The translations under genes were made by a program, and so were the position numbers. A stretch of 48,929 bases of DNA from Micromonosporaceae bacterium (lineage in GTDB: Bacteria > Actinomycetota > Actinomycetes > Mycobacteriales > Micromonosporaceae): positions 1-48,929 of the forward strand of contig JAEHDK010000738.1 of assembly GCA_016880465.1 (NCBI GenBank). Reading direction: 5' to 3'. Under the pieces are notes generated by a model. The model was not told the origin of the DNA. It worked only from the letters and a program-made list of their open reading frames with translations, and did not search any database. Positions 1-48,929 of this stretch are shown here, piece by piece. Positions within the stretch are counted from its first letter, which is position 1, and each line of letters starts with the position of its first letter.

Positions 1-58
1 CCCCTTCCGCAGTCTGTGCGAGATCCTGGAATCACGATCCGTGACGGGGTGACGAAAT

Positions 59-472
59 ATGCCAGGCCCTGCCCCGAAACTCGACCCCACCCGTCGGCAC
101 AGCCGCGTCGGCCCACGTCGCCTGCCGCCCGAGGGTCGCAAGGGCCCGACCCCCCGCTGGCCGCTGGTGCCAAGTCTTCCTCTTGCCGCCGAGGCTGAAC
201 TGTGGCGTCAGCTCTGGCACACACCGCAGGCCGCGGCGTGGGAGGAGTTGGGCTGGACCCGCACCGTGGCGCGCTACGCCAAGGTGCTGTTGCGGGCGGA
301 GGACCTGGACATGCCCGCCCTCGCCGAGGCCCGTCAGCTCGAGGATCGCCTAGGGCTAACGCCGAAGGCGATGCGGATGCTCTTGTGGGAGATTGCGCGC
401 GACGAGGTCGCCGAGAAGCGTGGACAGGCGCCGGCCACGTCGGCCCGGACCAGGATCAAAGCCGTCTCGTAG
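59..472 (+). CDS. Terminase small subunit (P27-like)
   Basis: ATG at 59. N-terminal MPGPAPKLDPTRR... motif is typical of P27-type small terminases. Abuts terL (stop 472, start 473). First gene after the genome end. Confidence 0.7.
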   Translation: MPGPAPKLDPTRRHSRVGPRRLPPEGRKGPTPRWPLVPSLPLAAEAELWRQLWHTPQAAAWEELGWTRTVARYAKVLLRAEDLDMPALAEARQLEDRLGLTPKAMRMLLWEIARDEVAEKRGQAPATSARTRIKAVS

Positions 473-2071
473 ATGCCATGGCGTGGTCCTGCCGAGGACG
501 GGGAGTTCCCAACGCTCGGCTACGACGTCGGAGAGTGGATCGAGGCCCATGTCGTCATCCCCGACGGATACCGGCAGGGTGAGCCATACCGCCTCACGGA
601 TGAGATGTGGAAGTTCCTGGTCCACTTCTACCGACTCTATCCGCACGCCGAGCCGTGGCCGGCGCCGGACGCGTTGCGGTACACGGGAGCGCAGTTGCGG
701 CGGTCGCAGAAGTGGGGCAAGGACCCGTTCGGTGCCGCGATCGACTTGGCGGAGGGGCTGGGGCCGACCCGGTTCGATGGGTGGAATGCCCGCGGCGAGC
801 CGGTGGGGGCCCCATACCCAACTCCGTTGATCGTCTGTCTGGGTACATCGGAGGATCAGACCGACAACACGTGGCGGCCGCTGCTCAACATGATCCGCCT
901 CGGCCCCTTGATCAACCTGTCGGGCATGGACGCGGGGGAGACCCGGATCAATCTGCCCTCGGGCGGCCGGATGGAGCCGGTCACCACGTCTGCCCGGGCT
1001 CGACTCGGGGCACCGATGACGTTCCTGACCCTCACGGAATCGCACCTGTTCACGTTGCAGGGCGGTTACCGGAAGGTCTGCGGCGCGGTGAAACGCAACG
1101 TCGCCGGTATGGACGGCCGGTGGTTGGAGTTGACCAACGCCTGGGACCCGACCGAGGGTTCCGAGGCGCAGGTGACTGCCGAATCCGGTGACGATCGGGT
1201 CTATGTGGACACCGTGGAGCCCAACCGGGTCGTCGACCTGACTGACGACGAGACGCTCTATGCCGAACTCTTGCGTCAGTACGGCGACTCTGCCCGTGAG
1301 CGGGGCGGTTGGGTCAACATCAAGGGCCGGATCTTTCATGAGGTCCGTTCGTCGCGGCATCTCGAGGCGGACCGGCGGCGATTTTTCCTCAACGAGATCG
1401 TCGTCGGCGAGTCGGTGCTGGTGGACCCGATCCGGTGGGATCTGGCGGGCCGCGAGGACGCCCTGGTGGCCGGAGAAGCGGTCGCACTGGGCTTTGATGG
1501 GTCGAAGTATCAGGACGCGACCGCGCTGGTGGCGTCGCGGATCGCCGACTCGCGTTTGTTCTGTCTTCGGGTGTGGGAGAAGCCGCAGGGCGCCGGCCGG
1601 GATTGGCGGGTGCCCGGACCCGAGGTGGATCGGGTGGTCCGGGACGTGTTCGCCGCCTATCGGGTCGCGGTTCTTTATGCCGATCCGTACCGCTGGCAGG
1701 ACTACTTGGACCAGTGGGCGGCCGCGTTTCCGAAGCGGGTCGTGGAGTTCAACACGAACGTCGAGCAGCGTATGGACCGGGCGATTGAAAGGTTTGTCAC
1801 CTCGTTCGGTGAGGGCGAACTGACCCACGACGGGTCACCTCACCTGACTCGGCACATCAAGAACGCCGTCCTGGTGAAGGGTTCCCGCAAGAAACCCCGG
1901 CCCGGTGAAGAGGACAGTGTCACTACGCACTACCTGAAGATGGCCAAGCGTGGCGAGGCCATGTTGATCGACCTGGCGGTTGCGGCGGTGCTCGCCCACC
2001 ATGCCCGCGGGCATGCCATTGAGGACGGATTCCAGACGACCGCACCGGAGCCTATGGTGGCATGGCGCTGA
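473..2071 (+). CDS. terL: Terminase large subunit
   Basis: 532 aa. N-terminal FPTLGYDVGEWIE...YRLTDEMWKFL and C-terminal ALGFDGSKYQDATALV nuclease-like segment resemble Terminase_1-type large subunits. Lies between terS and portal. Confidence 0.9.
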   Translation: MPWRGPAEDGEFPTLGYDVGEWIEAHVVIPDGYRQGEPYRLTDEMWKFLVHFYRLYPHAEPWPAPDALRYTGAQLRRSQKWGKDPFGAAIDLAEGLGPTRFDGWNARGEPVGAPYPTPLIVCLGTSEDQTDNTWRPLLNMIRLGPLINLSGMDAGETRINLPSGGRMEPVTTSARARLGAPMTFLTLTESHLFTLQGGYRKVCGAVKRNVAGMDGRWLELTNAWDPTEGSEAQVTAESGDDRVYVDTVEPNRVVDLTDDETLYAELLRQYGDSARERGGWVNIKGRIFHEVRSSRHLEADRRRFFLNEIVVGESVLVDPIRWDLAGREDALVAGEAVALGFDGSKYQDATALVASRIADSRLFCLRVWEKPQGAGRDWRVPGPEVDRVVRDVFAAYRVAVLYADPYRWQDYLDQWAAAFPKRVVEFNTNVEQRMDRAIERFVTSFGEGELTHDGSPHLTRHIKNAVLVKGSRKKPRPGEEDSVTTHYLKMAKRGEAMLIDLAVAAVLAHHARGHAIEDGFQTTAPEPMVAWR

Positions 2072-2081
2072 GGGGAGTCCG

Positions 2082-5000
2082 GTGACCCTCGAGCTGGTGC
2101 CGTTCCGCGGCCACACGGTGCCAGTCCTCAACGGCGTCAACGGCGAGATCGCCCGGTACAGCCTGCAGCAGTACCTGCAGGACACCACGTTCCGGTTCGG
2201 CGGGATCACCTACCAGCCCAACCAGTACGGGGTCACCACCACGTGGGGGCAGCGTCCGGCCGAGAAGGTCGGCAACAACTTCGCCGGCTACGCCGAGGGG
2301 CTGTTGTACCGGGATGGCCCACTGGCCGCGGCGGAGGCGTACCGGCTGCGGGTCTTCGGCCAGGCGCCGATGCTGTTCCAGGAACGCTCGGACGGCCGGG
2401 CCGGGGATCTGCTCGACGACGACTCCCTCGAGCCGCTGCGCACCCCATGGGTGGGCGGGTCTACCGGCGACCTGATGAAGCGGGCCCTGCTCTACGGGGA
2501 CCTGGGCGGCAACGGCTGGGTCGTGCACATCGACGACGAACTGGTGGTGCTGCGCCCCGACTACGTGACGATCGTGCTGGCCGACCGGATGTACGAGGGC
2601 CGCAAGGTCGGGTTCAAGCAGGTCGGGATCGCCTACTCCGAGTACGGGCTGCAGGACGACTCGGCGGCGGTGTTCATGCGCGGCGAGTACTGCCACTTCG
2701 TGCCGTTCATGCCCGACCCGCTGGCCTCCTACCGGGGCATGTCGTGGATGACGCCGATCATCCGGGACATCCAGTCCGACATCGGGGCCACCGACCACGG
2801 CCTGGCCTGGTGGTCCAATGCCGCGACACCGAACCTCGCGGTGAGCCTGCCGAAGGAGATCACTCCGGAGCAGTTCAAGAAGTTCGTCGCCGAGATGGAC
2901 GCCAACCACCGCGGCGCGATGAACGCCTACCGCACCCTGTACACGGCCGGTGGGGCCGACGTGACCGTGGTCGGCGCGAACATGCAGCAGATCGACTACT
3001 CCCGGGTGGTCGGGAAGAACGAGACCCGCATCGCCAACCTGTCGGGTATTCACCCGGCTTTGCTTGGTTTCTCCGAGGGCATGCAGGGGTCGTCGCTGAA
3101 CGCGGGCAACTACTCGGCGGCCAAGCGCAACGTGGTCGACACGACGATGCGGGACCTGTGGGCCAACTGGTGTGCGTCGATGCAGGTCCTGTTCCCGCCG
3201 CCGGACCCGACGTGGCGGCTCTGGTACGACGGGCGGGACATTCCGTTCCTGCTCGACGACGCGAAGGATCTCGCGGAGCGGCAGCAGACGCAGGCGGCGA
3301 CGATCGCGTCGCTGATTCAGGCCGGGTTCGAGGCCGCGTCCGCGGTGTCCGCGGTGTCCGCCGACGACCTGAAGCATCTCAAGCACACCGGCCTGGTGTC
3401 GGTGCAGTTGCTGCCCCCGGGTGAGCAGCCCGGCCAGACGGACCAGACGGACACCGCCGCGTACGAGCAGGCGTTGCAGACCGCCCGCGCGCAGGTGTGG
3501 GGCGACGACGACATCGAGCGCGGCTACTACGGGGCCCTGCCCGGTGAGCGGGTCGGGAAGGGCAAGGTCGGCGGCGGCCGGTTCAAGAAGCTGTCCGACC
3601 GGGCGTTGGACGCGATCCGGGAGTTCTTCGCCGCGGACGCTGACGGGGATCCGTTGGAGGGTTGGACGCAGCCGCAGCTGAAGACGGCGGCCACCCAGTT
3701 GGGCATCGACGTGCCGCCGCGCATGTCCGGGCCGAAGTTGAAGCTGGCCATCTTGGAGCACGCGCGTGGCAAGCCGGACGGCACCCCGAAGCCTGCCGGG
3801 AAGGCCACCCCACGCGCACCGGCGAAGAAGGCGGCGCCGAAGCCTGCGCGGCGCGTGGAGACGATGGCGACCGCACTGCATGAGGATTGGCGCCAGACGT
3901 TCCACAAGACCTTCCGTGCCGACCCGGACAACGCCGGCAAGAAACCGACTCGTCTGAAGACCACCAAGGACAAGGGTTGGATCGCATCACACGGCACTGA
4001 TCAGGTGGACATCGCCAACACTGACTACGCGGACCTGCCTGAGGACTGGCAGCGCGAGAACCGCGCCGCAGCTGAGGTCATCGAGGGAATCCTCGCTCGG
4101 CGCGGTCGGGTCGACCTGGACGACCCGGCGACCCGCGAGGCCCTGGGTGAGGAGATCCACGCCGCTTGGCTGTCGCGCAACGAGTGGGCCCGCGGCGGCG
4201 ACCTCGACAAGCCGTTTGCCGAGTTGCCGAAGGTCGAGCAGGACAAGGACATCGACCAGCTTCGGGTGGCGATGGGAGCGATGAAACCGGCTCCGGCCAA
4301 GAAGGCTCCGGCCGAGCCCGGTCTGCCGCCGGGTTACGACTTGCGGATCTCTCCAGCCCTGCATGCCCCCGGGCGGTACAACGTTAAGGCCTTCTACCCC
4401 ACTGGCCGCGAGGTCCACATCACCCAGAACTTGACGCAGGCCGGGGCGCGACGCGAGTTGGATCGGTTGACCGCCGGTGGGCCGGAGTTGGTCGACGCTA
4501 CGCATGCGAAGAACTCCCACGCGGTTAGGGAGCGCAACCAAAGGTTGATGGAGGCGGAGGCACTCAAGGAACAAAGGAAGGTCAGGCGACAGCAGCTTCA
4601 GGGGCGCTCGCCCTCTTGGTTGCGCGAGCAGCTGGCCGATCGAGGCCTTGATACGTCCGGCACCACGGCGCAAATGATCAACCGCCTGATGGACGCTGAG
4701 GGTCTTGGACAGGCGGACACCAAGACGCCGTCTCGACCCGACCTCGAGGCCGCCGGGAAGGCCACCCCACGCGCACCGGCGAAGAAGGCGGCGCCGAAGG
4801 CTGCGCGCGAGTCGGTGCTCGGCGGCCCGATGGACGAGAACGAGGAGTTGCTGCACGGGCTCACTCTGGCCGAGATCGTCCAGGTGGCAGAGGAACTGAA
4901 CGTCCAGGCGCCCGTCGCCAACACGGGCCGTGGTTTTGGCATGGGCCGTAGGTGGCCATCGAGTAAGGCGGGCCGCATCAGGTATGTCCTTCAGTCGCTC

Positions 5001-7175
5001 GACCTGGCGGCGGGTCGGGATTCGGCCCACCGGGGGCGGTGGGAGATACCGAGGGCCGTTGAGGGCGTGGTGGCGCGGCGAGGCGATGTGCCGATGCCCG
5101 ACCCCGAGGCCGCCGCCCGCGACCGCCAGGCCGACATCGACTCCGCCCGCCGCTTCTCCGCCACCGCCGGCGAGTTGGACGAGATCCTCCACAACGACGC
5201 ATCCACCGAGGCGCTGCTGTCCCGGCTGGATAACGCGGGCGTGCGTCACGGGATCACCGACGAGTTGGCCCCGGTGCGGGCGGCGGTGGAGCAAGCCCGG
5301 CAGGTTGAGGTAGAGAACCGCATCCGCGCGGCCTTCCGTTCGCTGCTCGGGCGCCCCGGCCTGGAGGAGGGCCCGACCGAGTTCTCGATGGCGCCCGGCA
5401 TGACGCCGCAGCGCCTGATGCGCGAGGGCGGTTACGTCTCCATCGCTGACCTGCGCGACGAGTTGTCCGACATACCGCGAGCCGAGCAGGACGCGGCTCT
5501 CAAGCGGATCGCGATTCACGACCCGGGCGCGAACGCGGTGCCCGAATCGGCGCAGGGCAGTCTGACCGACCGGCAGCGCGCTGGAGCGCTGCACTATGGC
5601 GACCAGGACAAGCACTGGCTGATCATCGACGACCCGTCCGACCGCCCCGTCCCTTCGCCGCGCGCCGAGATGGACCGTCTCCTCGCCGCCCATGGCATCA
5701 CCCGCGATGGCGAGGCCGGCGACACCGGCGCCTTCACCCGCAGCCTGCACGAGCCGATCTCCGGTGACCTGCGCGAGGGGCAGCCGGTGCAGGTGATCCG
5801 GCCGGGGTTCAGCCTGGACCGGGACGGGGAGCGGATCCGGCTGTCGAAGGCGGTTGTGGAGGAGGCGGACGCGCCGGCTCCCATCGACGCGGACGACGAG
5901 TCCATTGACAGGCACCTGGATCGCCTCGCCGACCTCTTGAACGGGTTCGACCCGAAGGACCGCCAAACGTCTGCCGAGTTGACCGAGATCGCCAATGGGA
6001 TGCGGGATGGGTCCATCTCCGACCAGGCAGCGGCGGGTCGGCTGGCAGCATTGGCCGCCGACTACGAGGGCTCGAACACGGGGACGAACCTCGCGATGTG
6101 GTCGCGGGAACTCAGCGGTGGCACGGCGCCCTCCACCCCCGACCCCGAGGCCCTCCGCGACTCCCTGGACCTGAAGACCGTCGACCAGCTCAAGGACATG
6201 ATCCGCGAGCGTAACAAGGCCGGCGCCAACCTGCGGCTGTCCGGGCGGAAGCGGGAGCTCGTCGACCGGCTGGTGGAACACGAGACGGGCGGCGGTGGAC
6301 CGGCACCCGAGCCGCCGAAGAAGCGTGCGCCGAGGAAGGCTACGGCGCCCGCAGGGCGACCCCCGGCCACGCCCGTGCCGATCCACGACCTGCTCGACGC
6401 CGACGACGCTACGATCGACGCCGCCCTAAGGGACGTGTATGAAGGCCAGTTCGGCCCGTACACGACGAAGGTCACCAGAGTCGGCATCCGGCGGGCCGGC
6501 ATCCGAACCGACGGCAGGGGACGTGTGCACCCGGTCGACCCGGAGATCTTTGTCGAAGGTTCGATCTACGGCCCGGAAGGTGTCGCTGGCGGTAGCATCG
6601 GTAACTTCGGCCGGTCGATCGGACCGGCAACCATGCACTACGCCGACGGCACCGTCCGTCGCGAGGTATGGGCCCAGCACTCCATCGTCCAACTCGACGA
6701 GGAGTTCCAGGGCAAGGGCTTCGGCGGTCACTTCAACCGTCGCGTGATCGAGTGGTATCGCGCGTCGGGGGTCCACGGCATCAGCCAGGACGATCACAAC
6801 TTCTACGTGTGGGCGTCGCAGGGCTTCGACTTCCGTGGCGGCATCGTGACGCGGCAGGCCACCGAAGCGATGCGTGACCTCATCGCGTCCCTGCGGGCCG
6901 GCAAGACCAAGTTCAACTTCGGCGACACGATCCCCAAGCGGCTACGCGACGCGCCCGACCTCGAGGCACAGATCGCTGCCGCCGAGGCGCTACTGGCGCG
7001 GCTGGAATTAACGAGTCCAGGGCAACCCGACTACCCGACGGCCTACGAGATCTCACAACTTGGCCGGCGCCGTGGCCAGCGCGGGCGAACCGCCGTCTGG
7101 CTGGGCAAGCTGATCCCGGTCTCGGCAGACGAGATGATCCTCAACCCGGATGAGGGTGAGGTGATCAGCGGATGA
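2082..7175 (+). CDS. Portal protein fused to a ~1,200-aa polyvalent C-terminal extension (SAP/HeH motifs, RyR-like repeats, GNAT-like domain)
   Basis: GTG 2082 follows RBS AGGGGAG, 11 nt after the terL stop. One uninterrupted 1,697-codon frame. The first ~470 aa look like an HK97/SPP1-type portal; the rest is described in findings. The track start at 1980 overlaps terL and is rejected. Confidence 0.8.
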   Translation: MTLELVPFRGHTVPVLNGVNGEIARYSLQQYLQDTTFRFGGITYQPNQYGVTTTWGQRPAEKVGNNFAGYAEGLLYRDGPLAAAEAYRLRVFGQAPMLFQERSDGRAGDLLDDDSLEPLRTPWVGGSTGDLMKRALLYGDLGGNGWVVHIDDELVVLRPDYVTIVLADRMYEGRKVGFKQVGIAYSEYGLQDDSAAVFMRGEYCHFVPFMPDPLASYRGMSWMTPIIRDIQSDIGATDHGLAWWSNAATPNLAVSLPKEITPEQFKKFVAEMDANHRGAMNAYRTLYTAGGADVTVVGANMQQIDYSRVVGKNETRIANLSGIHPALLGFSEGMQGSSLNAGNYSAAKRNVVDTTMRDLWANWCASMQVLFPPPDPTWRLWYDGRDIPFLLDDAKDLAERQQTQAATIASLIQAGFEAASAVSAVSADDLKHLKHTGLVSVQLLPPGEQPGQTDQTDTAAYEQALQTARAQVWGDDDIERGYYGALPGERVGKGKVGGGRFKKLSDRALDAIREFFAADADGDPLEGWTQPQLKTAATQLGIDVPPRMSGPKLKLAILEHARGKPDGTPKPAGKATPRAPAKKAAPKPARRVETMATALHEDWRQTFHKTFRADPDNAGKKPTRLKTTKDKGWIASHGTDQVDIANTDYADLPEDWQRENRAAAEVIEGILARRGRVDLDDPATREALGEEIHAAWLSRNEWARGGDLDKPFAELPKVEQDKDIDQLRVAMGAMKPAPAKKAPAEPGLPPGYDLRISPALHAPGRYNVKAFYPTGREVHITQNLTQAGARRELDRLTAGGPELVDATHAKNSHAVRERNQRLMEAEALKEQRKVRRQQLQGRSPSWLREQLADRGLDTSGTTAQMINRLMDAEGLGQADTKTPSRPDLEAAGKATPRAPAKKAAPKAARESVLGGPMDENEELLHGLTLAEIVQVAEELNVQAPVANTGRGFGMGRRWPSSKAGRIRYVLQSLDLAAGRDSAHRGRWEIPRAVEGVVARRGDVPMPDPEAAARDRQADIDSARRFSATAGELDEILHNDASTEALLSRLDNAGVRHGITDELAPVRAAVEQARQVEVENRIRAAFRSLLGRPGLEEGPTEFSMAPGMTPQRLMREGGYVSIADLRDELSDIPRAEQDAALKRIAIHDPGANAVPESAQGSLTDRQRAGALHYGDQDKHWLIIDDPSDRPVPSPRAEMDRLLAAHGITRDGEAGDTGAFTRSLHEPISGDLREGQPVQVIRPGFSLDRDGERIRLSKAVVEEADAPAPIDADDESIDRHLDRLADLLNGFDPKDRQTSAELTEIANGMRDGSISDQAAAGRLAALAADYEGSNTGTNLAMWSRELSGGTAPSTPDPEALRDSLDLKTVDQLKDMIRERNKAGANLRLSGRKRELVDRLVEHETGGGGPAPEPPKKRAPRKATAPAGRPPATPVPIHDLLDADDATIDAALRDVYEGQFGPYTTKVTRVGIRRAGIRTDGRGRVHPVDPEIFVEGSIYGPEGVAGGSIGNFGRSIGPATMHYADGTVRREVWAQHSIVQLDEEFQGKGFGGHFNRRVIEWYRASGVHGISQDDHNFYVWASQGFDFRGGIVTRQATEAMRDLIASLRAGKTKFNFGDTIPKRLRDAPDLEAQIAAAEALLARLELTSPGQPDYPTAYEISQLGRRRGQRGRTAVWLGKLIPVSADEMILNPDEGEVISG
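3795..3850 (+). repeat. Direct repeat copy 1 (56 bp, 1 mismatch) inside the portal-fusion ORF
   Basis: GCCGGGAAGGCCACCCCACGCGCACCGGCGAAGAAGGCGGCGCCGAAG(C/G)CTGCGCG. Encodes AGKATPRAPAKKAAPK. The second copy is at 4752-4807, exactly 957 bp (319 codons) downstream. Confidence 0.9.
4752..4807 (+). repeat. Direct repeat copy 2 (56 bp, 1 mismatch) inside the portal-fusion ORF
   Basis: Same 56-bp string as 3795-3850, in the same reading frame. Confidence 0.9.
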
Positions 7176-7699
7176 TCGCGCGCGTTGTCCCCGATCCGAT
7201 CGTGGTGCGCCGTCGGAACGAGTTGCTCGATCTGTACCACGACTGGGCTGGCGACGGTGACCCGGACGACGATCCCGAGTTCGTGGACGCGGCGCGGGAG
7301 ATCATGGGCCTGCCGCCGCTGAGCGACGTAGTCCGTGCGGCCGTCAGCGACGATGGCGACTTCTACGATGAGGACCCCGGCGAGCCCGACGACGAGCAGC
7401 GCGCCCGGGCGCAGGCCCGCATGGACGAGATCGACCCGGACGGACCCGACGACGTAGCTCGAGCCGCCGGCGCCGACGTGACGCCGGGGCATGACGAGCT
7501 GCATCACTACTGGACGCGGGATCCGCGCGGGCTCGCCAAGTGGGCAAAGTCCCCGCACCCATGGACTGCCCTGTATCACCACTTGGTGAAGTTCGTCGGT
7601 CCCGAGCGAGCCAAGCGCATGGCCTCCCAGTGGCACAAGGAGGTCTTCGGAATCTGGGTGGGGGAGAAGAAGGGCAAGAACCCGCTCGGCCCTGGATGA
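7172..7699 (+). CDS. Head-module protein of unknown function (acidic N-terminal half; HHYWTRDPRGLAKWA..PHPWTALYHHL..AKRMASQWHKEVFG motif)
   Basis: ATGA overlap with the portal-fusion stop and high third-position GC. I recognise the C-terminal motif from actinophage head modules, but no function is known. Confidence 0.7.
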   Translation: MIARVVPDPIVVRRRNELLDLYHDWAGDGDPDDDPEFVDAAREIMGLPPLSDVVRAAVSDDGDFYDEDPGEPDDEQRARAQARMDEIDPDGPDDVARAAGADVTPGHDELHHYWTRDPRGLAKWAKSPHPWTALYHHLVKFVGPERAKRMASQWHKEVFGIWVGEKKGKNPLGPG

Positions 7700-7708
7700 G
7701 ACGAAGGA

Positions 7709-7737
7709 CCCCGGCGACGGCTGACACCGCCCCGGGG
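7709..7737 (+). terminator. GC-rich hairpin after 7172-7699
   Basis: CCCCGGCG ... CGCCCCGGGG imperfect stem with a 2-nt bulge. No U-tract. Confidence 0.3.
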
Positions 7738-7751
7738 CATGGTCCGACTGG

Positions 7752-8558
7752 TTGGAGTCGAACGTGCACCAGACTATGGTGTGCGCGGTTTGCCAAGTAC
7801 TTTTCGAGCCACGCAACCCGCGACAGGTCACCTGCTGCAACCGCTGCTACATGTGGCACCGGCGGCACCCGAACCAGCCAGACGTGCCTCGGTTCTGCGA
7901 GACTTGCGGCGATCGGCTCCCGGTCGGCTGTAATCGCGCCAGGCGGTACTGCCGGATGGCGTGCAATGCGGCGGCATCGAAGCGCCGCTGTCGTCCGAAC
8001 GTAGGTGAGTACAGGTACTACTCAGACTGCCAGCACTGTGGCGCCGCACTGTCTGGCCGTCGTGCCGGGAAGCGCTTCTGCAATGGACGGTGCGAGCAAC
8101 GGGAGCGGGTCTTCCCTGGCAGTGCTTGGTACTACGCCAATCGCAGGTGCGAGTACTGCGGCGAGCCGATTCCGGTCGAAGCCCGTTATAACAAGCGCCA
8201 TTGCTCAAACGAATGCACGGCGAAGGCCAACATGGACCTTCGCCGGGCTCGCATGGAGGCGCTTCCGTCGGAGCGGATCAACCGATGGAAGGTCTTTGAG
8301 CGCGACGGTTGGATCTGCCATCTGTGCAAGCTGCCGGTCGACAAGACGCTCAGTGGCCTGGACCCCGGGATGGCGAGCCTGGATCACATCATCCCGTTCA
8401 ACGAGCCCGACAGCCCTGGGCACGTCTGGACCAACGTCGCTCTGGCTCATTTACGCTGCAATTTCTCGAAGAACGCTCGGACCCGTCAAGAGGACTGGTC
8501 GCTGCACATCGCCCTCGCAGTCACGGGCAAAGCCCCGCCTCCTGGGCGCCTCTTCTGA
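7752..8558 (+). CDS. HNH endonuclease with four N-terminal CxxC..(F/Y/H)C(S/N/R)xxC zinc-ribbon repeats
   Basis: C-terminal WICHLCKLPV...LDHIIPF...NVALAHLRCNFSKN is a classic HNH motif. The N-terminus holds four repeated zinc-ribbon modules. Start is uncertain (TTG 7752, GTG 7764, ATG 7776). Confidence 0.85.
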   Translation: MESNVHQTMVCAVCQVLFEPRNPRQVTCCNRCYMWHRRHPNQPDVPRFCETCGDRLPVGCNRARRYCRMACNAAASKRRCRPNVGEYRYYSDCQHCGAALSGRRAGKRFCNGRCEQRERVFPGSAWYYANRRCEYCGEPIPVEARYNKRHCSNECTAKANMDLRRARMEALPSERINRWKVFERDGWICHLCKLPVDKTLSGLDPGMASLDHIIPFNEPDSPGHVWTNVALAHLRCNFSKNARTRQEDWSLHIALAVTGKAPPPGRLF

Positions 8559-8589
8559 CCGCATCGGCCCCGGCTGACAGTTGACCAAC

Positions 8590-8620
8590 GAAGGGACGCC
8601 ACACCCCGTGGCGTCCCTTC
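8590..8620 (+). terminator. Perfect 13-bp hairpin after HNH gene
   Basis: GAAGGGACGCCAC-ACCCC-GTGGCGTCCCTTC. Confidence 0.55.
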
Positions 8621-8644
8621 GGCATGCCCGGAAGGGAGCGAGGC

Positions 8645-9703
8645 GTGGACGACATCGAACGTCGCATGATGTCCACCGAGGAGATCAACGACCTTCCCGA
8701 CGACGCCTTCGCCTACATCGAGCCCGGCGGGACGAAGGACGCCCAGGGCAAGACCGTCCCCAGGTCGCTGCGGCACTTCCCCATCCACGACCGCGCGCAC
8801 GTCGAGAACGCGATGGCCCGCATGTCCCAGTCCCCACACGGCGAGCACGCCAAGAAGAAGATCATGGCGGCGGCCAAGAAGTACGGCATGGGCATGTCCG
8901 ATGACGCCGAACGTGCCGTGACCCGTTGCTGCCCGGCCGAGCACACCTTCGACCGCGAATGGCCGCTGGACGACATCGTCATCCGCGCCGGCGGCGACGG
9001 CCGCACCGTCGAGGCGTACGCCGCGGTCTTCGGCGTCCCGACGGAGGTCAAGGACCAGCACGGCCACTACATGGAGACCATCGACCGGGCCGCGTTCAAC
9101 GAGGTACTCGCCGAAGGCATCGACAAGGTTGGATGCTATTATCACCACGGGATGACCTTGCACGGCACCCCGTCCGACCTCGGATCGGTGCCCATCGGCT
9201 CCCCCGTCGACATCCGCGCCGATAGCAAGGGCCTTCGCACCATCACCCGGTTCAACAAGTCCGCCCTGGCCGACGCGACCCTCGAGGCCATCCGCGCCGG
9301 GGACCTGCGCGGCTACTCCTTCCGCGGCCCGATCCGCAAGTCCAACCCGCCACGCATCGCCCGCGCCCGCGACGGCCAACCCCTGCCTACTGTCACCCGC
9401 ATGGCGCTCGGGCTCAACGAGTACGGCCCCACCCCCACCCCGTACTACGCCGACGCGAGGATCCTGGCGGTCCGCTCGGCGCAGGCCATCGCCACCAACC
9501 CGGTCGCGCTCGCCGAACTTCAGGCCGAACTCGCCCGCATGCTTGCCCGCTCCACTCCGTTGGACCAGGAGCGGGACCCCGCCACTCCCACCGAGGGACC
9601 AGGCGCCGAGGACCAGCCCACCGAGGCACTCCGGTCGGCATCCATGCACGACATCCGCCGGCGCATCGCCGTATTCAAGATCCTCGGAGGAAGAAAGTCA
9701 TGA
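8645..9703 (+). CDS. HK97-family prohead (capsid maturation) protease
   Basis: The DIVIRAGGDGRTVEAYAAVFG...ETIDRAAF...LRGYSFRG region matches the U35/HK97 prohead protease pattern. N-terminal LRHFPIHDRAHVENAMARM module. GTG 8645 follows RBS GGAAGGGAG; in-frame alternatives are ATG 8624 and 8666. Confidence 0.85.
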   Translation: MDDIERRMMSTEEINDLPDDAFAYIEPGGTKDAQGKTVPRSLRHFPIHDRAHVENAMARMSQSPHGEHAKKKIMAAAKKYGMGMSDDAERAVTRCCPAEHTFDREWPLDDIVIRAGGDGRTVEAYAAVFGVPTEVKDQHGHYMETIDRAAFNEVLAEGIDKVGCYYHHGMTLHGTPSDLGSVPIGSPVDIRADSKGLRTITRFNKSALADATLEAIRAGDLRGYSFRGPIRKSNPPRIARARDGQPLPTVTRMALGLNEYGPTPTPYYADARILAVRSAQAIATNPVALAELQAELARMLARSTPLDQERDPATPTEGPGAEDQPTEALRSASMHDIRRRIAVFKILGGRKS

Positions 9704-11178
9704 GCCTCAAGCGCCTCGACGAGGTCGACGCCGAACTGGCGCTCGTCGAGCAGCAGATCGAAGAGATCAACAACCTGGCCGAGCCGGAGGGCGGAGACGC
9801 CGTCCGCGCCCAGATCCTGTCCGAACGCGACGCCCGCCTCGACGACCTGATCACCCGCCACAAGGAACTCCAGACCGAGCGGGAGCCGCTGCTGGTCCGC
9901 GCCAAGGAGCTGGACGCCATCCGCTCCGCGGCCCGCGACCGTGCCCGCACGGAGCCCGGCGACGGCGCGACCCCCGTCCGCTTCGACGGCCGCGGCCCGC
10001 AGGTCATGAACCGCGTCCAGCCGTACGAGGGCCTCGAACTGGTCCGCGCCGGCGTGGTTGCCCGCGAGGACATGATCGGCCGGGCGAAGGCCGCGGTCGA
10101 CACCGCCCCCAGGCACCTGTCCGACGACTCGCGGCAGAAGGTCACCCTCCTGCTGGAGGACGAGGGCAAGCAGGCCCCGCTCATCGCCCGGCACATGCTC
10201 CTCACCGGTTCGGAGGAGTACCACAAGCAGTTCCGCGAGTACATCGAGAGCAGGGGCGCCTACGCCGGTGACGTCATGCGTACCGCCCTGTCGCTGACCG
10301 ACGCCAATGGCGGCTACCTGGTGCCGTTCACCCTTGACCCGACCATCATCCTGACCAACGCGGGCATCCAGGGCACCATCCGGTCGATCTCCACCACGAA
10401 GACGATCGTCACCGACGCCTGGCACGGCGTCACCTCCGCCGGTGTCACGGCCGAGTGGCTCGCGGAAGCCACCCAGGCCGCGGACGCGACCCCGACCTTC
10501 GGCCAGCCCACCATCACCCCGCGCAAGGCCGCGGCGTGGGTGTTCGGCAGCTACGAAGTCCTGGCCGACTCCGGCTTCGCCAGCGAACTGCAGATGCTTC
10601 TGGCCGACGCCAAGCTGCGCCTGGAGGAAGCCGCATTCGCCACTGCGAACACGGCCGCGTCCAAGCCGGTCGGCATCGTGTCCGCCGTCGCCGCCATCAC
10701 CGCATCCATCGTCTCCTCGGCGACCATCACGTCGTTCGTCGTTGGCGACGTGTACCGGGTCGCCGACGCCCTGCGCGCCCGCGACGCCAGCCAGGCGTCG
10801 TGGATCGCGAACAAGACGATCTTCTCGAAGATCCGCCAGTTCGACACCTCCGGCGGCTCGGCGTTCTGGGCCAACCTCGGCATGGGCGTCCCGTCCCTGC
10901 TGCTCGGCCAGCCGCAGTACGAGTGCTCCACCATGGGCTCGGTGATCACCACGTCGGCCAACATCCTGCTCGCCGGCAACTTCAAGCAGTACTACGTGGT
11001 GGACCGGGTCGGCATGTCGGTGATGTACGAGCCGATGGTCAAGTCCACCAACGCCAACCGCCCTACTGGCGAGGCCGGCTGGTTCGCTTTTTGGAGGGTT
11101 GGGGCCGATACGGTCGATCCGGATGCCTTCCGACTCCTACAGCTACACACAACTCCTGGCTTCACCGCGCTCGCCTAA
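9700..11178 (+). CDS. Major capsid protein, HK97 fold, with coiled-coil delta domain
   Basis: ATGA overlap with the protease. The N-terminal ~100 aa are coiled-coil (scaffold-like). TDANGGYLVPFTLDPTIIL and the C-terminal MYEPMV.. pattern are typical of HK97-type capsids. Confidence 0.9.
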   Translation: MSLKRLDEVDAELALVEQQIEEINNLAEPEGGDAVRAQILSERDARLDDLITRHKELQTEREPLLVRAKELDAIRSAARDRARTEPGDGATPVRFDGRGPQVMNRVQPYEGLELVRAGVVAREDMIGRAKAAVDTAPRHLSDDSRQKVTLLLEDEGKQAPLIARHMLLTGSEEYHKQFREYIESRGAYAGDVMRTALSLTDANGGYLVPFTLDPTIILTNAGIQGTIRSISTTKTIVTDAWHGVTSAGVTAEWLAEATQAADATPTFGQPTITPRKAAAWVFGSYEVLADSGFASELQMLLADAKLRLEEAAFATANTAASKPVGIVSAVAAITASIVSSATITSFVVGDVYRVADALRARDASQASWIANKTIFSKIRQFDTSGGSAFWANLGMGVPSLLLGQPQYECSTMGSVITTSANILLAGNFKQYYVVDRVGMSVMYEPMVKSTNANRPTGEAGWFAFWRVGADTVDPDAFRLLQLHTTPGFTALA

Positions 11179-11275
11179 CCGTGAGCGGGCGTCCTAGTTG
11201 GACGTGCCGCCAGGATGCGAAGTACCACCCAATCCATCATCATCCAACGACGGTCTCGGCTGATCCCCGAGACAA

Positions 11276-11309
11276 GGAACCCCCGGGCACCCAGGAGCCC
11301 GGGGGTTCC
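11276..11309 (+). terminator. Perfect 13-bp hairpin downstream of capsid gene
   Basis: GGAACCCCCGGGC-ACCCAGGA-GCCCGGGGGTTCC. Preceded by a 7-bp hairpin GTCTCGG..CCGAGAC. Confidence 0.6.
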
Positions 11310-11330
11310 GCACATCCTGGGAGATGCGAA

Positions 11331-11963
11331 ATGGAACAAACCTGTCCAGAATGCGGCGGTGCCGTAGTCCAATGTGGAGTCGGACGCCCGCGAAAGTTCT
11401 GTTCTGAGCAATGCAAGATGCGGGCCACCAACCGGCGCAGTCGGCGTGCGTGGTTGCCGATCCGGCAGCGCTACTCGGGCATATGCAAGTGGTGCGACGG
11501 GCCGTTCGAGGCCACGAAACGCGGGAAGATCTTCTGTTCCCAGCGATGCGCCAACGCAGTGAGCAAGCGCCGTTCCCGCCGTGGCGAGCACGGCAAGGGG
11601 CCGAAGCCGTGCGCTACGTGTGGCAAGACCTTCGATGCGGTTCGATCGACGCACCGTTGGTGCTCGCAGCAGTGCAGAAACCGCCACTTCGGCCTCGTCA
11701 GGTCACGCAGCCGAGCCAAGCCATCCGGCGCCACCTACACTGACCGCGAGATATTCGAGCGCGACGGCTGGCGATGCCATCTTTGCGGCGACAAGGTGGA
11801 TCCGACAGTGGATCGACGCCATCCCGACGGGGCGACGATCGATCACCTCGTACCCATCTCGCTCGGCGGCGAGGACGAGCCGGCCAACGTCGCGACGGCG
11901 CACTGGAAGTGCAACCGCGACAAGGGCACGCGCGCCGTCGGCGAGCAGCTTGCCCTTCTGTGA
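11331..11963 (+). CDS. HNH endonuclease with three N-terminal CxxC..FCSxxC zinc-ribbon repeats
   Basis: ATG 11331 lies inside the long track ORF 10455-11963, whose 5' part overlaps the capsid gene and is rejected. WRCHLCGDKV...IDHLVPISLGG...NVATAHWKCNRDKG is the HNH motif. Confidence 0.85.
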   Translation: MEQTCPECGGAVVQCGVGRPRKFCSEQCKMRATNRRSRRAWLPIRQRYSGICKWCDGPFEATKRGKIFCSQRCANAVSKRRSRRGEHGKGPKPCATCGKTFDAVRSTHRWCSQQCRNRHFGLVRSRSRAKPSGATYTDREIFERDGWRCHLCGDKVDPTVDRRHPDGATIDHLVPISLGGEDEPANVATAHWKCNRDKGTRAVGEQLALL

Positions 11964-12062
11964 CGCGCGGGTGTGTTAGCCTGCGGATCTACTCGGGCCA
12001 GCCGTGGCCCGTGGATGTGTGAGGCGACTAGACGCTCTCGGATCCCGAGAGAGGTCTGTCCA

Positions 12063-12410
12063 ATGCACGCACAACCGTCCCTGCTCAATGTCCCGGCACC
12101 TCGTGGCGAGGTCGTCTACTACGTAACTGACGGCTGCTACATCAAGATCGGGCGTACCAAGTCGCTGCGCCGCCGTGGCGGTGAACTGCGCACGCAGATG
12201 ATCTACAGCCTTCCTGGTGGACCGGTGGAGGAGCGCGAGCATCACCGGATGTGGGCCGCGAACCGCATCGGGTCCTCAGAGTGGTTCCGCGTCTCCGAGG
12301 ACCTGCTGCTGTGGCTGTTCGCCCGCACCTACGGTCAGCACCACATGCGCGAGGTCGGCGTCATTCGACATCTAGCGCTGGCGCTGGAGCGTGAGCGGGT
12401 GGCGGCATGA
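12063..12410 (+). CDS. T5orf172/MUG113 (GIY-YIG-like) nuclease-domain protein
   Basis: VVYYVTDGCYIKIGRTKSLRRRGGEL...EREHHRMWAANRIGSSEWFRV fits the T5orf172 pattern. ATG 12063 follows RBS GAGAGAGG. Confidence 0.7.
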   Translation: MHAQPSLLNVPAPRGEVVYYVTDGCYIKIGRTKSLRRRGGELRTQMIYSLPGGPVEEREHHRMWAANRIGSSEWFRVSEDLLLWLFARTYGQHHMREVGVIRHLALALERERVAA

Positions 12411-12763
12411 GCAAGGACACCGGCAGGGTGCGGTGGGCGAAGAACAACGACAGCGTTGCCGTCGAACTCCGGGCATTCTGTGTCGGCTGTGGTCTACCCA
12501 GGGGGATCGCTCCTGCTGGCCGCCATGGCCCGACTGTCGAAGGCTGGATGGACGACCAAGTCGACCGACGCCTTCAGAAGGAAATGTCCCCGATCGCCGA
12601 GCGTCGCCGGATGCACGAGCGAGTGACCGCCGAGTTCCGCCTGACCCTAAACGGCTGGAATGAGCCCTGTGGGTGTGGTGGACGTGGGGTCGTCTTTTCT
12701 TGGGGAAGCCACTTCTGCCCGGTGACCCATCGGCACTACAAGTGCCCGCATTTGGATACCTGA
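12407..12763 (+). CDS. Hypothetical Cys/His-rich protein
   Basis: ATGA overlap with the previous gene and high third-position GC. No recognisable domain. Confidence 0.55.
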   Translation: MSKDTGRVRWAKNNDSVAVELRAFCVGCGLPRGIAPAGRHGPTVEGWMDDQVDRRLQKEMSPIAERRRMHERVTAEFRLTLNGWNEPCGCGGRGVVFSWGSHFCPVTHRHYKCPHLDT

Positions 12764-12800
12764 CCCCCCGCCGCCTGCCAGGCGGTCGGGCGGCGGGGTC
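12762..12800 (+). terminator. GC-rich hairpin preceding the glycosylation island
   Basis: GACCCC(CC)GCCGCC ... GGCGGCGGGGTC, 12 bp with a 2-nt bulge. Begins at the stop codon of 12407-12763. Confidence 0.4.
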
Positions 12801-12828
12801 AACCGCCTACCGACCGCCTGGAGGATCA

Positions 12829-13578
12829 ATGGCCAACGAAGACGGTGTTGTCGTCGCCTGGGTGCGCCCGGCGCAGCTGCACGGCAACTTCATGGAGTGT
12901 CTGCTCAACCTGGTCTACTACGACCGCGAGCACTACGACCGGCTGGCCCCGGGTCGGGGTGGGCTGATCTCGCAGACGTCGAGCGCGAACATCTCGGGTG
13001 CCCGGAACACGGTGTGCCTGGAGTTCCTGACCTCGCATGCCGCCCCGTGGCTGCTGCTGTTGGACACGGACATGACGTTCCGCCCGGATCTGGTCGAGGC
13101 GCTGTTGGAGTACGCCGATCCGGTGAAGGCGCCGATCGTGGGCGGGCTGTGCTTCTCGATGGACAACGACGGGAAGCTGTTCCCCACGTTGTACGACCTG
13201 ATCGGCGAGGCGGACAGTCCGGAGTTTGTCCGGTACCACGAGTGGAAGCCGGACGCGATGATGCAGGTGTTCGCGACGGGTGCGGCGTGCATGTTGATCC
13301 ACCGGGATGCGCTGCGGGCGGTGCGGGACTACCGGCTGCCGGACCATCCGGGTCGGGTGGGGTTTTCGCAGGCGTTTCCGTGGTTTCAGGAGACGGACTT
13401 CTTCGGCCGGGTGATGGGTGAGGACATCACGTTCTGTATGCGGGCCGGCCATGCGGGGGTTCCGATTCACGTGAACACGGCGGTGCAGCTCGGGCACATC
13501 AAGCAGTTCGAGCTGAACTTGGAGCATTTCGCGGGCCAGCGGGCGCTGGAAGAGGCGAAGGCGGCCGCCGGTGAATAG
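12829..13578 (+). CDS. Glycosyltransferase, GT-A fold (family 2-like)
   Basis: ATG 12829 follows RBS GGAGGA. LLLLDTDMTF (DxD), GGLCFS, ATGAACMLIHRDAL and MGEDITFCMRAGHAG resemble GT2 enzymes. Confidence 0.8.
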   Translation: MANEDGVVVAWVRPAQLHGNFMECLLNLVYYDREHYDRLAPGRGGLISQTSSANISGARNTVCLEFLTSHAAPWLLLLDTDMTFRPDLVEALLEYADPVKAPIVGGLCFSMDNDGKLFPTLYDLIGEADSPEFVRYHEWKPDAMMQVFATGAACMLIHRDALRAVRDYRLPDHPGRVGFSQAFPWFQETDFFGRVMGEDITFCMRAGHAGVPIHVNTAVQLGHIKQFELNLEHFAGQRALEEAKAAAGE

Positions 13579-13753
13579 CCTGGTCGACTATCTCGCCGCG
13601 AAGTTGGCCGCCACTGAGGCTGGGTGCACGTGCCGGGATCAGCGCAAAACGATTGAGGCGCAGTTGCCGCCGGGCACCCTAGTGCTGATCGACTGCGTCG
13701 AGCACGGGCTGGTCCGTACGCGGGTTGCCGGCTTCGATTGGGTGACCACATGA
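13571..13753 (+). CDS. Small hypothetical protein
   Basis: 60 aa. Overlaps both neighbours (8 nt upstream, ATGA downstream). Confidence 0.45.
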   Translation: MNSLVDYLAAKLAATEAGCTCRDQRKTIEAQLPPGTLVLIDCVEHGLVRTRVAGFDWVTT

Positions 13754-14406
13754 GCGACATCGCTGTGGTGGTGCCGGTGCTCAACCGTCCGAATCACGCC
13801 GCGCCGATCATGGAGTCCCTGCGCGCGTCGACGGAGAACGCGGCGGTGTACGCGGTCGTGTCCGAACGGGACACCCGAACCGAGTCGGCGTGGATCGTGG
13901 CCGGTGCAAATGTGCTCACGTCGCCGCTGATGACGTTCCCGGAGAAGGTCAACTATGCGTACTCGGTGACCGGCGAGCCGTGGCTGTTCCTGACTGGTGA
14001 CGATGTGAAGTTCCACGCCGGCTGGGCCGAGGAGCTGCTCCGTGTGGCGGCCGGGACGGGCGCGCTGGTGGTCGGGTCCAACGACCTGGCCAACCCGCGG
14101 TCGGAGGACGGGTCGCACTCGCCGCACATGCTGATCTCACGCCAGTACATCGCCGATCAGGGGGCGTCGTGGGACGGCCGTGGGGTGGTGTGCCATGAGG
14201 GATACCGTCACATGTTCGTCGACGACGAGATCGTGACGGTGGCCAAGCAGCGCGGGGTGTTCGCCTTCGCCAAGGATGCGGTGGTGGAGCATCTGCACCC
14301 GGTGGCCGGGAAGGCTGAGGTGGACGCCACGTACCGGCTGGGCTGGTCGTACGCGGATGTCGACAAGTCGCGTTTCGCCGAGCGGATGCGGGAGAACGCA
14401 CTGTGA
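13750..14406 (+). CDS. Glycosyltransferase, GT-A-like
   Basis: IAVVVPVLNRPNHAAPIMESL... and LFLTGDDVKFHAGW (DD motif). ATGA start overlap. Confidence 0.7.
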   Translation: MSDIAVVVPVLNRPNHAAPIMESLRASTENAAVYAVVSERDTRTESAWIVAGANVLTSPLMTFPEKVNYAYSVTGEPWLFLTGDDVKFHAGWAEELLRVAAGTGALVVGSNDLANPRSEDGSHSPHMLISRQYIADQGASWDGRGVVCHEGYRHMFVDDEIVTVAKQRGVFAFAKDAVVEHLHPVAGKAEVDATYRLGWSYADVDKSRFAERMRENAL

Positions 14407-14741
14407 CGCGCGTCAGCGCCGACGGTGGCGCCACGTGGATCGAGTGGCCGGACGCCAAGATCCTGCTCCGCGCTCGTGACGGCGTGTGCCAAATTGAAGC
14501 CGAGTGGCCGTCGTGCGAACCGGCCGAGCCGCTGATCCCGCTCGTCGGCTCGTTTGTCGCCATGGTGGTCGAGGTTGGACAGTCTCCGAAGGTCCGGTAC
14601 TTCGGCCGCGCACTGCTGGAGAGCGTTGAGATGGACGGCGCCATTTCCTCCGTCCGATTCATCGAGGCGCCGAGTTGCGAGGAAGATCGGTGGAGCCGTC
14701 ACTCCACTGAGCCGCTCGATATGGCGGGACGGAAGGCGTGA
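14403..14741 (+). CDS. Hypothetical protein within glycosylation island
   Basis: GTGA overlaps at both ends. No recognisable domain. Confidence 0.5.
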   Translation: MTRVSADGGATWIEWPDAKILLRARDGVCQIEAEWPSCEPAEPLIPLVGSFVAMVVEVGQSPKVRYFGRALLESVEMDGAISSVRFIEAPSCEEDRWSRHSTEPLDMAGRKA

Positions 14742-15226
14742 CACAGAGTCGGGAAGAACTCGAGGACTGGTACAAGACTCCGGATCCGTGGGGGTTCCAG
14801 ACCAACCCCGCCGACGCCGATCGCAAGGCCCGGATCCTGGTGGCAATCAAACGGCCCGGCCCGAAGTACAAGCGGGCACTCGACGTCGGCTGCGGCGAGG
14901 GGTGGATCACCAAGGACCTGCCCGCCACGCTGATTCACGGCCTGGAGTTGAGCCGGACGGCCCGGATGCGGATCCCCGCGCCAGTGGTGGCGGTGGATGA
15001 GCCGTCGGGCAGGTATGACCTGATCCTCGTCAGTGGTGTGCTCTACCGGCAGTTCGAATGGCAGGCCATCCACGACCTGGTCGCCAACCACGCGGCCAAG
15101 GGTGCGACGGTAGTCACCTGCCACATCAAGGACTGGGAGATGCCTCTGCCCGGCGAGGCCGAGCTGGTGGAGGAGTTCCCGTACCGCGAGTACGTCGAGG
15201 TGCTGCGGCGGTACCGGTGGCAGTAG
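14738..15226 (+). CDS. Class I SAM-dependent methyltransferase (NodS-like)
   Basis: N-terminal DWYKTPDPWGF and motif I LDVGCGEGWIT. DLILVSGVLY is post-I/II-like. Confidence 0.8.
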   Translation: MTQSREELEDWYKTPDPWGFQTNPADADRKARILVAIKRPGPKYKRALDVGCGEGWITKDLPATLIHGLELSRTARMRIPAPVVAVDEPSGRYDLILVSGVLYRQFEWQAIHDLVANHAAKGATVVTCHIKDWEMPLPGEAELVEEFPYREYVEVLRRYRWQ

Positions 15227-15228
15227 GT

Positions 15229-15693
15229 GTGTTCCACCGGATCGGCGCGCCGGATCCGGGGACGTTCACCAACAGCATGGACCAGATCCGCGGCTTCGCC
15301 GGCGAGAAGACGTTCGACGGCATCTACACCTCCGTGTGGGACCACCGGGACGAGGTCCGCGACCTCGGCGGGGTGTGGCTGTTCGCCGCCGGCGACACGA
15401 TCGGCAAAGACGGCTTCATCACCCACCACCAACTGTTGACGCTGGCGCACGAGTACGGGTGCCGGCTGGGTTGGCACACGTGGTCACATCCGGACATGCG
15501 GACCCTGTCCGACGATCAGATCCGGGCCGAGTTGGACTGTCCTGACTGGATGCCCCGGGACGCGTTCGCCTACCCGTACGGGGACTTCGACGAGCGCGTG
15601 GCAGGCCTGGTGAAAGAGGCCGGCTACGGCAAGGCGTACTCGACCACCCAGGGCAACGGCAGTGACTTCGCGATCCGGCGCGACTACATCTGA
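15229..15693 (+). CDS. Polysaccharide deacetylase-like (NodB homology, short form)
   Basis: GTG 15229 is 3 nt after the previous stop. HTWSHPDMRTLS matches the NodB H(S/T)xxH motif, and FAYPYGDFDERV is the typical motif 4. The canonical N-terminal DD motif was not seen. Confidence 0.6.
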   Translation: MFHRIGAPDPGTFTNSMDQIRGFAGEKTFDGIYTSVWDHRDEVRDLGGVWLFAAGDTIGKDGFITHHQLLTLAHEYGCRLGWHTWSHPDMRTLSDDQIRAELDCPDWMPRDAFAYPYGDFDERVAGLVKEAGYGKAYSTTQGNGSDFAIRRDYI

Positions 15694-16300
15694 GCACGTC
15701 GCCGCCTGCAAGCGGGACGGGTTCGCCCGGATCCCCGGCGTATTCGGCCGGGATGAGACCGACCGGCTGCGGGCTGAAGCGATCCTGGCCTGCCGCGGCG
15801 GGAACGTGGAGGTCCGCGACGGCTACCCGTGCCTGCTGTTCTGGCCCGACAGCACCTACATGCGGGCGCTGGCCCGGGACCGCAGGTTGTTGGACATCGT
15901 GTCGGCCTACTACGGCCACACCGACTACGAACTCGAAACCCAGCAGTACTACTTCCACCTGCCCGGGGATCCGGACGAGTTCGCCTGGCACACCGACGAA
16001 CGTTTCCGACCGGGCGTGGGCAACCTGTACCTGCAAACGGCCATCCTCGTCGACGACTGGACCGTGGACAACGGGGCGGTGGAGTTCATCTCCGGCTCCC
16101 ACCGGTCGACCTTCGTCAACTCGGGCGACCTGCGGGTGTTCATCCGCGGGGAGCGCCGCGGCGTGCAACTGCTGGCCCGCGCGGGCGATGTGCTCACGTG
16201 GTCGAACACGGTGGTCCACGGCTCCGAGCACAACCGGTCCGATCGTGCGCGGGGGTACTTCATGAACGGGTTCCGGTCCGGCACCTTGGCGCAGTGTTGA
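15662..16300 (+). CDS. PhyH-family Fe(II)/2-oxoglutarate dioxygenase
   Basis: FAWHTDE (HxD), DNGAVEFISGSH and VVHGSEHNRSDRAR fit the phytanoyl-CoA dioxygenase-like facial triad and Arg. GTG 15662 is the only in-frame start (32-nt overlap). Confidence 0.75.
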   Translation: MTSRSGATTSEHVAACKRDGFARIPGVFGRDETDRLRAEAILACRGGNVEVRDGYPCLLFWPDSTYMRALARDRRLLDIVSAYYGHTDYELETQQYYFHLPGDPDEFAWHTDERFRPGVGNLYLQTAILVDDWTVDNGAVEFISGSHRSTFVNSGDLRVFIRGERRGVQLLARAGDVLTWSNTVVHGSEHNRSDRARGYFMNGFRSGTLAQC

Positions 16301-16857
16301 ACACCTGCGTCATCGCCTCCTACCGGTACGGGCACCTGGCCGCCCAGGCCATCGAGTCGGTGCTGTACCAGACCAAGCCGTTCGACCGGATCCTGTTCGT
16401 CGATGACGGGGTGGGTGACTGCGGCCACCTGCCGGCCATCTACCCGGAAGTCGAGTACGTCCTGCGCCCCGAGCGCATGGGGATCGTGGCGAACTTCAAC
16501 GACATGCTCGCCCGGGTAGACACCGAGCGGGTCATGTACCTGGGCGCGGACAACTGGCTGGACCACTCCACGTTGGAGATCACCTCCGCTGTCGACGCGG
16601 ACATCGTCTCCTACGCCGCGTGGCTGATCAAAAGCGGCCCGCCGGTGCGGTGGCATGTCGACGTGCCGCACGGCAGTTCCCTGTACCGGGTGGCGCCGGC
16701 TCGGGCGGTCGGGTGTTACGAGGCCAGCGGTCACACGAACACCGAGGAGGACTCCGTGATGTTCGCGCGGATGCGCTCGGCGGGCGCGACGTTCGACAAC
16801 CGGTCTGACACGCTCCTGTACTACCGCTGGCGACACCGCAGGAACTTCAACCAGTGA
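16294..16857 (+). CDS. Glycosyltransferase family 2-like
   Basis: CVIASYRYGHLAAQAIESVLYQT...ILFVDDGVGD and LGADNWL (DxD-like). GTG 16294 overlaps the previous stop. The 5' part of track ORF 15829 is rejected. Confidence 0.75.
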   Translation: MLNTCVIASYRYGHLAAQAIESVLYQTKPFDRILFVDDGVGDCGHLPAIYPEVEYVLRPERMGIVANFNDMLARVDTERVMYLGADNWLDHSTLEITSAVDADIVSYAAWLIKSGPPVRWHVDVPHGSSLYRVAPARAVGCYEASGHTNTEEDSVMFARMRSAGATFDNRSDTLLYYRWRHRRNFNQ

Positions 16858-17501
16858 TCTCCTGGATCGTTGCCTCCCACCACTACCCGACACTGCGGGA
16901 CAACCTGGGAGCCACGATCCGCGGCGTGGGCGACGACGAGGTCGTAGTGGTGGAGGACGTCCCGTCGATCGCGAAGGCGTACAACGAAGGCCAGGCCCGG
17001 GCCACCCAGCCGATCCGCGTCTACGTCCACCACGACGTACAGATCCGCGACGCGCGCCGCCTGCGCGCCGGACTCGTCGAGCACTGCACGCCGGCGATGG
17101 GTTGGGTCGGGGTCATCGGATCCACCGACCGGGCCCTGCCATGGTGGGACGCCGCGGCCAAGTGCGGGTCCGTCGTGGACGCGCGGCTGGGCCTACTCGA
17201 CTTCGGCCCGGGCGGGGCCTGCGCCTACCTCGACGGCCTACTGCTCGCCACTGTGCATGAATGGACGTGGGACGAGTCGTATCCCGGCTGGCACTGGTAC
17301 GACCACGACATCTGCGAGCAGGCGCGGAGCGACGGCTTGCCGAACTGGTGCCTGACCGACGGCCATCGGCTGGTGTTGCACAACACCACCGGCAGCGCGG
17401 TCACCGATCAACTTCCCAACTGGCACGAGGGCAAGACCCGATTCGTCGAGAAGTGGGGTGTGGACCTTGGCGCTCGGCGCGAGTTACGCGACGCTGGCTG
17501 A
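16854..17501 (+). CDS. Glycosyltransferase-like protein (Glyco_tranf_2_5-like)
   Basis: ISWIVASHH...VVVVEDVPSIAKAYNEG and LDGLLLATVHEW..GWHWYDHDICEQA resemble the 'glycosyltransferase like family' proteins. Confidence 0.65.
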   Translation: MISWIVASHHYPTLRDNLGATIRGVGDDEVVVVEDVPSIAKAYNEGQARATQPIRVYVHHDVQIRDARRLRAGLVEHCTPAMGWVGVIGSTDRALPWWDAAAKCGSVVDARLGLLDFGPGGACAYLDGLLLATVHEWTWDESYPGWHWYDHDICEQARSDGLPNWCLTDGHRLVLHNTTGSAVTDQLPNWHEGKTRFVEKWGVDLGARRELRDAG

Positions 17502-18084
17502 ACTCCGCTCCCGACTCCAGGTGTCCGACGCCGCGTTCACCGGCGAGGACACGAAACTGACCGCGGCGCTCGCAACGGCCTCGCGGGGGATCGAGAAACT
17601 GTGTGGCCGGCAGTTCAACGTCGCCGGCTCCGCCACCGCGCGCGTCTATGAGCCGTTCTCGTACACGCTGGTGAAGGTCGACGACATATCCACCACGTCC
17701 GGGCTCGTTGTGAAGACCGACACCGCCGGCGACGGCACCTACTCGACCACCATCACCTCCGCCCAGTACCAACTGCGGCCGTTGAACGGGGTTGTCGACG
17801 GGGAGACCGGCTGGCCCTACTACGAGATCGAGTCCATCAACCAGTATTGGCCGACGTACTGGCAGATCGCCCCCATACAGGTGACCGCCAACTGGGGCTG
17901 GTCCGCTGTTCCCGCCGCGATCAAAGAGGGCTGCCTGATCCTCGCCGAGGAGATCTACCGTGTTGCCGAACTCCCCTTCGGTGTCGGGGGCTACGGCCAG
18001 TTCGGGATCATCCGCGCGCGCGCGAACCCGATGGTGATGGCCCGGATCGGCCCGTACGTCCGCGATCCGGTGATGGTCGGATAG
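17458..18084 (+). CDS. Head-tail connector (gp6-like adaptor)
   Basis: YATLAELRSRLQV...TKLTAALATASRGIEKLCGRQF is typical of gp6-like head-tail connectors. Start is GTG 17458 or TTG 17467. Confidence 0.7.
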   Translation: MWTLALGASYATLAELRSRLQVSDAAFTGEDTKLTAALATASRGIEKLCGRQFNVAGSATARVYEPFSYTLVKVDDISTTSGLVVKTDTAGDGTYSTTITSAQYQLRPLNGVVDGETGWPYYEIESINQYWPTYWQIAPIQVTANWGWSAVPAAIKEGCLILAEEIYRVAELPFGVGGYGQFGIIRARANPMVMARIGPYVRDPVMVG

Positions 18085-18503
18085 TGGCCGACGTCAAGGC
18101 GGTTCGGGATCGGGTCGTCACCCGGATCCGTGCCGCGGTCACCGGGATCAACGTCATGGACTTCATGGTGGTCAACCCGGTCCTGCCCGCGGCCCTGGTC
18201 GCGCCGCCGCCCGGGACGTTCCTGACCGAGGTCACCGGCGACGGCTGCGAGGACCTGGACCTGGTGGTGACGGTGTTGGTGTCGAACACGATGTCGCAGA
18301 ACGCGCAGAACCGGTTGGACGAGTACCTGTCCGAAGGCGCGTCGCAGAACCTGGCCAACGCGATCGAGTCCGGGTCCACGGCCGACTGGGACTACGCCAT
18401 CGTCGGCGCGGCCCGCAACTACGGCTCGTTCGTGTTCGGCTCCGGCGACCAGGCCCAGACGTTCCTCGGCTTCGAACTGCCCGTCACGGTAGGACTGTCG
18501 TGA
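18084..18503 (+). CDS. Head-tail joining protein (tail-terminator/DUF3168-like)
   Basis: GTG 18084 overlaps the previous TAG. 139 aa. The call rests on position and size only. Confidence 0.5.
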   Translation: MADVKAVRDRVVTRIRAAVTGINVMDFMVVNPVLPAALVAPPPGTFLTEVTGDGCEDLDLVVTVLVSNTMSQNAQNRLDEYLSEGASQNLANAIESGSTADWDYAIVGAARNYGSFVFGSGDQAQTFLGFELPVTVGLS

Positions 18504-18522
18504 CCGAGGCGGTGATGAAGTA

Positions 18523-18561
18523 GTGCGGATCCTGCTGGTGGCCCCGGGTCCGCACTTCTAG
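18523..18561 (+). other. Out-of-frame N-terminal segment (VRILLVAPGPHF-stop) of the downstream CgeB-like glycosyltransferase
   Basis: A Rossmann-type first strand is encoded in the frame one nucleotide behind the downstream ORF (a +1 shift joins them) and ends at TAG 18559-18561. The downstream frame is open from 18524 but has no start codon before 18668. Confidence 0.6.
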
Positions 18562-18667
18562 CGTCAGCGTCTTCGACATCTTCGAGGGCTGGCGGGAAGC
18601 GCTCACCGAACTCGGTCAGACGGTAGCCACCTACCAGACGGGGGACCGGCTCACCTTCTACGAGTCG

Positions 18668-19570
18668 GTGCTCCTTCCGTCCGGCCGGCCAGGACCAGAA
18701 GGCCAGAGCGAGTTCCACAAGGCGCTGACAACAGACCAGGCCGCGCAGTTGGCCCTCAACGGCCTGCTCTCCGCCTGCTACCAGTTCTGGCCCGACGTCG
18801 TCGTCTTCGTCACCGGCTTCCTGGTGCAGCCGGAGATGGTGGAACTCATCTACAGCCGCGGCCACAAGGTGGTCATCGTCTGCACCGAAAGCCCGTACGA
18901 GACGGCCCGCGAGTTGAAACTGGCCGAGCACGCCGACCTCGTGCTGCTGAACGACCCGACCCACATCGACCGCTTCCGTGAGGTCGCGCCCACCATCTAC
19001 GCCCACCAGGCGTACCGACCGTCGGTGCACAAGCCCGGGCCCGCGCGTAAGAACATGGCTAGCGACCTCGCGTTCGTCGGCACCGGGTATCCCAGCCGGA
19101 TCGCGTTCCTCGAGGCGATGGACCTCACCGGGCTGGGCGTACTGCTCGCCGGCAACTGGCAGACGCTCACCGAAGAGTCGCCACTGCATCGGTTCTTCGC
19201 CAACAAGCCCGACGAGTGCCTGTCCAACGAGAGCGCGGTGCACGTCTACCGCTCGGCCCGGATGGGCATGAACCTGTACCGCCGGGAAGCCGAACGTCCC
19301 GAACTGTCGCAGGGCTGGTCGTGCGGCCCCCGGGAGATTGAGATGGCCGCGGTCGGGTTGCCGTTCCTGCGAGAACCTCGCGGCGAGTCCGACGAACTGT
19401 TTCCCATGCTGCCGTCCTTCACGTCGTCGGGTGAGGCGTCGGAGCTGCTCCGCTGGTGGCTCGCCCACCCGGTGGAGCGCGAGGAGGCGGCACTCAAGGC
19501 TCGGTCGGCAGTCGCCGACCGGACGTTCAACCAGCTCGCCGTGGAGTTGCTACGGCATCTCGAGTCCTGA
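18668..19570 (+). CDS. CgeB-like (GT-B/GT1-fold) glycosyltransferase, possibly frameshifted at its 5' end
   Basis: FVGTGYPSRIAFLEAM...LAGNW...VYRSARMGMNLYR...GPREIEMAAVGLPFL resembles CgeB/Glyco_trans_1_2 proteins. Conserved-looking residues (SVSVFDIFEGWREALTELG..) lie upstream of the first start codon. Confidence 0.7.
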   Translation: MLLPSGRPGPEGQSEFHKALTTDQAAQLALNGLLSACYQFWPDVVVFVTGFLVQPEMVELIYSRGHKVVIVCTESPYETARELKLAEHADLVLLNDPTHIDRFREVAPTIYAHQAYRPSVHKPGPARKNMASDLAFVGTGYPSRIAFLEAMDLTGLGVLLAGNWQTLTEESPLHRFFANKPDECLSNESAVHVYRSARMGMNLYRREAERPELSQGWSCGPREIEMAAVGLPFLREPRGESDELFPMLPSFTSSGEASELLRWWLAHPVEREEAALKARSAVADRTFNQLAVELLRHLES

Positions 19571-19594
19571 TACTCTTAGGAAGGAAACGGACAA

Positions 19595-19993
19595 GTGTCG
19601 AGAATTCACGGCAAAAGGGGACGTTTCTATATCGGCATAGCTTCGGGCGGAACTCCCGAGCCGCTGCCGTTCATCGCCCGCTGGGCCATCCGGTTTCCCA
19701 CCGACAAGGCCGACGTCACGGCGATGGGCGACACCCACAAGACGTACGTCTCCGGGATGCCCGACTGCACCGGCATGGTGTCCGGGTTCCTGGATGACGC
19801 GACCGCGCAGACCTACACCGCGGCCACCGACTCGATCGCCCGCAGCTTCTACTTATACCCCGATTTGTCCAGTAACACGAAGTACTGGTACGGGACGTGT
19901 GTCATCGACTTCACCGCCGAGGGTGGCGTTGACGGTGGTGTGACGCTGAACGCGGACTGGGCTGCGGCGTCGACGGTGACCCGAGTTCCGTAG
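19595..19993 (+). CDS. Major tail (tube) protein
   Basis: 132 aa. RBS AGGAAGGAAA precedes GTG 19595. RFYIG..PLPFIARWAI....DVTAMGD..K.YVSG..D is like small siphovirus tube proteins. Lies upstream of the chaperone and tape measure genes. Confidence 0.7.
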   Translation: MSRIHGKRGRFYIGIASGGTPEPLPFIARWAIRFPTDKADVTAMGDTHKTYVSGMPDCTGMVSGFLDDATAQTYTAATDSIARSFYLYPDLSSNTKYWYGTCVIDFTAEGGVDGGVTLNADWAAASTVTRVP

Positions 19994-20457
19994 TGGCCGT
20001 CGACCTGACGGTCCGCGGCCAGGCCAAGTTGGACGAGGTCGCCGCCCGGCTGGCGAAGGAGGCCCGGCGGTTTCAGCGCCGGGTGTCCCAGGCGACCAAG
20101 GATGCGGTCGAGTCGTCCTACCGGCCGGTGCTGGTTGGCATGACCCCGACCTTCGTGCCCAACGGGTACGCCGCTGTGTTGGCTCCGAGCCTTCGGGTGG
20201 CTACGACTGTGTCGTTCGCGTCGGGTCGGGTCACAGCCCGGGTGTCGGCGCCGACGGGCGGCAAATTCGGCCGCGACGTCCGCCAGTTGGAGGCCGGCAG
20301 CCTGCGGCATCCGCTGTTCGGCAACCGGGGCTGGTGGTACCGGCAGCGGGTGCGGCGCGGGTTCGCGTCGGTGCCGTTGCGCGCGATCCGCCCGCACATC
20401 GTGGCCCGCATCGACCACGAGTTGGCGCAGATCGCCCGGGACGTGGAGAGGGGATAG
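19993..20457 (+). CDS. HK97 gp10-family-like head-tail/tail-completion protein
   Basis: MAVDLTVRGQAKLDEVAARLAKEARRF...the N-terminal pattern resembles the HK97 gp10 family. Unusual position after the tube gene. Confidence 0.5.
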   Translation: MAVDLTVRGQAKLDEVAARLAKEARRFQRRVSQATKDAVESSYRPVLVGMTPTFVPNGYAAVLAPSLRVATTVSFASGRVTARVSAPTGGKFGRDVRQLEAGSLRHPLFGNRGWWYRQRVRRGFASVPLRAIRPHIVARIDHELAQIARDVERG

Positions 20458-20889
20458 ATGAAGGTACGGCCGTGCGAGGCCGACCGGCAGCGGTTCGGTC
20501 TGCCGGAGTGGTGCGAACTGGACTTCCGCAACGTGACGGTCGGTGAAATGACGGAGCTGGCGAATCGGTTCGGGTTCGACCAGAACGACTGGCCGGAAGT
20601 CCTGCAGGGCCAGTTGACGTTGGAGCAGGCCGGCAATCCGGATGCGGTGCCGAAACCGCCGACGTGGCGGAACCTGCTCGTGGCGTGGCTGCTGTTGCAC
20701 CAGAACGGTGTGGATGCGTCGTGGGAGGACGCCGGCGACGTTCACATGTTCCTGCTCGAGTACGACCTTCCCGCCCCGGAGCCGGCCGTGGGAAAAGGAC
20801 AGCCCCGGGACCGTCTCTCGCCGCAGAACGGCACTGGTTCTACGACCCGGCGTTCAAGGAGCTCTACGGCTACGAGCCGCAAGAAATAG
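20458..20889 (+). CDS. Tail assembly chaperone (G-like, frame 0 product)
   Basis: Lies immediately upstream of the tape measure and contains a slippery heptamer. The frame-0 tail after the slip site looks non-native (Arg/Ser/Thr-rich). Confidence 0.75.
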   Translation: MKVRPCEADRQRFGLPEWCELDFRNVTVGEMTELANRFGFDQNDWPEVLQGQLTLEQAGNPDAVPKPPTWRNLLVAWLLLHQNGVDASWEDAGDVHMFLLEYDLPAPEPAVGKGQPRDRLSPQNGTGSTTRRSRSSTATSRKK

Positions 20890-20996
20890 ACGCCATGCCC
20901 TGGCGACGTTGGGCGGCCCTGCGTCACTACGCCGACTGGCGGCTAGGAGTCAAGTCGGACGGCCTTGATCCCGGCGAGGAAGACATCGAGATGTGA
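20458..20996 (+). CDS. Tail assembly chaperone G-T fusion via -1 frameshift at 20790-20796
   Basis: The -1 frame continues ..VGK|KRTAPGPSLAAERHWFYDPAFKELYGYEPQEIDAMPWRRWAAL.. to TGA 20996. Confidence 0.7.
20790..20796 (+). promoter_or_regulatory. -1 programmed ribosomal frameshift slippery heptamer G_GGA_AAA
   Basis: An X_XXY_YYZ heptamer in the correct phase (frame-0 codons GGA 20791, AAA 20794). The downstream ORF is in the -1 frame. Confidence 0.75.
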
Positions 20997-21008
20997 GCGG
21001 GGGCGGGT

Positions 21009-22844
21009 GTGGCTGAAGAGATCCGCCTAGACGTCGTTACCACCGCTCACTCGCGCGGGCTGTCGGATGCCGCGCGCGAGTTGAAGGGACTACGCACCGA
21101 GGCGGATAAGACCGGCACGTCGTTTCACCGCACCTCGGACGAATCGTTCAACCTTGACCGGGCTATCCACGACGCCCGCACCGAGGTGCACCGGCTCAAC
21201 GAAGAGTTCAAGCGCTCCGGTGACCATTCGCTGTTCCGGGACATGCGCCGAGCCCGGTCGGAACTCAACGACCTGCTGCGGGTTGCGGGCCGCGGTGGCG
21301 GGGCTGGCGGCGGGGTCGTCTCGGGCATGTTCGACCTGGGCGGTGCGGGCATCCGGCCCGTTCACGCTCTGATCGGGGCCCTGGTTGCCGCTGTCGCGGC
21401 CGCGGCACCTGCGTTGGGTGCGATGATCGCCGGCGCGGTGACCGGTGCTGTTGGTCTCGGCGGGATCGTCGGGGGGATTTTCGCGGCGGCGCGAAGTCCG
21501 GCGGTACGGCAAGCCGCGTCACAGTTCGCGTCGAACATCTCCAATGCCTTCTTTCAGATGGGTGACGAGTTCGTCGAGCCTCTGGTCGGCGCGCTGCAGA
21601 CGCTGCAGGAGGGGTTCTCGAGCCTGCACCTGGAGGACGCTTTCGAGAAGGTGGCCCCGTACGTTGACGACCTGGCGATGGGTCTGGCCGGGTTCGGCAA
21701 GAACTTCATGGTGGGCTTCAGCAAGGCCCTCGACGCGGCCGGCCCGGCGCTGGAGTTGCTGGGCCGCGAGTTGCCCACCGTCGGTGACGCGCTCGGGTAC
21801 ATGTTCTCGAAGATGGCCGAGTCGAAGGGGACACTGCAGGGCCTGCTGTTCTTCCTCGGCGTGCTTGAGGCGACGTTCAAGGGCGTCGGCAACGTCGTCG
21901 GTTGGTTGTCGGACCAGTTCTACAACTTCAACGCGTTCATGCGCGACACCACAGCATTCCTGGCGGGCATGTTCAAGGCGGTCGCGCCGGGGGCGACGTT
22001 CCTGCAGGACGCGTTCCTGCGGGTCAGTAACACCATCTCCAACTTCATCGGTGCGGCCGAGGTGGACCGGCAGGTGCTGGTCGGTTTGGGCCGGGAGCAC
22101 ATGAACCTGGCGGGGGCGGCACAGGCCACCGCCGATGCGGTCAACAAACTGAACGACGCGCTCCTGGAAGAGCAGAACAAGATGCTCGCCGCGTCGAACG
22201 CGACCCTGGCATATGAGGCCGACCTGATCCGGCTCAACGAGCAGGTCAAGGAACACGGGACGAGCCTGAAGCGGAACACGGAAGAGGGCAACGCCAACCG
22301 GCAGATGATCAACCAGACGATCGGTGACCTGCAGCGGGAGTTGCAGGCCAGCATCGACGCGGCCAACGGCGACTCGAAGAAGATCGACGCGGCGAAGAAG
22401 AAGTACAACGACCAGATCGCGAACCTGCAGCGGTTGTTGGAGAAGCTCGGGTTCGAGAAGGCCGAGATCGCCCGGATCATCGAGGCGTACAAGAACATTC
22501 CCCGCCAGGTAACCACGAAGATCATTCAGGACTACCAGACCCGCGGCGTCCCCGCCGGCGAGCACTCCGGGGTACGGATCGGGGAGACCCGCGGCCGCGC
22601 CGCAGGTGGCCCGGTCTGGCCGGGCGACTGGCGTGTCGGCGAGGGTGGCCCGGAGCGGCTGCGGATCAACGCCGACGGTACGGGCTATGTGTACCCGGAG
22701 GCGGGTAGCGGCGGCCGGGGTGGCGGGGCGCGGCCGGTGAACATCACTGTGGTCGGGTCGGAGGATGACCAGCGGTTGCTCGACCGGGTTGTCCGTGAGG
22801 TCCGCCGCCGGGGCGGCACACTGGCCGTGATCGGGATCAAGTAG
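21009..22844 (+). CDS. Tape measure protein
   Basis: 611 aa with a Gly/Ala-rich membrane-like segment and long coiled coils. Position is after the G/GT chaperones. Confidence 0.85.
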   Translation: MAEEIRLDVVTTAHSRGLSDAARELKGLRTEADKTGTSFHRTSDESFNLDRAIHDARTEVHRLNEEFKRSGDHSLFRDMRRARSELNDLLRVAGRGGGAGGGVVSGMFDLGGAGIRPVHALIGALVAAVAAAAPALGAMIAGAVTGAVGLGGIVGGIFAAARSPAVRQAASQFASNISNAFFQMGDEFVEPLVGALQTLQEGFSSLHLEDAFEKVAPYVDDLAMGLAGFGKNFMVGFSKALDAAGPALELLGRELPTVGDALGYMFSKMAESKGTLQGLLFFLGVLEATFKGVGNVVGWLSDQFYNFNAFMRDTTAFLAGMFKAVAPGATFLQDAFLRVSNTISNFIGAAEVDRQVLVGLGREHMNLAGAAQATADAVNKLNDALLEEQNKMLAASNATLAYEADLIRLNEQVKEHGTSLKRNTEEGNANRQMINQTIGDLQRELQASIDAANGDSKKIDAAKKKYNDQIANLQRLLEKLGFEKAEIARIIEAYKNIPRQVTTKIIQDYQTRGVPAGEHSGVRIGETRGRAAGGPVWPGDWRVGEGGPERLRINADGTGYVYPEAGSGGRGGGARPVNITVVGSEDDQRLLDRVVREVRRRGGTLAVIGIK

Positions 22845-25663
22845 TGGCGTTCCCCAACACGAAGCTGGGCCTGGTCGTCGAGTTGGCACTCGCCGCCGAC
22901 CTGACCGCTGACCCTTCGACGTGGGCGTGGACCGATGTCACGTCCACCTACGTGCGGGTGGCCCGCGGGGTGAGCATCACCCGGGGTGCCCGGGACGGCG
23001 GGTTGCAGTCACCCCCGTCGACAATGACGTTCTGGGCCGACAACCGGGACGGCCGGTGGGTGCCCACCAACCCGACGGGCGCCTGGTATGGGCAGATCGG
23101 CAAGGGCACCCCGATCCGGGTGCGCACCACCGAGGGCTCGTCGAGTGTGCGGTGGACCGGCTTCCTGACGTCGCTGCCGCCACGGTGGAACACGAAGGAG
23201 ACCGACCGGTATGTCGAGGTGACCGCGTCTGGGATCCTGCAACGCCTGGAGCGCGGCTCGGTGCCATCCCGGTTCACCTACTACCGGTCTGAACTTGGTG
23301 CGGACCCAATAGACTATTGGCCCTGCGAAGACGCTTCAGCCGCAACGTCGTTCGCGTCGGCTGTCACGGGCGGCCGCCCGCTCGGATTCAATTCTGCGGT
23401 AACGCCGGCTTCGGAATCACCGGCAGCCGGAACGGACGCACTTCCTTCACTTGCGACTGGTGCTCTCATGAACGCCACGTGTCGCGCCGAGTCGACTGAT
23501 ACGTGGCAGGTCCGCGCTGTCTGGCAGGTGCCGACCTCGCCCACCGTGGAGACGATGCTCTTCAAGGTGATCACTGGTGGCACCGCCAAGGTGTGGCAAC
23601 TGAATCTTGTGCCGGGAAGCCCCGACTCGATCCGCTTGCAGGTACTCGCCCCCGACGGGACATCCCTGCTCAATACGACCTCGGCGTTGTCGGCTGACGC
23701 GGACTTCTATGGCGGTCCGTGCATCGTGTCCGTATCCGCCGCGACCGATGGCGCGGATCTTGACGCCATGTCCCTGGTGGTGAATGCCTCCGGCGCGTCG
23801 GTGGCGAGCATTCTCACTACCATTACGGGCCAGACAGTGACACGACCTGTCGGCATCCAGATCCTGGCCGATGTGAGCCTGAACGGTTCGCTTTTTGGTC
23901 ACCTCGCGACCTTCAGGGAAACCTCTCAGACCATTGGGTTGGACTTCGGCAACCTGACCGGATTCGACGGGGAGACCGTCGGTGCCCGCGTGACGCGACT
24001 GGCCAACGAAGTGACGATCATCGAAGGCGCCACCGAATTGACCGGGTCCGATGACGTCAACACGATGGGCCCACAGTCTCAGCAGGCCCTGCTCGGGTTG
24101 TTGCGCGAGTGCGAGGCTGTCAACGGCGGCCGGCTGATCGAGTTGCGGGACGCGGCCACAGATGACTTCTTCCTTGAACTCATCTGTGCTGACGACATCA
24201 GCAACCAGGCCGCCGCGCTTACCCTGAACCACGACTCGGGTCATCTGGCGCCGCCGTTCGAACCGACCGACGACGACCAACATCTCATCAACGATGTGAC
24301 CGCCACCCGCTCCGGAGGCTCGGGTATCGGCTCGTCGGCGCGCGTCGTGGCCACGGCCGGTGAGCACTCAGCCAGCCTCACCCCCGCCAAGGTCGGAACC
24401 TACGCCGACTCGGTGTCGGTCAACGTGGAGCTCGACGAACTGCTGATCCACCAGGCCGGGTGGAGAGTCAACGTCGGCACCGTCGAAGGGCTGCGGTTCC
24501 CCGTCGTCACCCTGAACTTCGCCCACAACCCGAGCCTCATCGCCGACTGGATCGGCTGCGACATCGGGTCCCGGATCACCATCACCAACCCGCCGGCTGG
24601 CATCGCCCCCGACAGCATCGACCTGCTGGTCGAAGGCTGGACCGAGATCTTCGGCCCGTACACGTGGGAAGTACAGCTCAACTGCTTGCCGTACAAGCCG
24701 TGGCACGTCTTCCGGCTGGCCGAGACGTCGGCGGACACGAACGTGTTCCTCGGCCGGCTGGCTGGGGATGAGAAGTGCGCCCTGCGGACGGCGGTGGACG
24801 ACAACGACACCTCGTTCGTCGTCGACCCCAACTTCTTCCGGTGGACCACCACGGCGGACGACTTCCCAGTCAACATCCGACTTGGTGGCGAGGTGTGCAC
24901 CGTCTCCGCCATCTCCACCACCGCCGCCACCTACGTCGGCCGTGGCGCACTGTCGAGTGCGGACAACGCGGCGGTCACCCCGGCCACCACCGGCTTCGGC
25001 GCGGCCGACGGGGACCTGCTGCTGTGTCTGGCCCGGATGCGTGGCACGGCCGGGTCGTTGAGTACCGCCAGCACGGGCTGGGAGCTCATGGCCCAGGTGG
25101 GAAATCTCTACCTGTACGGGGCGATCCGCAGCGGTTCAACGGCGATCACGGTCACCCCATCCGGTGGGGCGGCTGGTGATGTGGTGTCGGCCACCGTATT
25201 CGCATTCACCGGCATGCCGACCACACTCGACGCGCTGGCCGACATGATCGTGCAGATCGTCAAGCAGTCCAACGCGAGCGCGCAGGACATCGCGTTCCCC
25301 GGCATGTACCCGACGATGCCGGGCCAGATCGTCCTGTTGCTCGCCGGCAAGTCCGACGACTGGACGAGCGTCGCCGTGCCCGCGGGTTACACCGAGTCGG
25401 GTGAACCCAGCACCGGTACCGGCAGCGACCAGGGGCTCTACATCGCCTACCAGATCCAGACCACGCCCGTTGTCGTCAATGGCGGGTCTCTTGTGGTCAC
25501 TGGTGGCGCGGCGGCGGTCAGCGAGTCCATGGCCCTGGTTCTCGGCGCCGGTTTCCAGACGTTCACCATCTCGGCGCGGAACGTCAATGGCATCACCGGT
25601 GGCAAGTCGCAGACGGCGGGAACGTTGATCGAAGTGGACGACCCAGCGAGATTGGCCTTGTAG
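22844..25663 (+). CDS. Minor tail protein (distal tail / tail-tip, Dit-like N-terminus)
   Basis: 939 aa. Start overlaps the tape measure stop. N-terminal KLGLVVELA...TWAWTDVTSYVR...SITRGARDG is typical of Sipho_tail/Dit proteins. Confidence 0.7.
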   Translation: MAFPNTKLGLVVELALAADLTADPSTWAWTDVTSTYVRVARGVSITRGARDGGLQSPPSTMTFWADNRDGRWVPTNPTGAWYGQIGKGTPIRVRTTEGSSSVRWTGFLTSLPPRWNTKETDRYVEVTASGILQRLERGSVPSRFTYYRSELGADPIDYWPCEDASAATSFASAVTGGRPLGFNSAVTPASESPAAGTDALPSLATGALMNATCRAESTDTWQVRAVWQVPTSPTVETMLFKVITGGTAKVWQLNLVPGSPDSIRLQVLAPDGTSLLNTTSALSADADFYGGPCIVSVSAATDGADLDAMSLVVNASGASVASILTTITGQTVTRPVGIQILADVSLNGSLFGHLATFRETSQTIGLDFGNLTGFDGETVGARVTRLANEVTIIEGATELTGSDDVNTMGPQSQQALLGLLRECEAVNGGRLIELRDAATDDFFLELICADDISNQAAALTLNHDSGHLAPPFEPTDDDQHLINDVTATRSGGSGIGSSARVVATAGEHSASLTPAKVGTYADSVSVNVELDELLIHQAGWRVNVGTVEGLRFPVVTLNFAHNPSLIADWIGCDIGSRITITNPPAGIAPDSIDLLVEGWTEIFGPYTWEVQLNCLPYKPWHVFRLAETSADTNVFLGRLAGDEKCALRTAVDDNDTSFVVDPNFFRWTTTADDFPVNIRLGGEVCTVSAISTTAATYVGRGALSSADNAAVTPATTGFGAADGDLLLCLARMRGTAGSLSTASTGWELMAQVGNLYLYGAIRSGSTAITVTPSGGAAGDVVSATVFAFTGMPTTLDALADMIVQIVKQSNASAQDIAFPGMYPTMPGQIVLLLAGKSDDWTSVAVPAGYTESGEPSTGTGSDQGLYIAYQIQTTPVVVNGGSLVVTGGAAAVSESMALVLGAGFQTFTISARNVNGITGGKSQTAGTLIEVDDPARLAL

Positions 25664-26161
25664 ATGGCACTGACCGCAATCCCGGCCGCCGGGGCGAAGC
25701 TGCGCGGGTCTATCTACTCGGCGAACCTGACCGAACGCACCGCGCTGTACGCGGTCAAGACGTCCGACCAGAACGTAGGCCCGTCCAACACCACGCTGAC
25801 CGACGTCACCGAGATCGGCATCGCGGTTGCGGCCAACGCCATCTACGAGATCCGGCTGTCCGTCCAGTACTCGACCAACACCACAGCCGATTTCAAGTTC
25901 GCCTTCACGTTCCCCGTCGGGCTGACGCTGGATGCGGCGGTGCAGTACTACTCCACCGCCGAGGCGTACCTGACCGGCCGTGGCATCCAGACCACGGTTT
26001 TCGCCTGTGGTGGTACGGGCGCGTCGATCTGGTTGCATGGGCTGGTCACCAACGGCGCCAACGCCGGCACCCTGCAGCTGCAGGCGGCGCAGAACACGAG
26101 CACGGCCGTGACAACCAACGTGGAGATCGGAACCCTGATGGTCCTTCAGCGGGTGGCGTAA
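25664..26161 (+). CDS. Minor tail protein (small beta-rich)
   Basis: 165 aa, Thr/Ala/Gly-rich. Lies in the tail-tip block. Confidence 0.5.
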   Translation: MALTAIPAAGAKLRGSIYSANLTERTALYAVKTSDQNVGPSNTTLTDVTEIGIAVAANAIYEIRLSVQYSTNTTADFKFAFTFPVGLTLDAAVQYYSTAEAYLTGRGIQTTVFACGGTGASIWLHGLVTNGANAGTLQLQAAQNTSTAVTTNVEIGTLMVLQRVA

Positions 26162-27567
26162 TGGCAGCGAGAGTTCTCGACTCGGGTCGGATCGGCCTGG
26201 CTAAATACTTCATCGGCCAGTGGGGCGGCAACCCTTCCACTACCACCTACGGGCAGGCGCTGACCTCGTATCAGGTCGGCGGGCAGTGGTGGCAGTACGC
26301 CGCCTGGTACGGGACGAACAACCTGGTTCGCGTGGCCCGCAAGGACCCGTCGGGCACCTGGGAAACAGTCGTCCTTTCCGACATGGCTCTGCACTACAAC
26401 GACGAGCACAACGTGCTCGCCTTCGGCATCTCAGCGTCCGACGGCCGGCTGCACCTGGTCGCCGGCCAGCACGGCAATCCGATGCAGTACACCGCGAGCG
26501 CACCCAACATGCTCGACGACACTCCACCGTGGACAGCAAACCTGTTCAGCCCGTCGACGGCGACGCTCGGCGGGACGGTGGTGGGCAACGACCTGACCCT
26601 GCCCACGTTCACGTCCAAGCCGGACGGTGGGTTGCTGTTCTGGATCCGGCGGGGCACCAGCGGCAACGGTCGGCTGCACCTGTGCGAGTACGAGGCCGGC
26701 ACGTGGACCGTCCTCGGCGACGTCACGTCGGCGACCGGAAACTGGACGGCACCCAACGGGGCTGTCTCACCCAACCGGAACCTGTACTGGGCGCCGCCGC
26801 TGTACGGGCACGGCAACCTGCATCTGATCGGCACGTGGCGGGAGGCCAACCAGGCCGTGCTCGTACCGTCCACAGCGCCGATGGCCAACCACCACATCGT
26901 CTACTGCTACAGCGAGGACGACGGGCGGACGTGGCGCAACAACGCCGGCACGACGGTGGCCACCACCGGCTCGAACCCAATCTCGGTGGGTGACCCGGGG
27001 ATCTCGACCGGCCAGCCCACCTACGACTGCCGCAACTCGATCCAGTGTTACGACATGTGTGTGGGGCCGAACGGGCTGATCGGCTACCTGCCCGACTACG
27101 TCGACGGGGCGCTGCTGACCGCGGCCAACGGGGCCAGCTACCCGGGCTACGTGGCGACCCTGGCGGAGCGGGACAAGTGGGCCAGCGAACACCCGCGGTG
27201 GCGGGTCCCTCCGGCATCGGGCTGGGCGGGTGGGACGTGGCCGGCCGTGTCCATCAAGATCGGTGGGACGCATCTGTTCTCCAGTTGGCCACCGGGCCGG
27301 CACACCTGCACCCGCGGGAAGATGGTCTTCACCCCGGCCGGTGACATGGTCGTTGTCCACTCCGGTCTGCTGGTGTGCTCCGCCCGGGCGGCCGAGAACT
27401 ACGCCGACTGGACGTTGGACGTGCCGTCCGGCGCGGGATTCGGGGATCTGATGATCGACCGCTCCCGCCAGGACGAGGGGATTGTGTCGGTGCTCACCAT
27501 CGAGCAGGCGCCGCCCGGTGCAACCGCGAGCGCCGTGCTGGTGCGGGACATCGCACTGGACGCCTGA
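26161..27567 (+). CDS. BNR/Asp-box beta-propeller protein (BNR_4-like), putative glycan-binding or -degrading tail protein
   Basis: YSEDDGRTW is an Asp-box (SxDxGxTW). Repeated LHL..G...N segments. Last gene of the tail block. Confidence 0.6.
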   Translation: MAARVLDSGRIGLAKYFIGQWGGNPSTTTYGQALTSYQVGGQWWQYAAWYGTNNLVRVARKDPSGTWETVVLSDMALHYNDEHNVLAFGISASDGRLHLVAGQHGNPMQYTASAPNMLDDTPPWTANLFSPSTATLGGTVVGNDLTLPTFTSKPDGGLLFWIRRGTSGNGRLHLCEYEAGTWTVLGDVTSATGNWTAPNGAVSPNRNLYWAPPLYGHGNLHLIGTWREANQAVLVPSTAPMANHHIVYCYSEDDGRTWRNNAGTTVATTGSNPISVGDPGISTGQPTYDCRNSIQCYDMCVGPNGLIGYLPDYVDGALLTAANGASYPGYVATLAERDKWASEHPRWRVPPASGWAGGTWPAVSIKIGGTHLFSSWPPGRHTCTRGKMVFTPAGDMVVVHSGLLVCSARAAENYADWTLDVPSGAGFGDLMIDRSRQDEGIVSVLTIEQAPPGATASAVLVRDIALDA

Positions 27568-28334
27568 TGGTCGTTCCGCACCGCTCAGCGAGCATGGACG
27601 CGTTGCGGCGTAACGCACTCGCGGTCTGGGCTGGGATGACGATCTACTGGATCGGCGATTTGGCCCACCAGGGCGAGGTGTCAGGGCACAATCCGGACGA
27701 CACGATCGGCGTGCGGGCCGAGTTGCTCGACGCAGACACAGACCCCGAGGTGCGCGCGCTCGATCTCATGCTTGGGCCAGTGTTCACGGCCGCTGAGGCC
27801 GCGCGGCTCGTTCGGGCGCTCATCTCCGGTGCGGACAGACTCCGGCTGTACTACGTCATCCATCGGTCAACGATCTACCGCCGCGCCACCTGGTTCAAGG
27901 CGGAGCCGTACGGCGGGGCGAACCATAACGACCACGTGCACGTGTCCGGCTGGAACGGCGACGACGAGAACGGGGCGGACTGGACTTCGGTCCTCGCCCT
28001 CGGCGAGGAGGATGACGTGATCGACGATGCGGATGTGGCCCGGATCGCGCAGGCGACCGCCCGGGCGGTGCACCAGCAGCGCCTCGGCGCCAGCGACACC
28101 ACTATCGGGGTCGCACTGCAATCGACGCTCGCGCTGGCCCGGCAGATCGCCACCGAGGTCGAGATAGACCCGGCCGAACTCGCCGCGATCGAAGCGGCCG
28201 CCGGTCGGGGTGTGGCCGGCGCGGTGGACGCGTTCGTCGCCGCGGTGGTGGCCAAGTTGCCAACCGGGAACAGCTTGACCCAGGGTGACATCGAGGCCGC
28301 CCTACGGGCCGTGTTCGCTGACGCCGCGGGTTGA
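27567..28334 (+). CDS. Putative cell-wall hydrolase/endolysin (LAS/M15-type Zn-peptidase-like motifs)
   Basis: ATG 27567 overlaps the previous TGA. SGHNPDD (Hx3D) and NHNDHVHVS (HxH) resemble LAS metallopeptidase ligands. Followed by small membrane proteins. The C-terminal half is not a recognisable wall-binding domain. Confidence 0.4.
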   Translation: MVVPHRSASMDALRRNALAVWAGMTIYWIGDLAHQGEVSGHNPDDTIGVRAELLDADTDPEVRALDLMLGPVFTAAEAARLVRALISGADRLRLYYVIHRSTIYRRATWFKAEPYGGANHNDHVHVSGWNGDDENGADWTSVLALGEEDDVIDDADVARIAQATARAVHQQRLGASDTTIGVALQSTLALARQIATEVEIDPAELAAIEAAAGRGVAGAVDAFVAAVVAKLPTGNSLTQGDIEAALRAVFADAAG

Positions 28335-28335
28335 C

Positions 28336-28575
28336 GTGGCCGTCGCGGTCCTCACCCTCACCACCGCACTAGTGTTGCTGTCCACCGCGCTGGTCGGCCT
28401 CTACGTCCAGGTGCGCCGGACCCACGCCGTGGCGGCGAGGAATGAACTTCGGATCGGCGAGGTGCACGAGATCGTCAACCAGCAGCGCACCGACATGCAG
28501 CGCTACCAGGCGGTTTTGATGGCGGCTCTGCGCAAGGCCGGCGTGGAGGTACCGCCGGACGAGTCGCTCAGGTGA
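28336..28575 (+). CDS. Single-pass membrane protein (holin/lysis-accessory candidate)
   Basis: GTG 28336. The N-terminal segment AVAVLTLTTALVLLSTALVGLYV is hydrophobic, followed by a charged coiled tail. Confidence 0.5.
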   Translation: MAVAVLTLTTALVLLSTALVGLYVQVRRTHAVAARNELRIGEVHEIVNQQRTDMQRYQAVLMAALRKAGVEVPPDESLR

Positions 28576-28584
28576 GGGGAACGT

Positions 28585-28824
28585 ATGAGGTGGCGTAGGT
28601 CATCGCAGTGTCACGATTCCGCCTGCGTCGAGGTCGGGTTCCGTAAGGCCAGGCGTAGCGCGGACAACGGCGCCTGTGTCGAGGTGGCACCGGGTGTGCT
28701 GGTGCGGGACTCGAAGGACCCGGACGGCCCGCGGCTAGCCACCAGCACCGCCTCGTTCGGTGCGTTCCTCGCCGACATCCGGACTGGACGATTGGATCGA
28801 GGTAGTGATGGACAAGTACCGTAA
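28585..28824 (+). CDS. DUF397 (BldB-like) domain protein
   Basis: WRRSSQCHDSACVEVG......GACVEVAPGVLVRDSKDPDGPRL.....FGAFLADIRTGRLD is the canonical DUF397 pattern. Confidence 0.8.
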   Translation: MRWRRSSQCHDSACVEVGFRKARRSADNGACVEVAPGVLVRDSKDPDGPRLATSTASFGAFLADIRTGRLDRGSDGQVP

Positions 28825-28999
28825 GTTCTTCGTCGCCCTGCTCAGCGTCGTGGTGGAGGGTGGCGCGCTCTGGGTGGACGCCCCGCACTGGGTGGTGACC
28901 GTGGTAGGTCTGGCTGGCGCTGGTCTGGTGTACCTGGTCCGCAACGTCCCGGCCGAGCCTGACGCGGTGCGCGCCGTGCGCGAGCGGAACGGCTTCTGA
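28808..28999 (+). CDS. Two-TM small membrane protein (holin-like)
   Basis: ATG 28808. 63 aa with hydrophobic segments FFVALLSVVVEGGAL and VVTVVGLAGAGLVYLV. Confidence 0.5.
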   Translation: MDKYRKFFVALLSVVVEGGALWVDAPHWVVTVVGLAGAGLVYLVRNVPAEPDAVRAVRERNGF

Positions 29000-29229
29000 T
29001 GGCCCGCGACCACATCGTGTCGATTCGGCTGTCCAACGATGAACGGGGACGGTTGCGGCGGATCGCCGCGCGTGGGCAGCAGACCATGTCCGACGTCGTG
29101 CGCGGATTCGTACAGCGCAATCTCGCGGACACGCTGACGACCGGGATCTCTGTAGCAACCGCCATCCCTGACACCGTGTGGTTCGACGGCACGACGGGTC
29201 GGTCATGGCCGGAGGCGGCGACCCGATGA
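28999..29229 (+). CDS. Ribbon-helix-helix (CopG/MetJ-like) protein
   Basis: IVSIRLSNDERGRLRRIAARGQQTMSDVVRGFV fits a beta-strand/helix/helix RHH pattern. Confidence 0.6.
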   Translation: MARDHIVSIRLSNDERGRLRRIAARGQQTMSDVVRGFVQRNLADTLTTGISVATAIPDTVWFDGTTGRSWPEAATR

Positions 29230-30350
29230 GTAGACAGGTCAGAGCCTGGCTCGCCCTCGCCGCCGCCGTCGTCCTCGTGACGACGGCCGTTCTGTCTTCC
29301 CCCGTCTCCGCGGCCGTGGATGACTCGGCGCTGGTCAACGCGCGGGCGCGGCTGGCCGACTGCCAGACCCTGCGCCAGTACGACACCCGCACCAGCGCGG
29401 ACCGGGCGTGGGCGGACACGTGCATCCGGTTGTGGCAGCGCGAGGTCGATCGGCTGACGGTTGTATCGACTACTTCTATGTCGCCGACCGCCTCGCAGCC
29501 GCCAGTGACGTCCATCACACCGACTACCGTCCCCGCCCCCACAACCCCGCCGGCGACGACCACCTCCCCGCCGCCGGCGGGGTTCCCCAACGCCAGCACC
29601 ACGGGAGTGCCGGCGGGGGTGCAGCTGCGGGATTGCGGCGGTGAGCAGACGATCCGCACCGCTGGCACGGTCATCGACGGCTGCCTGATCTCGGGCACGG
29701 TGCACGTCCGGGCCGACAACGTGACCATCCGCCGGTCGAAGCTGCAGGGCGGCATGGTCGACACCGGCGACGGCATCGTCCGGAACACGCTCATTGAGGA
29801 CGTGGAGATCGATGGCCGCGACGCGTCCGGCCGATATGCGTTCGGCTGGAACGCCGGTGCGGTTGACTACTCCGACTACACGGTGGTGCGGGTCAACGCC
29901 CACCACACCGGGTTCGGGTTCCACCTGGGCAACCGAACCAGGGTCGAGGACTCGTACGCGCACGACTTCATCGTCACCGCGGGCGCCCACCAGGACGCGG
30001 CGATCAGCAACGGCGGCGCGGGTATCGCGCTGGTGCACAACCGACTGGAGTGCCCTGACCGTAACGCCTGCTCGGCCGCCATCGGGCTGTTCGGGGACTG
30101 GGCCACCATCGCCGACGTGCTGGTGGAGGGGAACCTGCTCGACACCGGCGGCGGGTACTGCATCCACGCCGGTTCCGATCCGGCCAAGCCGTTCCCCAAC
30201 GGCACCAACATCACGGTGCGGGACAACGTGTTCGGCCGGACGTGGAATCCGCAGTGTGGCTTCTGGGGGCCGGTCACGTCGTGGTCGGGTGCGCGGGGCA
30301 ACGTGTGGCAGAACAACACCTGGATCGACGGCGGGACCGTCGTACCGTGA
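29226..30350 (+). CDS. Secreted right-handed beta-helix (pectate-lyase-fold-like) protein
   Basis: ATG 29226. Signal-peptide-like WLALAAAVVLVTTAVLSSPVSAA and a Thr/Pro linker. FPNASTTGVPAG plus repeated short V.I.. N/D-rich turns are typical of parallel beta-helix proteins. Confidence 0.65.
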   Translation: MSRQVRAWLALAAAVVLVTTAVLSSPVSAAVDDSALVNARARLADCQTLRQYDTRTSADRAWADTCIRLWQREVDRLTVVSTTSMSPTASQPPVTSITPTTVPAPTTPPATTTSPPPAGFPNASTTGVPAGVQLRDCGGEQTIRTAGTVIDGCLISGTVHVRADNVTIRRSKLQGGMVDTGDGIVRNTLIEDVEIDGRDASGRYAFGWNAGAVDYSDYTVVRVNAHHTGFGFHLGNRTRVEDSYAHDFIVTAGAHQDAAISNGGAGIALVHNRLECPDRNACSAAIGLFGDWATIADVLVEGNLLDTGGGYCIHAGSDPAKPFPNGTNITVRDNVFGRTWNPQCGFWGPVTSWSGARGNVWQNNTWIDGGTVVP

Positions 30351-30366
30351 ACGAGAGGAACCTGAG

Positions 30367-30471
30367 ATGACCGAGCCCGAACAGCCGGCCGAGGAGACCA
30401 CCGAGCCCGAGGCCACGGAAGACACCGAGGCCAGCGAGGCCGTCGACGACGCTCCGGCGGAGGCTGCGTGA
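30367..30471 (+). CDS. Small acidic peptide (34 aa, Glu/Thr/Ala/Pro-rich)
   Basis: ATG 30367 follows GAGAGGAA. It is below the ORF-track cutoff, so the call is weak. Confidence 0.25.
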   Translation: MTEPEQPAEETTEPEATEDTEASEAVDDAPAEAA

Positions 30472-30523
30472 TGGGCGACGATTGACCTGAGTTGGTTCCG
30501 GTCCCATCTGGCCGGGCAGACGA

Positions 30524-30562
30524 AAGCGGCCCCGGTCCTCCTCGCGGAGGCCGGGGCCGCTT
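30524..30562. terminator. Hairpin between convergent arms
   Basis: AAGCGGCCCCGG(T)CCTCC-TCGC-GGAGGCCGGGGCCGCTT. Confidence 0.6.
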
Positions 30563-30585
30563 CGTTGGTGTCTGGACATAGAAAA

Positions 30586-30618
30586 GCGCCCCACCCGCCG
30601 GCTAGACGGGTGGGGCGC
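30586..30618. terminator. Second hairpin between convergent arms
   Basis: GCGCCCCACCCG-CCGGCTAGA-CGGGTGGGGCGC, a 12-bp perfect stem. Confidence 0.6.
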
Positions 30619-30637
30619 CTTCGACCGTACCGAGCAG

Positions 30638-31225
30638 CTAGCCGGACTGCTGGGACCGACTAGCGTTCATCCTCTTCAGCGCGGACTCCCTACGGAGCGC
30701 ACGCTGCTCGTCGATAGGCGGCAGCCATACCGGCGTGGCCGGCGCGACAGCCTGCTCCACGGCTGCGATCAGTGGGGCGGCACTGGCTTCCGCCTTGACC
30801 ATCCGCTCTGCGCTGTCCTCGAGTTGCCGGATCTTCGCACCGAGCTCGACCAGCGCGATCGCCGCGATGGTCATCAGCCCGTCCACCGACGCCGGCCAGA
30901 TGTACTGGCTTCCGCCCGACTCCCCGTAGTGGCTGACCGTGGCGGCCATGTGCCAGTAGGACAGCCAGGCGGCAGCGAACGCGACGCCGATGGTGGCCAC
31001 GACCCGGCCGAAGGCGCCGAGCCGTCTGGTGGTCGGTACTCGGGTGAGCACCTCGAGAGAAAGCAGCAGGGCGACTGGCGGCCACCCTACGATCGCGGCC
31101 GAGATCAGGCCGCTCGAGCCGAGCACGTTGGCGGCGATGGACGCCGCGATGCCGACGACGACGATGATGCGCACTACGGCGCGACGCTTGCGCAGATCCT
31201 TGATCTGCGCTGGCGTGTTCTTCAT
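30638..31225 (-). CDS. DUF2637-like multi-pass membrane protein
   Basis: Four hydrophobic segments. WPPVALLLSLEVL and PASVDGLMTIAAIAL match the DUF2637 pattern common in actinobacterial mobile elements. Confidence 0.7.
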   Translation of the reverse strand: MKNTPAQIKDLRKRRAVVRIIVVVGIAASIAANVLGSSGLISAAIVGWPPVALLLSLEVLTRVPTTRRLGAFGRVVATIGVAFAAAWLSYWHMAATVSHYGESGGSQYIWPASVDGLMTIAAIALVELGAKIRQLEDSAERMVKAEASAAPLIAAVEQAVAPATPVWLPPIDEQRALRRESALKRMNASRSQQSG

Positions 31226-31303
31226 GGGCCCTCCTCGAGTCCAGGGACGCCGCGCTCTACGACGCCCCCCGCGGGCGTCGGTGCTGCGGGTGATGAGGAG
31301 GGT

Positions 31304-31335
31304 GCCGGGAGCCCCGATGATGACGGGCTCCCGGC
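31304..31335 (-). terminator. 11-bp perfect hairpin after the small ORF
   Basis: GCCGGGAGCCC-N10-GGGCTCCCGGC. Lies 12 nt downstream of the 31347 stop on the minus strand. Confidence 0.5.
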
Positions 31336-31346
31336 GGTCTGGCTGG

Positions 31347-31493
31347 TCAGCGGCTGGCGAGGATCTCGTCCCGGCGGGCTAGCACCACGGTGGCCTCGAA
31401 GGGCTCGCCGGATGCCTGCCACTCGTGGACTGCCTGCGCCCACGCGGCCTGTTCGGCGTTGTCGTAGCGGCTGACCGTCTGCTGCTGGTTCAT
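31347..31493 (-). CDS. Small hypothetical protein (48 aa; MNQQQTVSRYDNAEQAAWAQAVHEWQASGEPFEATVVLARRDEILASR)
   Basis: Not in the track (<60 aa). ATG is preceded by GAGGGAGCAAGGCA. High third-position GC. Confidence 0.45.
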   Translation of the reverse strand: MNQQQTVSRYDNAEQAAWAQAVHEWQASGEPFEATVVLARRDEILASR

Positions 31494-31512
31494 TGCCTTG
31501 CTCCCTCGACCG

Positions 31513-31529
31513 GCCTGCGGGTTGCAGGC
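31513..31529 (-). terminator. Short hairpin immediately 3' of the tRNA-like fragment
   Basis: GCCTGC-GGGTT-GCAGGC. Confidence 0.35.
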
Positions 31530-31534
31530 GGGAG

Positions 31535-31560
31535 TGCCCCCGGCCGGACTCGAACCGGCC
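31535..31560 (-). other. tRNA 3'-end fragment (T-arm + acceptor 3' strand); candidate attP core
   Basis: The minus strand reads GGCCGG-TTCGAGT-CCGGCC-GGGGGC-A, a perfect T stem-loop plus acceptor strand and discriminator. No matching 5' acceptor, D-arm or anticodon arm lies upstream, so it is not a complete tRNA. Confidence 0.55.
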
Positions 31561-31798
31561 TCATCGGCGTTACGCCTCGGTGATCGTTCAGGCTCCCGAC
31601 GGTGCGGGCCTGCGGGGCATGTGGCCCCCGAGCGCTGCGGTCGCGTGTGCGGTGTCGCGCTGCACGGGGGCGGGGTGGTTCCCGGCTGTGTGCGCCGGAT
31701 GCTGTGTTGAGTCGGGCTGGTTCACGGCGTTGAGGCGACTGCTTGCGCTGACCTGACCCTCGCTGCGGTGTCCCAACTCTCCAGTTGTTCTACGTCTA

Positions 31799-31816
31799 CG
31801 ATACCACGGGGTATCG
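31799..31816. promoter_or_regulatory. Palindromic site CGATAC-N6-GTATCG (copy 1)
   Basis: CGATACCACGGGGTATCG. Confidence 0.5.
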
Positions 31817-31843
31817 CCATACACAACACTACCGCGACCGAGA

Positions 31844-31861
31844 CAATACCCGGAAGTATCG
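31844..31861. promoter_or_regulatory. Palindromic site CAATAC-N6-GTATCG (copy 2)
   Basis: CAATACCCGGAAGTATCG, one mismatch to copies 1 and 3. Confidence 0.5.
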
Positions 31862-31865
31862 AAGT

Positions 31866-31881
31866 CTGGCCGATCGGCCAG
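31866..31881. promoter_or_regulatory. Perfect 16-bp palindrome CTGGCCGATCGGCCAG (operator or terminator hairpin)
   Basis: Lies 4 nt after site copy 2 and 7 nt beyond the stop of the minus-strand gene 31888-32130. Contains GATC. Confidence 0.5.
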
Positions 31882-31887
31882 TTGACG

Positions 31888-32130
31888 CTAGCCCTTTCGG
31901 CTGACCCGCCGCTTGGGCGGCAGCCCTTCCTGGCGCCGGTTGTGCTGCTGGATCGCCTTGCGCACCGCGGCCTCAGTCAGACCCAGCGCCCCGGCGACGT
32001 CCTGCGCCCGCACGCCACGGGTCAGCTCCCACACCTCCGCGTCGGCGAGTGCACTGGCGGCGGCGGACAGCCGGGACAACTCCGAGGCGAGCCGGCGGGC
32101 GGTCAGGGCGCGGGTCACGTCCATGGTCAC
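31888..32130 (-). CDS. Small helix-turn-helix DNA-binding protein (sigma-70 region-4-like HTH)
   Basis: AQDVAGALGLTEAAVRKAIQQH is an HTH-like segment. 80 aa. Confidence 0.6.
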   Translation of the reverse strand: MTMDVTRALTARRLASELSRLSAAASALADAEVWELTRGVRAQDVAGALGLTEAAVRKAIQQHNRRQEGLPPKRRVSRKG

Positions 32131-32402
32131 GGCCGGGTGACCTTCGCCAAGACGTCAGCCGGGATCGGGTGGTCCGTACTGGCGTGCCAGCGCTCGTGAG
32201 CCCACGTCAGATCACCGTATGTGTCTGCGTCGTCGGCGCATACGACGGCGAAGCAGCGTGGACAGTGGGCGATGGCCCACCACGGGTTGCCCTTCCTCCC
32301 GGCTTCATCGGCGGTGAGTACTGCCGAGTGCTTCCAGCCGGCCATGTGCACACGGCCCTGTTCGGCACCGGACAAGACGACGAACCAGTCACCAGAAGCC
32401 AT
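32127..32402 (-). CDS. Hypothetical protein (91 aa, His/Trp/Cys-containing)
   Basis: 4-nt overlap with the downstream HTH gene. High third-position GC. Confidence 0.55.
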   Translation of the reverse strand: MASGDWFVVLSGAEQGRVHMAGWKHSAVLTADEAGRKGNPWWAIAHCPRCFAVVCADDADTYGDLTWAHERWHASTDHPIPADVLAKVTRP

Positions 32403-32410
32403 GGCGTTAA

Positions 32411-32428
32411 CGATACACCCCGGTATCG
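32411..32428. promoter_or_regulatory. Palindromic site CGATAC-N6-GTATCG (copy 3)
   Basis: CGATACACCCCGGTATCG. Lies 9 nt upstream of the minus-strand start at 32402. Confidence 0.5.
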
Positions 32429-32430
32429 AA

Positions 32431-32712
32431 ATGGCCGATCATCCGATCGGCATGTCCCGCCGCGCCTGTCACCCTGCGACTGTGACCAATCCGCCGATCG
32501 TGCCCGGCCGCCCCGACGAGCCGTCCCCGCAGCAGTGGCCGGCCCAACCCCCGCCGGTGCAGTACGTGCCAGCCCCGCAGAGCGACGTGGTTGGCAGGTC
32601 CGTCGTGGGCACCATCACCGTCGTGGTCACCCTGGTGCTGATCTTCTGCATCCTGCCGATGTTCCTATGCGTCGGCTGCGGGACCATCGGCCAGATCATG
32701 AACAACCGCTGA
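32431..32712 (+). CDS. Pro-rich protein with C-terminal transmembrane anchor
   Basis: ATG 32431 (alternative in-frame ATG 32401). C-terminal VVGTITVVVTLVLIFCILPMFLCVGCG is hydrophobic. Confidence 0.5.
   Translation: MADHPIGMSRRACHPATVTNPPIVPGRPDEPSPQQWPAQPPPVQYVPAPQSDVVGRSVVGTITVVVTLVLIFCILPMFLCVGCGTIGQIMNNR
32434..32451. promoter_or_regulatory. Inverted repeat GCCGATC-ATCC-GATCGGC
   Basis: Shares the GCCGATC half-site with the palindrome at 31866-31881 and has the same spacing after the GTATCGAA site. Confidence 0.45.
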
Positions 32713-32814
32713 CGCGCCCGGGGATGATCGGCGGGGGTACCCGGGCCGGCTGCTGGAGTCGCAGCCGCTCGGCGACGGTCCAGATGATGCACCACAGGTC
32801 CAGCACGGTGATCC

Positions 32815-32919
32815 TCACGGCCAGTCCTCCCCGTCGTGCCAGCCGAAGCGGTCCATAACGCGGGCGATGTGCACCGCGGCGGCCAAGAGAACTGCGCCGA
32901 GGAAGCCGAGGACGATCAT
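32815..32919 (-). CDS. Small membrane peptide (34 aa; MIVLGFLGAVLLAAAVHIARVMDRFGWHDGEDWP)
   Basis: A strong RBS AGGAGGAGAC precedes ATG 32919. The 5' extension of track ORF 32815-33075 is rejected. Confidence 0.5.
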   Translation of the reverse strand: MIVLGFLGAVLLAAAVHIARVMDRFGWHDGEDWP

Positions 32920-33065
32920 GTCTCCTCCTGAGCCCCGGCCGGCAAGGGCGACCGGGGCTGCCAGGGTGGTGCCTGGGCCGGGCGCGGTTTTGAGGTAAGC
33001 CGACCGCGCCCGGCGTGGGGGATCATCCCGACTTGCCGAGTAGGGGCGATCCTGGTTGGTCAGGA

Positions 33066-33084
33066 TAGCGCACATAGTGCGCTA
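33066..33084. promoter_or_regulatory. Palindrome TAGCGCAC-ATA-GTGCGCTA (operator O1 upstream of GntR gene)
   Basis: Perfect 8+3+8 inverted repeat. Confidence 0.55.
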
Positions 33085-33094
33085 GCATCTAGGG

Positions 33095-33105
33095 GCACAT
33101 GGTGC
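33095..33105. promoter_or_regulatory. Core palindrome GCAC-ATG-GTGC (O2) abutting a TTGAAG -35-like hexamer
   Basis: Shares the GCACAT(A/G)GTGC core with O1. Centres are 25 bp apart. Confidence 0.4.
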
Positions 33106-33160
33106 TTGAAGCTGACAGGGGTAGGTGATCGAATTGGCGGGCCGAGTAGGGAGCACCGCC

Positions 33161-33388
33161 ATGCCGATCACGCCGCTGTACCAGCGCATCGCCGCCGACA
33201 TCCGCGCCCAGATCGAGTCGGGTGAGCTGCGTCCCGGCGACCGGCTGCCGTCGGCCACCGAGTTGCAGGCGAAGTACGGCTCCGGGTCGACCGCGGTGCG
33301 CAACGCCATGCTCGTCCTCCGGGCCGAGGGGCTCGTCGAAGGTCACCAGGGACGGGGGGTCTACGTTGCTCGACGATCTGAAGAGTGA
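33161..33388 (+). CDS. GntR-family winged-HTH protein, DNA-binding domain only (75 aa)
   Basis: PLYQRIAADIRAQIESGELRPGDRLPSATELQAKYGSGSTAVRNAMLVLRAEGLVEGHQGRGVYV is a textbook GntR N-terminal domain. ATG 33161 follows GGGAG. Confidence 0.85.
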   Translation: MPITPLYQRIAADIRAQIESGELRPGDRLPSATELQAKYGSGSTAVRNAMLVLRAEGLVEGHQGRGVYVARRSEE

Positions 33389-33665
33389 CGGGACGTTCTG
33401 GGGAACGGTGCGCGGTGGCTACGTCGACAGTTGCTGGGTTCGTGGATCCAGCTCGAAGTACAGCCAATGGTGGGACCGCCGGCGAGGCCGTCTCACCGGT
33501 GCTCACAGGTATGCCTACGAACTGATGCGCGCCCCGGTCCCCGACGGGCTGGAGCTTGATCACCTTTGTGACAATCCGCCATGTGTGAACCCCTGGCATC
33601 TTGAACCAGTCACTCACCAGGAGAACATGCGGCGCGCTGCGGCTCGTCGCCATTCGCGCACCTAG
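33366..33665 (+). CDS. Small HNH endonuclease
   Basis: LDHLCDNPPCVNPWHLEPVTHQENM is the HNH_3-type motif. The TTG 33366 start is tentative and overlaps the GntR 3' end. Confidence 0.75.
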   Translation: MLDDLKSDGTFWGTVRGGYVDSCWVRGSSSKYSQWWDRRRGRLTGAHRYAYELMRAPVPDGLELDHLCDNPPCVNPWHLEPVTHQENMRRAAARRHSRT

Positions 33666-33670
33666 TGCGC
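33656..33670. promoter_or_regulatory. Palindrome GCGCAC-CTA-GTGCGC (O3), spanning the HNH stop codon
   Basis: Same half-sites as O1. The central CTA contributes to the TAG stop at 33663-33665. Confidence 0.5.
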
Positions 33671-33743
33671 CACCTGTCCGGCTGGCGAGAAAGGGACCCG
33701 AAGTCCGTGCGGACGACGAGTCCCTGCCTCATCATGTTCTGAA

Positions 33744-33772
33744 GCCCGAGCCGGTCACAACCCGGCTCGGGC
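33744..33772. terminator. 11-bp perfect hairpin at the integrase 3' end
   Basis: GCCCGAGCCGG-TCACAAC-CCGGCTCGGGC. The int stop codon (TCA on the plus strand) sits in the loop. Confidence 0.5.
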
Positions 33773-34654
33773 CCCCGTGTCTGGCACCGGCAGCGCGAGC
33801 ACGGCAGCGCGGCGTTGATGGCCGGTCACCTGCGTGTATCCCTGGGTGCTGGTGACGTTCTTGTGCCGCAGGCACTCCTGGGTGACCCGCAGGTCCCCCA
33901 CGGTGGCCTGGATCAGCGTCCCGTACCGATGCCGGAGCCGGTGCAGGTGCACTGTATGCAACCCCAGCCGGTCGAGGTGGTACCTGGCCGTCTGGGTGAT
34001 CCAGTGCCCGTCGACCGGTTGTCCCCTGCGGTTGGTCACGAGCGGGCCGGGTGACCGGTTCACCACCAGCGCCCAGACGATCGGGTGGGTCGGTACGACA
34101 CCCGGTTGGTCACCCTTGCCCGAGGGGATCAGGATCGTCTCAGCCGTGATGTGCTCGCGCATGCAGGCCGCGATCTCCGATACCCGCATGCCCGCGTACC
34201 CGGCGAGGGTGGCCGCGGTGCGCAGCGGTTCCGGTAGGGCGTCGAGCATGGCCGCCAGCTCCTCCTCGGTGACCGGTTTCGGTAGGCACCTCGGGGCCTT
34301 CGGCTGGGGGATGGAGGCGGTGGGGTCTCCGTCGAGAAACCCGGCGGAGGTGGCCCACTGGTAGAAGGCCCGGATGTGGTAGGCGTACACGGACAGTGTC
34401 CAGCGGGACCGACCCAAGGTGCGGAGGTCGGACAGCCACGCCTCGATCTGCTCGGTGGCGGCGAACGCGAGGCCGAAGGGCAGCCATCCGTTGAGCCGGC
34501 CGAGCACGTTGACGCGTGCCTCGATGGTGCGTCTGCTCTTGCCTCCCGCCCGTAGGTGCCGGGCGTGGAGGTCCAACAACTGATCACTCATCCGCAGATC
34601 TTCGTGACGTCGGGTCACTACGGGCAACCCCTCTCCAGTCTGTGATGGCTCCAC
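33755..34654 (-). CDS. int: Tyrosine integrase (XerC/D-like, 299 aa)
   Basis: GMRVSEIAA (Arg I), HLHRLRHRYGT (HxxR) and LRHKNVTSTQGYTQV (His..Tyr). The start overlaps the repressor stop by 1 nt. Alternative start is ATG 34591. Confidence 0.9.
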   Translation of the reverse strand: MEPSQTGEGLPVVTRRHEDLRMSDQLLDLHARHLRAGGKSRRTIEARVNVLGRLNGWLPFGLAFAATEQIEAWLSDLRTLGRSRWTLSVYAYHIRAFYQWATSAGFLDGDPTASIPQPKAPRCLPKPVTEEELAAMLDALPEPLRTAATLAGYAGMRVSEIAACMREHITAETILIPSGKGDQPGVVPTHPIVWALVVNRSPGPLVTNRRGQPVDGHWITQTARYHLDRLGLHTVHLHRLRHRYGTLIQATVGDLRVTQECLRHKNVTSTQGYTQVTGHQRRAAVLALPVPDTGARAGL

Positions 34655-35091
34655 TACACGGCGACAGGTGTGTGTGGACGTACGAACGCGCCGACAACCG
34701 GACGGGTCTCACGCACCGATCGGGTCCTGGTGGGATGAGGTGCCGGTGGGCCGTTCGTGTGATGGCTCAGGTAGTCGCCGATTGTGCCGAGGACGCGTGT
34801 CCCGACATAAGCACTCCTACGTATCGAACCACCTCTTTCCGGCCCGTGGACCAGCCACAGATAGTCGCAGCCGGTGCGGCTCGCGATGGCCATCGCGATC
34901 GTTGTGAGCCGGTGCGGCTCGCGGCCCTGGATCTCCCAGCCTCGCCACGACTGCGCAGGTACGCCGCAAGCTGCTGCGGCTTCCTTGATGTTCCAGCCCA
35001 TGCGGTGGCGCACGAGGGCCAGCCGTGCGCTGAAGGACAACTCCGGCACCCAGGCTTCTGTCTCCTGGTGCGTGGTGTCGGTGATGGTCAT
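34654..35091 (-). CDS. XRE/Cro-CI-type HTH immunity repressor candidate
   Basis: LSFSARLALVRHRMGWNIKEAAAACGVPAQSWRGWEIQGREP is an HTH_3-like segment. ATG 35091 lies 6 nt after a TACTAT -10 element. The upstream part of the track ORF (to 35190) is rejected. Confidence 0.75.
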   Translation of the reverse strand: MTITDTTHQETEAWVPELSFSARLALVRHRMGWNIKEAAAACGVPAQSWRGWEIQGREPHRLTTIAMAIASRTGCDYLWLVHGPERGGSIRRSAYVGTRVLGTIGDYLSHHTNGPPAPHPTRTRSVRETRPVVGAFVRPHTPVAV

Positions 35092-35097
35092 ATGGAC

Positions 35098-35125
35098 ATA
35101 GTAGGTGTCTGCGCGCGTTAAGCAA
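35098..35125 (-). promoter_or_regulatory. Leftward promoter candidate (TTGCTT-N16-TACTAT), leaderless repressor mRNA
   Basis: On the minus strand the -10 TACTAT ends 6 nt before the repressor ATG. Confidence 0.45.
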
Positions 35126-35147
35126 TACATCGCGCGAACTGTAGTCC

Positions 35148-35177
35148 TTGACACCACAGGGCGTGACGTTTTACGGT
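35148..35177 (+). promoter_or_regulatory. Rightward early promoter candidate (TTGACA-N18-TACGGT), leaderless
   Basis: Consensus -35 and a TANNNT-type -10 that ends 7 nt before ATG 35185. Confidence 0.45.
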
Positions 35178-35184
35178 GGCGTCC

Positions 35185-35382
35185 ATGCAACCTGAGGTAG
35201 TGCTACTCACTACTGCCGAGCTTGCCGAGCAGTTCCGCGTTCACCCCTCGACCATCCGTCGATGGATTGAGGACGGCCGCATCTCGGCGATCACCCTGCC
35301 GGGCGGACTCAAGCGCTACCGCAAGTCCGAGGTCGAGGCGATCCTCGCCGGTGAGCACCGGTCCCCGGCCGGTGCGGCGTGA
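35185..35382 (+). CDS. Excisionase/MerR-type HTH (HTH_17) protein; Cro- or Xis-like first early gene
   Basis: LLTTAELAEQFRVHPSTIRRWIEDGRISAITLPGGLKRYRKSEVEAIL. Alternative start is GTG 35176. Confidence 0.75.
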   Translation: MQPEVVLLTTAELAEQFRVHPSTIRRWIEDGRISAITLPGGLKRYRKSEVEAILAGEHRSPAGAA

Positions 35383-35537
35383 ACGCCCGAGGTACCCGGC
35401 GGCCACATGTGCGCCGCGTCTACAAGAAGCCCCGCAGGGCCAGCGGCGCCGGCAAGGGCTGCGGCGTCCTGCTGCTCGCTGTCGCTGCCCTGCCCGCCAC
35501 CCTCACTGCTGACGCGCTCTGGAGGTGGTTGTCGTGA
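35379..35537 (+). CDS. Small membrane peptide (52 aa)
   Basis: GTGA overlap. GCGVLLLAVAALPATL is hydrophobic. Below the track cutoff. Confidence 0.35.
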   Translation: MNARGTRRPHVRRVYKKPRRASGAGKGCGVLLLAVAALPATLTADALWRWLS

Positions 35538-35704
35538 TCGTCGAGTCATGGACCCACGGACGTAGCGCGTACATCTCCCGCGGTTGCCGCTGTTCACGCT
35601 GCCGCGCCGGGAATGCCGATTATCAGCGGCGGTACGTCGAACCCTGGCGGCGCAGGCGCGAATACGACCGCGCCCAGTACCGCGCCCGGAGGAGGTCGGC
35701 ATGA
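35534..35704 (+). CDS. Small Cys-rich protein (56 aa) with HGRSAY..GCRCSRCRAGNADYQRRY motif
   Basis: GTGA and ATGA overlaps at both ends. The motif recurs at the C-terminus of 43582-43884. Confidence 0.45.
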   Translation: MIVESWTHGRSAYISRGCRCSRCRAGNADYQRRYVEPWRRRREYDRAQYRARRRSA

Positions 35705-35925
35705 CGCTGCATCGCAACCTCATCGAGGGCGGCAACGTGGTCGTCACCTGGGGCGCGCGCGACATCGGCATCCCGGCCAGCCGGCCCCTGCTGCGGCCCT
35801 GCCCCCGATGTGGCGCCCAACCCGGCCACGCATGCAAGCCGCTGCGCCGCCGGCCCGGCTACCTGGCCACGCTCAGCCTGGCCGAGCCGCACCAGGAACG
35901 GCGCCAGCACCGGGAGGCGACGTGA
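35701..35925 (+). CDS. Hypothetical protein with CPRCG..HAC zinc-ribbon-like motif
   Basis: ATG 35701 follows GGAGGAGG. Confidence 0.55.
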   Translation: MTLHRNLIEGGNVVVTWGARDIGIPASRPLLRPCPRCGAQPGHACKPLRRRPGYLATLSLAEPHQERRQHREAT

Positions 35926-36227
35926 TCTCCCATCCGGGGCGTTGCATCGGGCCCGTCCCGGGGTGGTGAAGGACCGGGCCGGCCACTGGTCTTCCCTCGG
36001 TGGCCGTTCCGGCAACAACTGGATAGCTCCCCGCCGTGACCTTCTGAGGGATGGGCGATCGGCGGGAAGCGCGGCGTTCCCGGTGTCGCGGCTGTGTCCA
36101 GATCCGCAGCCGCAGGACCGTACCCGGCGAGCTGAGGCCAGCGGTCCCGCCGGGGACGCCGCACCAAAGGAACGCGGTCCGCACCGAGTGGACGGAGCGG
36201 ACCGCAGAAGACCAGGAAGGTTGGTCC

Positions 36228-36878
36228 ATGAACAGCATACGCAACACGACCGATGACATGAGCGATCCCGCCAACGCACTCGCCTTCCTTGCCGAGGGCA
36301 TGCTAAACGGCGGCGACCCAGGACCGTCCATCGAGCGCATGGAGGCCGACGGCCAGCGGCAGTTGGTGAACTCTGACCGGCTGCCCACGCAAATCCTCCA
36401 CGGCGCGGACAACGACGAGCCGTTCCTCGCCCTCGGGTTCACCTTCGGCGAGCCCGACAAGGGCGACCCGATGTTCCGCCCGGCCACGTTGCCCGAAGGC
36501 TGGAAGCGCGAGGCATCCGACCACGCCATGTGGTCCCACCTTGTCGACGAGTACGGCCGGCGGAGAGTGGCCATTTTCTACAAGGCCGCCTTCTACGACC
36601 GCAGTGCCTTCATGTCGCTGGAGACCCACCACAGCTACCTGTTCCATCTCCTGTACGAGAACCAGGATCCCGTGCTCGACGACGTCTGGCTTACCGCCGA
36701 TGCGGCTATCGAGGAACTGGATCGGATCGCGGCCGGATTCGAGGATCAGGCAGCCAAGGCTGAGGGGTTCGGTGCCAAGTCGCCGGAAGACAGCTACTGG
36801 ACTGAGCGGGCGGCCGAGCAACGGACTCGGAAGGCCGAGGCGTTGGCCATGCGGGCGCGGATCGGCGGTTCGTCATGA
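36228..36878 (+). CDS. Hypothetical protein (216 aa)
   Basis: ATG 36228 follows GGAAGG. In-frame ATG 36051 would add an Arg-rich 59-aa extension, which is uncertain. Confidence 0.65.
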   Translation: MNSIRNTTDDMSDPANALAFLAEGMLNGGDPGPSIERMEADGQRQLVNSDRLPTQILHGADNDEPFLALGFTFGEPDKGDPMFRPATLPEGWKREASDHAMWSHLVDEYGRRRVAIFYKAAFYDRSAFMSLETHHSYLFHLLYENQDPVLDDVWLTADAAIEELDRIAAGFEDQAAKAEGFGAKSPEDSYWTERAAEQRTRKAEALAMRARIGGSS

Positions 36879-37054
36879 CCGCCCCTACTCCCCGCTGTCG
36901 GTGGTGCGGCAAGCTCGAGCCTGTCTGCCCCGACCAGTGGGGCCACGAACGGCTGCACGCCCAGTCCGAGACCCACTGGAGGGAAGTCGCCGAGCGCCGC
37001 ATGGTGTCGGCCATCTTGACGCCGGACAGCCCGGATGCGGAGGTGCCACGGTGA
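36875..37054 (+). CDS. Small Cys/His protein (59 aa)
   Basis: ATGA overlap upstream and GTGA overlap downstream. CRWCGKLEPVCPDQWGHERLH. Confidence 0.45.
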   Translation: MTAPTPRCRWCGKLEPVCPDQWGHERLHAQSETHWREVAERRMVSAILTPDSPDAEVPR

Positions 37055-37620
37055 GGTACCGGCTGCCAGAAGTCCTCGGTGGCGGGGAGTGCGTCATCGT
37101 CGAGGTCAATCCCGCGCTGACGTTGATGGGCAAGCCCGCGCACGTGGTCCGTACGCCACCGCCGCAGACCCTCGACGATGGTTTTGACTACGTGGTCGTC
37201 CAGCGGGACGCACTGATCGAGATGGAGGACCCGCTACCACCGGAGCCGCCGGTTGGAGCCGTTGTCCTCGACCGCGACGGCCATGCGTGGCAGCGCGGGC
37301 TCCCTGGACGCGGGAACTGGTGCTGCACCGAGGGCGCCCACGCCGAGGACGAATGGATGGTCCTCGTCCTTGACTACGGCCCGCTCACCCGGTTGGTACC
37401 TGACCCGGCGGTAGGCGTAGAGCTGCCGTGGCGCTGGTACGACGGGCGAGAGGACGGCTCGCAGATCTTCGTCGAACGCAACGGTACGGTCCGAGATCGC
37501 GTGATGGTCGGAGATCACCGCGACGAGAGCGTCTTCCTGTCGCCCGCGGTGGCCCGCGCCAAGGCTGCTGCTCTGCTGGCTGCTGCTGACGCCGCCGAGG
37601 CGGTGCGCGATGAGCCGTGA
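37051..37620 (+). CDS. Hypothetical protein (189 aa)
   Basis: GTG 37051. This is the coding-looking distal part of track ORF 36541-37620. Confidence 0.6.
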   Translation: MRYRLPEVLGGGECVIVEVNPALTLMGKPAHVVRTPPPQTLDDGFDYVVVQRDALIEMEDPLPPEPPVGAVVLDRDGHAWQRGLPGRGNWCCTEGAHAEDEWMVLVLDYGPLTRLVPDPAVGVELPWRWYDGREDGSQIFVERNGTVRDRVMVGDHRDESVFLSPAVARAKAAALLAAADAAEAVRDEP

Positions 37621-37867
37621 ACCCACCGCTGCCGAACTCGACATCGGCGATGTGCTGCATGACGCGGTACGCCTGCAGGTGGCCGGTGACATTCGCCGTG
37701 CCAGCCTGATGGCCATCCCGGCAGCCAAACGGAACCCGATCCTGACCGCCAGCATCCTCGCCGCGAAGTGCGCCTACGCCGTGCACCAGTACGCCGCGGT
37801 GCTTGGCATCGACCCGCTGGCCGCCTACGACCTGCTGTGGACCAAGCCTGAGCGAGGTGCGTCATGA
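37610..37867 (+). CDS. Hypothetical protein (85 aa)
   Basis: Track ORF. 11-nt overlap upstream and ATGA overlap downstream. Confidence 0.55.
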   Translation: MSREPTAAELDIGDVLHDAVRLQVAGDIRRASLMAIPAAKRNPILTASILAAKCAYAVHQYAAVLGIDPLAAYDLLWTKPERGAS

Positions 37868-38040
37868 GCCGCAACCGGTACGACGACCACGACTACTCGC
37901 CGGACGCTGACGAGAACGAGTACCGCAGTTGGGCGCAGGATGGCGGTGCCTACGTCGATGTCGCTGGCAACGTCATCTGGCCGGACCAACCCGGCCACCC
38001 CGACTACAGCCGGGCCGCCGAGGTGCGCGATGCGGATTGA
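37864..38040 (+). CDS. Small acidic protein (58 aa)
   Basis: ATGA overlap. Below the track cutoff. Confidence 0.4.
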   Translation: MSRNRYDDHDYSPDADENEYRSWAQDGGAYVDVAGNVIWPDQPGHPDYSRAAEVRDAD

Positions 38041-38230
38041 CCCCGACGTGATCACCTTCGCCGCGGTCTGCGGGCTGATCTTCATCGGCGCGCTCCTGTG
38101 TGTCGCCCTGTCGTCTGCCCTGCGCGGGTGGGAGCGGGCCGAACGTCGGGCGCGGACGGCTGAGCGGCTGCTGAACTACCGGCAGCCGCAGGCGATGGCC
38201 CAGCTGCAACGAGAGGCGGTGCGGAGGTGA
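38030..38230 (+). CDS. Small membrane protein (66 aa)
   Basis: ATG 38030. ITFAAVCGLIFIGALLCVALSSAL is a TM segment. Confidence 0.5.
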   Translation: MRIDPDVITFAAVCGLIFIGALLCVALSSALRGWERAERRARTAERLLNYRQPQAMAQLQREAVRR

Positions 38231-38961
38231 CGCCGTACTTCGCCGACGAGTGGGTGACGTTGTATCACGGGGATGCGCTCGCGGTCATGGCGAACCTGCC
38301 CGAGCGAAGCGTCGACACCGTCCTCACCGACCCGCCGTATTCGTCAGGAGGCCGCCGCGAGAACTCTCGTACGGTCCGGCATTCCATGACCCGCCGCGTA
38401 GCTGACGACGACTGGATCCGAGGCGATGCGATGAGCACGCAGGGCTACGTCTGGTTCAACCGGCTCGCCGCTCTGGAATACCGCCGACTGCTGGTTCCTG
38501 GTGGACACGCCTTCTCCTTCGCCGACTGGCGGATGGCTCCGCTCCTGTCGGCCGCATTCGAAACTGCCGACCTTCGGATCCACCCCACGATCGTCTGGGA
38601 CAAGACCTACTTCGGCATGGGTGCGATCTTCCGCAACCAGCACGAGTTCATCGTCCATGGCTCGGCCGGGAACCCCCGACCACCCCAGCGCCGTGACGTC
38701 GGCAACGTCATCGCCTGCAAGCCAATCGACGACGATCGTCACCCAAGCCGCAAGCCGGTCGGCGTGCTCGACGTACTCATCACCACCGTCGCCAGTCCGG
38801 GTGGCGCCGTGCTGGACTGCATGGCCGGGTCTGGCTCGACGGCTGAGGCCGCGCGCATGTCCGGACGTACGGCCGTACTCATCGAGGCTGACGAGCGGTA
38901 CTGCGAACTCATCGCCCGCCGCATGTCGCAAGGCGTGCTGGCAATGGACGGTGCGTCGTGA
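38227..38961 (+). CDS. DNA methyltransferase (N6-A/N4-C, beta class; DPPY)
   Basis: VLTDPPYSSGG (motif IV) precedes VLDCMAGSGSTAEAA (motif I). Confidence 0.85.
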   Translation: MTPYFADEWVTLYHGDALAVMANLPERSVDTVLTDPPYSSGGRRENSRTVRHSMTRRVADDDWIRGDAMSTQGYVWFNRLAALEYRRLLVPGGHAFSFADWRMAPLLSAAFETADLRIHPTIVWDKTYFGMGAIFRNQHEFIVHGSAGNPRPPQRRDVGNVIACKPIDDDRHPSRKPVGVLDVLITTVASPGGAVLDCMAGSGSTAEAARMSGRTAVLIEADERYCELIARRMSQGVLAMDGAS

Positions 38962-39269
38962 GCGACACCGAGGGCATGGTGCGGATCATGGAACACGCCA
39001 GCGAAATGCTGCGGGTGCGCATTGAGACGACCGCTGGTAAGAACCTCGACCACGAGGTCAGGGCATCAGACGTGAAGAACGTCGCCGCCATGGCGCAGGC
39101 GCGCGCGGTGCTCCAACTCGTCGCCGCCTCGGTGGCACCGGAGGGCCGAACCCTGGCCGACCGGTTGCGCAAGGAGTACGACGACTGGGCGGCGGCCAAC
39201 GATGGCATGGTCATGACCGATGGCGAGTTGGCCTCGGTGGCCCGGTTCCTCACCGGCGGTGCGTCATGA
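38958..39269 (+). CDS. Hypothetical protein (103 aa)
   Basis: GTGA overlap. Track ORF. Confidence 0.55.
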   Translation: MSDTEGMVRIMEHASEMLRVRIETTAGKNLDHEVRASDVKNVAAMAQARAVLQLVAASVAPEGRTLADRLRKEYDDWAAANDGMVMTDGELASVARFLTGGAS

Positions 39270-39631
39270 ACAACATGCTCGTGCTGCTGCCCATCGCCTG
39301 CGGTCTGCTGCTGGCCGGCGGCACCTTGGCCTGGCCGATCGCCTACCGGGCCGGCCTGCAAGCCCCGGAGCGCGCCGAGGAACTGGCCGCGGCCCGACAC
39401 ATGCCCGTCGTCCCGCCGGACGTCGAGAACGACAACGGCTACCGGCCGCAGCACAGCCTGGACGCCGCGCTTGGGTCGGCGACACCGCGGGACCGCATCC
39501 GAGCGCTACGCGCGCCCACCGAGGAGTTCCAGGCCATCGTGGCGTCGTCGTACCGGGCCGGTGAGTTCCCGCTGATCGGTCAGCCGGGCATGCCCTACCT
39601 GAAGGCGCACCTCGCGGCGGTGGGCCCGTGA
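39266..39631 (+). CDS. Hypothetical protein with N-terminal signal/anchor
   Basis: ATGA overlap. MLVLLPIACGLLLAGGTLAW is hydrophobic. Confidence 0.55.
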   Translation: MNNMLVLLPIACGLLLAGGTLAWPIAYRAGLQAPERAEELAAARHMPVVPPDVENDNGYRPQHSLDAALGSATPRDRIRALRAPTEEFQAIVASSYRAGEFPLIGQPGMPYLKAHLAAVGP

Positions 39632-39804
39632 CCAAGGTCCTCGTTCCGCAGCCGGAGGTCTGCCGGACCTGTCTCGGCGAGGGTTTCATCGGCCGGACCA
39701 CCCGGACATGGTGCCCGTCGTGTCGTTGTGCCGCGGGCTGTGGCCGGCCGTCCACGTCGATCGGTGGGATGTGCGTCGAGCACGAGCGGGAGGTGAAGCC
39801 GTGA
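39628..39804 (+). CDS. Small Cys-rich protein (58 aa)
   Basis: GTGA overlaps at both ends. CRTCLGEG...CPSCRCAAGCG. Confidence 0.4.
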   Translation: MTKVLVPQPEVCRTCLGEGFIGRTTRTWCPSCRCAAGCGRPSTSIGGMCVEHEREVKP

Positions 39805-40067
39805 GCGTGAAGATCGACCGTCGTCAGATCCATTACCTGCCGTTGGACAAGGCCACGGCTGAGCCCGGTGATGGCTTCTGGCACGTCTACGCCGACCGCT
39901 GGTGGTCCTACGAACCCGGCAAGGGTCTGCTGTTCTTCCGCAAGAGCGCGCAGTGCAACAGCCACGAAGCGATCGCGCGGAAGATCACGGCGACCTGTCA
40001 CCCGGATGCCGAGGTCATCTTCGTCCCACGCGTCTACGTCAGGCATGACTGTGGTGATTACCTGTGA
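39801..40067 (+). CDS. Hypothetical protein (88 aa)
   Basis: GTG 39801. This is the distal part of track ORF 39708-40067. Confidence 0.5.
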   Translation: MSVKIDRRQIHYLPLDKATAEPGDGFWHVYADRWWSYEPGKGLLFFRKSAQCNSHEAIARKITATCHPDAEVIFVPRVYVRHDCGDYL

Positions 40068-40930
40068 CCGACAAGCCGACCATCATCGAAGCACTCGCGG
40101 CAGTCATGGGTGAGGTCCAGGCTGTCGGCAAGGGTGACCGGAACAACGAACAGGGCTACAACTTCCGCGGCATCGACGCGGTCATCAACGCCGTGGGCCC
40201 CGCCTTCCGCCGACACGGCATCGTCCCCGTCCCGCTGAAGTCCGAGGCCAAGTACCGCGACGTGCTCACCTCCCGGGAGAAGCGCTCACGTGAGTGCACG
40301 GTGGCCGTTACCTACCGGTTCTACGGCCCGGCCGGCGACTTCATCGACTGCGAGGTGCCCGGCGAGTCCATGGATTTCGGCGACAAAGGCGCACCGAAGG
40401 CGATGAGCGTCGCCTACCGCATCGCGCTGATCCAGACGCTCTGCATTCCCACCCACGAACCGGAGCCCGACGCACAGACCTACGAGCGCGCGGAGGAACC
40501 GGCCGGCCCGACGGCCGAACAGGTCGAGAATTTCGCCGCCCTGGCACTGACGATCGCCGCAGCCGAGTCCACGGCAGGGCTGCGCAACGCGTGGGAGTTG
40601 GTCGTCTCGGCGTTCAAGGCCGACGACATCACCACCCGGCAGGCCAACGAACTGAAAGCCGAGATCAGCAAGCAAAAGGCCGAGATAGAGGCGCGCGATG
40701 GCACCGGCGACGGCGACGGAAGTGGCCCTGAACCTGGCCCGGCTGGCGAGGGACCTGGACCAGACGGTGCGGGCGCTGGAGACGGCCGACCGGGACGCGA
40801 CGGAGAAGCGGGCAGCGTTCGACCTGGCGTTCAGCCGGGCGTTCCTGGCGGCCGAGGGGTCGGTGGACCGGCGCAAGCACGAGGCAGTCGTCGCGACACA
40901 CCAGCAGCGGTTGGAGGCGGACGTGGCTGA
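40064..40930 (+). CDS. erf: Erf-family single-strand annealing recombinase
   Basis: QGYNFRGIDAVINAVGPAFRRHGI and DKGAPKAMSVAYRIALIQ fit the ERF pattern. The last ~75 codons are Gly/Pro-rich, have low third-position GC and overlap the next gene. Confidence 0.8.
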   Translation: MTDKPTIIEALAAVMGEVQAVGKGDRNNEQGYNFRGIDAVINAVGPAFRRHGIVPVPLKSEAKYRDVLTSREKRSRECTVAVTYRFYGPAGDFIDCEVPGESMDFGDKGAPKAMSVAYRIALIQTLCIPTHEPEPDAQTYERAEEPAGPTAEQVENFAALALTIAAAESTAGLRNAWELVVSAFKADDITTRQANELKAEISKQKAEIEARDGTGDGDGSGPEPGPAGEGPGPDGAGAGDGRPGRDGEAGSVRPGVQPGVPGGRGVGGPAQARGSRRDTPAAVGGGRG

Positions 40931-41054
40931 TGCACTGGTCCGGCATCTGCGCCGGCGGATCGACGCGACGAAGGTCCGTATCGACGTGGGGCGCAGCTAC
41001 GGCGCCGCGGTGCGGGCCGAACTCGCGCTGGGCGGACAGGACGGTGAGCCATGA
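40698..41054 (+). CDS. Coiled-coil hypothetical protein (118 aa)
   Basis: High third-position GC across the whole ORF, including the 233 nt that overlap the Erf frame. Confidence 0.6.
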   Translation: MAPATATEVALNLARLARDLDQTVRALETADRDATEKRAAFDLAFSRAFLAAEGSVDRRKHEAVVATHQQRLEADVADALVRHLRRRIDATKVRIDVGRSYGAAVRAELALGGQDGEP

Positions 41055-41287
41055 AGGCGGAGATCAGCGTCGACCAGATCGGTTGCGGGAGCATCCGGCT
41101 CGACGGCACCGAAGTGAGCCACTTCGTCCGCGGGTTCACGCTCGAGGCCAGCATCGGCAGCGTCACGCACATGGGGCTCGACGTGGTGGTCACACGCGCC
41201 GAGGTGGAGGCGGAGACCGTGGTGGTGCCGGAGGTCTACGACCTGCTGGTGCGTCTTGGCTGGATACCGCCGGGCGGTGTGGCATGA
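41051..41287 (+). CDS. Hypothetical protein (78 aa)
   Basis: ATGA overlaps at both ends. Confidence 0.55.
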   Translation: MKAEISVDQIGCGSIRLDGTEVSHFVRGFTLEASIGSVTHMGLDVVVTRAEVEAETVVVPEVYDLLVRLGWIPPGGVA

Positions 41288-41583
41288 CGCTGCCCTACGT
41301 ACCGGACGTGGCGACCGAGCGGTGTCCACGATGTGCCAAGAAGCTTGCGGTGGATCTCGGCCAGGACGCGGACACGGGCTGGGTGCACGAGCACCTGTCC
41401 TGCTGGTCCTGCGGCTACGAGGTCCGGGAGCGGGCGTGGCCGCACCGGACGGCGACGGTGCTGACCGTGCGGGAAATCCTGGCCCGCCGGCGCTCGTTCG
41501 TGGACCGGGAACTGCCCGTGTCGGAGATCGCCAAGATGTCCCGCGAAGAGTTCGAGGAGTGGGCCAATGGCGCTCACGCGTAG
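41284..41583 (+). CDS. Zinc-ribbon protein (99 aa)
   Basis: CPRCAKKL...CWSCGYEV. ATG 41284 lies inside track ORF 40930-41583. Confidence 0.55.
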   Translation: MTLPYVPDVATERCPRCAKKLAVDLGQDADTGWVHEHLSCWSCGYEVRERAWPHRTATVLTVREILARRRSFVDRELPVSEIAKMSREEFEEWANGAHA

Positions 41584-41935
41584 CCCGATCGCCCGCCGGA
41601 CCCGGCTGAAGTCCCGGGTCAAGCCCGCGGTCCCGCGAGACGTCCTGAAGGCCCTCGCCGCCCGCTCTGGCGGTCTGTGTGAGGCTGCGCTGCCCGGGTG
41701 CCTGGGTAGGGCCACAGACCCGTGCCACCGCGTAGGACGCGCGCAGGGTGGCGGAGACGCACTCAGCGGACTGTGGCATGGCTGCCGCCGCTGTCACGAG
41801 TGGTGCCATGCCCAGCCGGCGGAGGCATATGACCTTGGCCTGATGCTCCGGTCGTGGCAGGTGCCCGAGTTGGAGCCGATGGCCTACCGGTCTGCGGGCT
41901 GGGTGCTGCTCGGCGAGAAGGTGACCTGGCTGTGA
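41567..41935 (+). CDS. HNH-like Cys/His-rich nuclease-family protein
   Basis: RSGGLCEAALPGCLGRATDPCHRVGRAQGG....CRRCHEWCHAQP resembles divergent phage HNH proteins. Confidence 0.5.
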   Translation: MALTRSPIARRTRLKSRVKPAVPRDVLKALAARSGGLCEAALPGCLGRATDPCHRVGRAQGGGDALSGLWHGCRRCHEWCHAQPAEAYDLGLMLRSWQVPELEPMAYRSAGWVLLGEKVTWL

Positions 41936-42612
41936 GCGTCGTCGGGTATCGCGTCCGAAACCATCCGCAGCAGGTCGCGCGCCGCGGTGCCCTGTCGGCC
42001 GTAGATGACCGTGCTACCTCACCGGACTTCTTCGCGACGCTGGATGTGATCTACGGCTTTACATTGGACGTGGCCGCGTCAGCGCACAACGCGAAGTGTG
42101 AGCGGTACTTCACGGTTGCCCAGGATGGCCTGCGGCAGTCCTGGGCCGGCGAAATGGTGTGGTGCAACCCGCCGTACTCGAGCATCGCGCCGTGGGTGGC
42201 GAAGTCATGGCGCGAGTATGAGTCGGCGCGCGGCATCGTCATGCTGCTGCCAGCCAACCGCACCGAGCAGAAGTGGTGGCAGTTGCTCGTCGAGCCCCGG
42301 CGCGACCAACCGGGCTCGCCACTGCGGGTGAAGTTCCTACCGGGTCGGCTGCGGTTCATCCATCCCGAGTCGATCGCCATCGGTCCGAACGAACGCCCAC
42401 CGTTCGGCTGTTGCCTGCTGATCTGGGGGTACGACATGACCGCCGAACTTGTCGCTCTGGGTCGCTGCCCGACCTGCCGCGAGCCCCGCTGGCGGGTCGC
42501 CAGATGCACGTGCACGCACCTGGTGATGGTGCACGACCTGAACAAGCGCGGCACCCGGACGGCCTGTTCGCACCTCGGCTGCGGCTGCAAGGCGTTCGAG
42601 GAGGCGCCGTGA
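41932..42612 (+). CDS. Phage Dam-like N6-adenine DNA methyltransferase (NPPY) with Cys-rich C-terminal extension
   Basis: LDVAASAHNAKCERYFT..DGLRQSW.GEMVWCNPPYSSIAPWVAK is the phage Dam-family pattern. C-terminal CPTCREPRW..CTCTH...CSHLGCGC. Confidence 0.85.
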   Translation: MSVVGYRVRNHPQQVARRGALSAVDDRATSPDFFATLDVIYGFTLDVAASAHNAKCERYFTVAQDGLRQSWAGEMVWCNPPYSSIAPWVAKSWREYESARGIVMLLPANRTEQKWWQLLVEPRRDQPGSPLRVKFLPGRLRFIHPESIAIGPNERPPFGCCLLIWGYDMTAELVALGRCPTCREPRWRVARCTCTHLVMVHDLNKRGTRTACSHLGCGCKAFEEAP

Positions 42613-42914
42613 GCGAACCATTCGTCGCCTTCAGCCCAGGCATGAAGTTCGGCCGGGCGACCGTGAACAACACCCAACTGTCCGTCGAGGCCGTAGCGGA
42701 CCTGGTCTACGCGGGCGAGGCCGTTGGTGCGGTGGCCCACGAGTACGCCATCACCCAGGCTGATGTTCTGGTCGCCTGCTGGTACATGGGCACGCACGGA
42801 ACGAGGACCTGGCGCAAACGCTGGGCTGTCTGGGCTCGGGATGCCGAGTACGAACTCTGGCGTGGCCAGTATGAGGTGCCCGACCCGCCGTCGCGGGAGG
42901 TGGCCGATGCGTAG
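42609..42914 (+). CDS. Hypothetical protein (101 aa)
   Basis: GTGA overlap. This is the distal part of track ORF 42273-42914. Confidence 0.5.
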   Translation: MSEPFVAFSPGMKFGRATVNNTQLSVEAVADLVYAGEAVGAVAHEYAITQADVLVACWYMGTHGTRTWRKRWAVWARDAEYELWRGQYEVPDPPSREVADA

Positions 42915-43293
42915 CACCTACGACCTGGACCTCGGCGCCGACGTGGACTGGCTCGTGCGCGCGAGCTGTAGGAGCTACGACCCGGAGTGGTGGTCGGTGC
43001 CCAACCAGCACAACCGGCGGGCCAAGGCCATCTGCGGCGGGTGCCCGGTTAAACGGCAGTGCCAGGTCCGCGCCGAGGAACTGGGCATCACCGGCATGGT
43101 GATCGCCGGCAAGTCTGTCCTTGAGTCGGGACGTACCCGCCAAGCTCCGGGAACGTCGGCGAGGTGTGCCCGGGTGTCGTGCAGCCGGGTGTTCTGGCGG
43201 GTGACCTGGCAGCAGCGGTTCTGCTCCAACGGGTGCCGGTATGTCGAGCGGAACAGGCGTGTCGCCGAACGGGAGCGGGCCAATGGACGTTGA
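42907..43293 (+). CDS. whiB: WhiB-family Fe-S transcription factor fused to a C-terminal FCSxxC zinc-ribbon module
   Basis: C..YDPEWW......AKAICGGCPVKRQC gives the four WhiB cysteines. The C-terminal CARVSCSRVF....QQRFCSNGCRYVERNRR resembles the repeats in the two HNH N-termini. Confidence 0.8.
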   Translation: MRSTYDLDLGADVDWLVRASCRSYDPEWWSVPNQHNRRAKAICGGCPVKRQCQVRAEELGITGMVIAGKSVLESGRTRQAPGTSARCARVSCSRVFWRVTWQQRFCSNGCRYVERNRRVAERERANGR

Positions 43294-43582
43294 CCGGCTG
43301 GAGTCGGTCGCGGCCCAGCTCGCCGCCCGGGTCAGAGAGGACGACCCGGAAGCCAACCGGCGCTGGCTGCACGCCAACACCACGCCGGAGGAGCGGGAGG
43401 CGCTGCACTACGTGCAGGCGGCAGCGACGCCGGTGGACGTGCCGTGGAGTCACCTGATCGCCTGGACCAGGATTCCCGGCGGGCCGGACACGCCGGGCAA
43501 CGTGGCCAAGCGGCGGCGGGAGCTGCTCGACGCGCTGGACTCGCAGGTGGGCAACAACCAGCACGGGCCCAAGGTGGCGTGA
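43283..43582 (+). CDS. Hypothetical protein (99 aa)
   Basis: ATG 43283 lies inside track ORF 43241-43582. Confidence 0.5.
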   Translation: MDVDRLESVAAQLAARVREDDPEANRRWLHANTTPEEREALHYVQAAATPVDVPWSHLIAWTRIPGGPDTPGNVAKRRRELLDALDSQVGNNQHGPKVA

Positions 43583-43884
43583 TGAACGTCGACACCACCG
43601 AGCTTGTCAGCGCGGCCGAGATCGCCGACTTGGCGGAACGGCCTTTGTCGTCGGTCTACCTGTGGCTGGACCGCGACGACTTCCCCGCGCCGGTGCGCAC
43701 GTTCGGCAAGAAGTTCCGCGTCTATCTACATGCGGACGTCGTCGCCTGGCTCAACGCCCGGCCGCGGCCGGCGGAGCACGGAACCCTGGGCGCGTACCAG
43801 CGGTGCGTGGAGCGGTGTGCCGACTGCCGGCGGGCCAACGCGGAGTATCAGCGGGCGTGGCGCCAACGTAGGCGGGTGGCGTGA
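43582..43884 (+). CDS. AlpA/excisionase-type HTH protein with C-terminal HGTLGAY..C..C..CRRANAEYQR motif
   Basis: SAAEIADLAERPLSSVYLWLDRDDFPAPV...YLHADVVAWL. Confidence 0.65.
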   Translation: MNVDTTELVSAAEIADLAERPLSSVYLWLDRDDFPAPVRTFGKKFRVYLHADVVAWLNARPRPAEHGTLGAYQRCVERCADCRRANAEYQRAWRQRRRVA

Positions 43885-44048
43885 TGCGCACCCACGTCTT
43901 CCAGCCCGACCCGGACAACGGCCCGGACCACCGTGGTGCGTACCGGTGCCACTGCGGACTACCGGAACAGCACGTGGCGCACCGGGTGCCGGAGACACAT
44001 CCGGACGCACGGCTGGTCGACGCGAGACGGATCGGGGAGACGGAATGA
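43884..44048 (+). CDS. Small His-rich protein (54 aa)
   Basis: The start overlaps the previous stop, with an ATGA overlap downstream. Below the track cutoff. Confidence 0.35.
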   Translation: MRTHVFQPDPDNGPDHRGAYRCHCGLPEQHVAHRVPETHPDARLVDARRIGETE

Positions 44049-44272
44049 TCATACGGCGGTGGTCTGATCACGTGCTCGCGGTCTACGAGCCCGACCGGTG
44101 GGGTGGACGGCTGGTGTACGTTGTGGACGATCGCGAAATCGTTACGCCGCAATGCAATCAGCGTGAATTGGAACGTGGGTTCGGGTATGATCGGGGTACG
44201 CCCGAGGGGAGCGCTCACCACGCTCGACCCTCGGACTTGAACCCCGATGACGCAGATCGGAGCCCCGCATGA
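44045..44272 (+). CDS. Hypothetical protein (75 aa), locally lower GC
   Basis: ATG 44045 lies inside track ORF 43604-44272. Confidence 0.45.
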   Translation: MIIRRWSDHVLAVYEPDRWGGRLVYVVDDREIVTPQCNQRELERGFGYDRGTPEGSAHHARPSDLNPDDADRSPA

Positions 44273-44421
44273 GTATGCCAGCGCCCCCCGACCACCGGAA
44301 GGAAGTCCGCCTCGCCGCGGCCGCCCTTCATGCGGCACTCAGCAACAAATGGGACGTCGCCCGGCGGTACATGATCCGCATCGGCCTGCCGCGCGGCTAT
44401 CTGTTCATGGGGCGCGGATGA
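44269..44421 (+). CDS. Small hypothetical protein (50 aa)
   Basis: ATGA overlaps at both ends. Confidence 0.35.
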   Translation: MSMPAPPDHRKEVRLAAAALHAALSNKWDVARRYMIRIGLPRGYLFMGRG

Positions 44422-45236
44422 GCGTACGGGTCATGACGTGGGTCTGGGAGCACTCTCGCTCCCAGCCGGCGCATCGGCTCGTCCTGCTGGCCATCGCGGA
44501 CTGCGCCAACGACGCCGGGGAGCAGGCGTACCCTTCCGGCGCGACGCTGGCCAAGAAGACCGGGCTGTCCGAGCGCGGAGTCCGTGCGGCACTGGTGGGC
44601 CTGGCGTCGATCGGCGAGCTCCACGTGGAGTACAAGGCCGGCCCGCGGGGCTGCAACCGGTACCGCGTGGTGATGAAAGACCATGCACCGGATGCCGGGT
44701 CCCAGGCCACCCCACCCGGCACGAGCAGCACAGTGAACGAGGTGCACAGTGCACCAGATGCACTCACTACCCGGCACGTGGTGCCAGGAACCCGGCACGA
44801 AACGACAGTGGACCCGGCACCAGGTGCCCCCGAACCATCAGAGAACCATCCTCCTACGGAACCGTCAGTAGAACCGTCCGGAGCGCGCAAGCGCGCGACG
44901 ACGTCCGGCACGCGCCTGCCGGACGGTTTTGAGCCTGACGCGGAGCTGATCGCCTGGGCGCGAAGCAAGGCGCCGGCCACCGGCAGATCCGATCATGAGG
45001 CGTTCGTCGACTACTGGCGGGCGCAGCCCGGCCAACGTGGCGTCAAGGTCGACTGGCGTGCCACCTGGCGCACGTGGATGCGCCGGCAGCAGGCCGAGGT
45101 CGCGCGGATCCGCGGGTCACCGCGCGGATTGATCGACGTCAACGGCCACAAGCTCAAACCCGAAACGGCCGCGCGGATCGCCGACCGGGAGCGGTTCGCG
45201 CGGCAGGACCGCCGAGCGCTGGAAGGACCGAAGTGA
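44418..45236 (+). CDS. HTH (HTH_36-like) replication initiator / replisome-organiser candidate
   Basis: VMTWVWEHSRSQPAHRLVLLAIADCANDAGEQAYPSGATLAKKTGLSERGVRAALVGL. C-terminal FEPDAELIAWAR...EAFVDYWRAQPG..VDWRATWRTWMRR. Confidence 0.7.
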   Translation: MSVRVMTWVWEHSRSQPAHRLVLLAIADCANDAGEQAYPSGATLAKKTGLSERGVRAALVGLASIGELHVEYKAGPRGCNRYRVVMKDHAPDAGSQATPPGTSSTVNEVHSAPDALTTRHVVPGTRHETTVDPAPGAPEPSENHPPTEPSVEPSGARKRATTSGTRLPDGFEPDAELIAWARSKAPATGRSDHEAFVDYWRAQPGQRGVKVDWRATWRTWMRRQQAEVARIRGSPRGLIDVNGHKLKPETAARIADRERFARQDRRALEGPK

Positions 45237-45691
45237 ACCTTGCGCAGACCCACGACCTGCTGATGTTCATCGCGGCGTACGACAACCGTCGATTTGATGA
45301 CGCCACGGTCTACGCCTGGCAGGAGGCCGTGAACGACATCCCGTTCGATGACGCCCGGCGTGCGGTGATCGATCACTTCCGCGAGTCCCGCGAATACCTG
45401 ATGCCGGTCCATGTCCGGCAGGGCGCGGTCCGGATCCGCAACGACCGTTCACCGGGTCCGCGGCTCGAACTCACGGGCGCACCGGCGGTTGCGCCGGAAT
45501 ACCGCCGCGAGGAGACGCAGGCGCTGATTCGACGGGTGCGCGACTCGCTCCCGGACGTGGGACGGGAGATCCTGCGTCGGCCGGAGTGGGTCGAGAACGA
45601 CAGGCGGCGCGCGCGTCACCTGCGCTCGGTGCCAAATCCGCACTTCGTCGCGCTCCCACCACCGGACGGCTTTCCGATGGAGGCGTCGTGA
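45233..45691 (+). CDS. Hypothetical protein (152 aa), follows the replication initiator
   Basis: GTGA overlap. This is the distal part of track ORF 45074-45691. Confidence 0.55.
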   Translation: MNLAQTHDLLMFIAAYDNRRFDDATVYAWQEAVNDIPFDDARRAVIDHFRESREYLMPVHVRQGAVRIRNDRSPGPRLELTGAPAVAPEYRREETQALIRRVRDSLPDVGREILRRPEWVENDRRRARHLRSVPNPHFVALPPPDGFPMEAS

Positions 45692-45813
45692 GCTGGTGGC
45701 AGGTCGGCCGGCCTGAACCGGCGGGATGGCACCGAAGTGTGATCTTGGTGTTCGGGTTGGCCGTGGGTCTGGGGCTGGGACTGTGGTGGATGTTGTTCCT
45801 GATGGGGGCGTGA
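45688..45813 (+). CDS. Small membrane peptide (41 aa)
   Basis: GTGA overlap. VILVFGLAVGLGLGLWWMLFLMG. Confidence 0.35.
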   Translation: MSWWQVGRPEPAGWHRSVILVFGLAVGLGLGLWWMLFLMGA

Positions 45814-46073
45814 TGGAAGATCAAGAACGCACCGCGATGCCAGTCTTTGTGATCAAGGCCAAGGACACGTTCGCACCGATGGGTGAGCGGATGCCGAAGA
45901 TGATCGTCGGCCCGGGCGACTACATGGCGATGGTCGGCCCCGGCGGCGAGTGGCCGCTGGACACCAGCGCGGATACGGCCACCTGCCCTCGCTGCGGGTT
46001 CGTCCTGGCCGTTGCCGAGGACAGCACCATGGGGGAACTCGCCGACCTGATCGAGGAGCATCGCTGTGGCTGA
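45813..46073 (+). CDS. Hypothetical protein (86 aa)
   Basis: ATG 45813 overlaps the previous TGA. Confidence 0.5.
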   Translation: MEDQERTAMPVFVIKAKDTFAPMGERMPKMIVGPGDYMAMVGPGGEWPLDTSADTATCPRCGFVLAVAEDSTMGELADLIEEHRCG

Positions 46074-46392
46074 GTTGGATCTCACAGCAGCGATAGAAGC
46101 CGGCAACGTGGCGGCTAAACGGTGCTACGTCGACCGCAATGGCTTCGCCGACGTGGCTGACCTAGTCGAGTTTCCCGACCACCACTACGCCCGGGTCTAC
46201 GCCGAGGCCGCCGTCCGGGCGGCTGCTCCACTCATCGAACAAGCCGCGCTGGAGGCTGTCGTAGCGCGGGTCGAGGCCACCTTCGTCACCGGCGCTAGTC
46301 CTGACTGGCTGCAGACCGGCGCCAAGCCGACCGCTTCGGTGATCCGGGAGTGGGTCAAGCGGACGATCCGAGGAGATACCGATGGATCTTGA
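46066..46392 (+). CDS. Hypothetical protein (108 aa)
   Basis: Track ORF with a GTG start. Confidence 0.55.
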   Translation: MAELDLTAAIEAGNVAAKRCYVDRNGFADVADLVEFPDHHYARVYAEAAVRAAAPLIEQAALEAVVARVEATFVTGASPDWLQTGAKPTASVIREWVKRTIRGDTDGS

Positions 46393-46738
46393 GACCCTGC
46401 GCCAACATCTCGACGAGGATGAGCGGGTAGCGCTGGCAGCCGGCGGCGATTCGCCGAACTGGCACCAACCGGACCCGGAGCGCGAACACGGCCGCATCGA
46501 AGACGACGCCGCCGATGTCGTCACCTACGACGAGAGCGCTCCCAGCGAGGCTCAGGCCGCGCACATCTCACGGCACGATCCGGCTCGGGTGCTGCGGTGG
46601 GTGAAGGCAGCAAGGCAGATCCTGGAGCGGCACACGCGTTCTTCGCCGACCAGTTGCTATCACTGCGCACGCGGCCGCTACGAGGACTGTCCTGACGTCG
46701 CGGCGGTCGCCTCGGTGTACGGGGACACCGATGGCTAA
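46382..46738 (+). CDS. DUF6221-like hypothetical protein
   Basis: AHISRHDPARVLRWVKAARQILERH is a motif I recognise from actinobacterial and actinophage proteins of unknown function. Confidence 0.6.
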   Translation: MDLETLRQHLDEDERVALAAGGDSPNWHQPDPEREHGRIEDDAADVVTYDESAPSEAQAAHISRHDPARVLRWVKAARQILERHTRSSPTSCYHCARGRYEDCPDVAAVASVYGDTDG

Positions 46739-46949
46739 GCGCATCAAGATCGAGGTGAGTCTGACCGTGAGTCTGACCGAAGCGCAACTGCGCGTGCTCG
46801 GGGACGAGATGCGGCGGCTGGGCAAGACGCGCGACCAGGTGATCGGAAGTCTGATCATGACTCGCTGGCAGATCCGGCGCAAGAGCGCACCGGCGGAGGA
46901 ACGGCTCCGCGCTGCTCTCGCGCGCCGTGGGGACGGTGAGGCCGGATGA
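46731..46949 (+). CDS. Hypothetical protein (72 aa), contains an in-frame tandem duplication
   Basis: Track ORF. VSLTVSLT is encoded by the 12-bp tandem repeat. Confidence 0.5.
   Translation: MAKRIKIEVSLTVSLTEAQLRVLGDEMRRLGKTRDQVIGSLIMTRWQIRRKSAPAEERLRAALARRGDGEAG
46755..46778 (+). repeat. Perfect tandem duplication 2 x GTGAGTCTGACC
   Basis: Read directly from the sequence. In frame. Confidence 0.9.
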
Positions 46950-47188
46950 GCGAGCGTTGGGAGACTGTCCCGGATGCGCGCGGCCTACCGGAGGCGCCGA
47001 TGCCCGAGTGCGTCTGCCCCGCCTGCGAGATCACCACCTTCGACGACATCGCCCGCCGTGAACGCGTCTACATCCGGGGCCTGCACCCCGAGTGCCCGGT
47101 TCACGGCGCCCCGACCCGCAGCGTCTACATCGGCACCGATGGCGGGCGCTACCCGACCCGCGCCGAAGCCGGCTGGAACGACCCGTGA
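46946..47188 (+). CDS. Hypothetical Cys-containing protein (80 aa)
   Basis: ATGA overlap upstream and GTGA overlap downstream. Confidence 0.5.
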   Translation: MSERWETVPDARGLPEAPMPECVCPACEITTFDDIARRERVYIRGLHPECPVHGAPTRSVYIGTDGGRYPTRAEAGWNDP

Positions 47189-47892
47189 CCGACCACGTGG
47201 AAGTCCGCTGCGTCGTCTGCCCGCAGCTGCACAGTCGCGCGCCGCGACACTACGAGCGCGCCCAGGTGTGCGAGCCCTGCCGTGCCCGACTCGCGCAGAC
47301 GCTGACCGACATCGGCCGCGGGCACGGAGACCTGCCGCAGCACCTCGAGCGCGGGGCTGGGTTCGGCCAGTACGTGCGCGGCGGCGAGGTCGAGGCACCG
47401 CTCCCGTTCCGCGAAGACGTGTGGGACCTGCTCCTGCCCGTACGCCCAACACCGAACGTGGTCGGCCTCGACGACCTGCTGTGCCAGATCGGCCACGTCT
47501 CCGTCGCCACACTGCTCGACTCTTGGATCCGCGACTGGTGCCACCTGCGCGGCAAGAGCGAGCGCGGACGCCCCGGCTACGTGAGCGCGATGGTCGTGTG
47601 GCTGGGCAACCGCCTCGAATGGGCCTGCGACCACCATCCGGCCGTCGACGAGTTCGCGTCCGAGATCAACGGACTATGGTCGGTCATGCGTCGCTACGTC
47701 GGAGTCGACGAGCCGCGTCCCACGCCATGTCGGGGCGTGCCGTGCCGGCGCTGTGACCTGAAGACCCTCGCCCGCCTCGCTGACGGCTCCGGCGACGTCG
47801 AGTGCCAGAACGCCGCCTGTCGGACGGTGTACCGAGCCGACGAGTACACCCGCTGGGTGCGGCTTGTCGCAGCCGCGGTGAGTGGAGGATGA
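47185..47892 (+). CDS. Hypothetical protein with N- and C-terminal zinc-ribbon-like CxxC pairs (235 aa)
   Basis: CVVCPQ...CEPCRARL at the N-terminus and CRRCDLK...CQNAACR at the C-terminus. Confidence 0.6.
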   Translation: MTDHVEVRCVVCPQLHSRAPRHYERAQVCEPCRARLAQTLTDIGRGHGDLPQHLERGAGFGQYVRGGEVEAPLPFREDVWDLLLPVRPTPNVVGLDDLLCQIGHVSVATLLDSWIRDWCHLRGKSERGRPGYVSAMVVWLGNRLEWACDHHPAVDEFASEINGLWSVMRRYVGVDEPRPTPCRGVPCRRCDLKTLARLADGSGDVECQNAACRTVYRADEYTRWVRLVAAAVSGG

Positions 47893-47896
47893 GGGC

Positions 47897-48181
47897 ATGG
47901 CCGCGCTGTCGAGTCAGTTCCCTGGCTACAAGCTGATCAGGATGCCGTCCGGTGGGCTGCGGGTCACATGTCGTACGTGCTTCTTGGTTGACGTGAGCGG
48001 TTGGCGTCATCCGTTCGCGGTCCTGGCGACCATCCCGGCCGCAAGGCGGTGGATCGCTGATCACGTCCACACCGAGTTCGTCACCGAGAAGCGGGCGAAG
48101 GCGGCGGCCGGCCGACTAGCGAGCGAAAGGATGCTCAAGCGCCTCGGTATCGGTCCAGACGAGCTTGCCAACGATCCGTAG
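47897..48181 (+). CDS. Hypothetical protein (94 aa)
   Basis: ATG 47897 follows GGAGGA. The track start GTG 47882 is the alternative. Confidence 0.55.
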   Translation: MAALSSQFPGYKLIRMPSGGLRVTCRTCFLVDVSGWRHPFAVLATIPAARRWIADHVHTEFVTEKRAKAAAGRLASERMLKRLGIGPDELANDP

Positions 48182-48232
48182 ATCGGCTTTACTTGAGCCA
48201 CGTTCACGCTGCCCACACTGGGGGAGGCGTGG

Positions 48233-48439
48233 ATGTACGACCTCGACGCACGGCTCCCCGCCCACCTCGCAGCCGCGATGGTGGGTGTTTCACGTCAACT
48301 GGTCAACTACTGGCGTAACGCCGGCCTGCTCCGCTCCGTCGGCGCATCGGGCCGCAGTCCGCTCTACCGTCTCGGCGATGTCCTTGAGGTGGAGCAGACC
48401 ACCCGCCGCTCCACGCAATCCCGCCGGCGCAGTGCATGA
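48233..48439 (+). CDS. MerR/excisionase-type HTH protein
   Basis: LAAAMVGVSRQLVNYWRNAGLL......PLYRLGDVLEVE. RBS GGGGGAGG. Confidence 0.65.
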   Translation: MYDLDARLPAHLAAAMVGVSRQLVNYWRNAGLLRSVGASGRSPLYRLGDVLEVEQTTRRSTQSRRRSA

Positions 48440-48624
48440 CCCGGGTGCCCGTAACCTGCCGCCTCTGCGGTGACCAGACCCCGGCGTGGCCGGCCATGCT
48501 CGAACACCTGCGGCTGCTGCACCCCGACGTTGATCGGGAGGTGGAATGGCCCGACTCAAGCCGTGTCTTGACTGCGGGCTGCTCTCCCCAGGGCCTCGGT
48601 GCGTGGGGTGTACGCGGGCAGTAG
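48436..48624 (+). CDS. Small hypothetical protein; the 3' part overlaps the HNH gene
   Basis: ATGA overlap upstream. CRLCGD...HLRLLHP. The last ~26 codons overlap 48546-48911 and look non-native. Confidence 0.35.
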   Translation: MTRVPVTCRLCGDQTPAWPAMLEHLRLLHPDVDREVEWPDSSRVLTAGCSPQGLGAWGVRGQ

Positions 48625-48911
48625 ACCGGGCCAACCTTCGGGGTAAGCGGGCACGGAGGGTATACACCACCGAAGAGAGGCAGCGCAGGGCCCAGGTGGT
48701 AGGCGCGTGGATAGCCACCAATGGACTCATGTGTCCTGGCTACCAGGTGGCAGCTCACCCGAGTGGAGATCTGACGGCCGACCACCCAGTCGAAGTGGCT
48801 CTTGGTGGAAGCGAGAGCCAGGAACTGGCTGTCCTGTGTCGCCCACCTGGTTGCCCTGCTGGGAGAGGCGGGTGGCGAGATGGCCGCCGACAAACCCGGT
48901 CCCGCCGGTGA
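48546..48911 (+). CDS. cos/terminase-associated HNH endonuclease
   Basis: MARLKPCLDCG....RC..C at the N-terminus, then CPGYQVAAHPSGDLTADHPVEVALGGSE..LAVLC. RBS GGGAGG. Last gene before the genome end, adjacent to terS across the ends. Confidence 0.8.
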   Translation: MARLKPCLDCGLLSPGPRCVGCTRAVDRANLRGKRARRVYTTEERQRRAQVVGAWIATNGLMCPGYQVAAHPSGDLTADHPVEVALGGSESQELAVLCRPPGCPAGRGGWRDGRRQTRSRR

Positions 48912-48929
48912 CCGCGACCCGTATCGGCG

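Follow-up and report, generated by a model that had tools for sequence, protein, structure and literature searches.

A portal gene with a long extension

The window, which is the whole stretch of DNA analyzed here (48,929 nucleotides from a Micromonosporaceae bacterium, contig JAEHDK010000738.1), carries a temperate, actinobacterial-type phage whose host appears to be of a high-GC, actinobacterial type; an integrase gene (33758-34654) marks the phage as temperate. The gene order is TerS, TerL, a fusion protein that begins with a portal domain, a 175-aa ORF, an HNH gene, an S78 protease, and an HK97 capsid protein. The features located below, from TerL to the capsid gene, are all on the forward strand.

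The terminase large subunit (473..2071), assigned by PHROG TerL families, lies directly upstream of the fusion and stops at TGA 2069-2071. The GTG start of the fusion (2082-2084) comes 11 nt after this stop and is preceded by the ribosome-binding site GAGGGGAG (2070-2077); both were read directly from the sequence and the ORF list. In the ORF list, the frame is already open from position 1980. From GTG 2082 to TGA 7173-7175 it forms a single unbroken ORF of 1,697 aa that adjoins TerL. The first-pass annotation had described one unbroken frame at 2082-7175 with coding-like third-position GC, and the base composition agrees: every 100-codon block has an in-frame GC3 of 0.77-0.96 and a GC2 of 0.40-0.58. 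The coding signal is frame-specific and continues without interruption along the ORF.

Residues 1 to ~480 (2082..3521) form a portal domain of the HK97/SPP1 type (Pfam PF04860), as indicated by Pfam, PHROG, and tblastn. The portal fold sought by profile search of the N-terminus was found: the Phage_portal model matches aa 94-416 (E 8e-25, 88.1 bits against a cut-off of 39.1) over profile positions 16-310 of 321, and the PHROG matches of this region are portal families. Only the first ~470 aa had been thought to resemble a portal, which is consistent with the tblastn alignments. These cover aa 35-470 only, at 40-44% identity, and lead to the ~473-aa portals of isolated Gordonia, Rhodococcus, and Mycobacterium phages. 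Among the ORFs of the window that were scanned, the fusion, located beside TerL, is the sole portal gene.

The portal domain is followed by a junction (aa ~481-590; 3522..3851) that contains an acidic linker, the motif G-K-G-K-V-G-G-G-R-F-K-K-L-S, and a first HeH-like motif (GWTQPQLKTAATQLGIDVPPRMSGPKLKLAILEH). A Pfam search gave no match to the junction, which was delimited by its collinear alignment with relatives, and its GGGRF motif is found again in those relatives. One metagenomic protein (P0010) is collinear with the fusion at 65% identity over aa 1-601, two (P0024 and P0012) align through the junction at 60%, and P0024 and P0003 are likewise collinear across aa ~481-590. In total, the same junction is collinear in at least eight independent metagenomic proteins (40-65% identity). 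Because the junction is conserved, a stop or an indel near 3500-3600 is unlikely.

This conservation bears on the explanation that a missed stop, an indel, or a chimeric assembly has fused a ~475-aa portal to downstream genes. Such an artefact would fit the closest isolated phages, in which a ~473-aa portal is followed directly by the protease, and it would fit the GC3, which is ~0.95 in the portal part and falls to 0.77-0.92 in the extension. However, the at least eight collinear proteins, the ten Phage_portal relatives of 1,147-2,023 aa, and 11 extended relatives in IMG/VR, together with the unbroken frame-specific coding signal, effectively refute this explanation, and we assign it almost no weight. 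Judged from these alignments, the portal-cargo fusion is genuine.

Neighboring head genes

The TGA stop of the fusion overlaps the start of the 175-aa ORF (7172..7699) in an ATGA sequence, and a relative (locus L007) keeps the same ATGA split. Homology to fused chains reveals the origin of this ORF. In P0030, P0034, P0035, and P0036, the GNAT domain is fused to the equivalent of its first ~50 aa, and its last ~70 aa (HYWT...GPG) correspond to the extreme C-terminus of at least nine portal-fused relatives. On this sequence evidence, the ORF is translationally coupled to the fusion and continues the cargo chain. A role as an immunity protein was considered and rejected, because its halves are fused in-frame to the cargo chains of relatives, including chains that have no GNAT domain. 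Thus, no toxin-specific immunity gene lies directly downstream of the fusion; the ORF at that place is a cargo-chain module.

The S78 prohead serine protease (8624..9703; Pfam PF04586, PHROG 80), whose C-terminal tail is SMHDIRRRIAVFKILGG, had been described as adjacent to the fusion. It is not, as the 175-aa ORF and the HNH gene intervene. We also asked whether HYWT...GPG might be the protease's own C-terminal tail, and rejected this idea when blastp against four protease sequences returned nothing. A different short motif is common to protease tails and to the N-termini of stand-alone cargo proteins.

The major capsid protein (9700..11178) has the HK97 fold (Pfam Phage_capsid at aa 204-481 of 492) and a ~200-aa N-terminal extension that is scaffold- or delta-like. 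Because of this extension, a separate scaffold gene is not expected. Pfam detects no MuF domain (PF04233) in the fusion, either in the whole protein at E up to 1 or in segments at E up to 10, and a six-frame search of the window with an HMM built from the MuF domains of cargo-sharing relatives gave nothing at E up to 10. The earlier statement that the window holds neither a MuF gene nor a scaffold gene is thus borne out by both MuF searches and by the structure of the capsid protein.

DNA-binding-like motifs, linkers, and RyR-like repeats

Four SAP/HeH-like motifs had been proposed in the extension, and two of these are recognized by Pfam. The SAP model (PF02037) scores 38.7 bits over the whole protein (cut-off 23.9) in two stretches, aa 847-872 and aa 1383-1401, either of which alone gives 22.3-22.5 bits. 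The first stretch is SAP domain 2 (nt 4620-4697), which is preceded by a small uncharacterized module (aa ~748-846; both together 4323..4697). One relative (P0020) has the region aa 748-876 in common with the fusion, at 57%. The second stretch belongs to SAP domain 4 (aa ~1363-1401; 6168..6284), which is followed by a Pro/Lys linker and is kept in P0002, P0003, and others. HeH-like motif 3 (aa 919-938; 4836..4895) gave no match in Pfam, and is supported by an AlphaFold model in which residues 40-59 of the model form two short helices, in a block with a pLDDT of 91-92. The remaining motif, HeH-like motif 1 (aa ~556-590, inside 3522..3851), was identified by inspection and conservation in relatives only.

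The Lys/Ala/Pro linkers noted in the first-pass annotation are present. A repeat search located one copy of AGKATPRAPAKKAAPK at aa 570-590 (3790..3850; repeat family D1) and another at aa 889-909 (4747..4807), and these form a 61-nt direct repeat that is 95% identical, with a spacing of 957 nt, or 319 codons. Identity stops sharply at the edges of the repeat, whose flanks are unrelated, and the repeat also matches the P0003 gene in locus L004. The two copies bracket one cassette.

Between the first linker and the module that precedes SAP domain 2 lies a tandem RyR-like repeat pair (aa ~595-735; 3864..4286), suggested by module homology and a PDB profile search. The fusion shares this module with large proteins whose N-terminus is not a portal (51-67% identity). 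In the profile search, the top match is an RyR1 chimera (6uhi, E 0.035) to which both halves align, and the bacterial RyR structure 6uag gives an E of 0.82. Three of nine homologous modules match the RyR model PF02026 in Pfam (best E 0.0075), although the copy in the window does not. The proposal of two RyR-like repeats therefore stands as marginal, and the HeH assignments are likewise partly marginal.

A structured region without recognizable sequence features

About 500 aa had been described as lacking recognizable features. This is true of the sequence, and no Pfam model matches the A/B/C block defined here, yet aa 880-1350 is predicted to fold, with a mean pLDDT of 80. Alignment of relatives and the structure model divide most of this region into modules. 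Module A (aa ~1003-1075; 5088..5306) is the first half of a split A+C domain and consists of long helices with a pLDDT above 90; structural searches that covered it gave nothing significant. Module C (aa ~1196-1275; 5667..5906) is modeled as one helix and a small beta domain. In most relatives modules A and C are side by side, and the alignment shows that module B (aa ~1076-1195; 5307..5666) is inserted between them. The model of module B has three helices and then a beta hairpin, and looks like a winged helix; its best PDB match, MukE, is below significance (E 0.42). Some relatives carry module B in three to four copies (it is multiple in P0007 and P0028). A four-helix segment follows (aa ~1273-1344; 5898..6113), corresponding to model helices 394-465 with a pLDDT of 61-75.

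The model of aa 880-1350 found no significant fold match in PDB or BFVD, where a multidomain query may miss single-domain matches. A homologue search with the same residues produced two weak matches only, and low-complexity words probably crowded its candidate list. Similarity of the A+C domain to GrpE was considered and is not supported: one of 18 members matched Pfam GrpE (E 0.034), the PDB profile search did not return GrpE, and GrpEL1, although placed second by Foldseek, had an E of 0.88.

A C-terminal GNAT-fold domain

The fusion ends in a predicted GNAT-fold domain with a helical tail (aa 1427-1697; 6360..7175, including TGA 7173-7175), delimited by alignment, AlphaFold, and Foldseek. 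The model has a pLDDT of 87.8, and its top Foldseek matches in PDB are GNATs, beginning with 5c82 (4.7e-4) and followed by HAT1, TacT, and AtaT. GNATs make up the majority of the 50 PDB matches listed, with probabilities up to 1.00 and low TM-scores (0.24-0.29 by query, 0.36-0.46 by target). GNAT motif A (Q/R-x-x-G-x-G/A), the acyl-CoA pyrophosphate-binding loop, is intact as FQGKGFGG. Moreover, G118, G120, F121, and the following Y-x-W-A-x-x-G-F are invariant in a 16-sequence alignment, where the two motifs read Q-G-K-G-F-G and Y-x-W-A-S-Q-G-F. Among curated GNAT profiles, the best is Acetyltransf_CG, which at 12.5 bits (E 0.17) stays below its cut-off of 30. The GNAT-like C-terminus suggested earlier is thus supported by fold and motif, with Pfam itself below threshold, and the model supports assignment of the domain as a predicted GNAT-fold acyltransferase.

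The GNAT module occurs in 322 cluster representatives, in nearly all of which it forms the very C-terminal end of the protein. Searching genomes with the GNAT alignment located it on two MAG contigs only, one from Micromonosporaceae and one, probably mis-binned, from Opitutaceae. An IMG/VR scan with the single protein returned one locus.

Relatives share the cargo on different anchors

A blastp module map shows that the modules of the fusion are shuffled among 28 large metagenomic proteins. Phage_portal is found in ten of these (precomputed annotation; 1,147-2,023 aa) and Portal_Mu in two, and the module-sharing proteins also carry ADP-ribosyltransferase (ART), 2H/LigT, NUDIX, and PG-binding domains. 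One of the proteins, P0003, is present in two samples. Extended portals are also common near the fusion in IMG/VR: among its 80 nearest portals, 11 continue for 220 aa or more beyond the portal domain and 6 for 630 aa or more, and the four closest are all extended. In isolated phages, a megablast and tblastn search of 50,697 records found no relatives of the extension.

The same GNAT module ends proteins whose anchor is an HK97 portal, a Mu portal, or Phage_Mu_F. Among the 146 listed GNAT relatives outside the first homologue set, phmmer detected an HK97 portal in 12, a Mu portal in 3, and a MuF-like region in 10; six were checked by Pfam. Three proteins (P0059, P0070, and P0147) combine Phage_Mu_F and Rho_N/HeH, ART, or kinase-like domains with the same terminal GNAT module. 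Comparison at the level of sequence thus shows portal, Mu portal, and MuF to be interchangeable N-terminal anchors for the same cargo.

A comparison of fused and split arrangements had been suggested, and both exist. Two loci, L003 and L004, have TerL, a long portal, the S78 protease, and the capsid gene in this order, whereas in L005 the same modules are distributed over separate genes that lie between portal and protease, and isolated actinophages have a short portal. The stand-alone cargo ORFs of L005 start with a peptide, DIRRRI...ILRG, that resembles the C-terminal tail of the protease. Such a peptide is absent from the cargo in the window.

Together, the alignments show a fusion that is real, recurrent, and mosaic. 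The earlier proposal that cargo is covalently attached to the portal is supported by the presence of these modules on the portals of relatives and by the lack of MuF in the window. The extension most probably represents polyvalent-type cargo for which the portal, rather than MuF, serves as the anchor.

Proposed function of the portal extension

The C-terminal (crown) side of a portal faces the capsid interior; each subunit would therefore bring its cargo along into the prohead, with no need of a targeting peptide or a MuF adaptor. We consider it fairly probable that the fusion is the sole portal plus a ~1,220-residue cargo chain that is carried into the head, held on DNA, cleaved, and active in the host. 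The chain would be a string of beads in the order junction motif and HeH, linker, RyR-like pair, SAP, linker, HeH and A/B/C block, SAP, and GNAT. Its SAP/HeH modules and histone-tail-like linkers may bind DNA, and could hold the chain on the packaged genome. After ejection, the enzyme module (ART, 2H, or NUDIX in relatives) would presumably act in the host.

Cargo that is tethered to the portal cannot leave the capsid unless it is cut. A cut between portal and cargo would thus be needed, and the S78 prohead protease, acting during maturation, is the most plausible candidate to make it. Pfam searches of the whole protein and of segments found neither a peptidase domain nor a recognizable cleavage motif in the extension. 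This result is in keeping with a different explanation, that the extension is never released and serves in the capsid as a tethered DNA-organizing or packaging/retention accessory, like an extended DNA-binding portal barrel, with an enzyme that is either vestigial or directed at DNA or proteins of the phage within the head. The two Pfam SAP domains, the two HeH-like motifs, and the histone-tail-like PAKKA linkers would suit such a role, and long portal barrels of the phi24B type do reach into the capsid. However, the same chassis in relatives bears host-directed types of effector (ADP-ribosyltransferase, 2H phosphoesterase, and NUDIX), and the same GNAT module occurs on MuF-anchored proteins, a class treated as ejected in the literature (PMC5512222, PMC9503650). 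Module content also varies strongly between close portals, which suits arms-race cargo better than a structural role. We therefore consider a permanently tethered extension unlikely.

With cargo on every subunit, the portal ring would provide up to 12 copies per virion. Twelve tails of ~130 kDa at the crown might hinder DNA entry, and on steric grounds fewer than 12 bulky tails could be favored. This consideration raises the alternative of a mixed ring, in which a minority of subunits carry cargo, well under 12 copies, and short portals arise by frameshifting, internal termination, or pre-assembly cleavage. A C-CCG-GGT heptamer at 3416 (aa 445) is followed immediately by a stop in the -1 frame. 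However, three such heptamers are expected from composition, of which this is one, and it is not kept in relatives: the corresponding sequences are CCC CCT GGC in L003, CCG CCC GGT in L004, and CCG CCG GGA in L005. Programmed -1 frameshifting at CCCGGGT 3416 was rejected on this basis, and a mixed ring seems distinctly improbable.

A broader version of the release-and-delivery scheme would give shared cargo modules, in this group of actinobacterial-type phages, three interchangeable routes into the capsid: fusion to an HK97 or Mu portal, fusion to MuF, and a short N-terminal peptide that copies the C-terminal tail of the protease. The portal route would supply a fixed 12 copies freed by the prohead protease, and the 61-nt Lys/Ala/Pro linker would double as a recombination joint for module shuffling. 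We offer this scheme tentatively, as it has less chance of being right than the simpler reading of released portal cargo.

Portal-fused effector chains have so far been a purely computational prediction, and to our knowledge none of the portal-effector fusions cited below has been tested experimentally. A 1,697-aa portal in a temperate phage that has no MuF and a nearby S78 protease makes a clean system in which to ask how a ring assembles with 12 bulky tails, how cargo is cut off, and how it enters the host. If the proposed mechanism is true, the portal C-terminus would be a natural, fixed-stoichiometry loading site for foreign proteins in phage heads. Anti-defense or host-takeover functions in actinobacterial phages may reside in the GNAT family, the A/B/C block, and the HYWT...GPG end domain.

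Comparison with known systems

T4 Alt and other internal proteins are targeted to the capsid through N-terminal targeting sequences, and the C-terminal tail of the HK97 protease reportedly directs encapsidation. The aim would be the same here, namely to bring nonstructural proteins into the prohead before DNA packaging. In contrast to these systems, the cargo in the window is covalently attached to the portal and has no targeting peptide.

Portals with a C-terminal barrel, such as P22 gp1, share with the fusion a C-terminal continuation that projects into the capsid. The long barrel of phi24B gp72 likewise reaches into the capsid (bioRxiv 10.64898/2026.04.10.717836). However, barrels are structural, coiled helices of ~90-120 aa, whereas the continuation in the window is ten times longer, multidomain, and includes an enzyme fold.

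With MuF polyvalent proteins and polymorphic toxins (SPP1 gp7/Mu gp30, PF04233; Jamet et al. 2017, PMC5576092), the fusion has in common its cargo logic and part of its cargo. It differs in that the anchor is the portal itself instead of a portal-binding adaptor, so that stoichiometry would be set by the portal ring, and in that no toxin-specific immunity-like gene follows it. The phrase "portal and MuF-like fusion" was not found in the literature.

The novelty implied by the first-pass annotation was too high, because fusions of effector domains to portal proteins had already been described computationally. Iyer, Burroughs, Anand, de Souza, and Aravind (2017; PMC5512222) reported an InPase-portal fusion (BcepF1.124) and PBECR- or 2H-portal fusions, and Iyer et al. 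2022 (PMC9503650) reported Nudix, ART, and 2H fused to portal. Both proposed that portal-fused effectors are packaged and injected. In the 2017 definition, a polyvalent protein has 2-15 unrelated domains, including an effector-type catalytic one. The fusion has this composition, its gene lies among the virion/late genes of a terminase-portal phage, and its modules are mosaic, with different orders and partners in the 28 relatives. As in the described portal fusions, an N-terminal portal is followed by effector-type domains, the gene is beside terminase in the late/head module, and the content is mosaic. The differences are that the chain in the window is far longer, extending ~1,220 aa beyond the portal and comprising at least eight modules, that its modules are not named in the 2017 survey, from which the word "RyR" is absent (PMC5512222), and that its A/B/C block and its GNAT family with a helical tail are without a Pfam model. 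The protein in the window is a large new example within the portal-effector fusions already described.

A portal gene with a long in-frame extension

The frame containing the portal gene is open from 1980 to 7175, and GTG 2082 is a plausible start that yields a product of 1,697 aa. This codon lies 4 bases past GAGGGGAG (2070-2077) and 11 bases past the stop of the upstream gene, which encodes the terminase large subunit and is itself preceded by the small-subunit gene. Every 100-codon block of the ORF has an in-frame third-position GC content (GC3) of 0.77-0.96 and a second-position GC content of 0.40-0.58. This composition is that of one continuous gene, as the first-pass annotation had described it (a single uninterrupted frame, GTG 2082-7175). 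GC3 is ~0.95 over codons 1-500 and lower (0.77-0.92) thereafter, a drop that fits a portal core to which modules were acquired. A C-CCG-GGT heptamer with an immediate -1 stop is present at 3416-3424, close to where the portal domain ends; relatives do not conserve it, and it is therefore probably a chance occurrence.

The assignment of the first ~470 aa to a portal holds. Pfam Phage_portal matches aa 94-416 (E 8e-25) with nearly the full profile covered, and the PHROG matches of the N-terminus are portal families. No DNA-level match was found among 50,697 phage records. With tblastn, only aa ~35-470 match (40-44% identity), and the proteins hit are portals from Gordonia, Rhodococcus and Mycobacterium phages; the extension (aa 480-1697) has no match in isolated phages. 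The N-terminus is a complete portal. In two metagenomic relatives (P0004 and P0014) and an IMG/VR locus (L041), the portal domain is split near aa 310-320 by a ~320-aa insertion; because the proteins carry Pfam LAGLIDADG_3, the insertion is probably an intein.

Recurrence of the fusion

When the extension was used to query 5.8 billion proteins, 28 relatives of 1,128-2,024 aa were recovered. Pfam Phage_portal is detected in 10 of the 28 and Portal_Mu in two, and the partner domains of portal-bearing relatives are SAP, ADP-ribosyltransferase, 2H/LigT, NUDIX, PG-binding and intein-type LAGLIDADG. Several relatives are collinear with the window protein across the end of the portal domain in local blastp: P0010 (65% identity over aa 1-601), P0024 (60% over aa 1-599), and P0003, P0005, P0009 and P0013 (~40% over ~22-600). 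Two collinear relatives were recovered in genomic context, one of them in two samples; both loci encode, in this order, the terminase large subunit, a long portal, an S78-family prohead protease and an HK97 capsid protein.

IMG/VR was also scanned with an alignment of the portal domain, and the 80 closest loci were examined. The portal stops no more than 146 residues past the match in 69 of these (mostly ~85 or less) and runs on for at least 220 residues in 11, with six of the 80 reaching at least 630 (maximum 1,810). Each of the four nearest relatives (55-67% identity) has an extension. Together, the collinear relatives, their shared gene order and the extended IMG/VR portals exclude, for practical purposes, a missed stop or a chimeric assembly. 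The portal-cargo fusion is real and recurrent.

When split and fused versions are compared, the fused gene order is kept in the two relatives with genomic context, and the isolated actinophages matched by tblastn have portals of ~473 aa with a maturation protease or protease-capsid fusion encoded directly next. A split version is found in contig L005, where the portal is 856 aa long and carries only a 2H domain. The GNAT module is encoded there by a separate 459-aa gene, and further large ORFs lie between this gene and the S78 protease gene.

Modules of the extension

Residues ~481-590 form a junction, conserved among portal-fused relatives, that has no Pfam match. It consists of an acidic stretch, a GGGRF-type motif (G-x-G-x-V-G-G-G-R-F-(K/R)-K-L-S) and a HeH-like element (GWTQPQLK..A.QLGI.VPPR.S.PKLK.AIL.H). 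At aa ~520-545 (nt ~3640-3715) of the fusion lies a short motif, (H)P(R/K)-x-G-x-(V)GGGRF(R/K), which is found again directly behind portal domains and close to the N-terminus of stand-alone cargo proteins (P0002, P0003, P0005, P0008, P0009, P0012, P0027, P0030, P0033 and P0039).

The Lys/Ala/Pro linker, AGKATPRAPAKKAAPK, is indeed present twice, as a 61-nt direct repeat that is 95% identical (3790-3850 and 4747-4807). The copies are exactly 319 codons apart, have unrelated flanks and bracket a RyR-like/SAP cassette. The same identity island occurs in the gene for P0003, a 40%-identical relative (contig L004, 9912-9943). Recombination at the repeat may allow modules to be shuffled or in-frame deletions to form.

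Within the cassette, the module at aa ~595-735 recurs in large proteins whose N-terminus is not a portal. Its profile has a RyR1 repeat pair as best PDB match (E 0.035, both halves aligned), and three of nine homologues match Pfam RyR (best E 0.0075). The resemblance behind the two RyR-like repeats annotated earlier is marginal. A small module and then a Pfam SAP domain follow (aa ~748-872, SAP at aa 847-872; Pfam and blastp), and another Pfam SAP domain lies at aa ~1363-1401, with a Pro/Lys linker after it. These account for two of the four SAP/HeH-like motifs first listed; the HeH elements of the junction and of aa 919-938 have no Pfam support.

A structure model of aa 880-1350, built from an 18-row alignment, has a mean pLDDT of 80.4. 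It contains, in order, the HeH (aa 919-938), module A, a helical bundle (~1003-1075), module B, three helices and a hairpin resembling a winged helix (~1076-1195), module C, a helix and a small beta domain (~1196-1275), and four further helices. Because A and C adjoin in most relatives, module B is an insertion; elsewhere it occurs in three to four tandem copies. The block has no significant match in PDB (best E 0.42, MukE) or BFVD (best E 0.22). The description of about 500 aa without recognisable features is correct for the sequence.

Residues 1427-1697 are well conserved; the Q-G-K-G-F-G loop is invariant, and a Y-x-W-A-S-Q-G-F motif is also present. Pfam alone gives a sub-threshold result for this region. 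Foldseek matches of its model (pLDDT 87.8) in PDB are mostly GNAT acyltransferases, with nourseothricin acetyltransferase first (E 4.7e-4) and HAT1, OrfE, TacT/AtaT, Naa50 and GCN5 next, at low TM-scores. The region is predicted to adopt a GNAT fold with an additional helical tail, in agreement with the GNAT-like C-terminus proposed initially.

Interchangeable anchors

Exhaustive HMMER searching with the GNAT module detected 322 cluster representatives (E <=1e-3), or 143 with the threshold tightened to E <=1e-10. The module is the extreme C-terminus in nearly all, in proteins of ~200 to >5,000 aa. Applied to the 146 listed GNAT relatives that were not part of the first homologue set, phmmer detected an HK97-type portal in 12, a Mu-type portal in 3 and a MuF-like region in 10. 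Pfam confirmed the anchors in the six checked (Phage_portal in P0047; Phage_Mu_F in P0059, P0070 and P0147; Portal_Mu in P0069 and P0168). As annotated, there is no separate MuF gene: the domain is absent from the fusion and from all six frames of the window. Portal and MuF anchors are interchangeable, and here the portal stands in for MuF. The occurrence of the module on portal, Mu-portal or MuF anchors, together with the absence of MuF from the window, is the strongest support for the core of the first-pass annotation, which held that cargo is covalently attached to the portal without MuF. The capsid protein has an N-terminal extension of ~200 aa, which makes a separate scaffold gene unnecessary.

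Neighbouring head genes

The next ORF (7172-7699, 175 aa) overlaps the fusion stop by ATGA. In P0030, P0034, P0035 and P0036, the first ~50 residues of this ORF are joined to the GNAT domain, and at least nine portal-fused relatives terminate in its last ~70 (HYWT..G.GL..W..PHPWT...GPG). Because a relative with 60% identity (contig L007, ORF 2482-3045) has the same ATGA split, the boundary is genuine and probably translationally coupled. The cargo chain thus does not quite end at 7175 and continues into the 175-aa ORF. Neither Pfam nor PDB gave a match for the end domain, which in isolated Gordonia phages is part of large head-module genes whose annotations are maturation protease, RNA ligase or virion structural protein.

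Contrary to the first-pass annotation, the prohead protease is not adjacent to the fusion: the 175-aa ORF and an HNH endonuclease gene (7752-8558) intervene before the S78 gene (8624-9703). The HNH gene is absent from this position in contigs L003 and L004. The protease is extended by ~120 aa at its N-terminus, where aa 50-86 match PHROG 16160, and the L004 protease has fused PG_binding domains instead; thus, the protease is also a fusion chassis in this group. Two glycosyltransferase-like genes just downstream of the capsid gene (12673-13578 and 13738-14406) may function in virion glycosylation. Similar genes are found in the head modules of some mycobacteriophages (PMC4351075). The phage is temperate, given a tyrosine integrase gene at 33758-34654 (-). 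The window spans the entire 48,929-bp contig listed for P0001.

Proposed function and relation to known systems

The portal carries a long, modular and recurrent C-terminal chain, in which DNA-binding motifs and an acyltransferase fold are present. If its C-terminus faces the capsid interior, as in portal barrels generally, the chain would be enclosed in up to 12 copies. Cargo mass would then be roughly 12 x 130 kDa (at ~110 Da per residue), a small fraction of capsid volume. The SAP/HeH modules and the PAKKA-type linkers, which resemble actinobacterial histone-like tails, would bind DNA. Action in the host would require cutting the cargo from the portal. The S78 enzyme is the sole protease of the head module, and neither a cleavage motif nor a peptidase domain was found in the chain.

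In the window, L004 and L005, the C-terminus of the S78 protease reads S-x-x-D-I-R-R-R-I/A-x-x-x-x-I-L/T-G/R-G. This motif also occurs at the N-terminus of stand-alone cargo (P0030, P0034, P0035 and P0036) and of three L005 head-module ORFs, and is not found in the window fusion. Its D-I-R-R-R-I/A-x-x-x-x-I-L/T core is located at 9650-9700 in the window, at ~14114 in L004 and at 1338, 8016, 11952 and 16192 in L005. In HK97, the C-terminal tail of the protease reportedly directs encapsidation (Duda et al. 2013). By analogy, this short motif is a candidate capsid-targeting peptide, and stand-alone cargo may enter the prohead via a copy of the protease tail; portal-fused cargo would need none.

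Polyvalent proteins were defined by Iyer et al. 2017 (PMC5512222), who note PBECR, 2H and InPase fused to 'MuF or portal domains', and also GNAT and Rho-N/SAP HEH modules. Iyer et al. 2022 (PMC9503650) extend this to Nudix, ART and 2H domains joined to MuF, Portal and capsid protease. Fusions of this kind are therefore known computationally, and the locus is a large addition, with uncharacterised modules, to that portal-fused class. The principle would not surprise a specialist; however, the locus is an exceptionally clean case in which the idea of portal-delivered cargo could be tested directly.

Follow-up and report, generated by a model that had tools for sequence, protein, structure and literature searches.

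A predicted GNAT-like domain at the C-terminus of a phage portal fusion protein: a candidate capsid-loaded acyltransferase

The window (the whole stretch of 48,929 nucleotides that was analysed) carries a portal-fusion ("polyvalent") gene, located between the terminase gene and the genes for the prohead protease and the major capsid protein (Table 1). Its product is 100% identical to the 1697-aa entry P0002 of the protein collection, for which the start is GTG 2082. The alternative in-frame TTG at 1980, which overlaps the terminase gene, is a less probable start for the fusion. The PHROGs match of the fusion is the portal protein family phrog_12. The portal domain is followed by two SAP motifs, and a linker rich in Pro, Ala, and Lys, reaching to around position 6371, connects the second of them with a GNAT-like domain that stops one codon short of the stop codon. 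A PF04860 portal, at least two SAP motifs, and a GNAT-like domain are combined in one polypeptide, which is the multidomain composition of the polyvalent proteins. No MuF family was found in the fusion with Pfam or PHROGs. A RyR-like domain and a GrpE-C-terminal-like module, suggested for the middle of the fusion by reading the translation, were dropped, as neither had Pfam support at E ≤ 0.05. The ORFs at 6426–6797 (minus strand) and 6439–6747 (plus strand) were taken as high-GC artefacts within the conserved coding frame. The window also encodes a tyrosine integrase, and the phage is therefore temperate.

Table 1 Genes, domains, and motifs of the portal-fusion locus, with other phage genes of the window
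Feature	Position	Strand	Basis or remarks
Large terminase subunit	473..2071	+	Immediately upstream of the portal fusion
Portal-fusion ("polyvalent") gene	2082..7175	+	1697 aa from GTG 2082; single unbroken ORF
HK97-type portal domain (Phage_portal, PF04860)	2361..3329	+	Pfam, E 8.3e-25; residues 128–450 of the frame starting at 1980
SAP (HeH) DNA-binding motif, mid-extension	4620..4697	+	PF02037; residues 881–906
Second SAP motif	6228..6284	+	Pfam and translation
GNAT-like C-terminal domain, 267 aa	6372..7172	+	Residues 1431–1697 of the 1697-aa protein; conserved unit, AF2, Foldseek
Beta-sheet half (domain residues 25–108)	6444..6695	+	DSSP of the AF2 models; conserved G77, R81, H103
Motif A, QGKGFG (Q/R-x-x-G-x-G/A; domain residues 113–118)	6708..6725	+	Loop from beta4 to helix 117–132
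Motif-B region, DDHNFYVWASQGFDF	6789..6833	+	beta5 to alpha4; sequence, conservation, AF2 model
Helical insertion of ~95 aa, outside the canonical GNAT fold (domain residues 155–250)	6834..7121	+	DSSP
Second family signature, P-T-A-Y-E-I-S-Q-L-G-R-x3-G-x2-G-x4-W-L-G-K	7035..7109	+	Within the insertion
Two terminal beta-strands (domain residues 252–256 and 264–266)	7125..7169	+	DSSP
175-aa gene	7172..7699	+	phrog_6439; downstream, start overlapping the fusion stop (ATGA)
Prohead serine protease (Peptidase_S78)	8624..9703	+	
Major capsid protein (HK97 fold family)	9700..11178	+	
Tyrosine integrase	33755..34654	-	phrog_1, E 3e-31

The original prediction had placed a GNAT-like acetyltransferase domain in the interval 6430–6850. 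Both of the motifs that it named lie inside this interval, but the domain itself is larger. The motif A match was confirmed: it is directly preceded by SIVQLDEEF (6681–6707), and its conservation is high among the 157 diverse homologues, drawn from clusters at 50% identity, over which the values in this paragraph were computed (Q113 in 73%, G114 in 96%, G116 in 97%, and F117 in 91%, with G or A at position 118). This loop is expected to be the pyrophosphate-binding loop for acyl-CoA. H103, on beta4, is 91% conserved, and the long strands at domain residues 75–90 and 95–108 of the models are taken as the GNAT beta3 and beta4. The motif B assignment held in part: the region is conserved (D141 87%, Y145 95%, W147 99%, A148 96%, and G151 99%), but the canonical Tyr site, four residues ahead of GF, is occupied by an invariant Trp, and the conserved Tyr is found two residues earlier. 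This residue, Y145, opens the helix 145–149 and is a candidate for the catalytic Tyr. The insertion that follows contains the helices 161–175, 189–192, 197–213, 224–228, and 244–247 (DSSP of the AF2 models) and carries the second signature, a non-GNAT motif with the family form P-T-A-Y-E-x-S-Q-x-G-R...W-x-G-K (P222 82%, E226 87%, S228 90%, Q229 82%, G231 98%, R232 92%, W243 97%, G245 98%, and K246 89%). The two terminal strands probably correspond to beta6/beta7 and would complete the GNAT sheet. This would explain why the domain nearly always ends its protein: in 129 of the 157 homologues, its end is within 15 aa of the protein C-terminus.

AF2 predicted a compact domain with a pLDDT of 89.7 from a 20-row alignment, and reached a pLDDT of 94.4 and a pTM of 0.88 from a 74-row diverse alignment (all five models above 94). 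The mixed alpha/beta GNAT core (beta2–beta4, alpha3, beta5, and alpha4) is present in both of these independent models. The cofactor half of the fold (beta4, the Q-x-x-G-x-G/A loop, alpha3, beta5, and alpha4) is kept, and the N-terminal arm, a helix followed by a beta-hairpin, is unusual. A Foldseek search, which had been proposed as a check of the fold, was carried out with both models against the PDB, and the best 50 matches were nearly all GNATs: nourseothricin/streptothricin acetyltransferases, HAT1, Naa50/Ard1, and AtaT/TacT/KacT were among them, with a probability of ~1.0, rmsd of 3.5–5 Å over 95–116 residues, TM of 0.35–0.46, and E of 1e-4 to 1e-3. The superposed core comprises only ~100 of the 267 residues; neither the N-terminal arm nor the insertion superposes, which keeps the TM-scores under 0.5. 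In BFVD, uncharacterised phage proteins matching the whole domain came first, followed by phage acetyltransferases.

Sequence models recognise the domain poorly. Among the curated GNAT models of Pfam, the best for the window's domain was Acetyltransf_CG (E 0.16, below the gathering scores of 20–30 bits), whose sub-threshold alignment covers domain residues 98–134 and spans motif A. The NCBIfam search gave no match, PHROGs did not recognise the domain, and the sequence-profile searches of the PDB (A1 and A2 profiles) returned no GNAT and noise such as Nop58 and a beta-galactosidase. Matches to Acetyltransf_1 at E < 1e-3 were obtained for 4 of 68 distant relatives (best 6.7e-6). Microbacterium phage Jera gp5 and two further loci (L007 and L010) have sub-threshold GNAT profile matches (E 0.014–0.041) at the position homologous to that of the query, and the relative P0004 carries the JGI name "GNAT superfamily N-acetyltransferase". 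The predicted structures, the Foldseek matches, and these weak profile matches at the same spot in query and relatives all support the placement of a GNAT-like domain at the very end of the fusion. The models place the last 267 residues in the GNAT (acyl-CoA N-acyltransferase) fold, as one of its divergent members.

With the 267-aa query, at least 327 representative proteins (clusters at 50% identity) were retrieved at E ≤ 1e-3, and 145 at E ≤ 1e-10. The N-terminal partners in the relatives were Phage_min_cap2 (13), VG15 (9), Phage_Mu_F (8), ADP-ribosyltransferase (4), and portal (1), the MuF models being PF04233, PF06152, or TIGR01641; further partners of the same C-terminal module are PF04860 portals, PF06074 portals, MuF, ART, NUDIX, and inteins. 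Such shuffling of domains between related proteins is a further trait of polyvalent proteins. The module is 86% identical to that of P0003, while the portals are 37% identical; for P0007, P0010, and P0014, the corresponding values are 59–64% and 35–38%. Since the module is far more alike than the portals, it can be regarded as a mobile and strongly constrained cassette. Neither tblastn with the C-terminal 398 aa nor megablast with the first 12 kb gave a match in 50,697 phage records. Distant members among isolated phages were retrieved only by the family centroid, which matched no uncultured Mediterranean phage record of the phage collection at E ≤ 1e-3. These isolated-phage members currently bear other labels: Jera gp5 is a "capsid maturation protease", and the protein of Bacillus phage JL is a "PE-PGRS family protein". 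The GTDB representative genomes contain only two loci, one in a Micromonosporaceae MAG and one on an "Opitutaceae" MAG contig. For the narrow subfamily, the record is essentially metagenomic.

The reading that we favour, and consider somewhat probable, is that the domain is an active acyl-CoA-dependent transferase that is loaded into the capsid through the portal fusion and probably delivered to the host. There are precedents for its elements: packaging and injection have been predicted for polyvalent proteins that contain GNAT, ART, and peptidase domains (PMC5512222), fusions of MuF with toxins have been described (PMC5576092), and actinophages are known to encode portal-MuF and MuF-VIP2 toxin fusions (PMC7302621). 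The domain is covalently tied to a head-anchoring module, which is the portal here and MuF1, MuF2, VG15, or a Mu-type portal in the relatives, so that up to twelve copies per procapsid would be held at the inner side of the portal. The extension may be freed by the prohead protease, a candidate for cutting it off the portal, or may stay tethered, and it would move with the DNA into the next host. There, the domain would draw on the acetyl- or acyl-CoA of the host and modify a macromolecule, with a protein amine or aminoacyl-tRNA as the target. Its action would fall early in infection, beside that of the other polyvalent cargo (ADP-ribosyltransferase, NUDIX, zincin peptidase, and SAP DNA binders). 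The obligate tie to the portal, MuF1, MuF2, or VG15, together with the co-occurrence of ADP-ribosyltransferase, fits the idea of an injected effector. As a counterpoint to capsid loading, twelve 130-kDa extensions per portal amount to an unusual load.

According to the logic of polymorphic toxins, a C-terminal effector is expected to vary. The C-terminal domain is instead the most conserved part of the portal fusion, which could point to a structural or assembly role. One form of such a role is a non-catalytic module derived from a GNAT, a structural or binding domain without acyl transfer that might, for instance, dock the extension inside the capsid, at the portal crown, or on DNA. A C-terminal location suits targeting or docking, the strongest conservation outside motif A is that of the non-GNAT insertion motif, the canonical Tyr position is taken by Trp, and none of the curated GNAT models recognises the window's sequence. 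Nevertheless, the near-invariant Q-x-x-G-x-G/A, H103, and Y145 across clusters of at most 50% identity look like a retained cofactor site and active site, and motif A and the His and Tyr positions are exactly what pseudo-enzymes usually lose; we therefore regard a non-catalytic module as unlikely. It is also quite unlikely, in our estimate, that an active GNAT works on the assembly side, where, during head morphogenesis in the producing cell or the procapsid, it would acylate the capsid, scaffold, portal, or a further internal protein of the phage, and not a target in the next host. The capsid and portal lineages of the relatives are entirely different (PF04860, PF06074, MuF1, MuF2, and VG15), so that a phage substrate common to all of them is difficult to propose, and the domains fused alongside (ADP-ribosyltransferase, NUDIX, and zincin) are of a kind typical of effectors aimed at the host (PMC5512222). 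Such an enzyme would, however, agree with the invariable tie of the domain to "head morphogenesis" genes directly after or within the portal gene, with the presence of acetyl-CoA in the producing cell and its absence inside the capsid, and with the fact that the module outdoes the portal in conservation, which would be expected of a domain whose partner, a phage or housekeeping component, is itself conserved.

The original prediction had also drawn an analogy with the TacT/AtaT toxins, and this persists as a structural echo: in one of the two Foldseek searches, 20 of the best 50 PDB matches were AtaT, AtaT2, TacT1–3, KacT, or related toxins, a count inflated by many PDB chains, and these matches had the lowest rmsd. 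Their best local superpositions on the GNAT core have an rmsd of 3.5–4.8 Å over ~100 residues, with a TM of 0.35–0.43 and a sequence identity of 12–20% to our domain. Motif A is common to both. The conserved Tyr of our domain, at the start of alpha4, may correspond to the catalytic Tyr implied by the PDB titles "AtaT Y144F" and "Y145F mutant of KacT". TacT, AtaT, and KacT are stand-alone proteins of about 160–180 aa, each with an adjacent cognate antitoxin gene. Our domain, in contrast, does not stand alone but makes up the last 267 aa of a polypeptide of 1697 aa, and it has an extra insertion; no antitoxin gene was found beside it with PHROGs and Pfam. Its pI of 5.8 (family median 6.1) makes it mildly acidic, whereas a basic surface is expected for tRNA binding, and this speaks weakly against aminoacyl-tRNA acetylation. 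The 175-aa gene had been considered as the immunity gene. It overlaps the stop codon of the fusion and is conserved downstream in close relatives (L001, L004, and L005), and the phage is temperate like the carriers of MuF toxins (PMC5576092). However, the PHROGs families that the 175-aa protein resembles in segments are those of head maturation proteases and virion structural proteins, and the searches of PHROGs and Pfam yielded neither an antitoxin-type family nor any Pfam family for it. The neighbour is not kept in the distant relative Jera, where the gene next to the family member is a 42-aa ORF on the opposite strand. The immunity role was rejected as unsupported, and the gene neighbourhoods of the relatives yielded no immunity candidate conserved throughout the wider family. 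A TacT/AtaT-like aminoacyl-tRNA acetyltransferase toxin, of the MuF-type polymorphic or the toxin-antitoxin kind, with the 175-aa gene as its immunity protein or antitoxin, is accordingly very unlikely. We see a similarly slender chance for a GNAT that the virion delivers and whose substrate is nucleic acid, not protein. Host aminoacyl-tRNA would be acetylated at DNA entry in an injected TacT/AtaT-like shut-off, or the incoming phage DNA would be acylated in cis in the manner of Mom, guided by the SAP motifs of the same polypeptide, and would thereby escape restriction; the invariant motif of the helical insertion would then be the nucleic-acid-binding element.

The favoured reading, a capsid-loaded and injected acyltransferase, can be compared with several known systems. 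The GNAT polyvalent proteins (Iyer, Burroughs, Anand, de Souza, Aravind 2017, PMC5512222) likewise carry a GNAT in a very long multidomain phage protein. The traits shared are a head anchor (portal or MuF), SAP/Rho-N DNA binders, and, in relatives, ADP-ribosyltransferase, NUDIX, and zincin domains; both are encoded amid packaging and head genes, and both are predicted to be packaged and injected. Two RimI-like GNAT families are known there, one from gammaproteobacterial prophages and one from T4SS conjugative elements (PMC5512222). Compared by description, the present GNAT differs in its occurrence in actinobacterial phages, in being missed by the Pfam GNAT models, in its non-canonical N-terminal arm, and in a helical insertion of ~95 aa that bears an invariant motif of its own. 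The MuF toxins (Jamet et al. 2017, PMC5576092) and the actinophage MuF-VIP2 and portal-MuF proteins (Jacobs-Sera et al. 2020, PMC7302621) also consist of a head-internal anchor with an enzymatic C-terminal domain. The MuF systems, too, belong to temperate phages and have the gene at or beside the portal gene, and the relatives of our domain include fusions with MuF1, MuF2, and ADP-ribosyltransferase. Unlike in these toxins, the anchor in the window is the portal itself, with no MuF domain detected, the C-terminal domain is conserved and not variable, and an immunity gene was not identified. The terms "GNAT" and "acetyl" are absent from the main text of PMC5576092, as is "acetyltransferase" from that of PMC7302621.

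Phage Mu Mom is a GNAT that moves glycine from Gly-tRNA to adenine in DNA, and its helical insertion is essential for activity (PMC13219725). It shares with our domain the phage origin, the GNAT fold, and a helical insertion, but it is encoded by a separate late gene and is not a virion-anchored domain; it was not among the best 50 PDB matches of Foldseek. Mom shows that the donors and acceptors of phage GNATs can differ from acetyl-CoA and proteins (PMC13219725). T4 Alt is a head-carried enzyme that is injected with the DNA and modifies host proteins as infection starts (PMC5512222). It differs from the present case in being an ADP-ribosyltransferase and in being packaged as an independent head protein, not as the C-terminal part of a portal fusion.

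These results describe a sizeable GNAT-fold family on phage portal and MuF head proteins that is unnamed in Pfam, NCBIfam, and PHROGs. A cultivable and non-pathogenic system for it exists in Microbacterium phage Jera on M. foliorum. As the module surpasses the portal in conservation and has been swapped among phage lineages, a conserved target in the host or the phage is suggested. If the domain is active, acylation would join ADP-ribosylation among the virion-carried activities for the first minutes of infection.

The two motifs on which the original prediction of a GNAT domain near 6430–6850 was based were both found where it had placed them, namely QGKGFG at 6708–6725 and DDHNFYVWASQGFDF at 6789–6833, and they lie inside a conserved unit of 267 residues (6372–7172; hereafter, the domain), which reaches the last codon of the portal fusion. 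The curated sequence libraries and the sequence profiles of the PDB do not call this domain a GNAT, while structure prediction does. The best Pfam match was Acetyltransf_CG (E = 0.16), the NCBIfam search gave no match for the domain, the PHROGs search gave nothing relevant for it, and the profile searches of PDB sequences yielded noise only. The AlphaFold2 model had a pLDDT of 89.7 with 20 close homologues, and a pLDDT of 94.4 and a pTM of 0.88 with 74 diverse homologues, where all five models exceeded 94 and shared the same secondary structure. When the fold was checked with Foldseek against the PDB, GNATs made up almost all of the top 50 matches for both models, including the nourseothricin and streptothricin acetyltransferases, HAT1, Naa50/Ard1, and the tRNA-acetylating toxins AtaT, TacT and KacT. 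These matches are partial: about 95–116 residues are superposed at 3.5–5 Å, with target-normalised TM-scores of 0.35–0.46 and E-values of 1e-4 to 1e-3. The gap between the libraries and the structure prediction is partly closed by the relatives: 4 of the 68 distant ones have E-values below 1e-3 against Pfam Acetyltransf_1, the lowest being 6.7e-6, and weak GNAT matches occur at the homologous position in gp5 of Microbacterium phage Jera (residues 492–567, aligned with GNAT profile positions 32–104) and in two other loci (L007 and L010). The models and the matches of the relatives thus support the GNAT assignment; a GNAT core is very probably present, and it is very divergent.

The secondary structure assigned by DSSP on the AlphaFold2 model is listed below together with the gene layout.

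Features of the contig (nucleotide positions) and secondary structure of the domain (residues counted within it)
Feature	Position (nt)	Domain residues	Remark
Small terminase	59–472		left end of window
Large terminase	473–2071		left end of window
Portal fusion	2082–7175		one very long gene
175-aa gene	7172–7699		overlaps fusion stop (ATGA)
HNH endonuclease	7752–8558
S78 prohead protease	8624–9703
HK97-type major capsid protein	9700–11178
Tyrosine integrase	33755–34654		(-) strand
Helix		12–23
Strands		25–40
Beta-hairpin		43–55
Strands		58–66, 75–90, 95–108
Glycine loop		113–118
Helix		117–132
Strand		136–139
Helix		145–149
Helical region		155–250
Two terminal strands		252–256, 264–266

In the model, strands 58–108 would correspond to β2 to β4, helix 117–132 to α3, strand 136–139 to β5 and helix 145–149 to α4; the usual α1/α2 arm appears to be replaced, and an insertion of about 95 residues appears to precede the last strands. 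Were the sheet completed by the two terminal strands, this would explain why the domain ends within 15 residues of the protein C-terminus in 129 of 157 homologues. Conservation was scored over 157 sequences drawn from clusters at 50% identity. The conserved residues are G77, R81 and H103 in the N-terminal sheet, Q113 (73%), G114, G116, F117 and G/A118 in motif A, and N122, W128, Y129, R130, G133, D141, Y145, W147, A148 and G151 from α3 to α4. A second conserved block (P222, E226, S228, Q229, G231, R232, W243, G245 and K246), which has no counterpart in canonical GNATs, lies within the insertion and is the natural candidate for recognising the substrate. As for motif B, its location holds, but the alignment first proposed is only approximately right, because the canonical Tyr position, four residues before GF, is occupied by an invariant Trp.

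The contig is complete (48,929 bp, G+C ~68%), and the phage is judged to be temperate because it carries a tyrosine integrase gene. The head module is broken by two HNH endonuclease genes, one separating the portal fusion from the protease and another right after the capsid gene (about 11300–11963). The fusion frame is open from a TTG at 1980, overlapping the end of the terminase gene, and the recorded protein (1697 aa) begins at the GTG at 2082. The fusion opens with a portal domain (PF04860, E = 8e-25), its extension contains SAP DNA-binding motifs (Pfam), and a Pro/Ala/Lys-rich linker directly precedes the domain. A module running from EVENRIRAAF to DKHWLIIDD (about 5080–5500; residues about 1035–1170 in the frame from 1980), which has no family match in Pfam, looks like a winged-helix-type repeat and recurs in many relatives, sometimes in three or four copies. 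Among close relatives, the 175-aa gene is kept directly downstream of the fusion in two loci (L001 and L004) and is present as two separated pieces in another (L005); it is not conserved downstream in Jera. Since its product looks like parts of head proteins, the C-terminal 70 aa matching phrog_6439 along with stretches of head protease and virion protein fusions, the gene is not read as an immunity gene.

The domain search gave 327 representative proteins at E ≤ 1e-3. In the close relatives (59–92% identity within the domain), the upstream partners are HK97-type portals, a Mu-type portal (PF06074), MuF (PF04233), ADP-ribosyltransferase (PF03496), NUDIX and intein-containing portals. Of the 68 distant relatives, 13 carry Phage_min_cap2, 9 VG15, 8 Phage_Mu_F and 4 ADP-ribosyltransferase, and SPP1-gp7-type domains were also found. 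Between the present fusion and its closest relative (P0003), the domain is 86% identical, whereas the portal is 37% identical; for three others (P0007, P0010 and P0014), the values are 59–64% and 35–38%. Being far more conserved than the essential portal to which it is fused, the domain behaves in these comparisons as a mobile, strongly constrained cassette. The extension of P0003 carries an HExxH zincin-like motif (THEFGHAMDY; residues about 1000–1090) that the present protein lacks; this illustrates how cargo domains are swapped ahead of a GNAT-like end that stays constant. Two other portals (P0008 and P0022) carry LAGLIDADG/intein domains (PF14528, PF14890), so giant portal fusions can host inteins too. 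In CAZGJZ010000022.1, labelled as an uncultured Opitutaceae MAG, a gene located upstream of a separate, unfused portal gene ends in a copy of the domain with 60% identity; this contig is short, and its taxonomic label may have arisen from the binning of a phage contig. Among isolated phages, only distant members were found: Jera gp5 (PP405127.1 gene 5; 3609–5612 of locus L012), Alteromonas phage R7M gp24, annotated as 'head morphogenesis', and proteins of Bacillus phages JL, Shanette and CP-51, which also gave the best fold matches in BFVD. Jera gp5 is annotated as a 'capsid maturation protease', although Pfam detected no protease family in it, only Phage_min_cap2 (MuF2, E = 4.5e-40; residues 14–353) followed by the C-terminal GNAT-like domain.

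The retention of the cofactor loop, the β4 His and the Tyr opening α4 argues for an active enzyme, and a non-catalytic docking module derived from a GNAT seems rather unlikely. That the enzyme works during assembly, on components of the phage, is unlikely as well. For a TacT/AtaT-like toxin paired with an immunity protein, the structural resemblance is real, in that such toxins occupy 20 of the top 50 PDB matches of the diverse-alignment model; however, an antitoxin is absent, and the domain is not stand-alone and is acidic (pI 5.8), making this reading quite improbable.

The injected effector guessed in the original prediction is plausible. The domain is fused to the portal, whose C-terminus would face the capsid interior, and for this reason the procapsid should enclose the extension together with the GNAT domain at its end, in as many as twelve copies. 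The extension may be released by the S78 protease, and the enzyme could enter the host along with the DNA, where it would draw on acyl-CoA of the host for transfer onto a macromolecular target. We lean slightly toward this whole chain of packaging via the portal, entry and target modification. Because Mom of phage Mu, a GNAT whose helical insertion is essential, modifies DNA using Gly-tRNA (PMC13219725), the domain may use other donors and acceptors.

The proposed mechanism follows the scheme of polyvalent proteins, for which Iyer et al. (PMC5512222) count GNATs from other lineages among the cargo domains; it also parallels the fusions of MuF with toxins (PMC5576092) and, in actinophages, those of MuF with VIP2 and of the portal with MuF (PMC7302621). 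The domain family, which appears to be unannotated in the libraries searched, may be the first GNAT family of PMC5512222. An enzymatic cargo domain on head-anchored polyvalent phage proteins, GNATs included, is of a kind already known, and this family stands out by its insertion motif and by its place at the end of the protein.

Follow-up and report, generated by a model that had tools for sequence, protein, structure and literature searches.

Nine closely spaced genes occupy positions 12829-17501 of the window, by which we mean the whole 48,929-nucleotide stretch analyzed, and belong to a temperate phage (integrase at 33755-34654). The genes and other features located by coordinates below all lie on the + strand. 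Third-position GC frame analysis agreed with the nine genes of the preliminary description and with their coordinates, and matches of the flanking genes agreed with its placement of them between a capsid/nuclease block and the head-tail connector. Upstream lie genes for an S78 protease, an HK97-type major capsid protein (9700..11178; Pfam Phage_capsid, 8.6e-37), an HNH endonuclease with an N-terminal zinc ribbon (11331..11963; Pfam HNH, 3.9e-10; GC3 frame), and an ORF (11973..12410) with weak T5orf172/MUG113 (GIY-YIG-like) matches (Pfam, 1.3e-3 and 7.7e-3, below cut-off) that matches PHROG 8604, a family of unknown function (9e-11). The head-tail adaptor (17458..18084; PHROG 442, 8.5e-20) forms the downstream boundary and is followed by a tail terminator and the major tail (tube) protein (19595..19993; PHROG 10528, 3.4e-10). 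The capsid and tube proteins are candidate acceptors of a glycan.

The successive junctions within the island measure -8, -4, -4, -4, +2, -32, -7, and -4 nt, and the last gene runs 44 nt (-44) into the adaptor ORF. Since the junctions overlap or abut (-44 to +2 nt), these genes can fairly be called translationally coupled. The term 'nine-gene island' is overstated: seven of the genes encode enzymes, but the remaining two are small, non-conserved ORFs of 60 aa (13571..13753; GC3 0.80) and 112 aa (14403..14741; frame call). Both occupy variable filler positions, and neither had a match in Pfam, PHROG, or NCBIfam or, by blastp, in the related loci; at the second position, the relatives carry small ORFs of unrelated sequence. 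A strong hairpin with a 13-bp GC stem just 3' of the capsid gene (11276..11309; -35.3 kcal/mol, z = -4.3) is a candidate attenuator or terminator. A very stable hairpin (12774..12824; -45 kcal/mol, z = -4.9) precedes the first glycosyltransferase gene, GTa, and its 3' arm pairs with the GGAGG ribosome-binding site of that gene. Relatives L014 and L007 have a comparable hairpin plus GGAGGA. With this hairpin and its own ribosome-binding site, the island may be regulated separately. No hydrophobic 19-residue segment above 1.6 (Kyte-Doolittle) was found in any island protein, and all of them look soluble as judged from their sequences. The island encodes no flippase, lipid-carrier glycosyltransferase, or membrane protein.

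Profile or fold comparisons agreed with the families assigned to the seven enzymes in the preliminary description, namely four GT-A glycosyltransferases (12829, 13750, 16294, and 16854), a NodS-like methyltransferase, a NodB-like deacetylase, and a PhyH-like dioxygenase; no ORF was reassigned to a non-glycan function. The class I SAM methyltransferase (14738..15226) harbors a DPW motif and LDxGCGEG. Its family profile matched the NodS crystal structure 3ofj (1.5e-9; second-best match, 3e-5), and its Pfam matches were to Methyltransf_23 (9e-6) and NodS (1.8e-3); against the NodS equivalog, it scored far under the cut-off (26 vs 300 bits). The next gene (15229..15693, with a start that may be 15217 instead) encodes a short CE4/NodB-like protein of about 155 aa (Pfam Polysacc_deac_1, 41 bits; cut-off 23.1) with an N-terminal FHR, HTWSH, and FAYPYG. 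The best Foldseek matches of its AlphaFold (AF2) model (pLDDT 91) were the CE4 enzymes BC0361 and BA0330 (TMq 0.73 and 0.68, respectively). This protein has TFDG where the canonical motif is TFDD, and motifs 4 and 5 are absent from their usual C-terminal position; it is a predicted deacetylase, its catalytic competence being unproven given these departures. The PhyH-family Fe(II)/2-oxoglutarate dioxygenase (15662..16300; Pfam, 68.9 bits) is closest to the small-molecule hydroxylase EctD (1.4e-12), and H110, D112, and H186 of the HxD...H triad and R197 are invariant in the alignment. Its gene shares 32 nt with that of the deacetylase, an overlap preserved in seven loci (the window and six others). 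A minimal GT2 glycosyltransferase of 187 aa (16294..16857; Pfam GT2, 4.5e-10; PDB GT2 matches, 9e-7), in which DDG, GADNW, and EEDS are invariant in the alignment, completes the series. Apart from the TFDG variant and motifs 4 and 5 of the CE4 protein, the catalytic motifs of the enzyme families are intact.

The other glycosyltransferases are accessory to these four enzymes. GTa (12829..13578), a GT-A/GT2-like enzyme with DTD and ED motifs, matched PHROG 34859 'glycosyltransferase' (1.4e-17) and, weakly, the Pfam GT2 families (9e-5, below cut-off). It is lineage-specific, with homologues only in L005, L007, L008, and L014 (58-89% identical). GTb (13750..14406; GDDV and DDE motifs) had weak sequence matches (Pfam GT2, E=0.1; PHROG 14945, 2.8e-9) and was assigned to the GT-A fold from its AF2 model (pLDDT 95), which gave 542 PDB matches in Foldseek at E<=1e-3 (best of all, 7.6e-10), with the GT-A structures GpgS, WrtF, SpsA, and TarP at the top. 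Homologues of GTb fall into at least 196 clusters, part of them with PF00535. The homologue in phage contig L018 sits in the replication module, beside a primase/helicase and a 2OG-FeII_Oxy_3 oxygenase, so that the family is not tied to virion genes. GTd (16854..17501; Pfam Glyco_tranf_2_5, 6.9e-18) was found in close relatives only (64-76% identity), with no match among GenBank phages. A fifth, CgeB-like glycosyltransferase downstream of the island was also proposed; the family held for this GT-B enzyme, GTe (Pfam Glyco_trans_1_2, 1.2e-12), but its gene, which follows the tail terminator gene and precedes that of the major tail protein, spans 18523..19570 rather than starting at 18668. Compared with its homologues, the gene as assembled has a 1-nt frameshift near 18556-18561, owing to which the intact ORF begins only at 18668. 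Accordingly, tblastn with the GTe homologues of L014, L007, and L005 placed residues 1-12 in one frame and residues 11-336 in another.

Comparison with other phages revealed that the methyltransferase, deacetylase, dioxygenase, and GT2 genes (14738-16857) form a conserved four-gene cassette, which is the unit that evolution preserves. The cassette was present in 14 phage sequences (the window and 13 contigs), and the order methyltransferase-deacetylase-dioxygenase-GT2 was identical in 13 of them: the window, L002, L005, L007, L008, L011, L014, L015, L016, L017, L021, L022, and L023. GenBank MW202801 is rearranged to PhyH-MT-NodB, with other glycosyltransferases on the flanks. The methyltransferase was kept in all 13 contigs, and the GT2 gene adjoined the PhyH gene in 12. 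The core proteins are 43-88% identical to those of the window in loci of 42% to 68% GC; the phages of 42-50% GC show 43-77% identity. The backbones are unrelated, comprising HK97-type siphoviruses and SU10/P22-like podoviruses that differ in capsid and portal types. This conservation over a wide GC range and unrelated backbones argues both that the substrate does not depend on the host and that the cassette is transferred as one unit. In every case, structural or packaging genes surround the cassette, which follows the capsid gene, precedes the adaptor gene, or sits between the terminase and portal genes. Large TPR-glycosyltransferase fusions adjoin it in L015, L016, and L022, and a radical-SAM/SPASM enzyme in MW202801; these neighbors are hints of a protein substrate. 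The cassette had not been singled out in the preliminary description.

A cellular counterpart was found in a Bacteriovorax MAG (locus L012), which encodes a PhyH protein and a methyltransferase (35% identity each) and a single protein of 532 aa in which a CE4 domain with the TFDG variant is fused to a GT2 domain (hhalign probability 96%, E 4e-9). These genes are directly 3' of wzm/wzt-type ABC transporter genes and are surrounded by NeuB, GT2, and GDP-mannose-dehydratase-family genes. The occurrence of the same enzyme set in an O-antigen-type locus points to a carbohydrate substrate.

We propose, with moderate confidence, that the genes at 12829-17501 and the GT-B gene at 18523-19570 encode soluble cytoplasmic enzymes of the late operon that build a tailored glycan on virion structural proteins during assembly. 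With proteins that look soluble and no flippase or DNA-hydroxymethylation genes found, this is the best reading. Virion proteins are the presumed target, judging from gene position, solubility, and analogy, with the position in the structural operon providing circumstantial evidence for the substrate. The lineage-specific enzymes GTa, GTb, GTd, and GTe would probably start and extend the glycan, and the mobile cassette would install and edit one particular residue. In this scheme, the GT2 enzyme would attach an N-acetylhexosamine, the CE4 enzyme would strip its N-acetyl group, the methyltransferase would methylate the freed amine, and the dioxygenase would hydroxylate or otherwise oxidize the sugar or its substituent. 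We infer the identity of the sugar and the order and nature of these steps; the order is modeled on Nod-factor tailoring, in which NodB precedes NodS.

The enzymes might instead alter a cell-wall or surface glycan of the host (for example, arabinogalactan, teichoic-acid-like polymers, or capsule), leading to superinfection exclusion in lysogens or to an envelope change during infection. The phage is temperate, and from its sequence, expression of the island in lysogens, the refuting case named in the preliminary description, is conceivable. Prophage glycosyltransferases such as TarP, a fold match of GTb, modify wall polymers, the cellular counterpart of the cassette sits in an O-antigen-type locus, and the hairpin and strong ribosome-binding site that precede GTa might delimit a unit under separate regulation. 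We nevertheless consider this unlikely: the island lacks the membrane components listed above, its genes are co-oriented, overlapping, and embedded in the late structural operon, a search of 9000-21000 gave no sigma-70-like promoter, and a scan of 185,579 species, with one genome each, revealed no copy of the dioxygenase in a prophage. Moreover, the phages of 42-50% GC that share the cassette must infect very different hosts, which is hard to square with a host-specific wall polymer as the substrate. It is quite unlikely that the cassette synthesizes or modifies some small molecule or a nucleotide sugar and puts nothing on the particle, for instance by diverting UDP-GlcNAc or producing a signaling or inhibitory oligosaccharide akin to Nod factor. 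Such a role would fit the solubility of all island proteins, the free chito-oligosaccharides used by NodB and NodS, and the solved PhyH relatives, which include the small-molecule enzymes EctD, leucine hydroxylase, and MysH, as well as the sugar-acting SnoK/SnoN and orthosomycin oxygenases. However, there is no NodC-like processive synthase, NodA acyltransferase, or exporter; steady placement in structural modules, beside TPR-glycosyltransferase fusions, is unexpected for metabolic genes; and the several extra glycosyltransferases of the window suggest that a polymer is assembled on some acceptor.

Glycosylation and editing of modified DNA bases before packaging, as a means of restriction evasion, is improbable. 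Phage GT-A and GT-B 5hmC glycosyltransferases exist, and Pyle et al. noted that clusters of DNA-glycosylation genes occur near structural genes of phages (bioRxiv 10.1101/2023.12.21.572611); in addition, GTb gives a partial match to a PHROG with the annotation DNA methyltransferase, and the neighbors of its homologue in L018 are compatible with this role. Yet 30 ORFs (10-939 aa) scanned outside the island include no C5-cytosine methyltransferase, TET/5mYOX enzyme, or thymidylate-synthase-like hydroxymethylase, so that DNA offers no obvious hydroxyl acceptor. The base changes to be expected from the Dam and N6/N4 methylases of this phage are N6-methyladenine or N4-methylcytosine. The dioxygenase is of the PhyH type, nearest to EctD, and not TET/JBP, neither CE4 deacetylases nor NodS-like methyltransferases are known to act in DNA glycan pathways, and the cellular counterpart lies in a polysaccharide locus. 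Finally, the CE4 protein could itself belong to the particle and modify surface glycans of the host upon adsorption; such a role has been proposed for the Haloferax tailed virus 1 turret head protein, whose CE4 domain is on the capsid surface (PMC12494034). In Foldseek searches, that protein was the third-ranking PDB match (probability 0.99, TMq 0.54) and the top match from the viral library. We regard this role as highly improbable for a protein of 154 residues that consists of the catalytic domain alone, lacks a capsid- or carbohydrate-binding module, is always encoded between the methyltransferase and the dioxygenase, is translationally coupled to the latter, and is fused to a glycosyltransferase in its cellular counterpart.

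Glycosylation of virion proteins, our preferred reading, has a precedent. Within the records and literature searched, the claimed novelty of a deacetylase and a 2OG dioxygenase in such a system was borne out: no cultured phage among 50,697 GenBank records had the deacetylase, dioxygenase, and methyltransferase set, the single record with the cassette being that of an uncultured podovirus devoid of the cassette GT2, and our literature search found no paper combining the three enzymes. None of the island glycosyltransferases was detectably related to any mycobacteriophage glycosyltransferase in GenBank; they likewise showed no relation to the enzymes of phages whose virion glycosylation has been demonstrated, which counts against our preferred reading. 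Among cultured phages, those with the most closely related capsids, Brujita and Mcklovin, have the connector directly after the capsid gene, indicating that the island is an insertion into this canonical order. Alignment with these two phages revealed a 6-residue extension at the capsid C-terminus (..LHTTPGFTALA) common to the island-bearing relatives; this shared, Thr-containing extension is weak evidence for glycosylation of virion proteins. Some mycobacteriophages had been said to carry glycosylation genes at this same position, which is not the case for Corndog, where glycosyltransferase and methyltransferase genes lie between the genes for portal and protease rather than after the capsid gene. 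The structural operon of cluster O mycobacteriophages contains an O-methyltransferase and three glycosyltransferases, the capsid and tail tube being reportedly glycosylated at their C-termini (PMC4351075, PMC11600133, PMC12619734). Compared with these systems, the cassette found here in uncultured phages of unrelated types would represent an unstudied way of glycosylating phage particles, and probably a more elaborate one.

The gene calls made in the preliminary description for the island located at positions 12829–17501, between the capsid/nuclease block and the head-tail connector, were upheld. The third-codon-position GC content followed all nine + strand genes, frame by frame, and the genes are tightly packed, overlapping or abutting at every junction (-8, -4, -4, -4, +2, -32, -7, and -4 nt). 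Profile, motif, or fold checks supported each of the seven enzyme assignments, and the proposal of a fifth glycosyltransferase, a downstream CgeB-like GT-B enzyme, was also confirmed. The two small ORFs, at 13571 (60 aa) and 14403 (112 aa), had been described as unknown members of the system. They indeed matched no family, but they do not belong to a conserved system, having no counterpart in any related locus, in which the same positions are occupied by different small ORFs or by none. Based on these two observations, we consider them as variable filler. Four adjacent genes, encoding a methyltransferase (14738), a deacetylase (15229), a dioxygenase (15662), and a GT2 glycosyltransferase (16294), are referred to as the cassette (14738–16857).

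The window (48.9 kb, 67% GC) appears to be the complete, or nearly complete, genome of a temperate actinobacterial siphovirus. The left arm encodes a large terminase (473–2071), a giant portal fusion (1980–7175), an S78 prohead protease (8624–9703), and an HK97-type capsid protein (9700–11178). A head-tail adaptor, a tail terminator, the major tail protein, and large tail proteins are encoded 3' of the island. The right arm contains a tyrosine integrase gene (33755–34654, minus strand) and genes encoding an ERF recombinase, Dam and N6/N4 DNA methylases, and a WhiB-like regulator. No GenBank phage matched the window at the DNA level, and searches with positions 12000–19000 in near and distant modes returned zero matches among GenBank phages. 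The capsid protein shares 35–42% identity with its counterparts in Gordonia phages and in Mycobacterium phages of Cluster I (Brujita). No tRNA was detected in the window and no sigma-70-like promoter was predicted between positions 9000 and 21000. The 1731-aa portal fusion contains an N-terminal portal domain (residues 128–450) and a SAP domain near residue 890; its versions in relatives range from 1267 to more than 1900 aa, one of them with 2',5'-RNA-ligase/LigT-like matches. The 939-aa protein encoded by the tail region (22844–25663) partially matched a phosphodiesterase PHROG (1.4e-41) and is possibly a tail enzyme degrading wall polymers.

In Brujita and Mcklovin, the nearest cultured capsid relatives, the connector genes directly follow the capsid gene. 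The ~6.3 kb comprising the nuclease block and the island therefore appear as an insertion relative to the canonical gene order. Between the capsid gene and the island, the nuclease block encodes an HNH endonuclease (11331–11963), a weak T5orf172/GIY-YIG-like ORF (11973–12410), and a Cys-rich 118-aa ORF (12407–12763). Two hairpins were detected in this region. Directly 3' of the capsid gene, a 13-bp GC-rich hairpin (11276–11309, -35 kcal/mol) could keep the downstream enzymes at a lower expression level than the capsid protein. In the second hairpin (12774–12824, -45 kcal/mol, z = -4.9), the GGAGG ribosome-binding site of the first glycosyltransferase gene is base-paired, and an alternative stem (CCCCGCCGCC/GGCGGCGGGG) is possible. 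Comparable hairpins followed by GGAGGA are present in two of the comparison contigs (L014 and L007), and the element may be regulatory or attenuating.

Five glycosyltransferase genes are located between the capsid gene and the major tail protein gene. The GT2-type enzymes of the island are assigned to the Rossmann-like GT-A fold, with Asp-rich motifs for the nucleotide sugar and the metal. The product of the first gene (GTa, 12829) is GT2-like: it contains DTD and ED motifs and matched a PHROG annotated as 'glycosyltransferase' (1.4e-17) as well as Pfam GT2 families, the latter below cut-offs (9e-5 to 4e-2). The cassette enzyme encoded at 16294 matched PF00535 (40 bits) and has invariant DDG, ADN, and EED motifs, and the 16854 product (GTd) belongs to Glyco_tranf_2_5 (PF13712, 65.6 bits). 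Sequence similarity is weak for the 13750 product (GTb), whose family profile gave zero matches in the PDB; hhalign detected no relationship between the GTb and GTc profiles (probability 0.1). The AlphaFold model of GTb (pLDDT 95) retrieved 542 PDB matches at E<=1e-3, all of them GT-A enzymes. GTb was assigned to the GT-A fold by structure prediction. Family profiles were needed for the 16294 GT2 and the methyltransferase since single-sequence PDB searches were uninformative for both. A GTb homologue (52% identity) of another phage (L018, 10001–11415) is encoded in a replication module, where it adjoins a primase/helicase gene and a gene for a 2OG-FeII_Oxy_3 (prolyl-hydroxylase-type) oxygenase; it may belong to a distinct system, with DNA or protein as the target of modification. 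Homologues of the CgeB-like enzyme (GTe, 18523–19570; 338–339 aa) align from position 18523. Its residues 1–12 (VRILLVAPGPHF) are encoded in one frame, which ends at a TAG codon, and the remainder in the next frame from position 18560. As assembled, the gene thus contains a 1-nt frameshift, which reflects either an indel introduced by assembly or a true lesion generating a pseudogene, and the product would be devoid of the first strand of the N-terminal Rossmann domain.

The three tailoring enzymes were assigned by comparison with curated families and solved structures. The family profile of the methyltransferase matched the NodS structure 3ofj (1.5e-9; next match 3e-5) over residues 4–119. 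The score against the NodS equivalog NF041650 (26 bits, N-terminal 55 residues only) was below the 300-bit cut-off, and the enzyme is classified, on its sequence, as NodS-like and not as NodS. The deacetylase scored above the curated threshold of PF01522 (41 versus 23.1 bits, model positions 46–121), its family profile matched 2j13 (1.9e-7), and Foldseek identified BC0361/BA0330 as the best match of its structural model (pLDDT 91, probability 1.0, TMq 0.73/0.68). Profile score and CE4 fold place the enzyme in the NodB-homology/CE4 family. Comparison with the canonical CE4 motifs (TFDD, H(S/T)xxH, RxPY, DxxD(W/Y), and LxH) revealed that HTWSH and FAYPYG are invariant, that the first motif reads TFDG, the second Asp being missing, and that motifs 4 and 5 are not found at their usual C-terminal place. 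Invariant FHR and AGDT motifs are present at the N-terminus and may replace the missing elements in a permuted arrangement of the predicted deacetylase. The protein-database gene call starts four codons earlier, at position 15217. The possibility that the gene is a truncated pseudogene was rejected based on the size of the proteins in all 28 homologue clusters (138–166 aa) and on the confident model. A further structural resemblance is to the turret head protein of Haloferax tailed virus 1 (HFTV1), which lies on the capsid surface and contains a deacetylase domain. The dioxygenase matched PF05721 well above threshold (68.9 versus 22 bits), and 23 sequences all retain the HxD...H iron triad and the 2OG-binding Arg (H110, D112, H186, and R197), as expected for the PhyH family. 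Its closest solved relatives are the small-molecule hydroxylases EctD (1.4e-12) and leucine hydroxylase; PhyH members acting on sugars, such as SnoK/SnoN and the orthosomycin oxygenases, are less closely related.

Homologues of the dioxygenase form 78 clusters (46–88% identity), almost all of metagenomic origin. By blastp comparison of every long fetchable contig containing a dioxygenase homologue, the cassette was found in identical order, methyltransferase (~158 aa), deacetylase (~156 aa), dioxygenase (~190–215 aa), and GT2 (~187 aa), in the window and in 12 other phage contigs, consistently among structural or packaging genes. Five of the 12 contigs (L005, L007, L008, L014, and L017; 66–68% GC) are closely related to the window and also encode the giant portal fusion along with GTa, GTb, GTd, and GTe. 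The remaining seven have unrelated backbones of 42–50% GC (L002, L011, L015, L016, L021, L022, and L023), with core proteins 43–77% identical to those of the window. Portal, capsid, or adaptor matches of the SU10/P22 type were obtained for L002, L015, L016, and L021, a terminase match only for L022, and a faint capsid match for L023; backbone annotation covered all seven except L011. HNH genes flank the cassette in L005, L007, L014, L015, L016, and L022 as well, and homing endonucleases may have helped its movement. An overlap of exactly 32 nt between the deacetylase gene and the dioxygenase gene is conserved in seven loci of 42–68% GC (positions 15662–15693 of the window, L002, L005, L009, L014, L015, and L016). 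In the low-GC loci, ACACAAGGAG encodes the invariant deacetylase residues TTQG and supplies the ribosome-binding site of the dioxygenase gene (AAGGAG). A miscalled dioxygenase start was rejected, as the 25 N-terminal residues are conserved at the protein level from 42 to 68% GC, and a frameshift fusion of the two enzymes was dropped as unsupported. Among 50,697 GenBank phage records, only the uncultured podovirus MW202801 carries the tailoring trio, and the GT2 of the cassette is absent from it. A scan of GTDB, with one genome per species, returned two distant matches to the dioxygenase; one of these (L013) was a solitary PhyH gene in an unrelated neighborhood and was uninformative. Podovirus-type contigs also encode TPR-type glycosyltransferases directly 5' of the cassette or near it, as proteins of 582–803 aa with faint or weak TPR matches (L015 6685–9096, L016 6007–8280, and L022 2504–4252), a layout that recalls the architecture of protein O-GlcNAc transferase. 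TPR arrays commonly bind proteins.

A cellular counterpart was found in a Bacteriovorax stolpii metagenome-assembled genome (L012, CAMAQA010000003.1, positions 9872–12800), which encodes a dioxygenase and a methyltransferase, each 35% identical to the phage enzyme, and a 532-aa CE4::GT2 fusion protein. These genes directly follow wzm/wzt-type ABC transporter genes, among genes of the NeuB, HAD, GT2, and GDP-mannose-dehydratase families. The product of the locus should therefore be an exported polysaccharide, and the gene set could be a chain-terminating or capping module of an ABC-transporter-dependent pathway. The fused CE4 domain aligned with the phage CE4 enzyme by hhalign (probability 96%, E 4e-9), TFDG, WHTxxH, and FAYP being common to both, and belongs to the same subfamily. 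Fusion of two cassette members in a polysaccharide locus suggests joint action of the four enzymes on carbohydrate.

In rhizobia, the terminal GlcNAc of chito-oligosaccharides loses its N-acetyl group through the action of NodB, and the amine thus exposed is subsequently N-methylated by NodS. In the cassette, the gene encoding the NodB-homology enzyme adjoins that of the NodS-like methyltransferase, from which it is inseparable, next to the gene of a minimal GT2. By analogy, the simplest model is that the GT2 would add an N-acetylhexosamine, which would be deacetylated by the CE4 enzyme and then N-methylated by the methyltransferase; the dioxygenase could hydroxylate the sugar or its substituent. 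Alternatively, the dioxygenase might hydroxylate an amino-acid side chain, thereby creating an attachment site, a scheme made less likely by the cellular O-antigen counterpart.

That the island is a module for building and editing carbohydrate can be proposed with considerable confidence. The nature of the acceptor is less constrained. Each island protein is devoid of membrane-spanning segments (maximum 19-residue Kyte-Doolittle hydropathy below 1.6), and the island encodes no flippase, polymerase, lipid-carrier enzyme, or integral membrane transferase of the kind expected for a Gtr-type system, implying that the acceptor must be cytoplasmic. Conservation of the cassette at high identity across widely differing hosts disfavors a host-specific wall polymer and favors a substrate brought by the phage. 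Lysogenic conversion by modification of the host envelope, for which the integrase and the very stable hairpin over the ribosome-binding site of the first glycosyltransferase gene, similar in relatives, could be invoked, is for these reasons unlikely, all the more so since the genes are embedded in the late operon. Glycosylation of virion proteins accommodates the carbohydrate, cytoplasm, and cross-host observations together with the position of the island among structural genes, the TPR-glycosyltransferase fusions, and the mycobacteriophage precedent, and these proteins are the most likely acceptor. Island-bearing relatives have in common a six-residue C-terminal extension of the capsid protein (LHTTPxFTALA), which is absent from Brujita and Mcklovin and is weakly consistent with the reported C-terminal glycosylation sites.

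Production of a soluble oligosaccharide is quite unlikely as the function of the island. Glycan hypermodification of DNA, to which we attribute a very low likelihood, finds some support in the GTb homologue located beside a 2OG oxygenase in the replication module of L018 and in the report of such clusters near structural genes (bioRxiv 10.1101/2023.12.21.572611), but the tailoring enzyme families do not fit and the window was not found to encode an enzyme generating hydroxymethyl-pyrimidines. Among the Pfam-recognizable products of the 30 ORFs outside the island, the scans detected only Dam, N6/N4 amino-methylases, ERF, integrase, WhiB, and HNH domains, and neither a C5-cytosine methyltransferase with a TET/5mYOX enzyme nor a thymidylate-synthase-like hydroxymethylase. 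The deacetylase could itself be borne by the virion, as in the HFTV1 turrets; this is highly improbable, given that the domain stands bare (154 residues), is coupled to a dioxygenase, and occurs fused to a glycosyltransferase in its cellular counterpart. A defense system was also considered and rejected, PADLOC reporting no more than a weak match of the methyltransferase domain to MADS mad2. Together, these observations leave the interpretation of the preliminary description, glycosylation of the virion, plausible and strengthened in part, and we give tailoring of a virion glycan somewhat better than an even chance of being the function of the island.

To our knowledge, phage virion glycosylation has been documented only for a few mycobacteriophages, with glycosyltransferases and a methyltransferase alone, and we know of no Nod-factor-like sugar modification described on any virion. 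The kind of system is thus known, as phage-encoded virion glycosylation genes within the structural operon. The predicted enzyme families, the deacetylase/N-methyltransferase/dioxygenase layer, and the apparent mobility of the four genes across morphotypes appear to be new, since we found no paper describing them. In particular, the claim that the association of a deacetylase and a dioxygenase was novel held, as no paper was found combining them with phage virion glycosylation and the association is absent from cultured phages. If the particle is decorated, phage glycans would be not only polymerized but also enzymatically edited, by de-acetylation, methylation, and oxidation, and a compact four-gene tailoring unit would move between siphoviruses and podoviruses whose hosts range from 42 to 68% GC. 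More tentatively, and with more doubt than confidence, the cassette might be a mobile 'capping' module placing, by analogy, a de-N-acetylated, N-methylated, and oxidized amino sugar on the capsids of phages infecting different phyla. Such a cap would shield structural proteins, for example against proteases, abortive-infection systems that sense the capsid, or adsorption to decoy surfaces. The cassette order and the 32-nt overlap provide a handle to search metagenomes for glycosylated phages, and the small soluble enzyme set might be used for protein glyco-engineering in E. coli. The cassette also points to the fused CE4-GT2 protein in the O-antigen-type locus of a predatory bacterium as its cellular counterpart. 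Glycosylation of mycobacteriophage virions is reported to reduce neutralizing antibody responses, and therefore matters for phage therapy (summarized in PMC11600133).

The clusters responsible for hypermodifying phage DNA with glycans (Pyle et al.) combine several GT-A and GT-B enzymes with a dioxygenase and a methyltransferase, as does the island, but they require a C5-cytosine methyltransferase and a TET-type 5mYOX, or a hydroxymethylase, and the dioxygenase and methyltransferase of the island belong to other families. Like the island, the systems by which mycobacteriophages (Che8, Corndog/Cluster O, and Myrna; Freeman et al., 2023) glycosylate their virions reportedly comprise glycosyltransferases and a methyltransferase within the structural operon, and the proposed targets, the capsid and the tail tube, are common to both. 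The glycosylation enzymes of Corndog are soluble and are not virion components (PMC4351075), and those of the island are likewise soluble. The Corndog genes occupy the interval that separates the portal gene from the protease gene, in contrast to the island, which lies between the capsid and connector genes. None of the five glycosyltransferases matched a mycobacteriophage by tblastn against the 50,697 phage records, and GTb was only 22–24% identical to glycosyltransferases of Arthrobacter and Streptomyces phages. Compared with the mycobacteriophage systems as reported, the island has in addition the CE4 deacetylase and the PhyH dioxygenase. Its methyltransferase is NodS-like, the nearest structure being that of an N-methyltransferase, whereas the mycobacteriophage enzyme is annotated as an O-methyltransferase, and, unlike these systems, its tailoring genes form a cassette common to podoviruses of distant hosts.

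In the podovirus MW202801 (ctQWt234, Manatee Spring), known from annotation alone, the capsid gene is immediately followed by genes encoding PhyH, a 'DREV' methyltransferase, and a NodB-like protein, with glycosyltransferases on their flanks. This podovirus differs from the window by the order of the trio (PhyH-MT-NodB), by the flanking glycosyltransferases, and by an extra radical-SAM/SPASM enzyme, the identity being 32–48%. The rhizobial Nod-factor enzymes, NodC (GT2), NodB (CE4), and NodS, are three cytoplasmic classes encoded side by side, as in the cassette. The solved structure nearest to the methyltransferase is that of NodS, the deacetylase contains the NodB homology domain, and the logic of adding GlcNAc, deacetylating it, and N-methylating the product fits the cassette. 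The differences are that the GT2 of the cassette is a minimal soluble enzyme of 187 residues and NodC a membrane chitin-oligomer synthase, that there is no NodA, that PhyH is additional, that the CE4 enzyme, with its TFDG motif, appears shortened or permuted, and that the acceptor is likely a protein-linked glycan. In the B. stolpii locus, identity to the cassette is only 27–35%, the order is PhyH-MT-(CE4::GT2), and the CE4 and GT2 domains are fused, but the same four domains are adjacent: PhyH, the NodS-like methyltransferase, the TFDG-variant CE4, and GT2.

What the first reader, a model, noticed from the sequence alone, without database searches (positions are those of the whole stretch)
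18523..19570. CgeB-like glycosyltransferase whose N-terminal Rossmann strand is in a different frame
**Seen in sequence:**
- GTG 18523 opens VRILLVAPGPHF, which ends at TAG 18559-18561.
- Shifting +1 at that point continues SVSVFDIFEGWREALTELGQTVATYQTGDRLTFYES, and this runs directly into the annotated ORF.
- The first possible start of that ORF is GTG 18668. Its frame is open back to 18524 with no start codon.
- The joined product (MRILLVAPGPHFSVSVFD...) looks like an intact GT-B N-terminus.

**Inference, three possibilities:**
- A 1-nt insertion that has made a recent pseudogene.
- A sequencing error.
- Recoding at UUC-UAG-C.

The gene also sits oddly, between head-tail joining genes and the tube gene.
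Basis: seen in the sequence. Interest (0 to 1): 0.6.

Follow-up and report, generated by a model that had tools for sequence, protein, structure and literature searches.

The report
Phage glycosyltransferase with stop-led coding gap
A phage sugar-transferase gene is split after codon 12 by a real 7-base insert that starts with a stop codon, and similar inserts recur at the same spot in related phages, so ribosomes may be made to jump the gap, though it could be plain gene damage.

Summary
GTG 18523 opens 12 codons that end at TAG 18559-61. The +1 frame runs on into the 300-aa ORF 18668-19570.

- **Real DNA:** an independent assembly of the likely source run gives the same bases.
- **The gene:** a GT-B (PF13524) glycosyltransferase in a conserved adaptor / terminator / GT / major-tail module.
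- **The break:** a 93%-identical relative, P0123, is intact in one frame. The window differs from it by 7 nt (TAGCGTC), not 1.
- **Recurrence:** 13 of 162 distinct homologue sequences carry 1-12-nt inserts in the same three codons (PGP-x-F|SV), needing at least 7 changes of state on the tree.
  - All 13 keep a full-length body.
  - 10 of 13 begin with TAG, TGA or the rare TTA.
  - 7 of those 10 have matched codons flanking the gap.
  - The stem just upstream is more stable than in intact genes.
- **Precedent:** this is the anatomy of the short bypassed gaps in the Streptomyces phage phiHau3 terminase gene.

The window has the stem, UUC and UAG, but its landing triplet (GUC) matches only 2 of 3.

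Best reading (~0.5): a phiHau3-type short coding gap, crossed by a +7 hop or +1 shift by a minority of ribosomes. Main rival (~0.3): a plain inactivating indel at a hot spot.

The parts
18084..18503 (+). Tail terminator gene, immediately upstream (context)
   Evidence: PHROG 17840 'tail terminator', E 1.7e-13. The ORF ends at TGA 18501-18503.
18506..18509 (+). GAGG, Shine-Dalgarno-like, 13 nt before GTG 18523
   Evidence: Read from the sequence. Relatives show GGGGAG/GGAGG followed by a GTGATG... spacer before the start. Its function is inferred.
18523..18558 (+). First 12 codons of the glycosyltransferase (VRILLVAPGPHF): strand beta-1 and part of the beta1-alpha1 loop
   Evidence: The residues are identical to residues 1-12 of the intact relative P0123. 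The AlphaFold model places beta-1 at residues 2-7, the loop at 8-13 and alpha-1 at 14-29.
18523..18555 (+). 10-bp stem-loop. The 5' arm is 18523-18532 and includes the start codon. The 3' arm is 18546-18555 and ends on the base before the take-off codon.
   Evidence: MFE -19.3 kcal/mol for the 33-mer, more stable than all 147 intact homologues (mean -8.95). On 4 sequences 36/36 cells pair, and 2 pairs change on both sides. The geometry matches the phiHau3 g7/g8 stem, -19.5 kcal/mol.
18556..18558 (+). UUC (Phe), the last zero-frame sense codon and candidate take-off codon
   Evidence: The same UUC + stop stands in L006, L080 and L033.
18559..18561 (+). UAG, zero-frame stop and the slow-to-decode A-site codon
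18559..18565 (+). 7-nt insert TAGCGTC, absent from the intact relative P0123 (candidate coding gap)
   Evidence: The P0002 versus P0123 alignment reads PGPHF--SVFDIFEGW. The same bases stand in Logan's contig.
18560..18571 (+). Tandem hexamer AGCGTC x2. It encodes SV-SV if the first copy is read in the +1 frame.
   Evidence: Read from the sequence. The alignment shows two extra residues, SV.
18563..18565 (+). GUC, the triplet 5' of the resume codon AGC 18566. It is a candidate near-cognate landing site (2 of 3 match to UUC).
   Evidence: A +7 hop gives exactly the P0123 sequence. All four 'UUC-stop' gaps end in NUC: CUC, GUC, UUC, GUC.
18572..18574 (+). First exact UUC downstream (+16), in the body frame. 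This alternative landing site would delete SVF.
   Evidence: Read from the sequence. Judged less likely because S-V is kept in all aligned homologues.
18556..18598 (+). Predicted 3' stem-loop whose base holds UUC and UAG
   Evidence: MFE structure of 18523-18622: -44.9 kcal/mol, z -2.35, 4 of 200 shuffles as stable. This is a prediction only.
18560..19570 (+). Body of the glycosyltransferase in the +1 frame (336 codons, then TGA 19568-70), open from 18524
   Evidence: Pfam PF13524 scores 48 bits against a cut-off of 25. GT-B fold, pLDDT 89.7. Foldseek top hits are MshA, sucrose-phosphate synthase, GlgM and BshA.
18668..18670 (+). GTG, the first start codon in the body frame (the start of the gene call, P0125)
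   Evidence: A product from here would lack beta-1, alpha-1, beta-2 and alpha-2.
19595..19993 (+). Major tail protein gene, immediately downstream (context)
   Evidence: PHROG 10528, E 3.4e-10. A homologue lies downstream of the GT in 148 of 158 representative loci.

Best explanation
The gene encodes a GT-B glycosyltransferase. It belongs to the tail-gene module of an uncultured high-GC (67.5%) siphophage and probably decorates virion proteins. Its coding sequence is interrupted after codon 12, in the beta1-alpha1 loop, by a 7-nt insert that begins with UAG. I read this as a phiHau3-type short 'coding gap'.

Proposed mechanism:
- Ribosomes start at GTG 18523 and melt the 10-bp stem.
- They reach UUC (P site) with UAG (A site). 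Most terminate there, releasing a 12-residue peptide.
- In a minority, the peptidyl-tRNA(Phe) uncouples while release is slow. Refolding of the stem behind the ribosome may help this.
- That minority then resumes in the body frame by one of two routes. One is a +7 hop landing on GUC 18563-65, which gives the P0123-like protein of 346 aa. The other is a +1 shift to AGC 18560, which gives 348 aa with an extra SV.
- The effect would be a strong translational throttle, or a sensor of release-factor or tRNA supply, on an enzyme gene sitting inside a highly expressed operon.

Shown: the break, its reality in DNA, the intact allele, the recurrence and anatomy of such inserts in relatives, and the likeness to phiHau3.

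Inferred: that any ribosome crosses the gap here, the route, the efficiency and the purpose.
For: 1. Real DNA: Logan's contig has 0 differences and 0 gaps over 18000-20000.

2. Flanks are contiguous in an insert-less relative. P0123 (346 aa, 93% identical) reads ...PGPHF|SVFDIFEGW in one frame.

3. Recurrence at one spot:
- 13 of 162 distinct junction sequences have 1-12 extra nt between PGP and SV.
- All 13 keep a 327-343-aa body.
- Only 2 of 153 complete sequences are broken elsewhere.
- The insert state needs at least 7 changes on a 91-row tree, 6 of them forced by well-supported branches.

4. Slow codon first: 10 of 13 inserts begin with TAG, TGA or TTA. The chance per triplet is 0.027, and TTA makes up 35 of 51,663 body codons.

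5. Matched take-off and landing codons in 7 of those 10:
- UUC..UUC (+11)
- UCU..UCC (+8)
- AAU..AAC (+5)
- CCG..CCG (+7), three times
- CCU..CCU (+7), a co-variation with the CCG pairs

6. A stem abuts the take-off codon.
- Window -19.3 and L033 -19.6 kcal/mol, more stable than 147 of 147 intact sequences.
- 8 collapsed lineages against 147 intact give Mann-Whitney p 5.7e-4, despite lower GC.
- 2 of 9 pairs change on both sides, with no unpaired cell.

7. Same anatomy in phiHau3 terminase, read here from NC_018836: GGC-UUA-..-GGU and UCU-UUA-..-UCC, 10-nt gaps, and a 9-bp stem of -19.5 kcal/mol ending on the base before UCU. For that gene, bypass was shown by mass spectrometry in E. coli with UAA in place of UUA (PMC10732093, sections 19 and 21, passages of 20).

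8. Constraint after the break: L082 and L096 share a +1-nt insert and differ at 39 sites with dN/dS 0.28. Four deeply diverged genes (53-59% aa identity for the three compared; L285 was not compared) keep TTAGCCG, TTACCCG or TTAGCCT.

9. The window's end branch (0.039) is no longer than that of the intact P0123 (0.036).
Against: - The window's own site lacks a matched landing codon (UUC versus GUC, 2 of 3). +1 re-pairing (UUC to UCU) is also poor. The first exact UUC (+16) would delete the conserved SVF.
- An intact allele (P0123) exists at 93% identity, so the insert is not needed for the protein and may be recent.
- Insert-bearing sequences are rare (8%) and mostly sit at tips of the tree, as short-lived damaging mutations would.
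- 3 of 13 are single T insertions in TTC, a common slip.
- Matched flanking triplets could also arise from the way insertions form.
- The AGCGTC x2 repeat looks like ordinary slippage.
- The stem includes the start codon, so it could serve initiation control instead.
- Sampling is biased. Four scans used insert-bearing genes as queries, and two scans kept only the best 80 hits.
- L006 and L080 share a recombined 5' module, so some shared inserts may have spread by recombination rather than long retention.
- Gaps of 6, 7, 11 and 12 nt in related sites need different routes (hop, shift or read-through).
- There is no protein or RNA evidence of any kind.
Confidence: 0.5

Rival explanations
1. Plain inactivating mutation. 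A T insertion plus an AGCGTC duplication (7 nt) killed the gene recently. The recurrence in relatives reflects a mutational or recombinational hot spot at the conserved CAY-CCN-GGN-CCN stretch, perhaps with selection for loss of glycosylation.
For: - The intact allele P0123 is 93% identical.
- The inserts are rare and mostly at tips of the tree.
- The window has a tandem hexamer.
- A mosaic breakpoint lies at the insert in L006 versus L080.
- The landing codon does not match in the window.
- High-GC DNA keeps long open frames by chance: a 349-aa ORF lies on the opposite strand, 18419..19468.
Against: - It does not explain why 10 of 13 inserts start with a stop or TTA codon (0.027 per triplet by chance).
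- It does not explain why stems are stronger in insert-bearing genes.
- It does not explain why 13 of 13 bodies are full length while only 2 of 153 sequences are broken elsewhere.
- It does not explain dN/dS of 0.28 between two carriers of the same frameshift.
- A stop at codon 13 leaves about 1 kb untranslated just upstream of the major tail gene. That should be polar and costly (inference).
Confidence: 0.3
2. A DNA-level on/off switch (phase variation). Short repeats flanking the insert (TC..TC, AGCGTC x2) let replication slippage add or remove it, so the phage population mixes glycosylating and non-glycosylating genomes.
For: - Both states occur within one 93%-identical cluster: window and P0123.
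- P0003, P0004 and P0005 have N-truncated gene calls that may reflect further broken alleles.
- Direct repeats flank several inserts.
Against: - The repeats are only 2-6 nt, with two copies at most, far below known contingency loci.
- Logan's contigs show one form only at 18559. Contigs drop rare variants, so this point is weak.
- It does not explain the stop-first rule or the stems.
Confidence: 0.07
3. An N-terminally truncated enzyme is made from GTG 18668 (as the gene call has it) or from a non-canonical start, and is sufficient for function.
For: Gene callers chose this start for the window's own protein and for P0003. The Pfam domain covers only residues 182-323 of P0001.
Against: - The product would lack beta-1, alpha-1, beta-2 and alpha-2 of the N-terminal Rossmann domain.
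- There is no convincing ribosome-binding site before 18668.
- The 48 codons upstream of 18668 remain identical in protein to P0123, apart from the insert.
Confidence: 0.05
4. A sequencing or assembly artefact: the gene is intact in the real phage.
For: The contig comes from a fragmented metagenome-derived assembly (808 contigs). Only contigs, not raw reads, could be laid.
Against: An independent assembler gives identical bases at depth about 12.8. The site is not a homopolymer. Analogous inserts were recovered from several other collections and samples.
Confidence: 0.02

Closest known systems
Short coding gaps in the large terminase gene of Streptomyces phage phiHau3 and two prophages (Smith et al. 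2013, recalled, paper not held; Antonov et al. 2023, PMC10732093, sections 19 and 21 plus passages read)
   Same: - A short (7-10 nt) frame-disrupting insert, absent from relatives whose flanks are contiguous.
- A slow-to-decode codon at its 5' end.
- A stem ending on the base before the take-off codon: -19.5 kcal/mol in phiHau3 g7/g8 against -19.3 here.
- An actinophage late gene.
- Rarity: 3 of 100 terminase genes there, 13 of 162 here.
   Different: - The slow codon is UAG here (UGA in relatives), not UUA, although 4 related GT genes do use UUA.
- The gene family is different: a virion-module glycosyltransferase.
- The gap sits 12 codons from the start, and the stem contains the start codon.
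- The window's landing triplet (GUC) is not synonymous with the take-off codon (UUC), whereas phiHau3 has GGC/GGU and UCU/UCC.
- Nothing has been tested experimentally.
Phage T4 gene 60 translational bypass (review PMC5009743, passages read)
   Same: A take-off codon followed directly by UAG. The mRNA structure includes the take-off site and a 5' stem thought to drive forward movement. Two out-of-frame ORFs give one protein.
   Different: - The gap is 50 nt rather than 7.
- The landing codon is a perfectly matched GGA.
- It depends on a defined nascent-peptide signal.
- Efficiency is about 40% (figure as quoted in PMC10732093).
- The insert is linked to a mobile element.
- There is no homology.
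Synthetic 'stop-hops' in E. coli (Weiss et al. 1987, as described in PMC5009743)
   Same: Matched or near-matched codons flank a stop, with hops of +5 and +6. This is the anatomy seen in L057 (+5) and L033 (+6).
   Different: Those are laboratory constructs with low efficiency. The 2016 review states that no natural in-frame stop-hop is known.
prfB (release factor 2) +1 programmed frameshift
   Same: An early in-frame stop codon in the A site triggers a shift into the +1 frame. It is autoregulatory in logic.
   Different: prfB needs CUU-U re-pairing and a Shine-Dalgarno sequence 3 nt upstream. Here UUC to UCU re-pairs poorly and no such sequence stands 3 nt upstream.
Virion O-glycosylation of mycobacteriophages Che8, Corndog and Myrna (Freeman et al. 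2023; seen only as cited in PMC11600133, passage read)
   Same: Phage-encoded glycosyltransferases modify capsid and tail-tube proteins. Here GT genes are embedded in the virion module next to the tail-tube gene.
   Different: There is no detectable sequence match of this GT in 50,697 deposited phage genomes (tblastn, E <= 1e-5). The target and the sugar are unknown, and those phage genes are not reported as interrupted.

Membership tests
GT-B glycosyltransferase, Pfam PF13524 (Glyco_trans_1_2; 'CgeB-like') | Match to the family profile above its curated cut-off | tested here: met
   48 bits against a cut-off of 25, E 1.6e-12, residues 182-323 of P0001. All 120 homologues listed carry PF13524.
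GT-B glycosyltransferase, Pfam PF13524 (Glyco_trans_1_2; 'CgeB-like') | Two Rossmann-like domains (GT-B fold) | tested here: met
   AlphaFold2 model of the joined reading with alignment A1: pLDDT 89.7, pTM 0.86. Foldseek PDB top hits are MshA, sucrose-phosphate synthase, GlgM and BshA, E 7.5e-12 to 4e-10.
GT-B glycosyltransferase, Pfam PF13524 (Glyco_trans_1_2; 'CgeB-like') | Glycosyl transfer activity; donor and acceptor identity; orthology to Bacillus CgeB | not testable with these tools
   The name 'spore maturation protein CgeB' is a source's automatic label. No comparison with Bacillus CgeB was made.
phiHau3-type short-gap translational bypass site | A short frame-disrupting insert whose flanks are adjacent in insert-less relatives | tested here: met
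   There is a 7-nt surplus relative to P0123. About 60%-identical homologues are in one frame.
phiHau3-type short-gap translational bypass site | A slow-to-decode codon as the first codon of the insert | tested here: met
   UAG at 18559-61. phiHau3 uses UUA, and a stop (UAA) substituted functionally in E. coli (PMC10732093, passages). That UAG is slow in the unknown host is inferred.
phiHau3-type short-gap translational bypass site | A landing codon, read by the same tRNA as the take-off codon, directly 5' of the resume codon | tested here: not met
   In the window the pair is UUC versus GUC, 2 of 3. The feature is met in 7 of 10 slow-codon-led inserts of relatives and in both phiHau3 sites.
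phiHau3-type short-gap translational bypass site | An mRNA stem next to the take-off codon | tested here: met
   A 10-bp stem at 18523-18555, -19.3 kcal/mol, beyond all 147 intact homologues. phiHau3 g7/g8 has -19.5 kcal/mol with the same register. These are predictions only.
phiHau3-type short-gap translational bypass site | An internal Shine-Dalgarno-like sequence 5' of the gap | tested here: inconclusive
   Only GGG(U) at 18546-18549, 7 nt before UUC. It is not consistent among the related inserts.
phiHau3-type short-gap translational bypass site | A single polypeptide spanning the gap is made | not testable with these tools
   No RNA or protein data. Only contigs of a DNA run were available.
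prfB-type +1 programmed frameshift | The P-site tRNA can re-pair in the +1 frame, and a Shine-Dalgarno sequence lies 3 nt upstream | tested here: not met
   UUC to UCU pairs at the first position and by wobble at the third only. The upstream bases are ...CCGCAC, with no Shine-Dalgarno sequence at -3.

The most novel reading that the evidence does not exclude
These inserts are a natural family of short 'stop-hop' or hungry-codon bypass sites. They have arisen or been kept at least seven times at one loop codon of a phage virion glycosyltransferase, led by UAG, UGA or UUA, each behind a stem that also hides the start codon. Together they act as a translational throttle or sensor, responding to release-factor or bldA-type tRNA supply, that sets how much, or when, the phage sugar-coats its particles. 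The window's 7-nt UAG-led gap would be a working member that lands on a two-out-of-three match.
Probability: 0.35. Interest if true: 0.85.

Novelty: new variant of a known kind. Interest (0 to 1): 0.7.

Why it matters
Programmed translational bypassing is known from very few natural cases: T4 gene 60 and its kin, yeast mitochondrial byps, and the phiHau3 terminase candidate. The 2016 review states that no natural stop-hop is known.

This gene family would offer about a dozen independent, very short, sequence-diverse sites at one structural position:
- with stop-led and UUA-led versions;
- with matched and two-of-three landing codons;
- with in-frame and out-of-frame gaps.

That is a ready-made comparative series for testing what makes a ribosome hop. 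It would also show a new way for phages to dose an enzyme gene inside a high-expression structural operon.

There is also a practical lesson. Gene callers truncate these genes (300-315 aa instead of about 346), so such sites are hidden in databases.

If the rival is right, the finding is still of some use. It would be a sharply localised indel and recombination hot spot in a widespread, uncultured-phage glycosylation gene.

Tried and rejected
**Searches for relatives and data**
- blastn and tblastn of the region and of P0001 against 50,697 deposited phage genomes found no match. No cultured relative is available.
- PHROGs had no family for the GT.
- DNA of the closest relatives (P0003, P0004, P0005, P0123) was sought in viral contigs, metagenome contigs and genome contigs with P0001. 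Whether those relatives carry the insert therefore stays open.
- Sequencing runs: no RNA holder is listed. Only Logan contigs could be laid, so minority variants and expression are untested.
- DNA pattern scans for the TTA-led and TGA-led forms re-found known contigs only. The other 33 hits were unrelated.
- A scan with the L002 body found one new insert-bearing locus, L285.

**Readings considered and set aside**
- An exact-match hop to UUC 18572 (+16) is in frame but deletes the conserved SVF. It is kept only as a lesser option.
- Re-initiation after UAG: there is no ATG, GTG or TTG before 18668.
- An alternative genetic code or a suppressor: the frame changes, so read-through cannot join the parts. 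No tRNA gene lies in the window.
- Transcriptional slippage: there is no homopolymer at the site.
- Tandem duplication as the sole origin: 7-nt duplication models do not reproduce the sequence, whereas T + AGCGTC does.

**Other dead ends**
- There is no terminal direct repeat in the contig.
- Smith et al. 2013 could not be read.
- Searches for prior print of bypassing in phage glycosyltransferases found none. One hit (PMC5513430) was irrelevant.
Full report
**1.

GTG 18523 opens VRILLVAPGPHF and stops at TAG 18559-61. The +1 frame is closed at TAG 18521-23 and open from 18524. From 18560 it reads SVSVFDIFEGW... to TGA 19568-70. Its first start codon is GTG 18668.

The window is a whole 48,929-nt contig (67.5% GC, no terminal repeat) of an 808-contig assembly. 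I did not test the host.

**2. The break is in the DNA**

One DNA run holds the stretch and may be its source. Logan's independent contig of that run (9470 nt, depth 12.8) covers 18000-20000 with 0 differences and 0 gaps, and no indel is listed at 18559. Contigs cannot show minority variants.

**3. The gene and its place**

- The body matches Pfam PF13524 (48 bits, cut-off 25).
- The joined reading (P0002), modelled with 19 homologues, gives pLDDT 89.7. It is a GT-B fold whose best PDB matches are MshA, sucrose-phosphate synthase, GlgM and BshA.
- Beta-1 is residues 2-7, the loop 8-13 and alpha-1 14-29. The break after F12 therefore lies in the beta1-alpha1 loop. A protein started at 18668 would lack four secondary-structure elements.
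- Neighbouring genes:
  - PhyH-like dioxygenase, 15662-16300
  - GT2, 16300-16857
  - GT2_5, 16854-17501
  - head-tail adaptor, 17458-18084
  - tail terminator, 18084-18503
  - this GT
  - major tail protein, 19595-19993

The position is the rule for this family. Of 158 representative homologue loci, 148 have a homologue of the window's major tail protein downstream and 120 have the adaptor upstream. By analogy with mycobacteriophage virion glycosylation, the enzyme probably decorates tail-tube or capsid proteins. That analogy rests on Freeman et al. 2023, seen only as cited in PMC11600133, and is an inference.

**4. Intact relatives**

Of 1936 database hits, the roughly 60%-identical ones are 340-350 aa and start MRILVVHPGPxFSVADVxxGW in one frame.

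The three closest representatives have N-truncated gene calls:
- P0003: 93% identical, 304 aa.
- P0004 and P0005: 83% identical, 315 aa, both starting at the same residue.

P0003's 90% cluster, however, also holds P0123. This protein is 346 aa, 93% identical to P0002 and intact: VRILLVAPGPHF-SVFDIFEGW. So the window carries 7 extra bases after the Phe codon. They are most simply described as T plus a second copy of AGCGTC.

The DNA of these four relatives could not be fetched.

**5. The same spot is interrupted in other lineages**

I read the junction in 252 loci, the window included, which make 162 distinct sequences. Of these, 149 have the normal 6 nt between PGP and SV, and 13 have extra bases.

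| Locus | Junction (insert in brackets) | Extra nt | Note |
|---|---|---|---|
| Window | UUC [UAGCGUC] | 7 | |
| L002 | UCU [UAGCGUCC] UUC | 8 | |
| L006 | UUC [UGAAGCAGCGUC] | 12 | in frame |
| L080 | UUC [UGAAGGCGUUC] | 11 | |
| L033 | UUC [UGACUC] | 6 | in frame |
| L057 | AAU [UGAAC] UUC | 5 | |
| L023 | CCG [UUACCCG] | 7 | |
| L141, L217 | CCG [UUAGCCG] | 7 | |
| L285 | CCU [UUAGCCU] | 7 | |
| L082, L096, L231 | UUU-C | 1 | single T in TTC |

- All 13 keep a body ORF of 327-343 aa.
- Among 153 distinct complete sequences, only 2 (L157, L220) are broken elsewhere.
- The tree has 91 rows (IQ-TREE quick, LG+G4). L024 and L123 were left out as short, and the 16 loci my first pattern missed were also left out. 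On it the insert state needs at least 7 changes, 6 of them forced by well-supported branches.

**6. Anatomy of the inserts**

- *Slow codon first.* 10 of 13 inserts begin with TAG, TGA or TTA. A random triplet of this composition is one of TAA, TAG, TGA or TTA with probability 0.027. TTA makes up 35 of 51,663 body codons.
- *Matched flanking codons.* In 7 of those 10, the codon before the insert and the triplet just before the resumed frame are identical or synonymous, and removing the gap restores the family consensus PGP-x-F-S-V. The UUA-led group co-varies: CCG/CCG in three and CCU/CCU in one.
- *Partial matches.* The other three (window, L006, L033) have NUC against UUC.
- *Stem.* The 33 nt from the start codon to the codon before take-off fold into a stem that ends on the base before the take-off codon.

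| Sequence | Stem energy (kcal/mol) | Intact sequences as stable or more |
|---|---|---|
| L033 | -19.6 | 0 of 147 |
| Window | -19.3 | 0 of 147 |
| L006, L080 | -15.7 | 3 of 147 |
| Intact mean | -8.95 | n/a |

  - All 12 insert-bearing sequences then known against 147 intact give Mann-Whitney p 1.8e-5. Eight collapsed lineages give p 5.7e-4. The insert group has lower GC.
  - On the four UUC-stop sequences, 36 of 36 cells pair and 2 of 9 pairs change on both sides (GUG..CAC against AUG..CAU). With four sequences this is modest: 19 of 500 shuffles do as well.

**7. A published precedent**

Antonov et al. 2023 (PMC10732093; sections 19 and 21, further passages and supplement legends read) report the following.
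- The flanks are adjacent in insert-less relatives.
- 3 of 100 terminase genes are affected.
- A full-length product is made in Streptomyces.
- With UAA in place of UUA, a junction peptide proving bypass was found in E. coli.

I read the phiHau3 record myself. The two sites are GGC-[UUACUCCGGU]-AAG and UCU-[UUAACGGUCC]-ACG. Take-off and landing codons are therefore synonymous. At the second site, a 9-bp stem (-19.5 kcal/mol) ends on the base before UCU. The glycosyltransferase inserts share this design.

The review PMC5009743 (passages) describes synthetic stop-hops with matched codons around a stop. It states that no natural in-frame stop-hop is known.

**8. Evidence of constraint**

- L082 and L096 share the +1-nt insert and differ with dN/dS 0.28 (Sd 21.2 of 251 sites, Nd 17.8 of 730). 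Their 5' flanks have diverged to a similar degree.
- L141, L217 and L023 are 53-59% identical in protein, with unalignable upstream flanks. They still keep near-identical 7-nt gaps and a conserved 10-codon N-terminus.
- Against long retention: L006 and L080 are 93-97% identical from -700 to about +45, and only 50-65% beyond. A recombination joint therefore lies at the insert, and 5' modules with inserts can move between phages.

**9. The window's own site**

It has the stem, UUC, UAG and a short gap. Three routes would join the frames:
- a +7 hop to GUC 18563-65, giving exactly the P0123 sequence;
- a +1 shift to AGC 18560, adding SV;
- a +16 hop to the first exact UUC, deleting SVF.

None has ideal re-pairing. 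I therefore put working recoding at about 0.5 for this copy and plain inactivation at about 0.3. Smaller shares go to DNA-level switching, a truncated enzyme and error. The window's end branch (0.039) equals that of the intact P0123 (0.036), which gives no sign of relaxed constraint. This is weak evidence, because the insert may be young.

**10. Limits**

- Everything here is computed. There are no reads, RNA or protein.
- Scans were seeded with insert-bearing genes. Scans 26 and 39 kept only the best 80 hits, which disfavours genes broken mid-way.
- Many loci are near-duplicates from related samples.
- Stem energies are predictions, and the stem might serve initiation control.
- Matched flanking triplets could partly reflect how insertions form.
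- Supplementary figures of PMC10732093 are held only as legends, so their drawn structures were not seen.

**11. Novelty**

Searches for bypassing together with glycosyltransferase, and for coding gaps in actinophages, found no description of this. I class it as a new variant of a known kind. It has the phiHau3-type short-gap design in a new gene family. It is stop-led as well as UUA-led, and it recurs at one loop codon.

Noticed in passing
window 15662-17501: A three-gene cassette sits inside the virion module just before the head-tail adaptor gene: a PhyH-like dioxygenase (PF05721), a GT2 glycosyltransferase (PF00535) and a Glyco_tranf_2_5 protein (PF13712). With the interrupted GT it makes a small glycosylation island. 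GT2_5 homologues lie upstream of the GT in only 8 of 158 related loci, and PhyH and GT2 in none.
   Followed up: partly
L006:2736-3540 versus L080:2260-3063: These two phages are 93-97% identical from about 700 nt upstream of the GT start to about 45 nt into the gene, then only 50-65% identical. A mosaic (recombination) joint therefore coincides with the insert site.
   Followed up: partly
P0003, P0004, P0005 (protein ids; DNA not available): The three closest database relatives are called 304-315 aa long. Two independent contigs start at the same internal valine. This suggests that gene callers hide further interrupted alleles of this clade.
   Followed up: partly
all homologue loci (L002-L296): This GT family has at least 537 relatives in viral metagenome contigs. 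It has no tblastn match at E <= 1e-5 in 50,697 deposited phage genomes.
   Followed up: no
homologue loci, stop codons of the GT gene: Stop-codon use of the GT gene across 153 distinct sequences is TGA 60, TAG 50 and TAA 43. That is an unusually high share of TAA and TAG for DNA of about 67% GC. Plus-strand ORFs of the window use TGA 40, TAG 10, TAA 4, in a rough count that includes spurious ORFs.
   Followed up: no
window 22842-22846: The 611-aa ORF 21009-22844 ends in TAG, and its last G is the first base of the GTG that opens the 939-aa ORF 22844-25663 (TAGTG overlap). This is probably ordinary coupling of tape-measure and minor tail genes.
   Followed up: no
L014:639 and L024:1091: Two intact homologues start with TTG. 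The database protein for one (P0010) was called from a downstream GTG, 8 residues into the conserved N-terminus. This shows that truncated calls in this family do not always mean a broken gene.
   Followed up: yes
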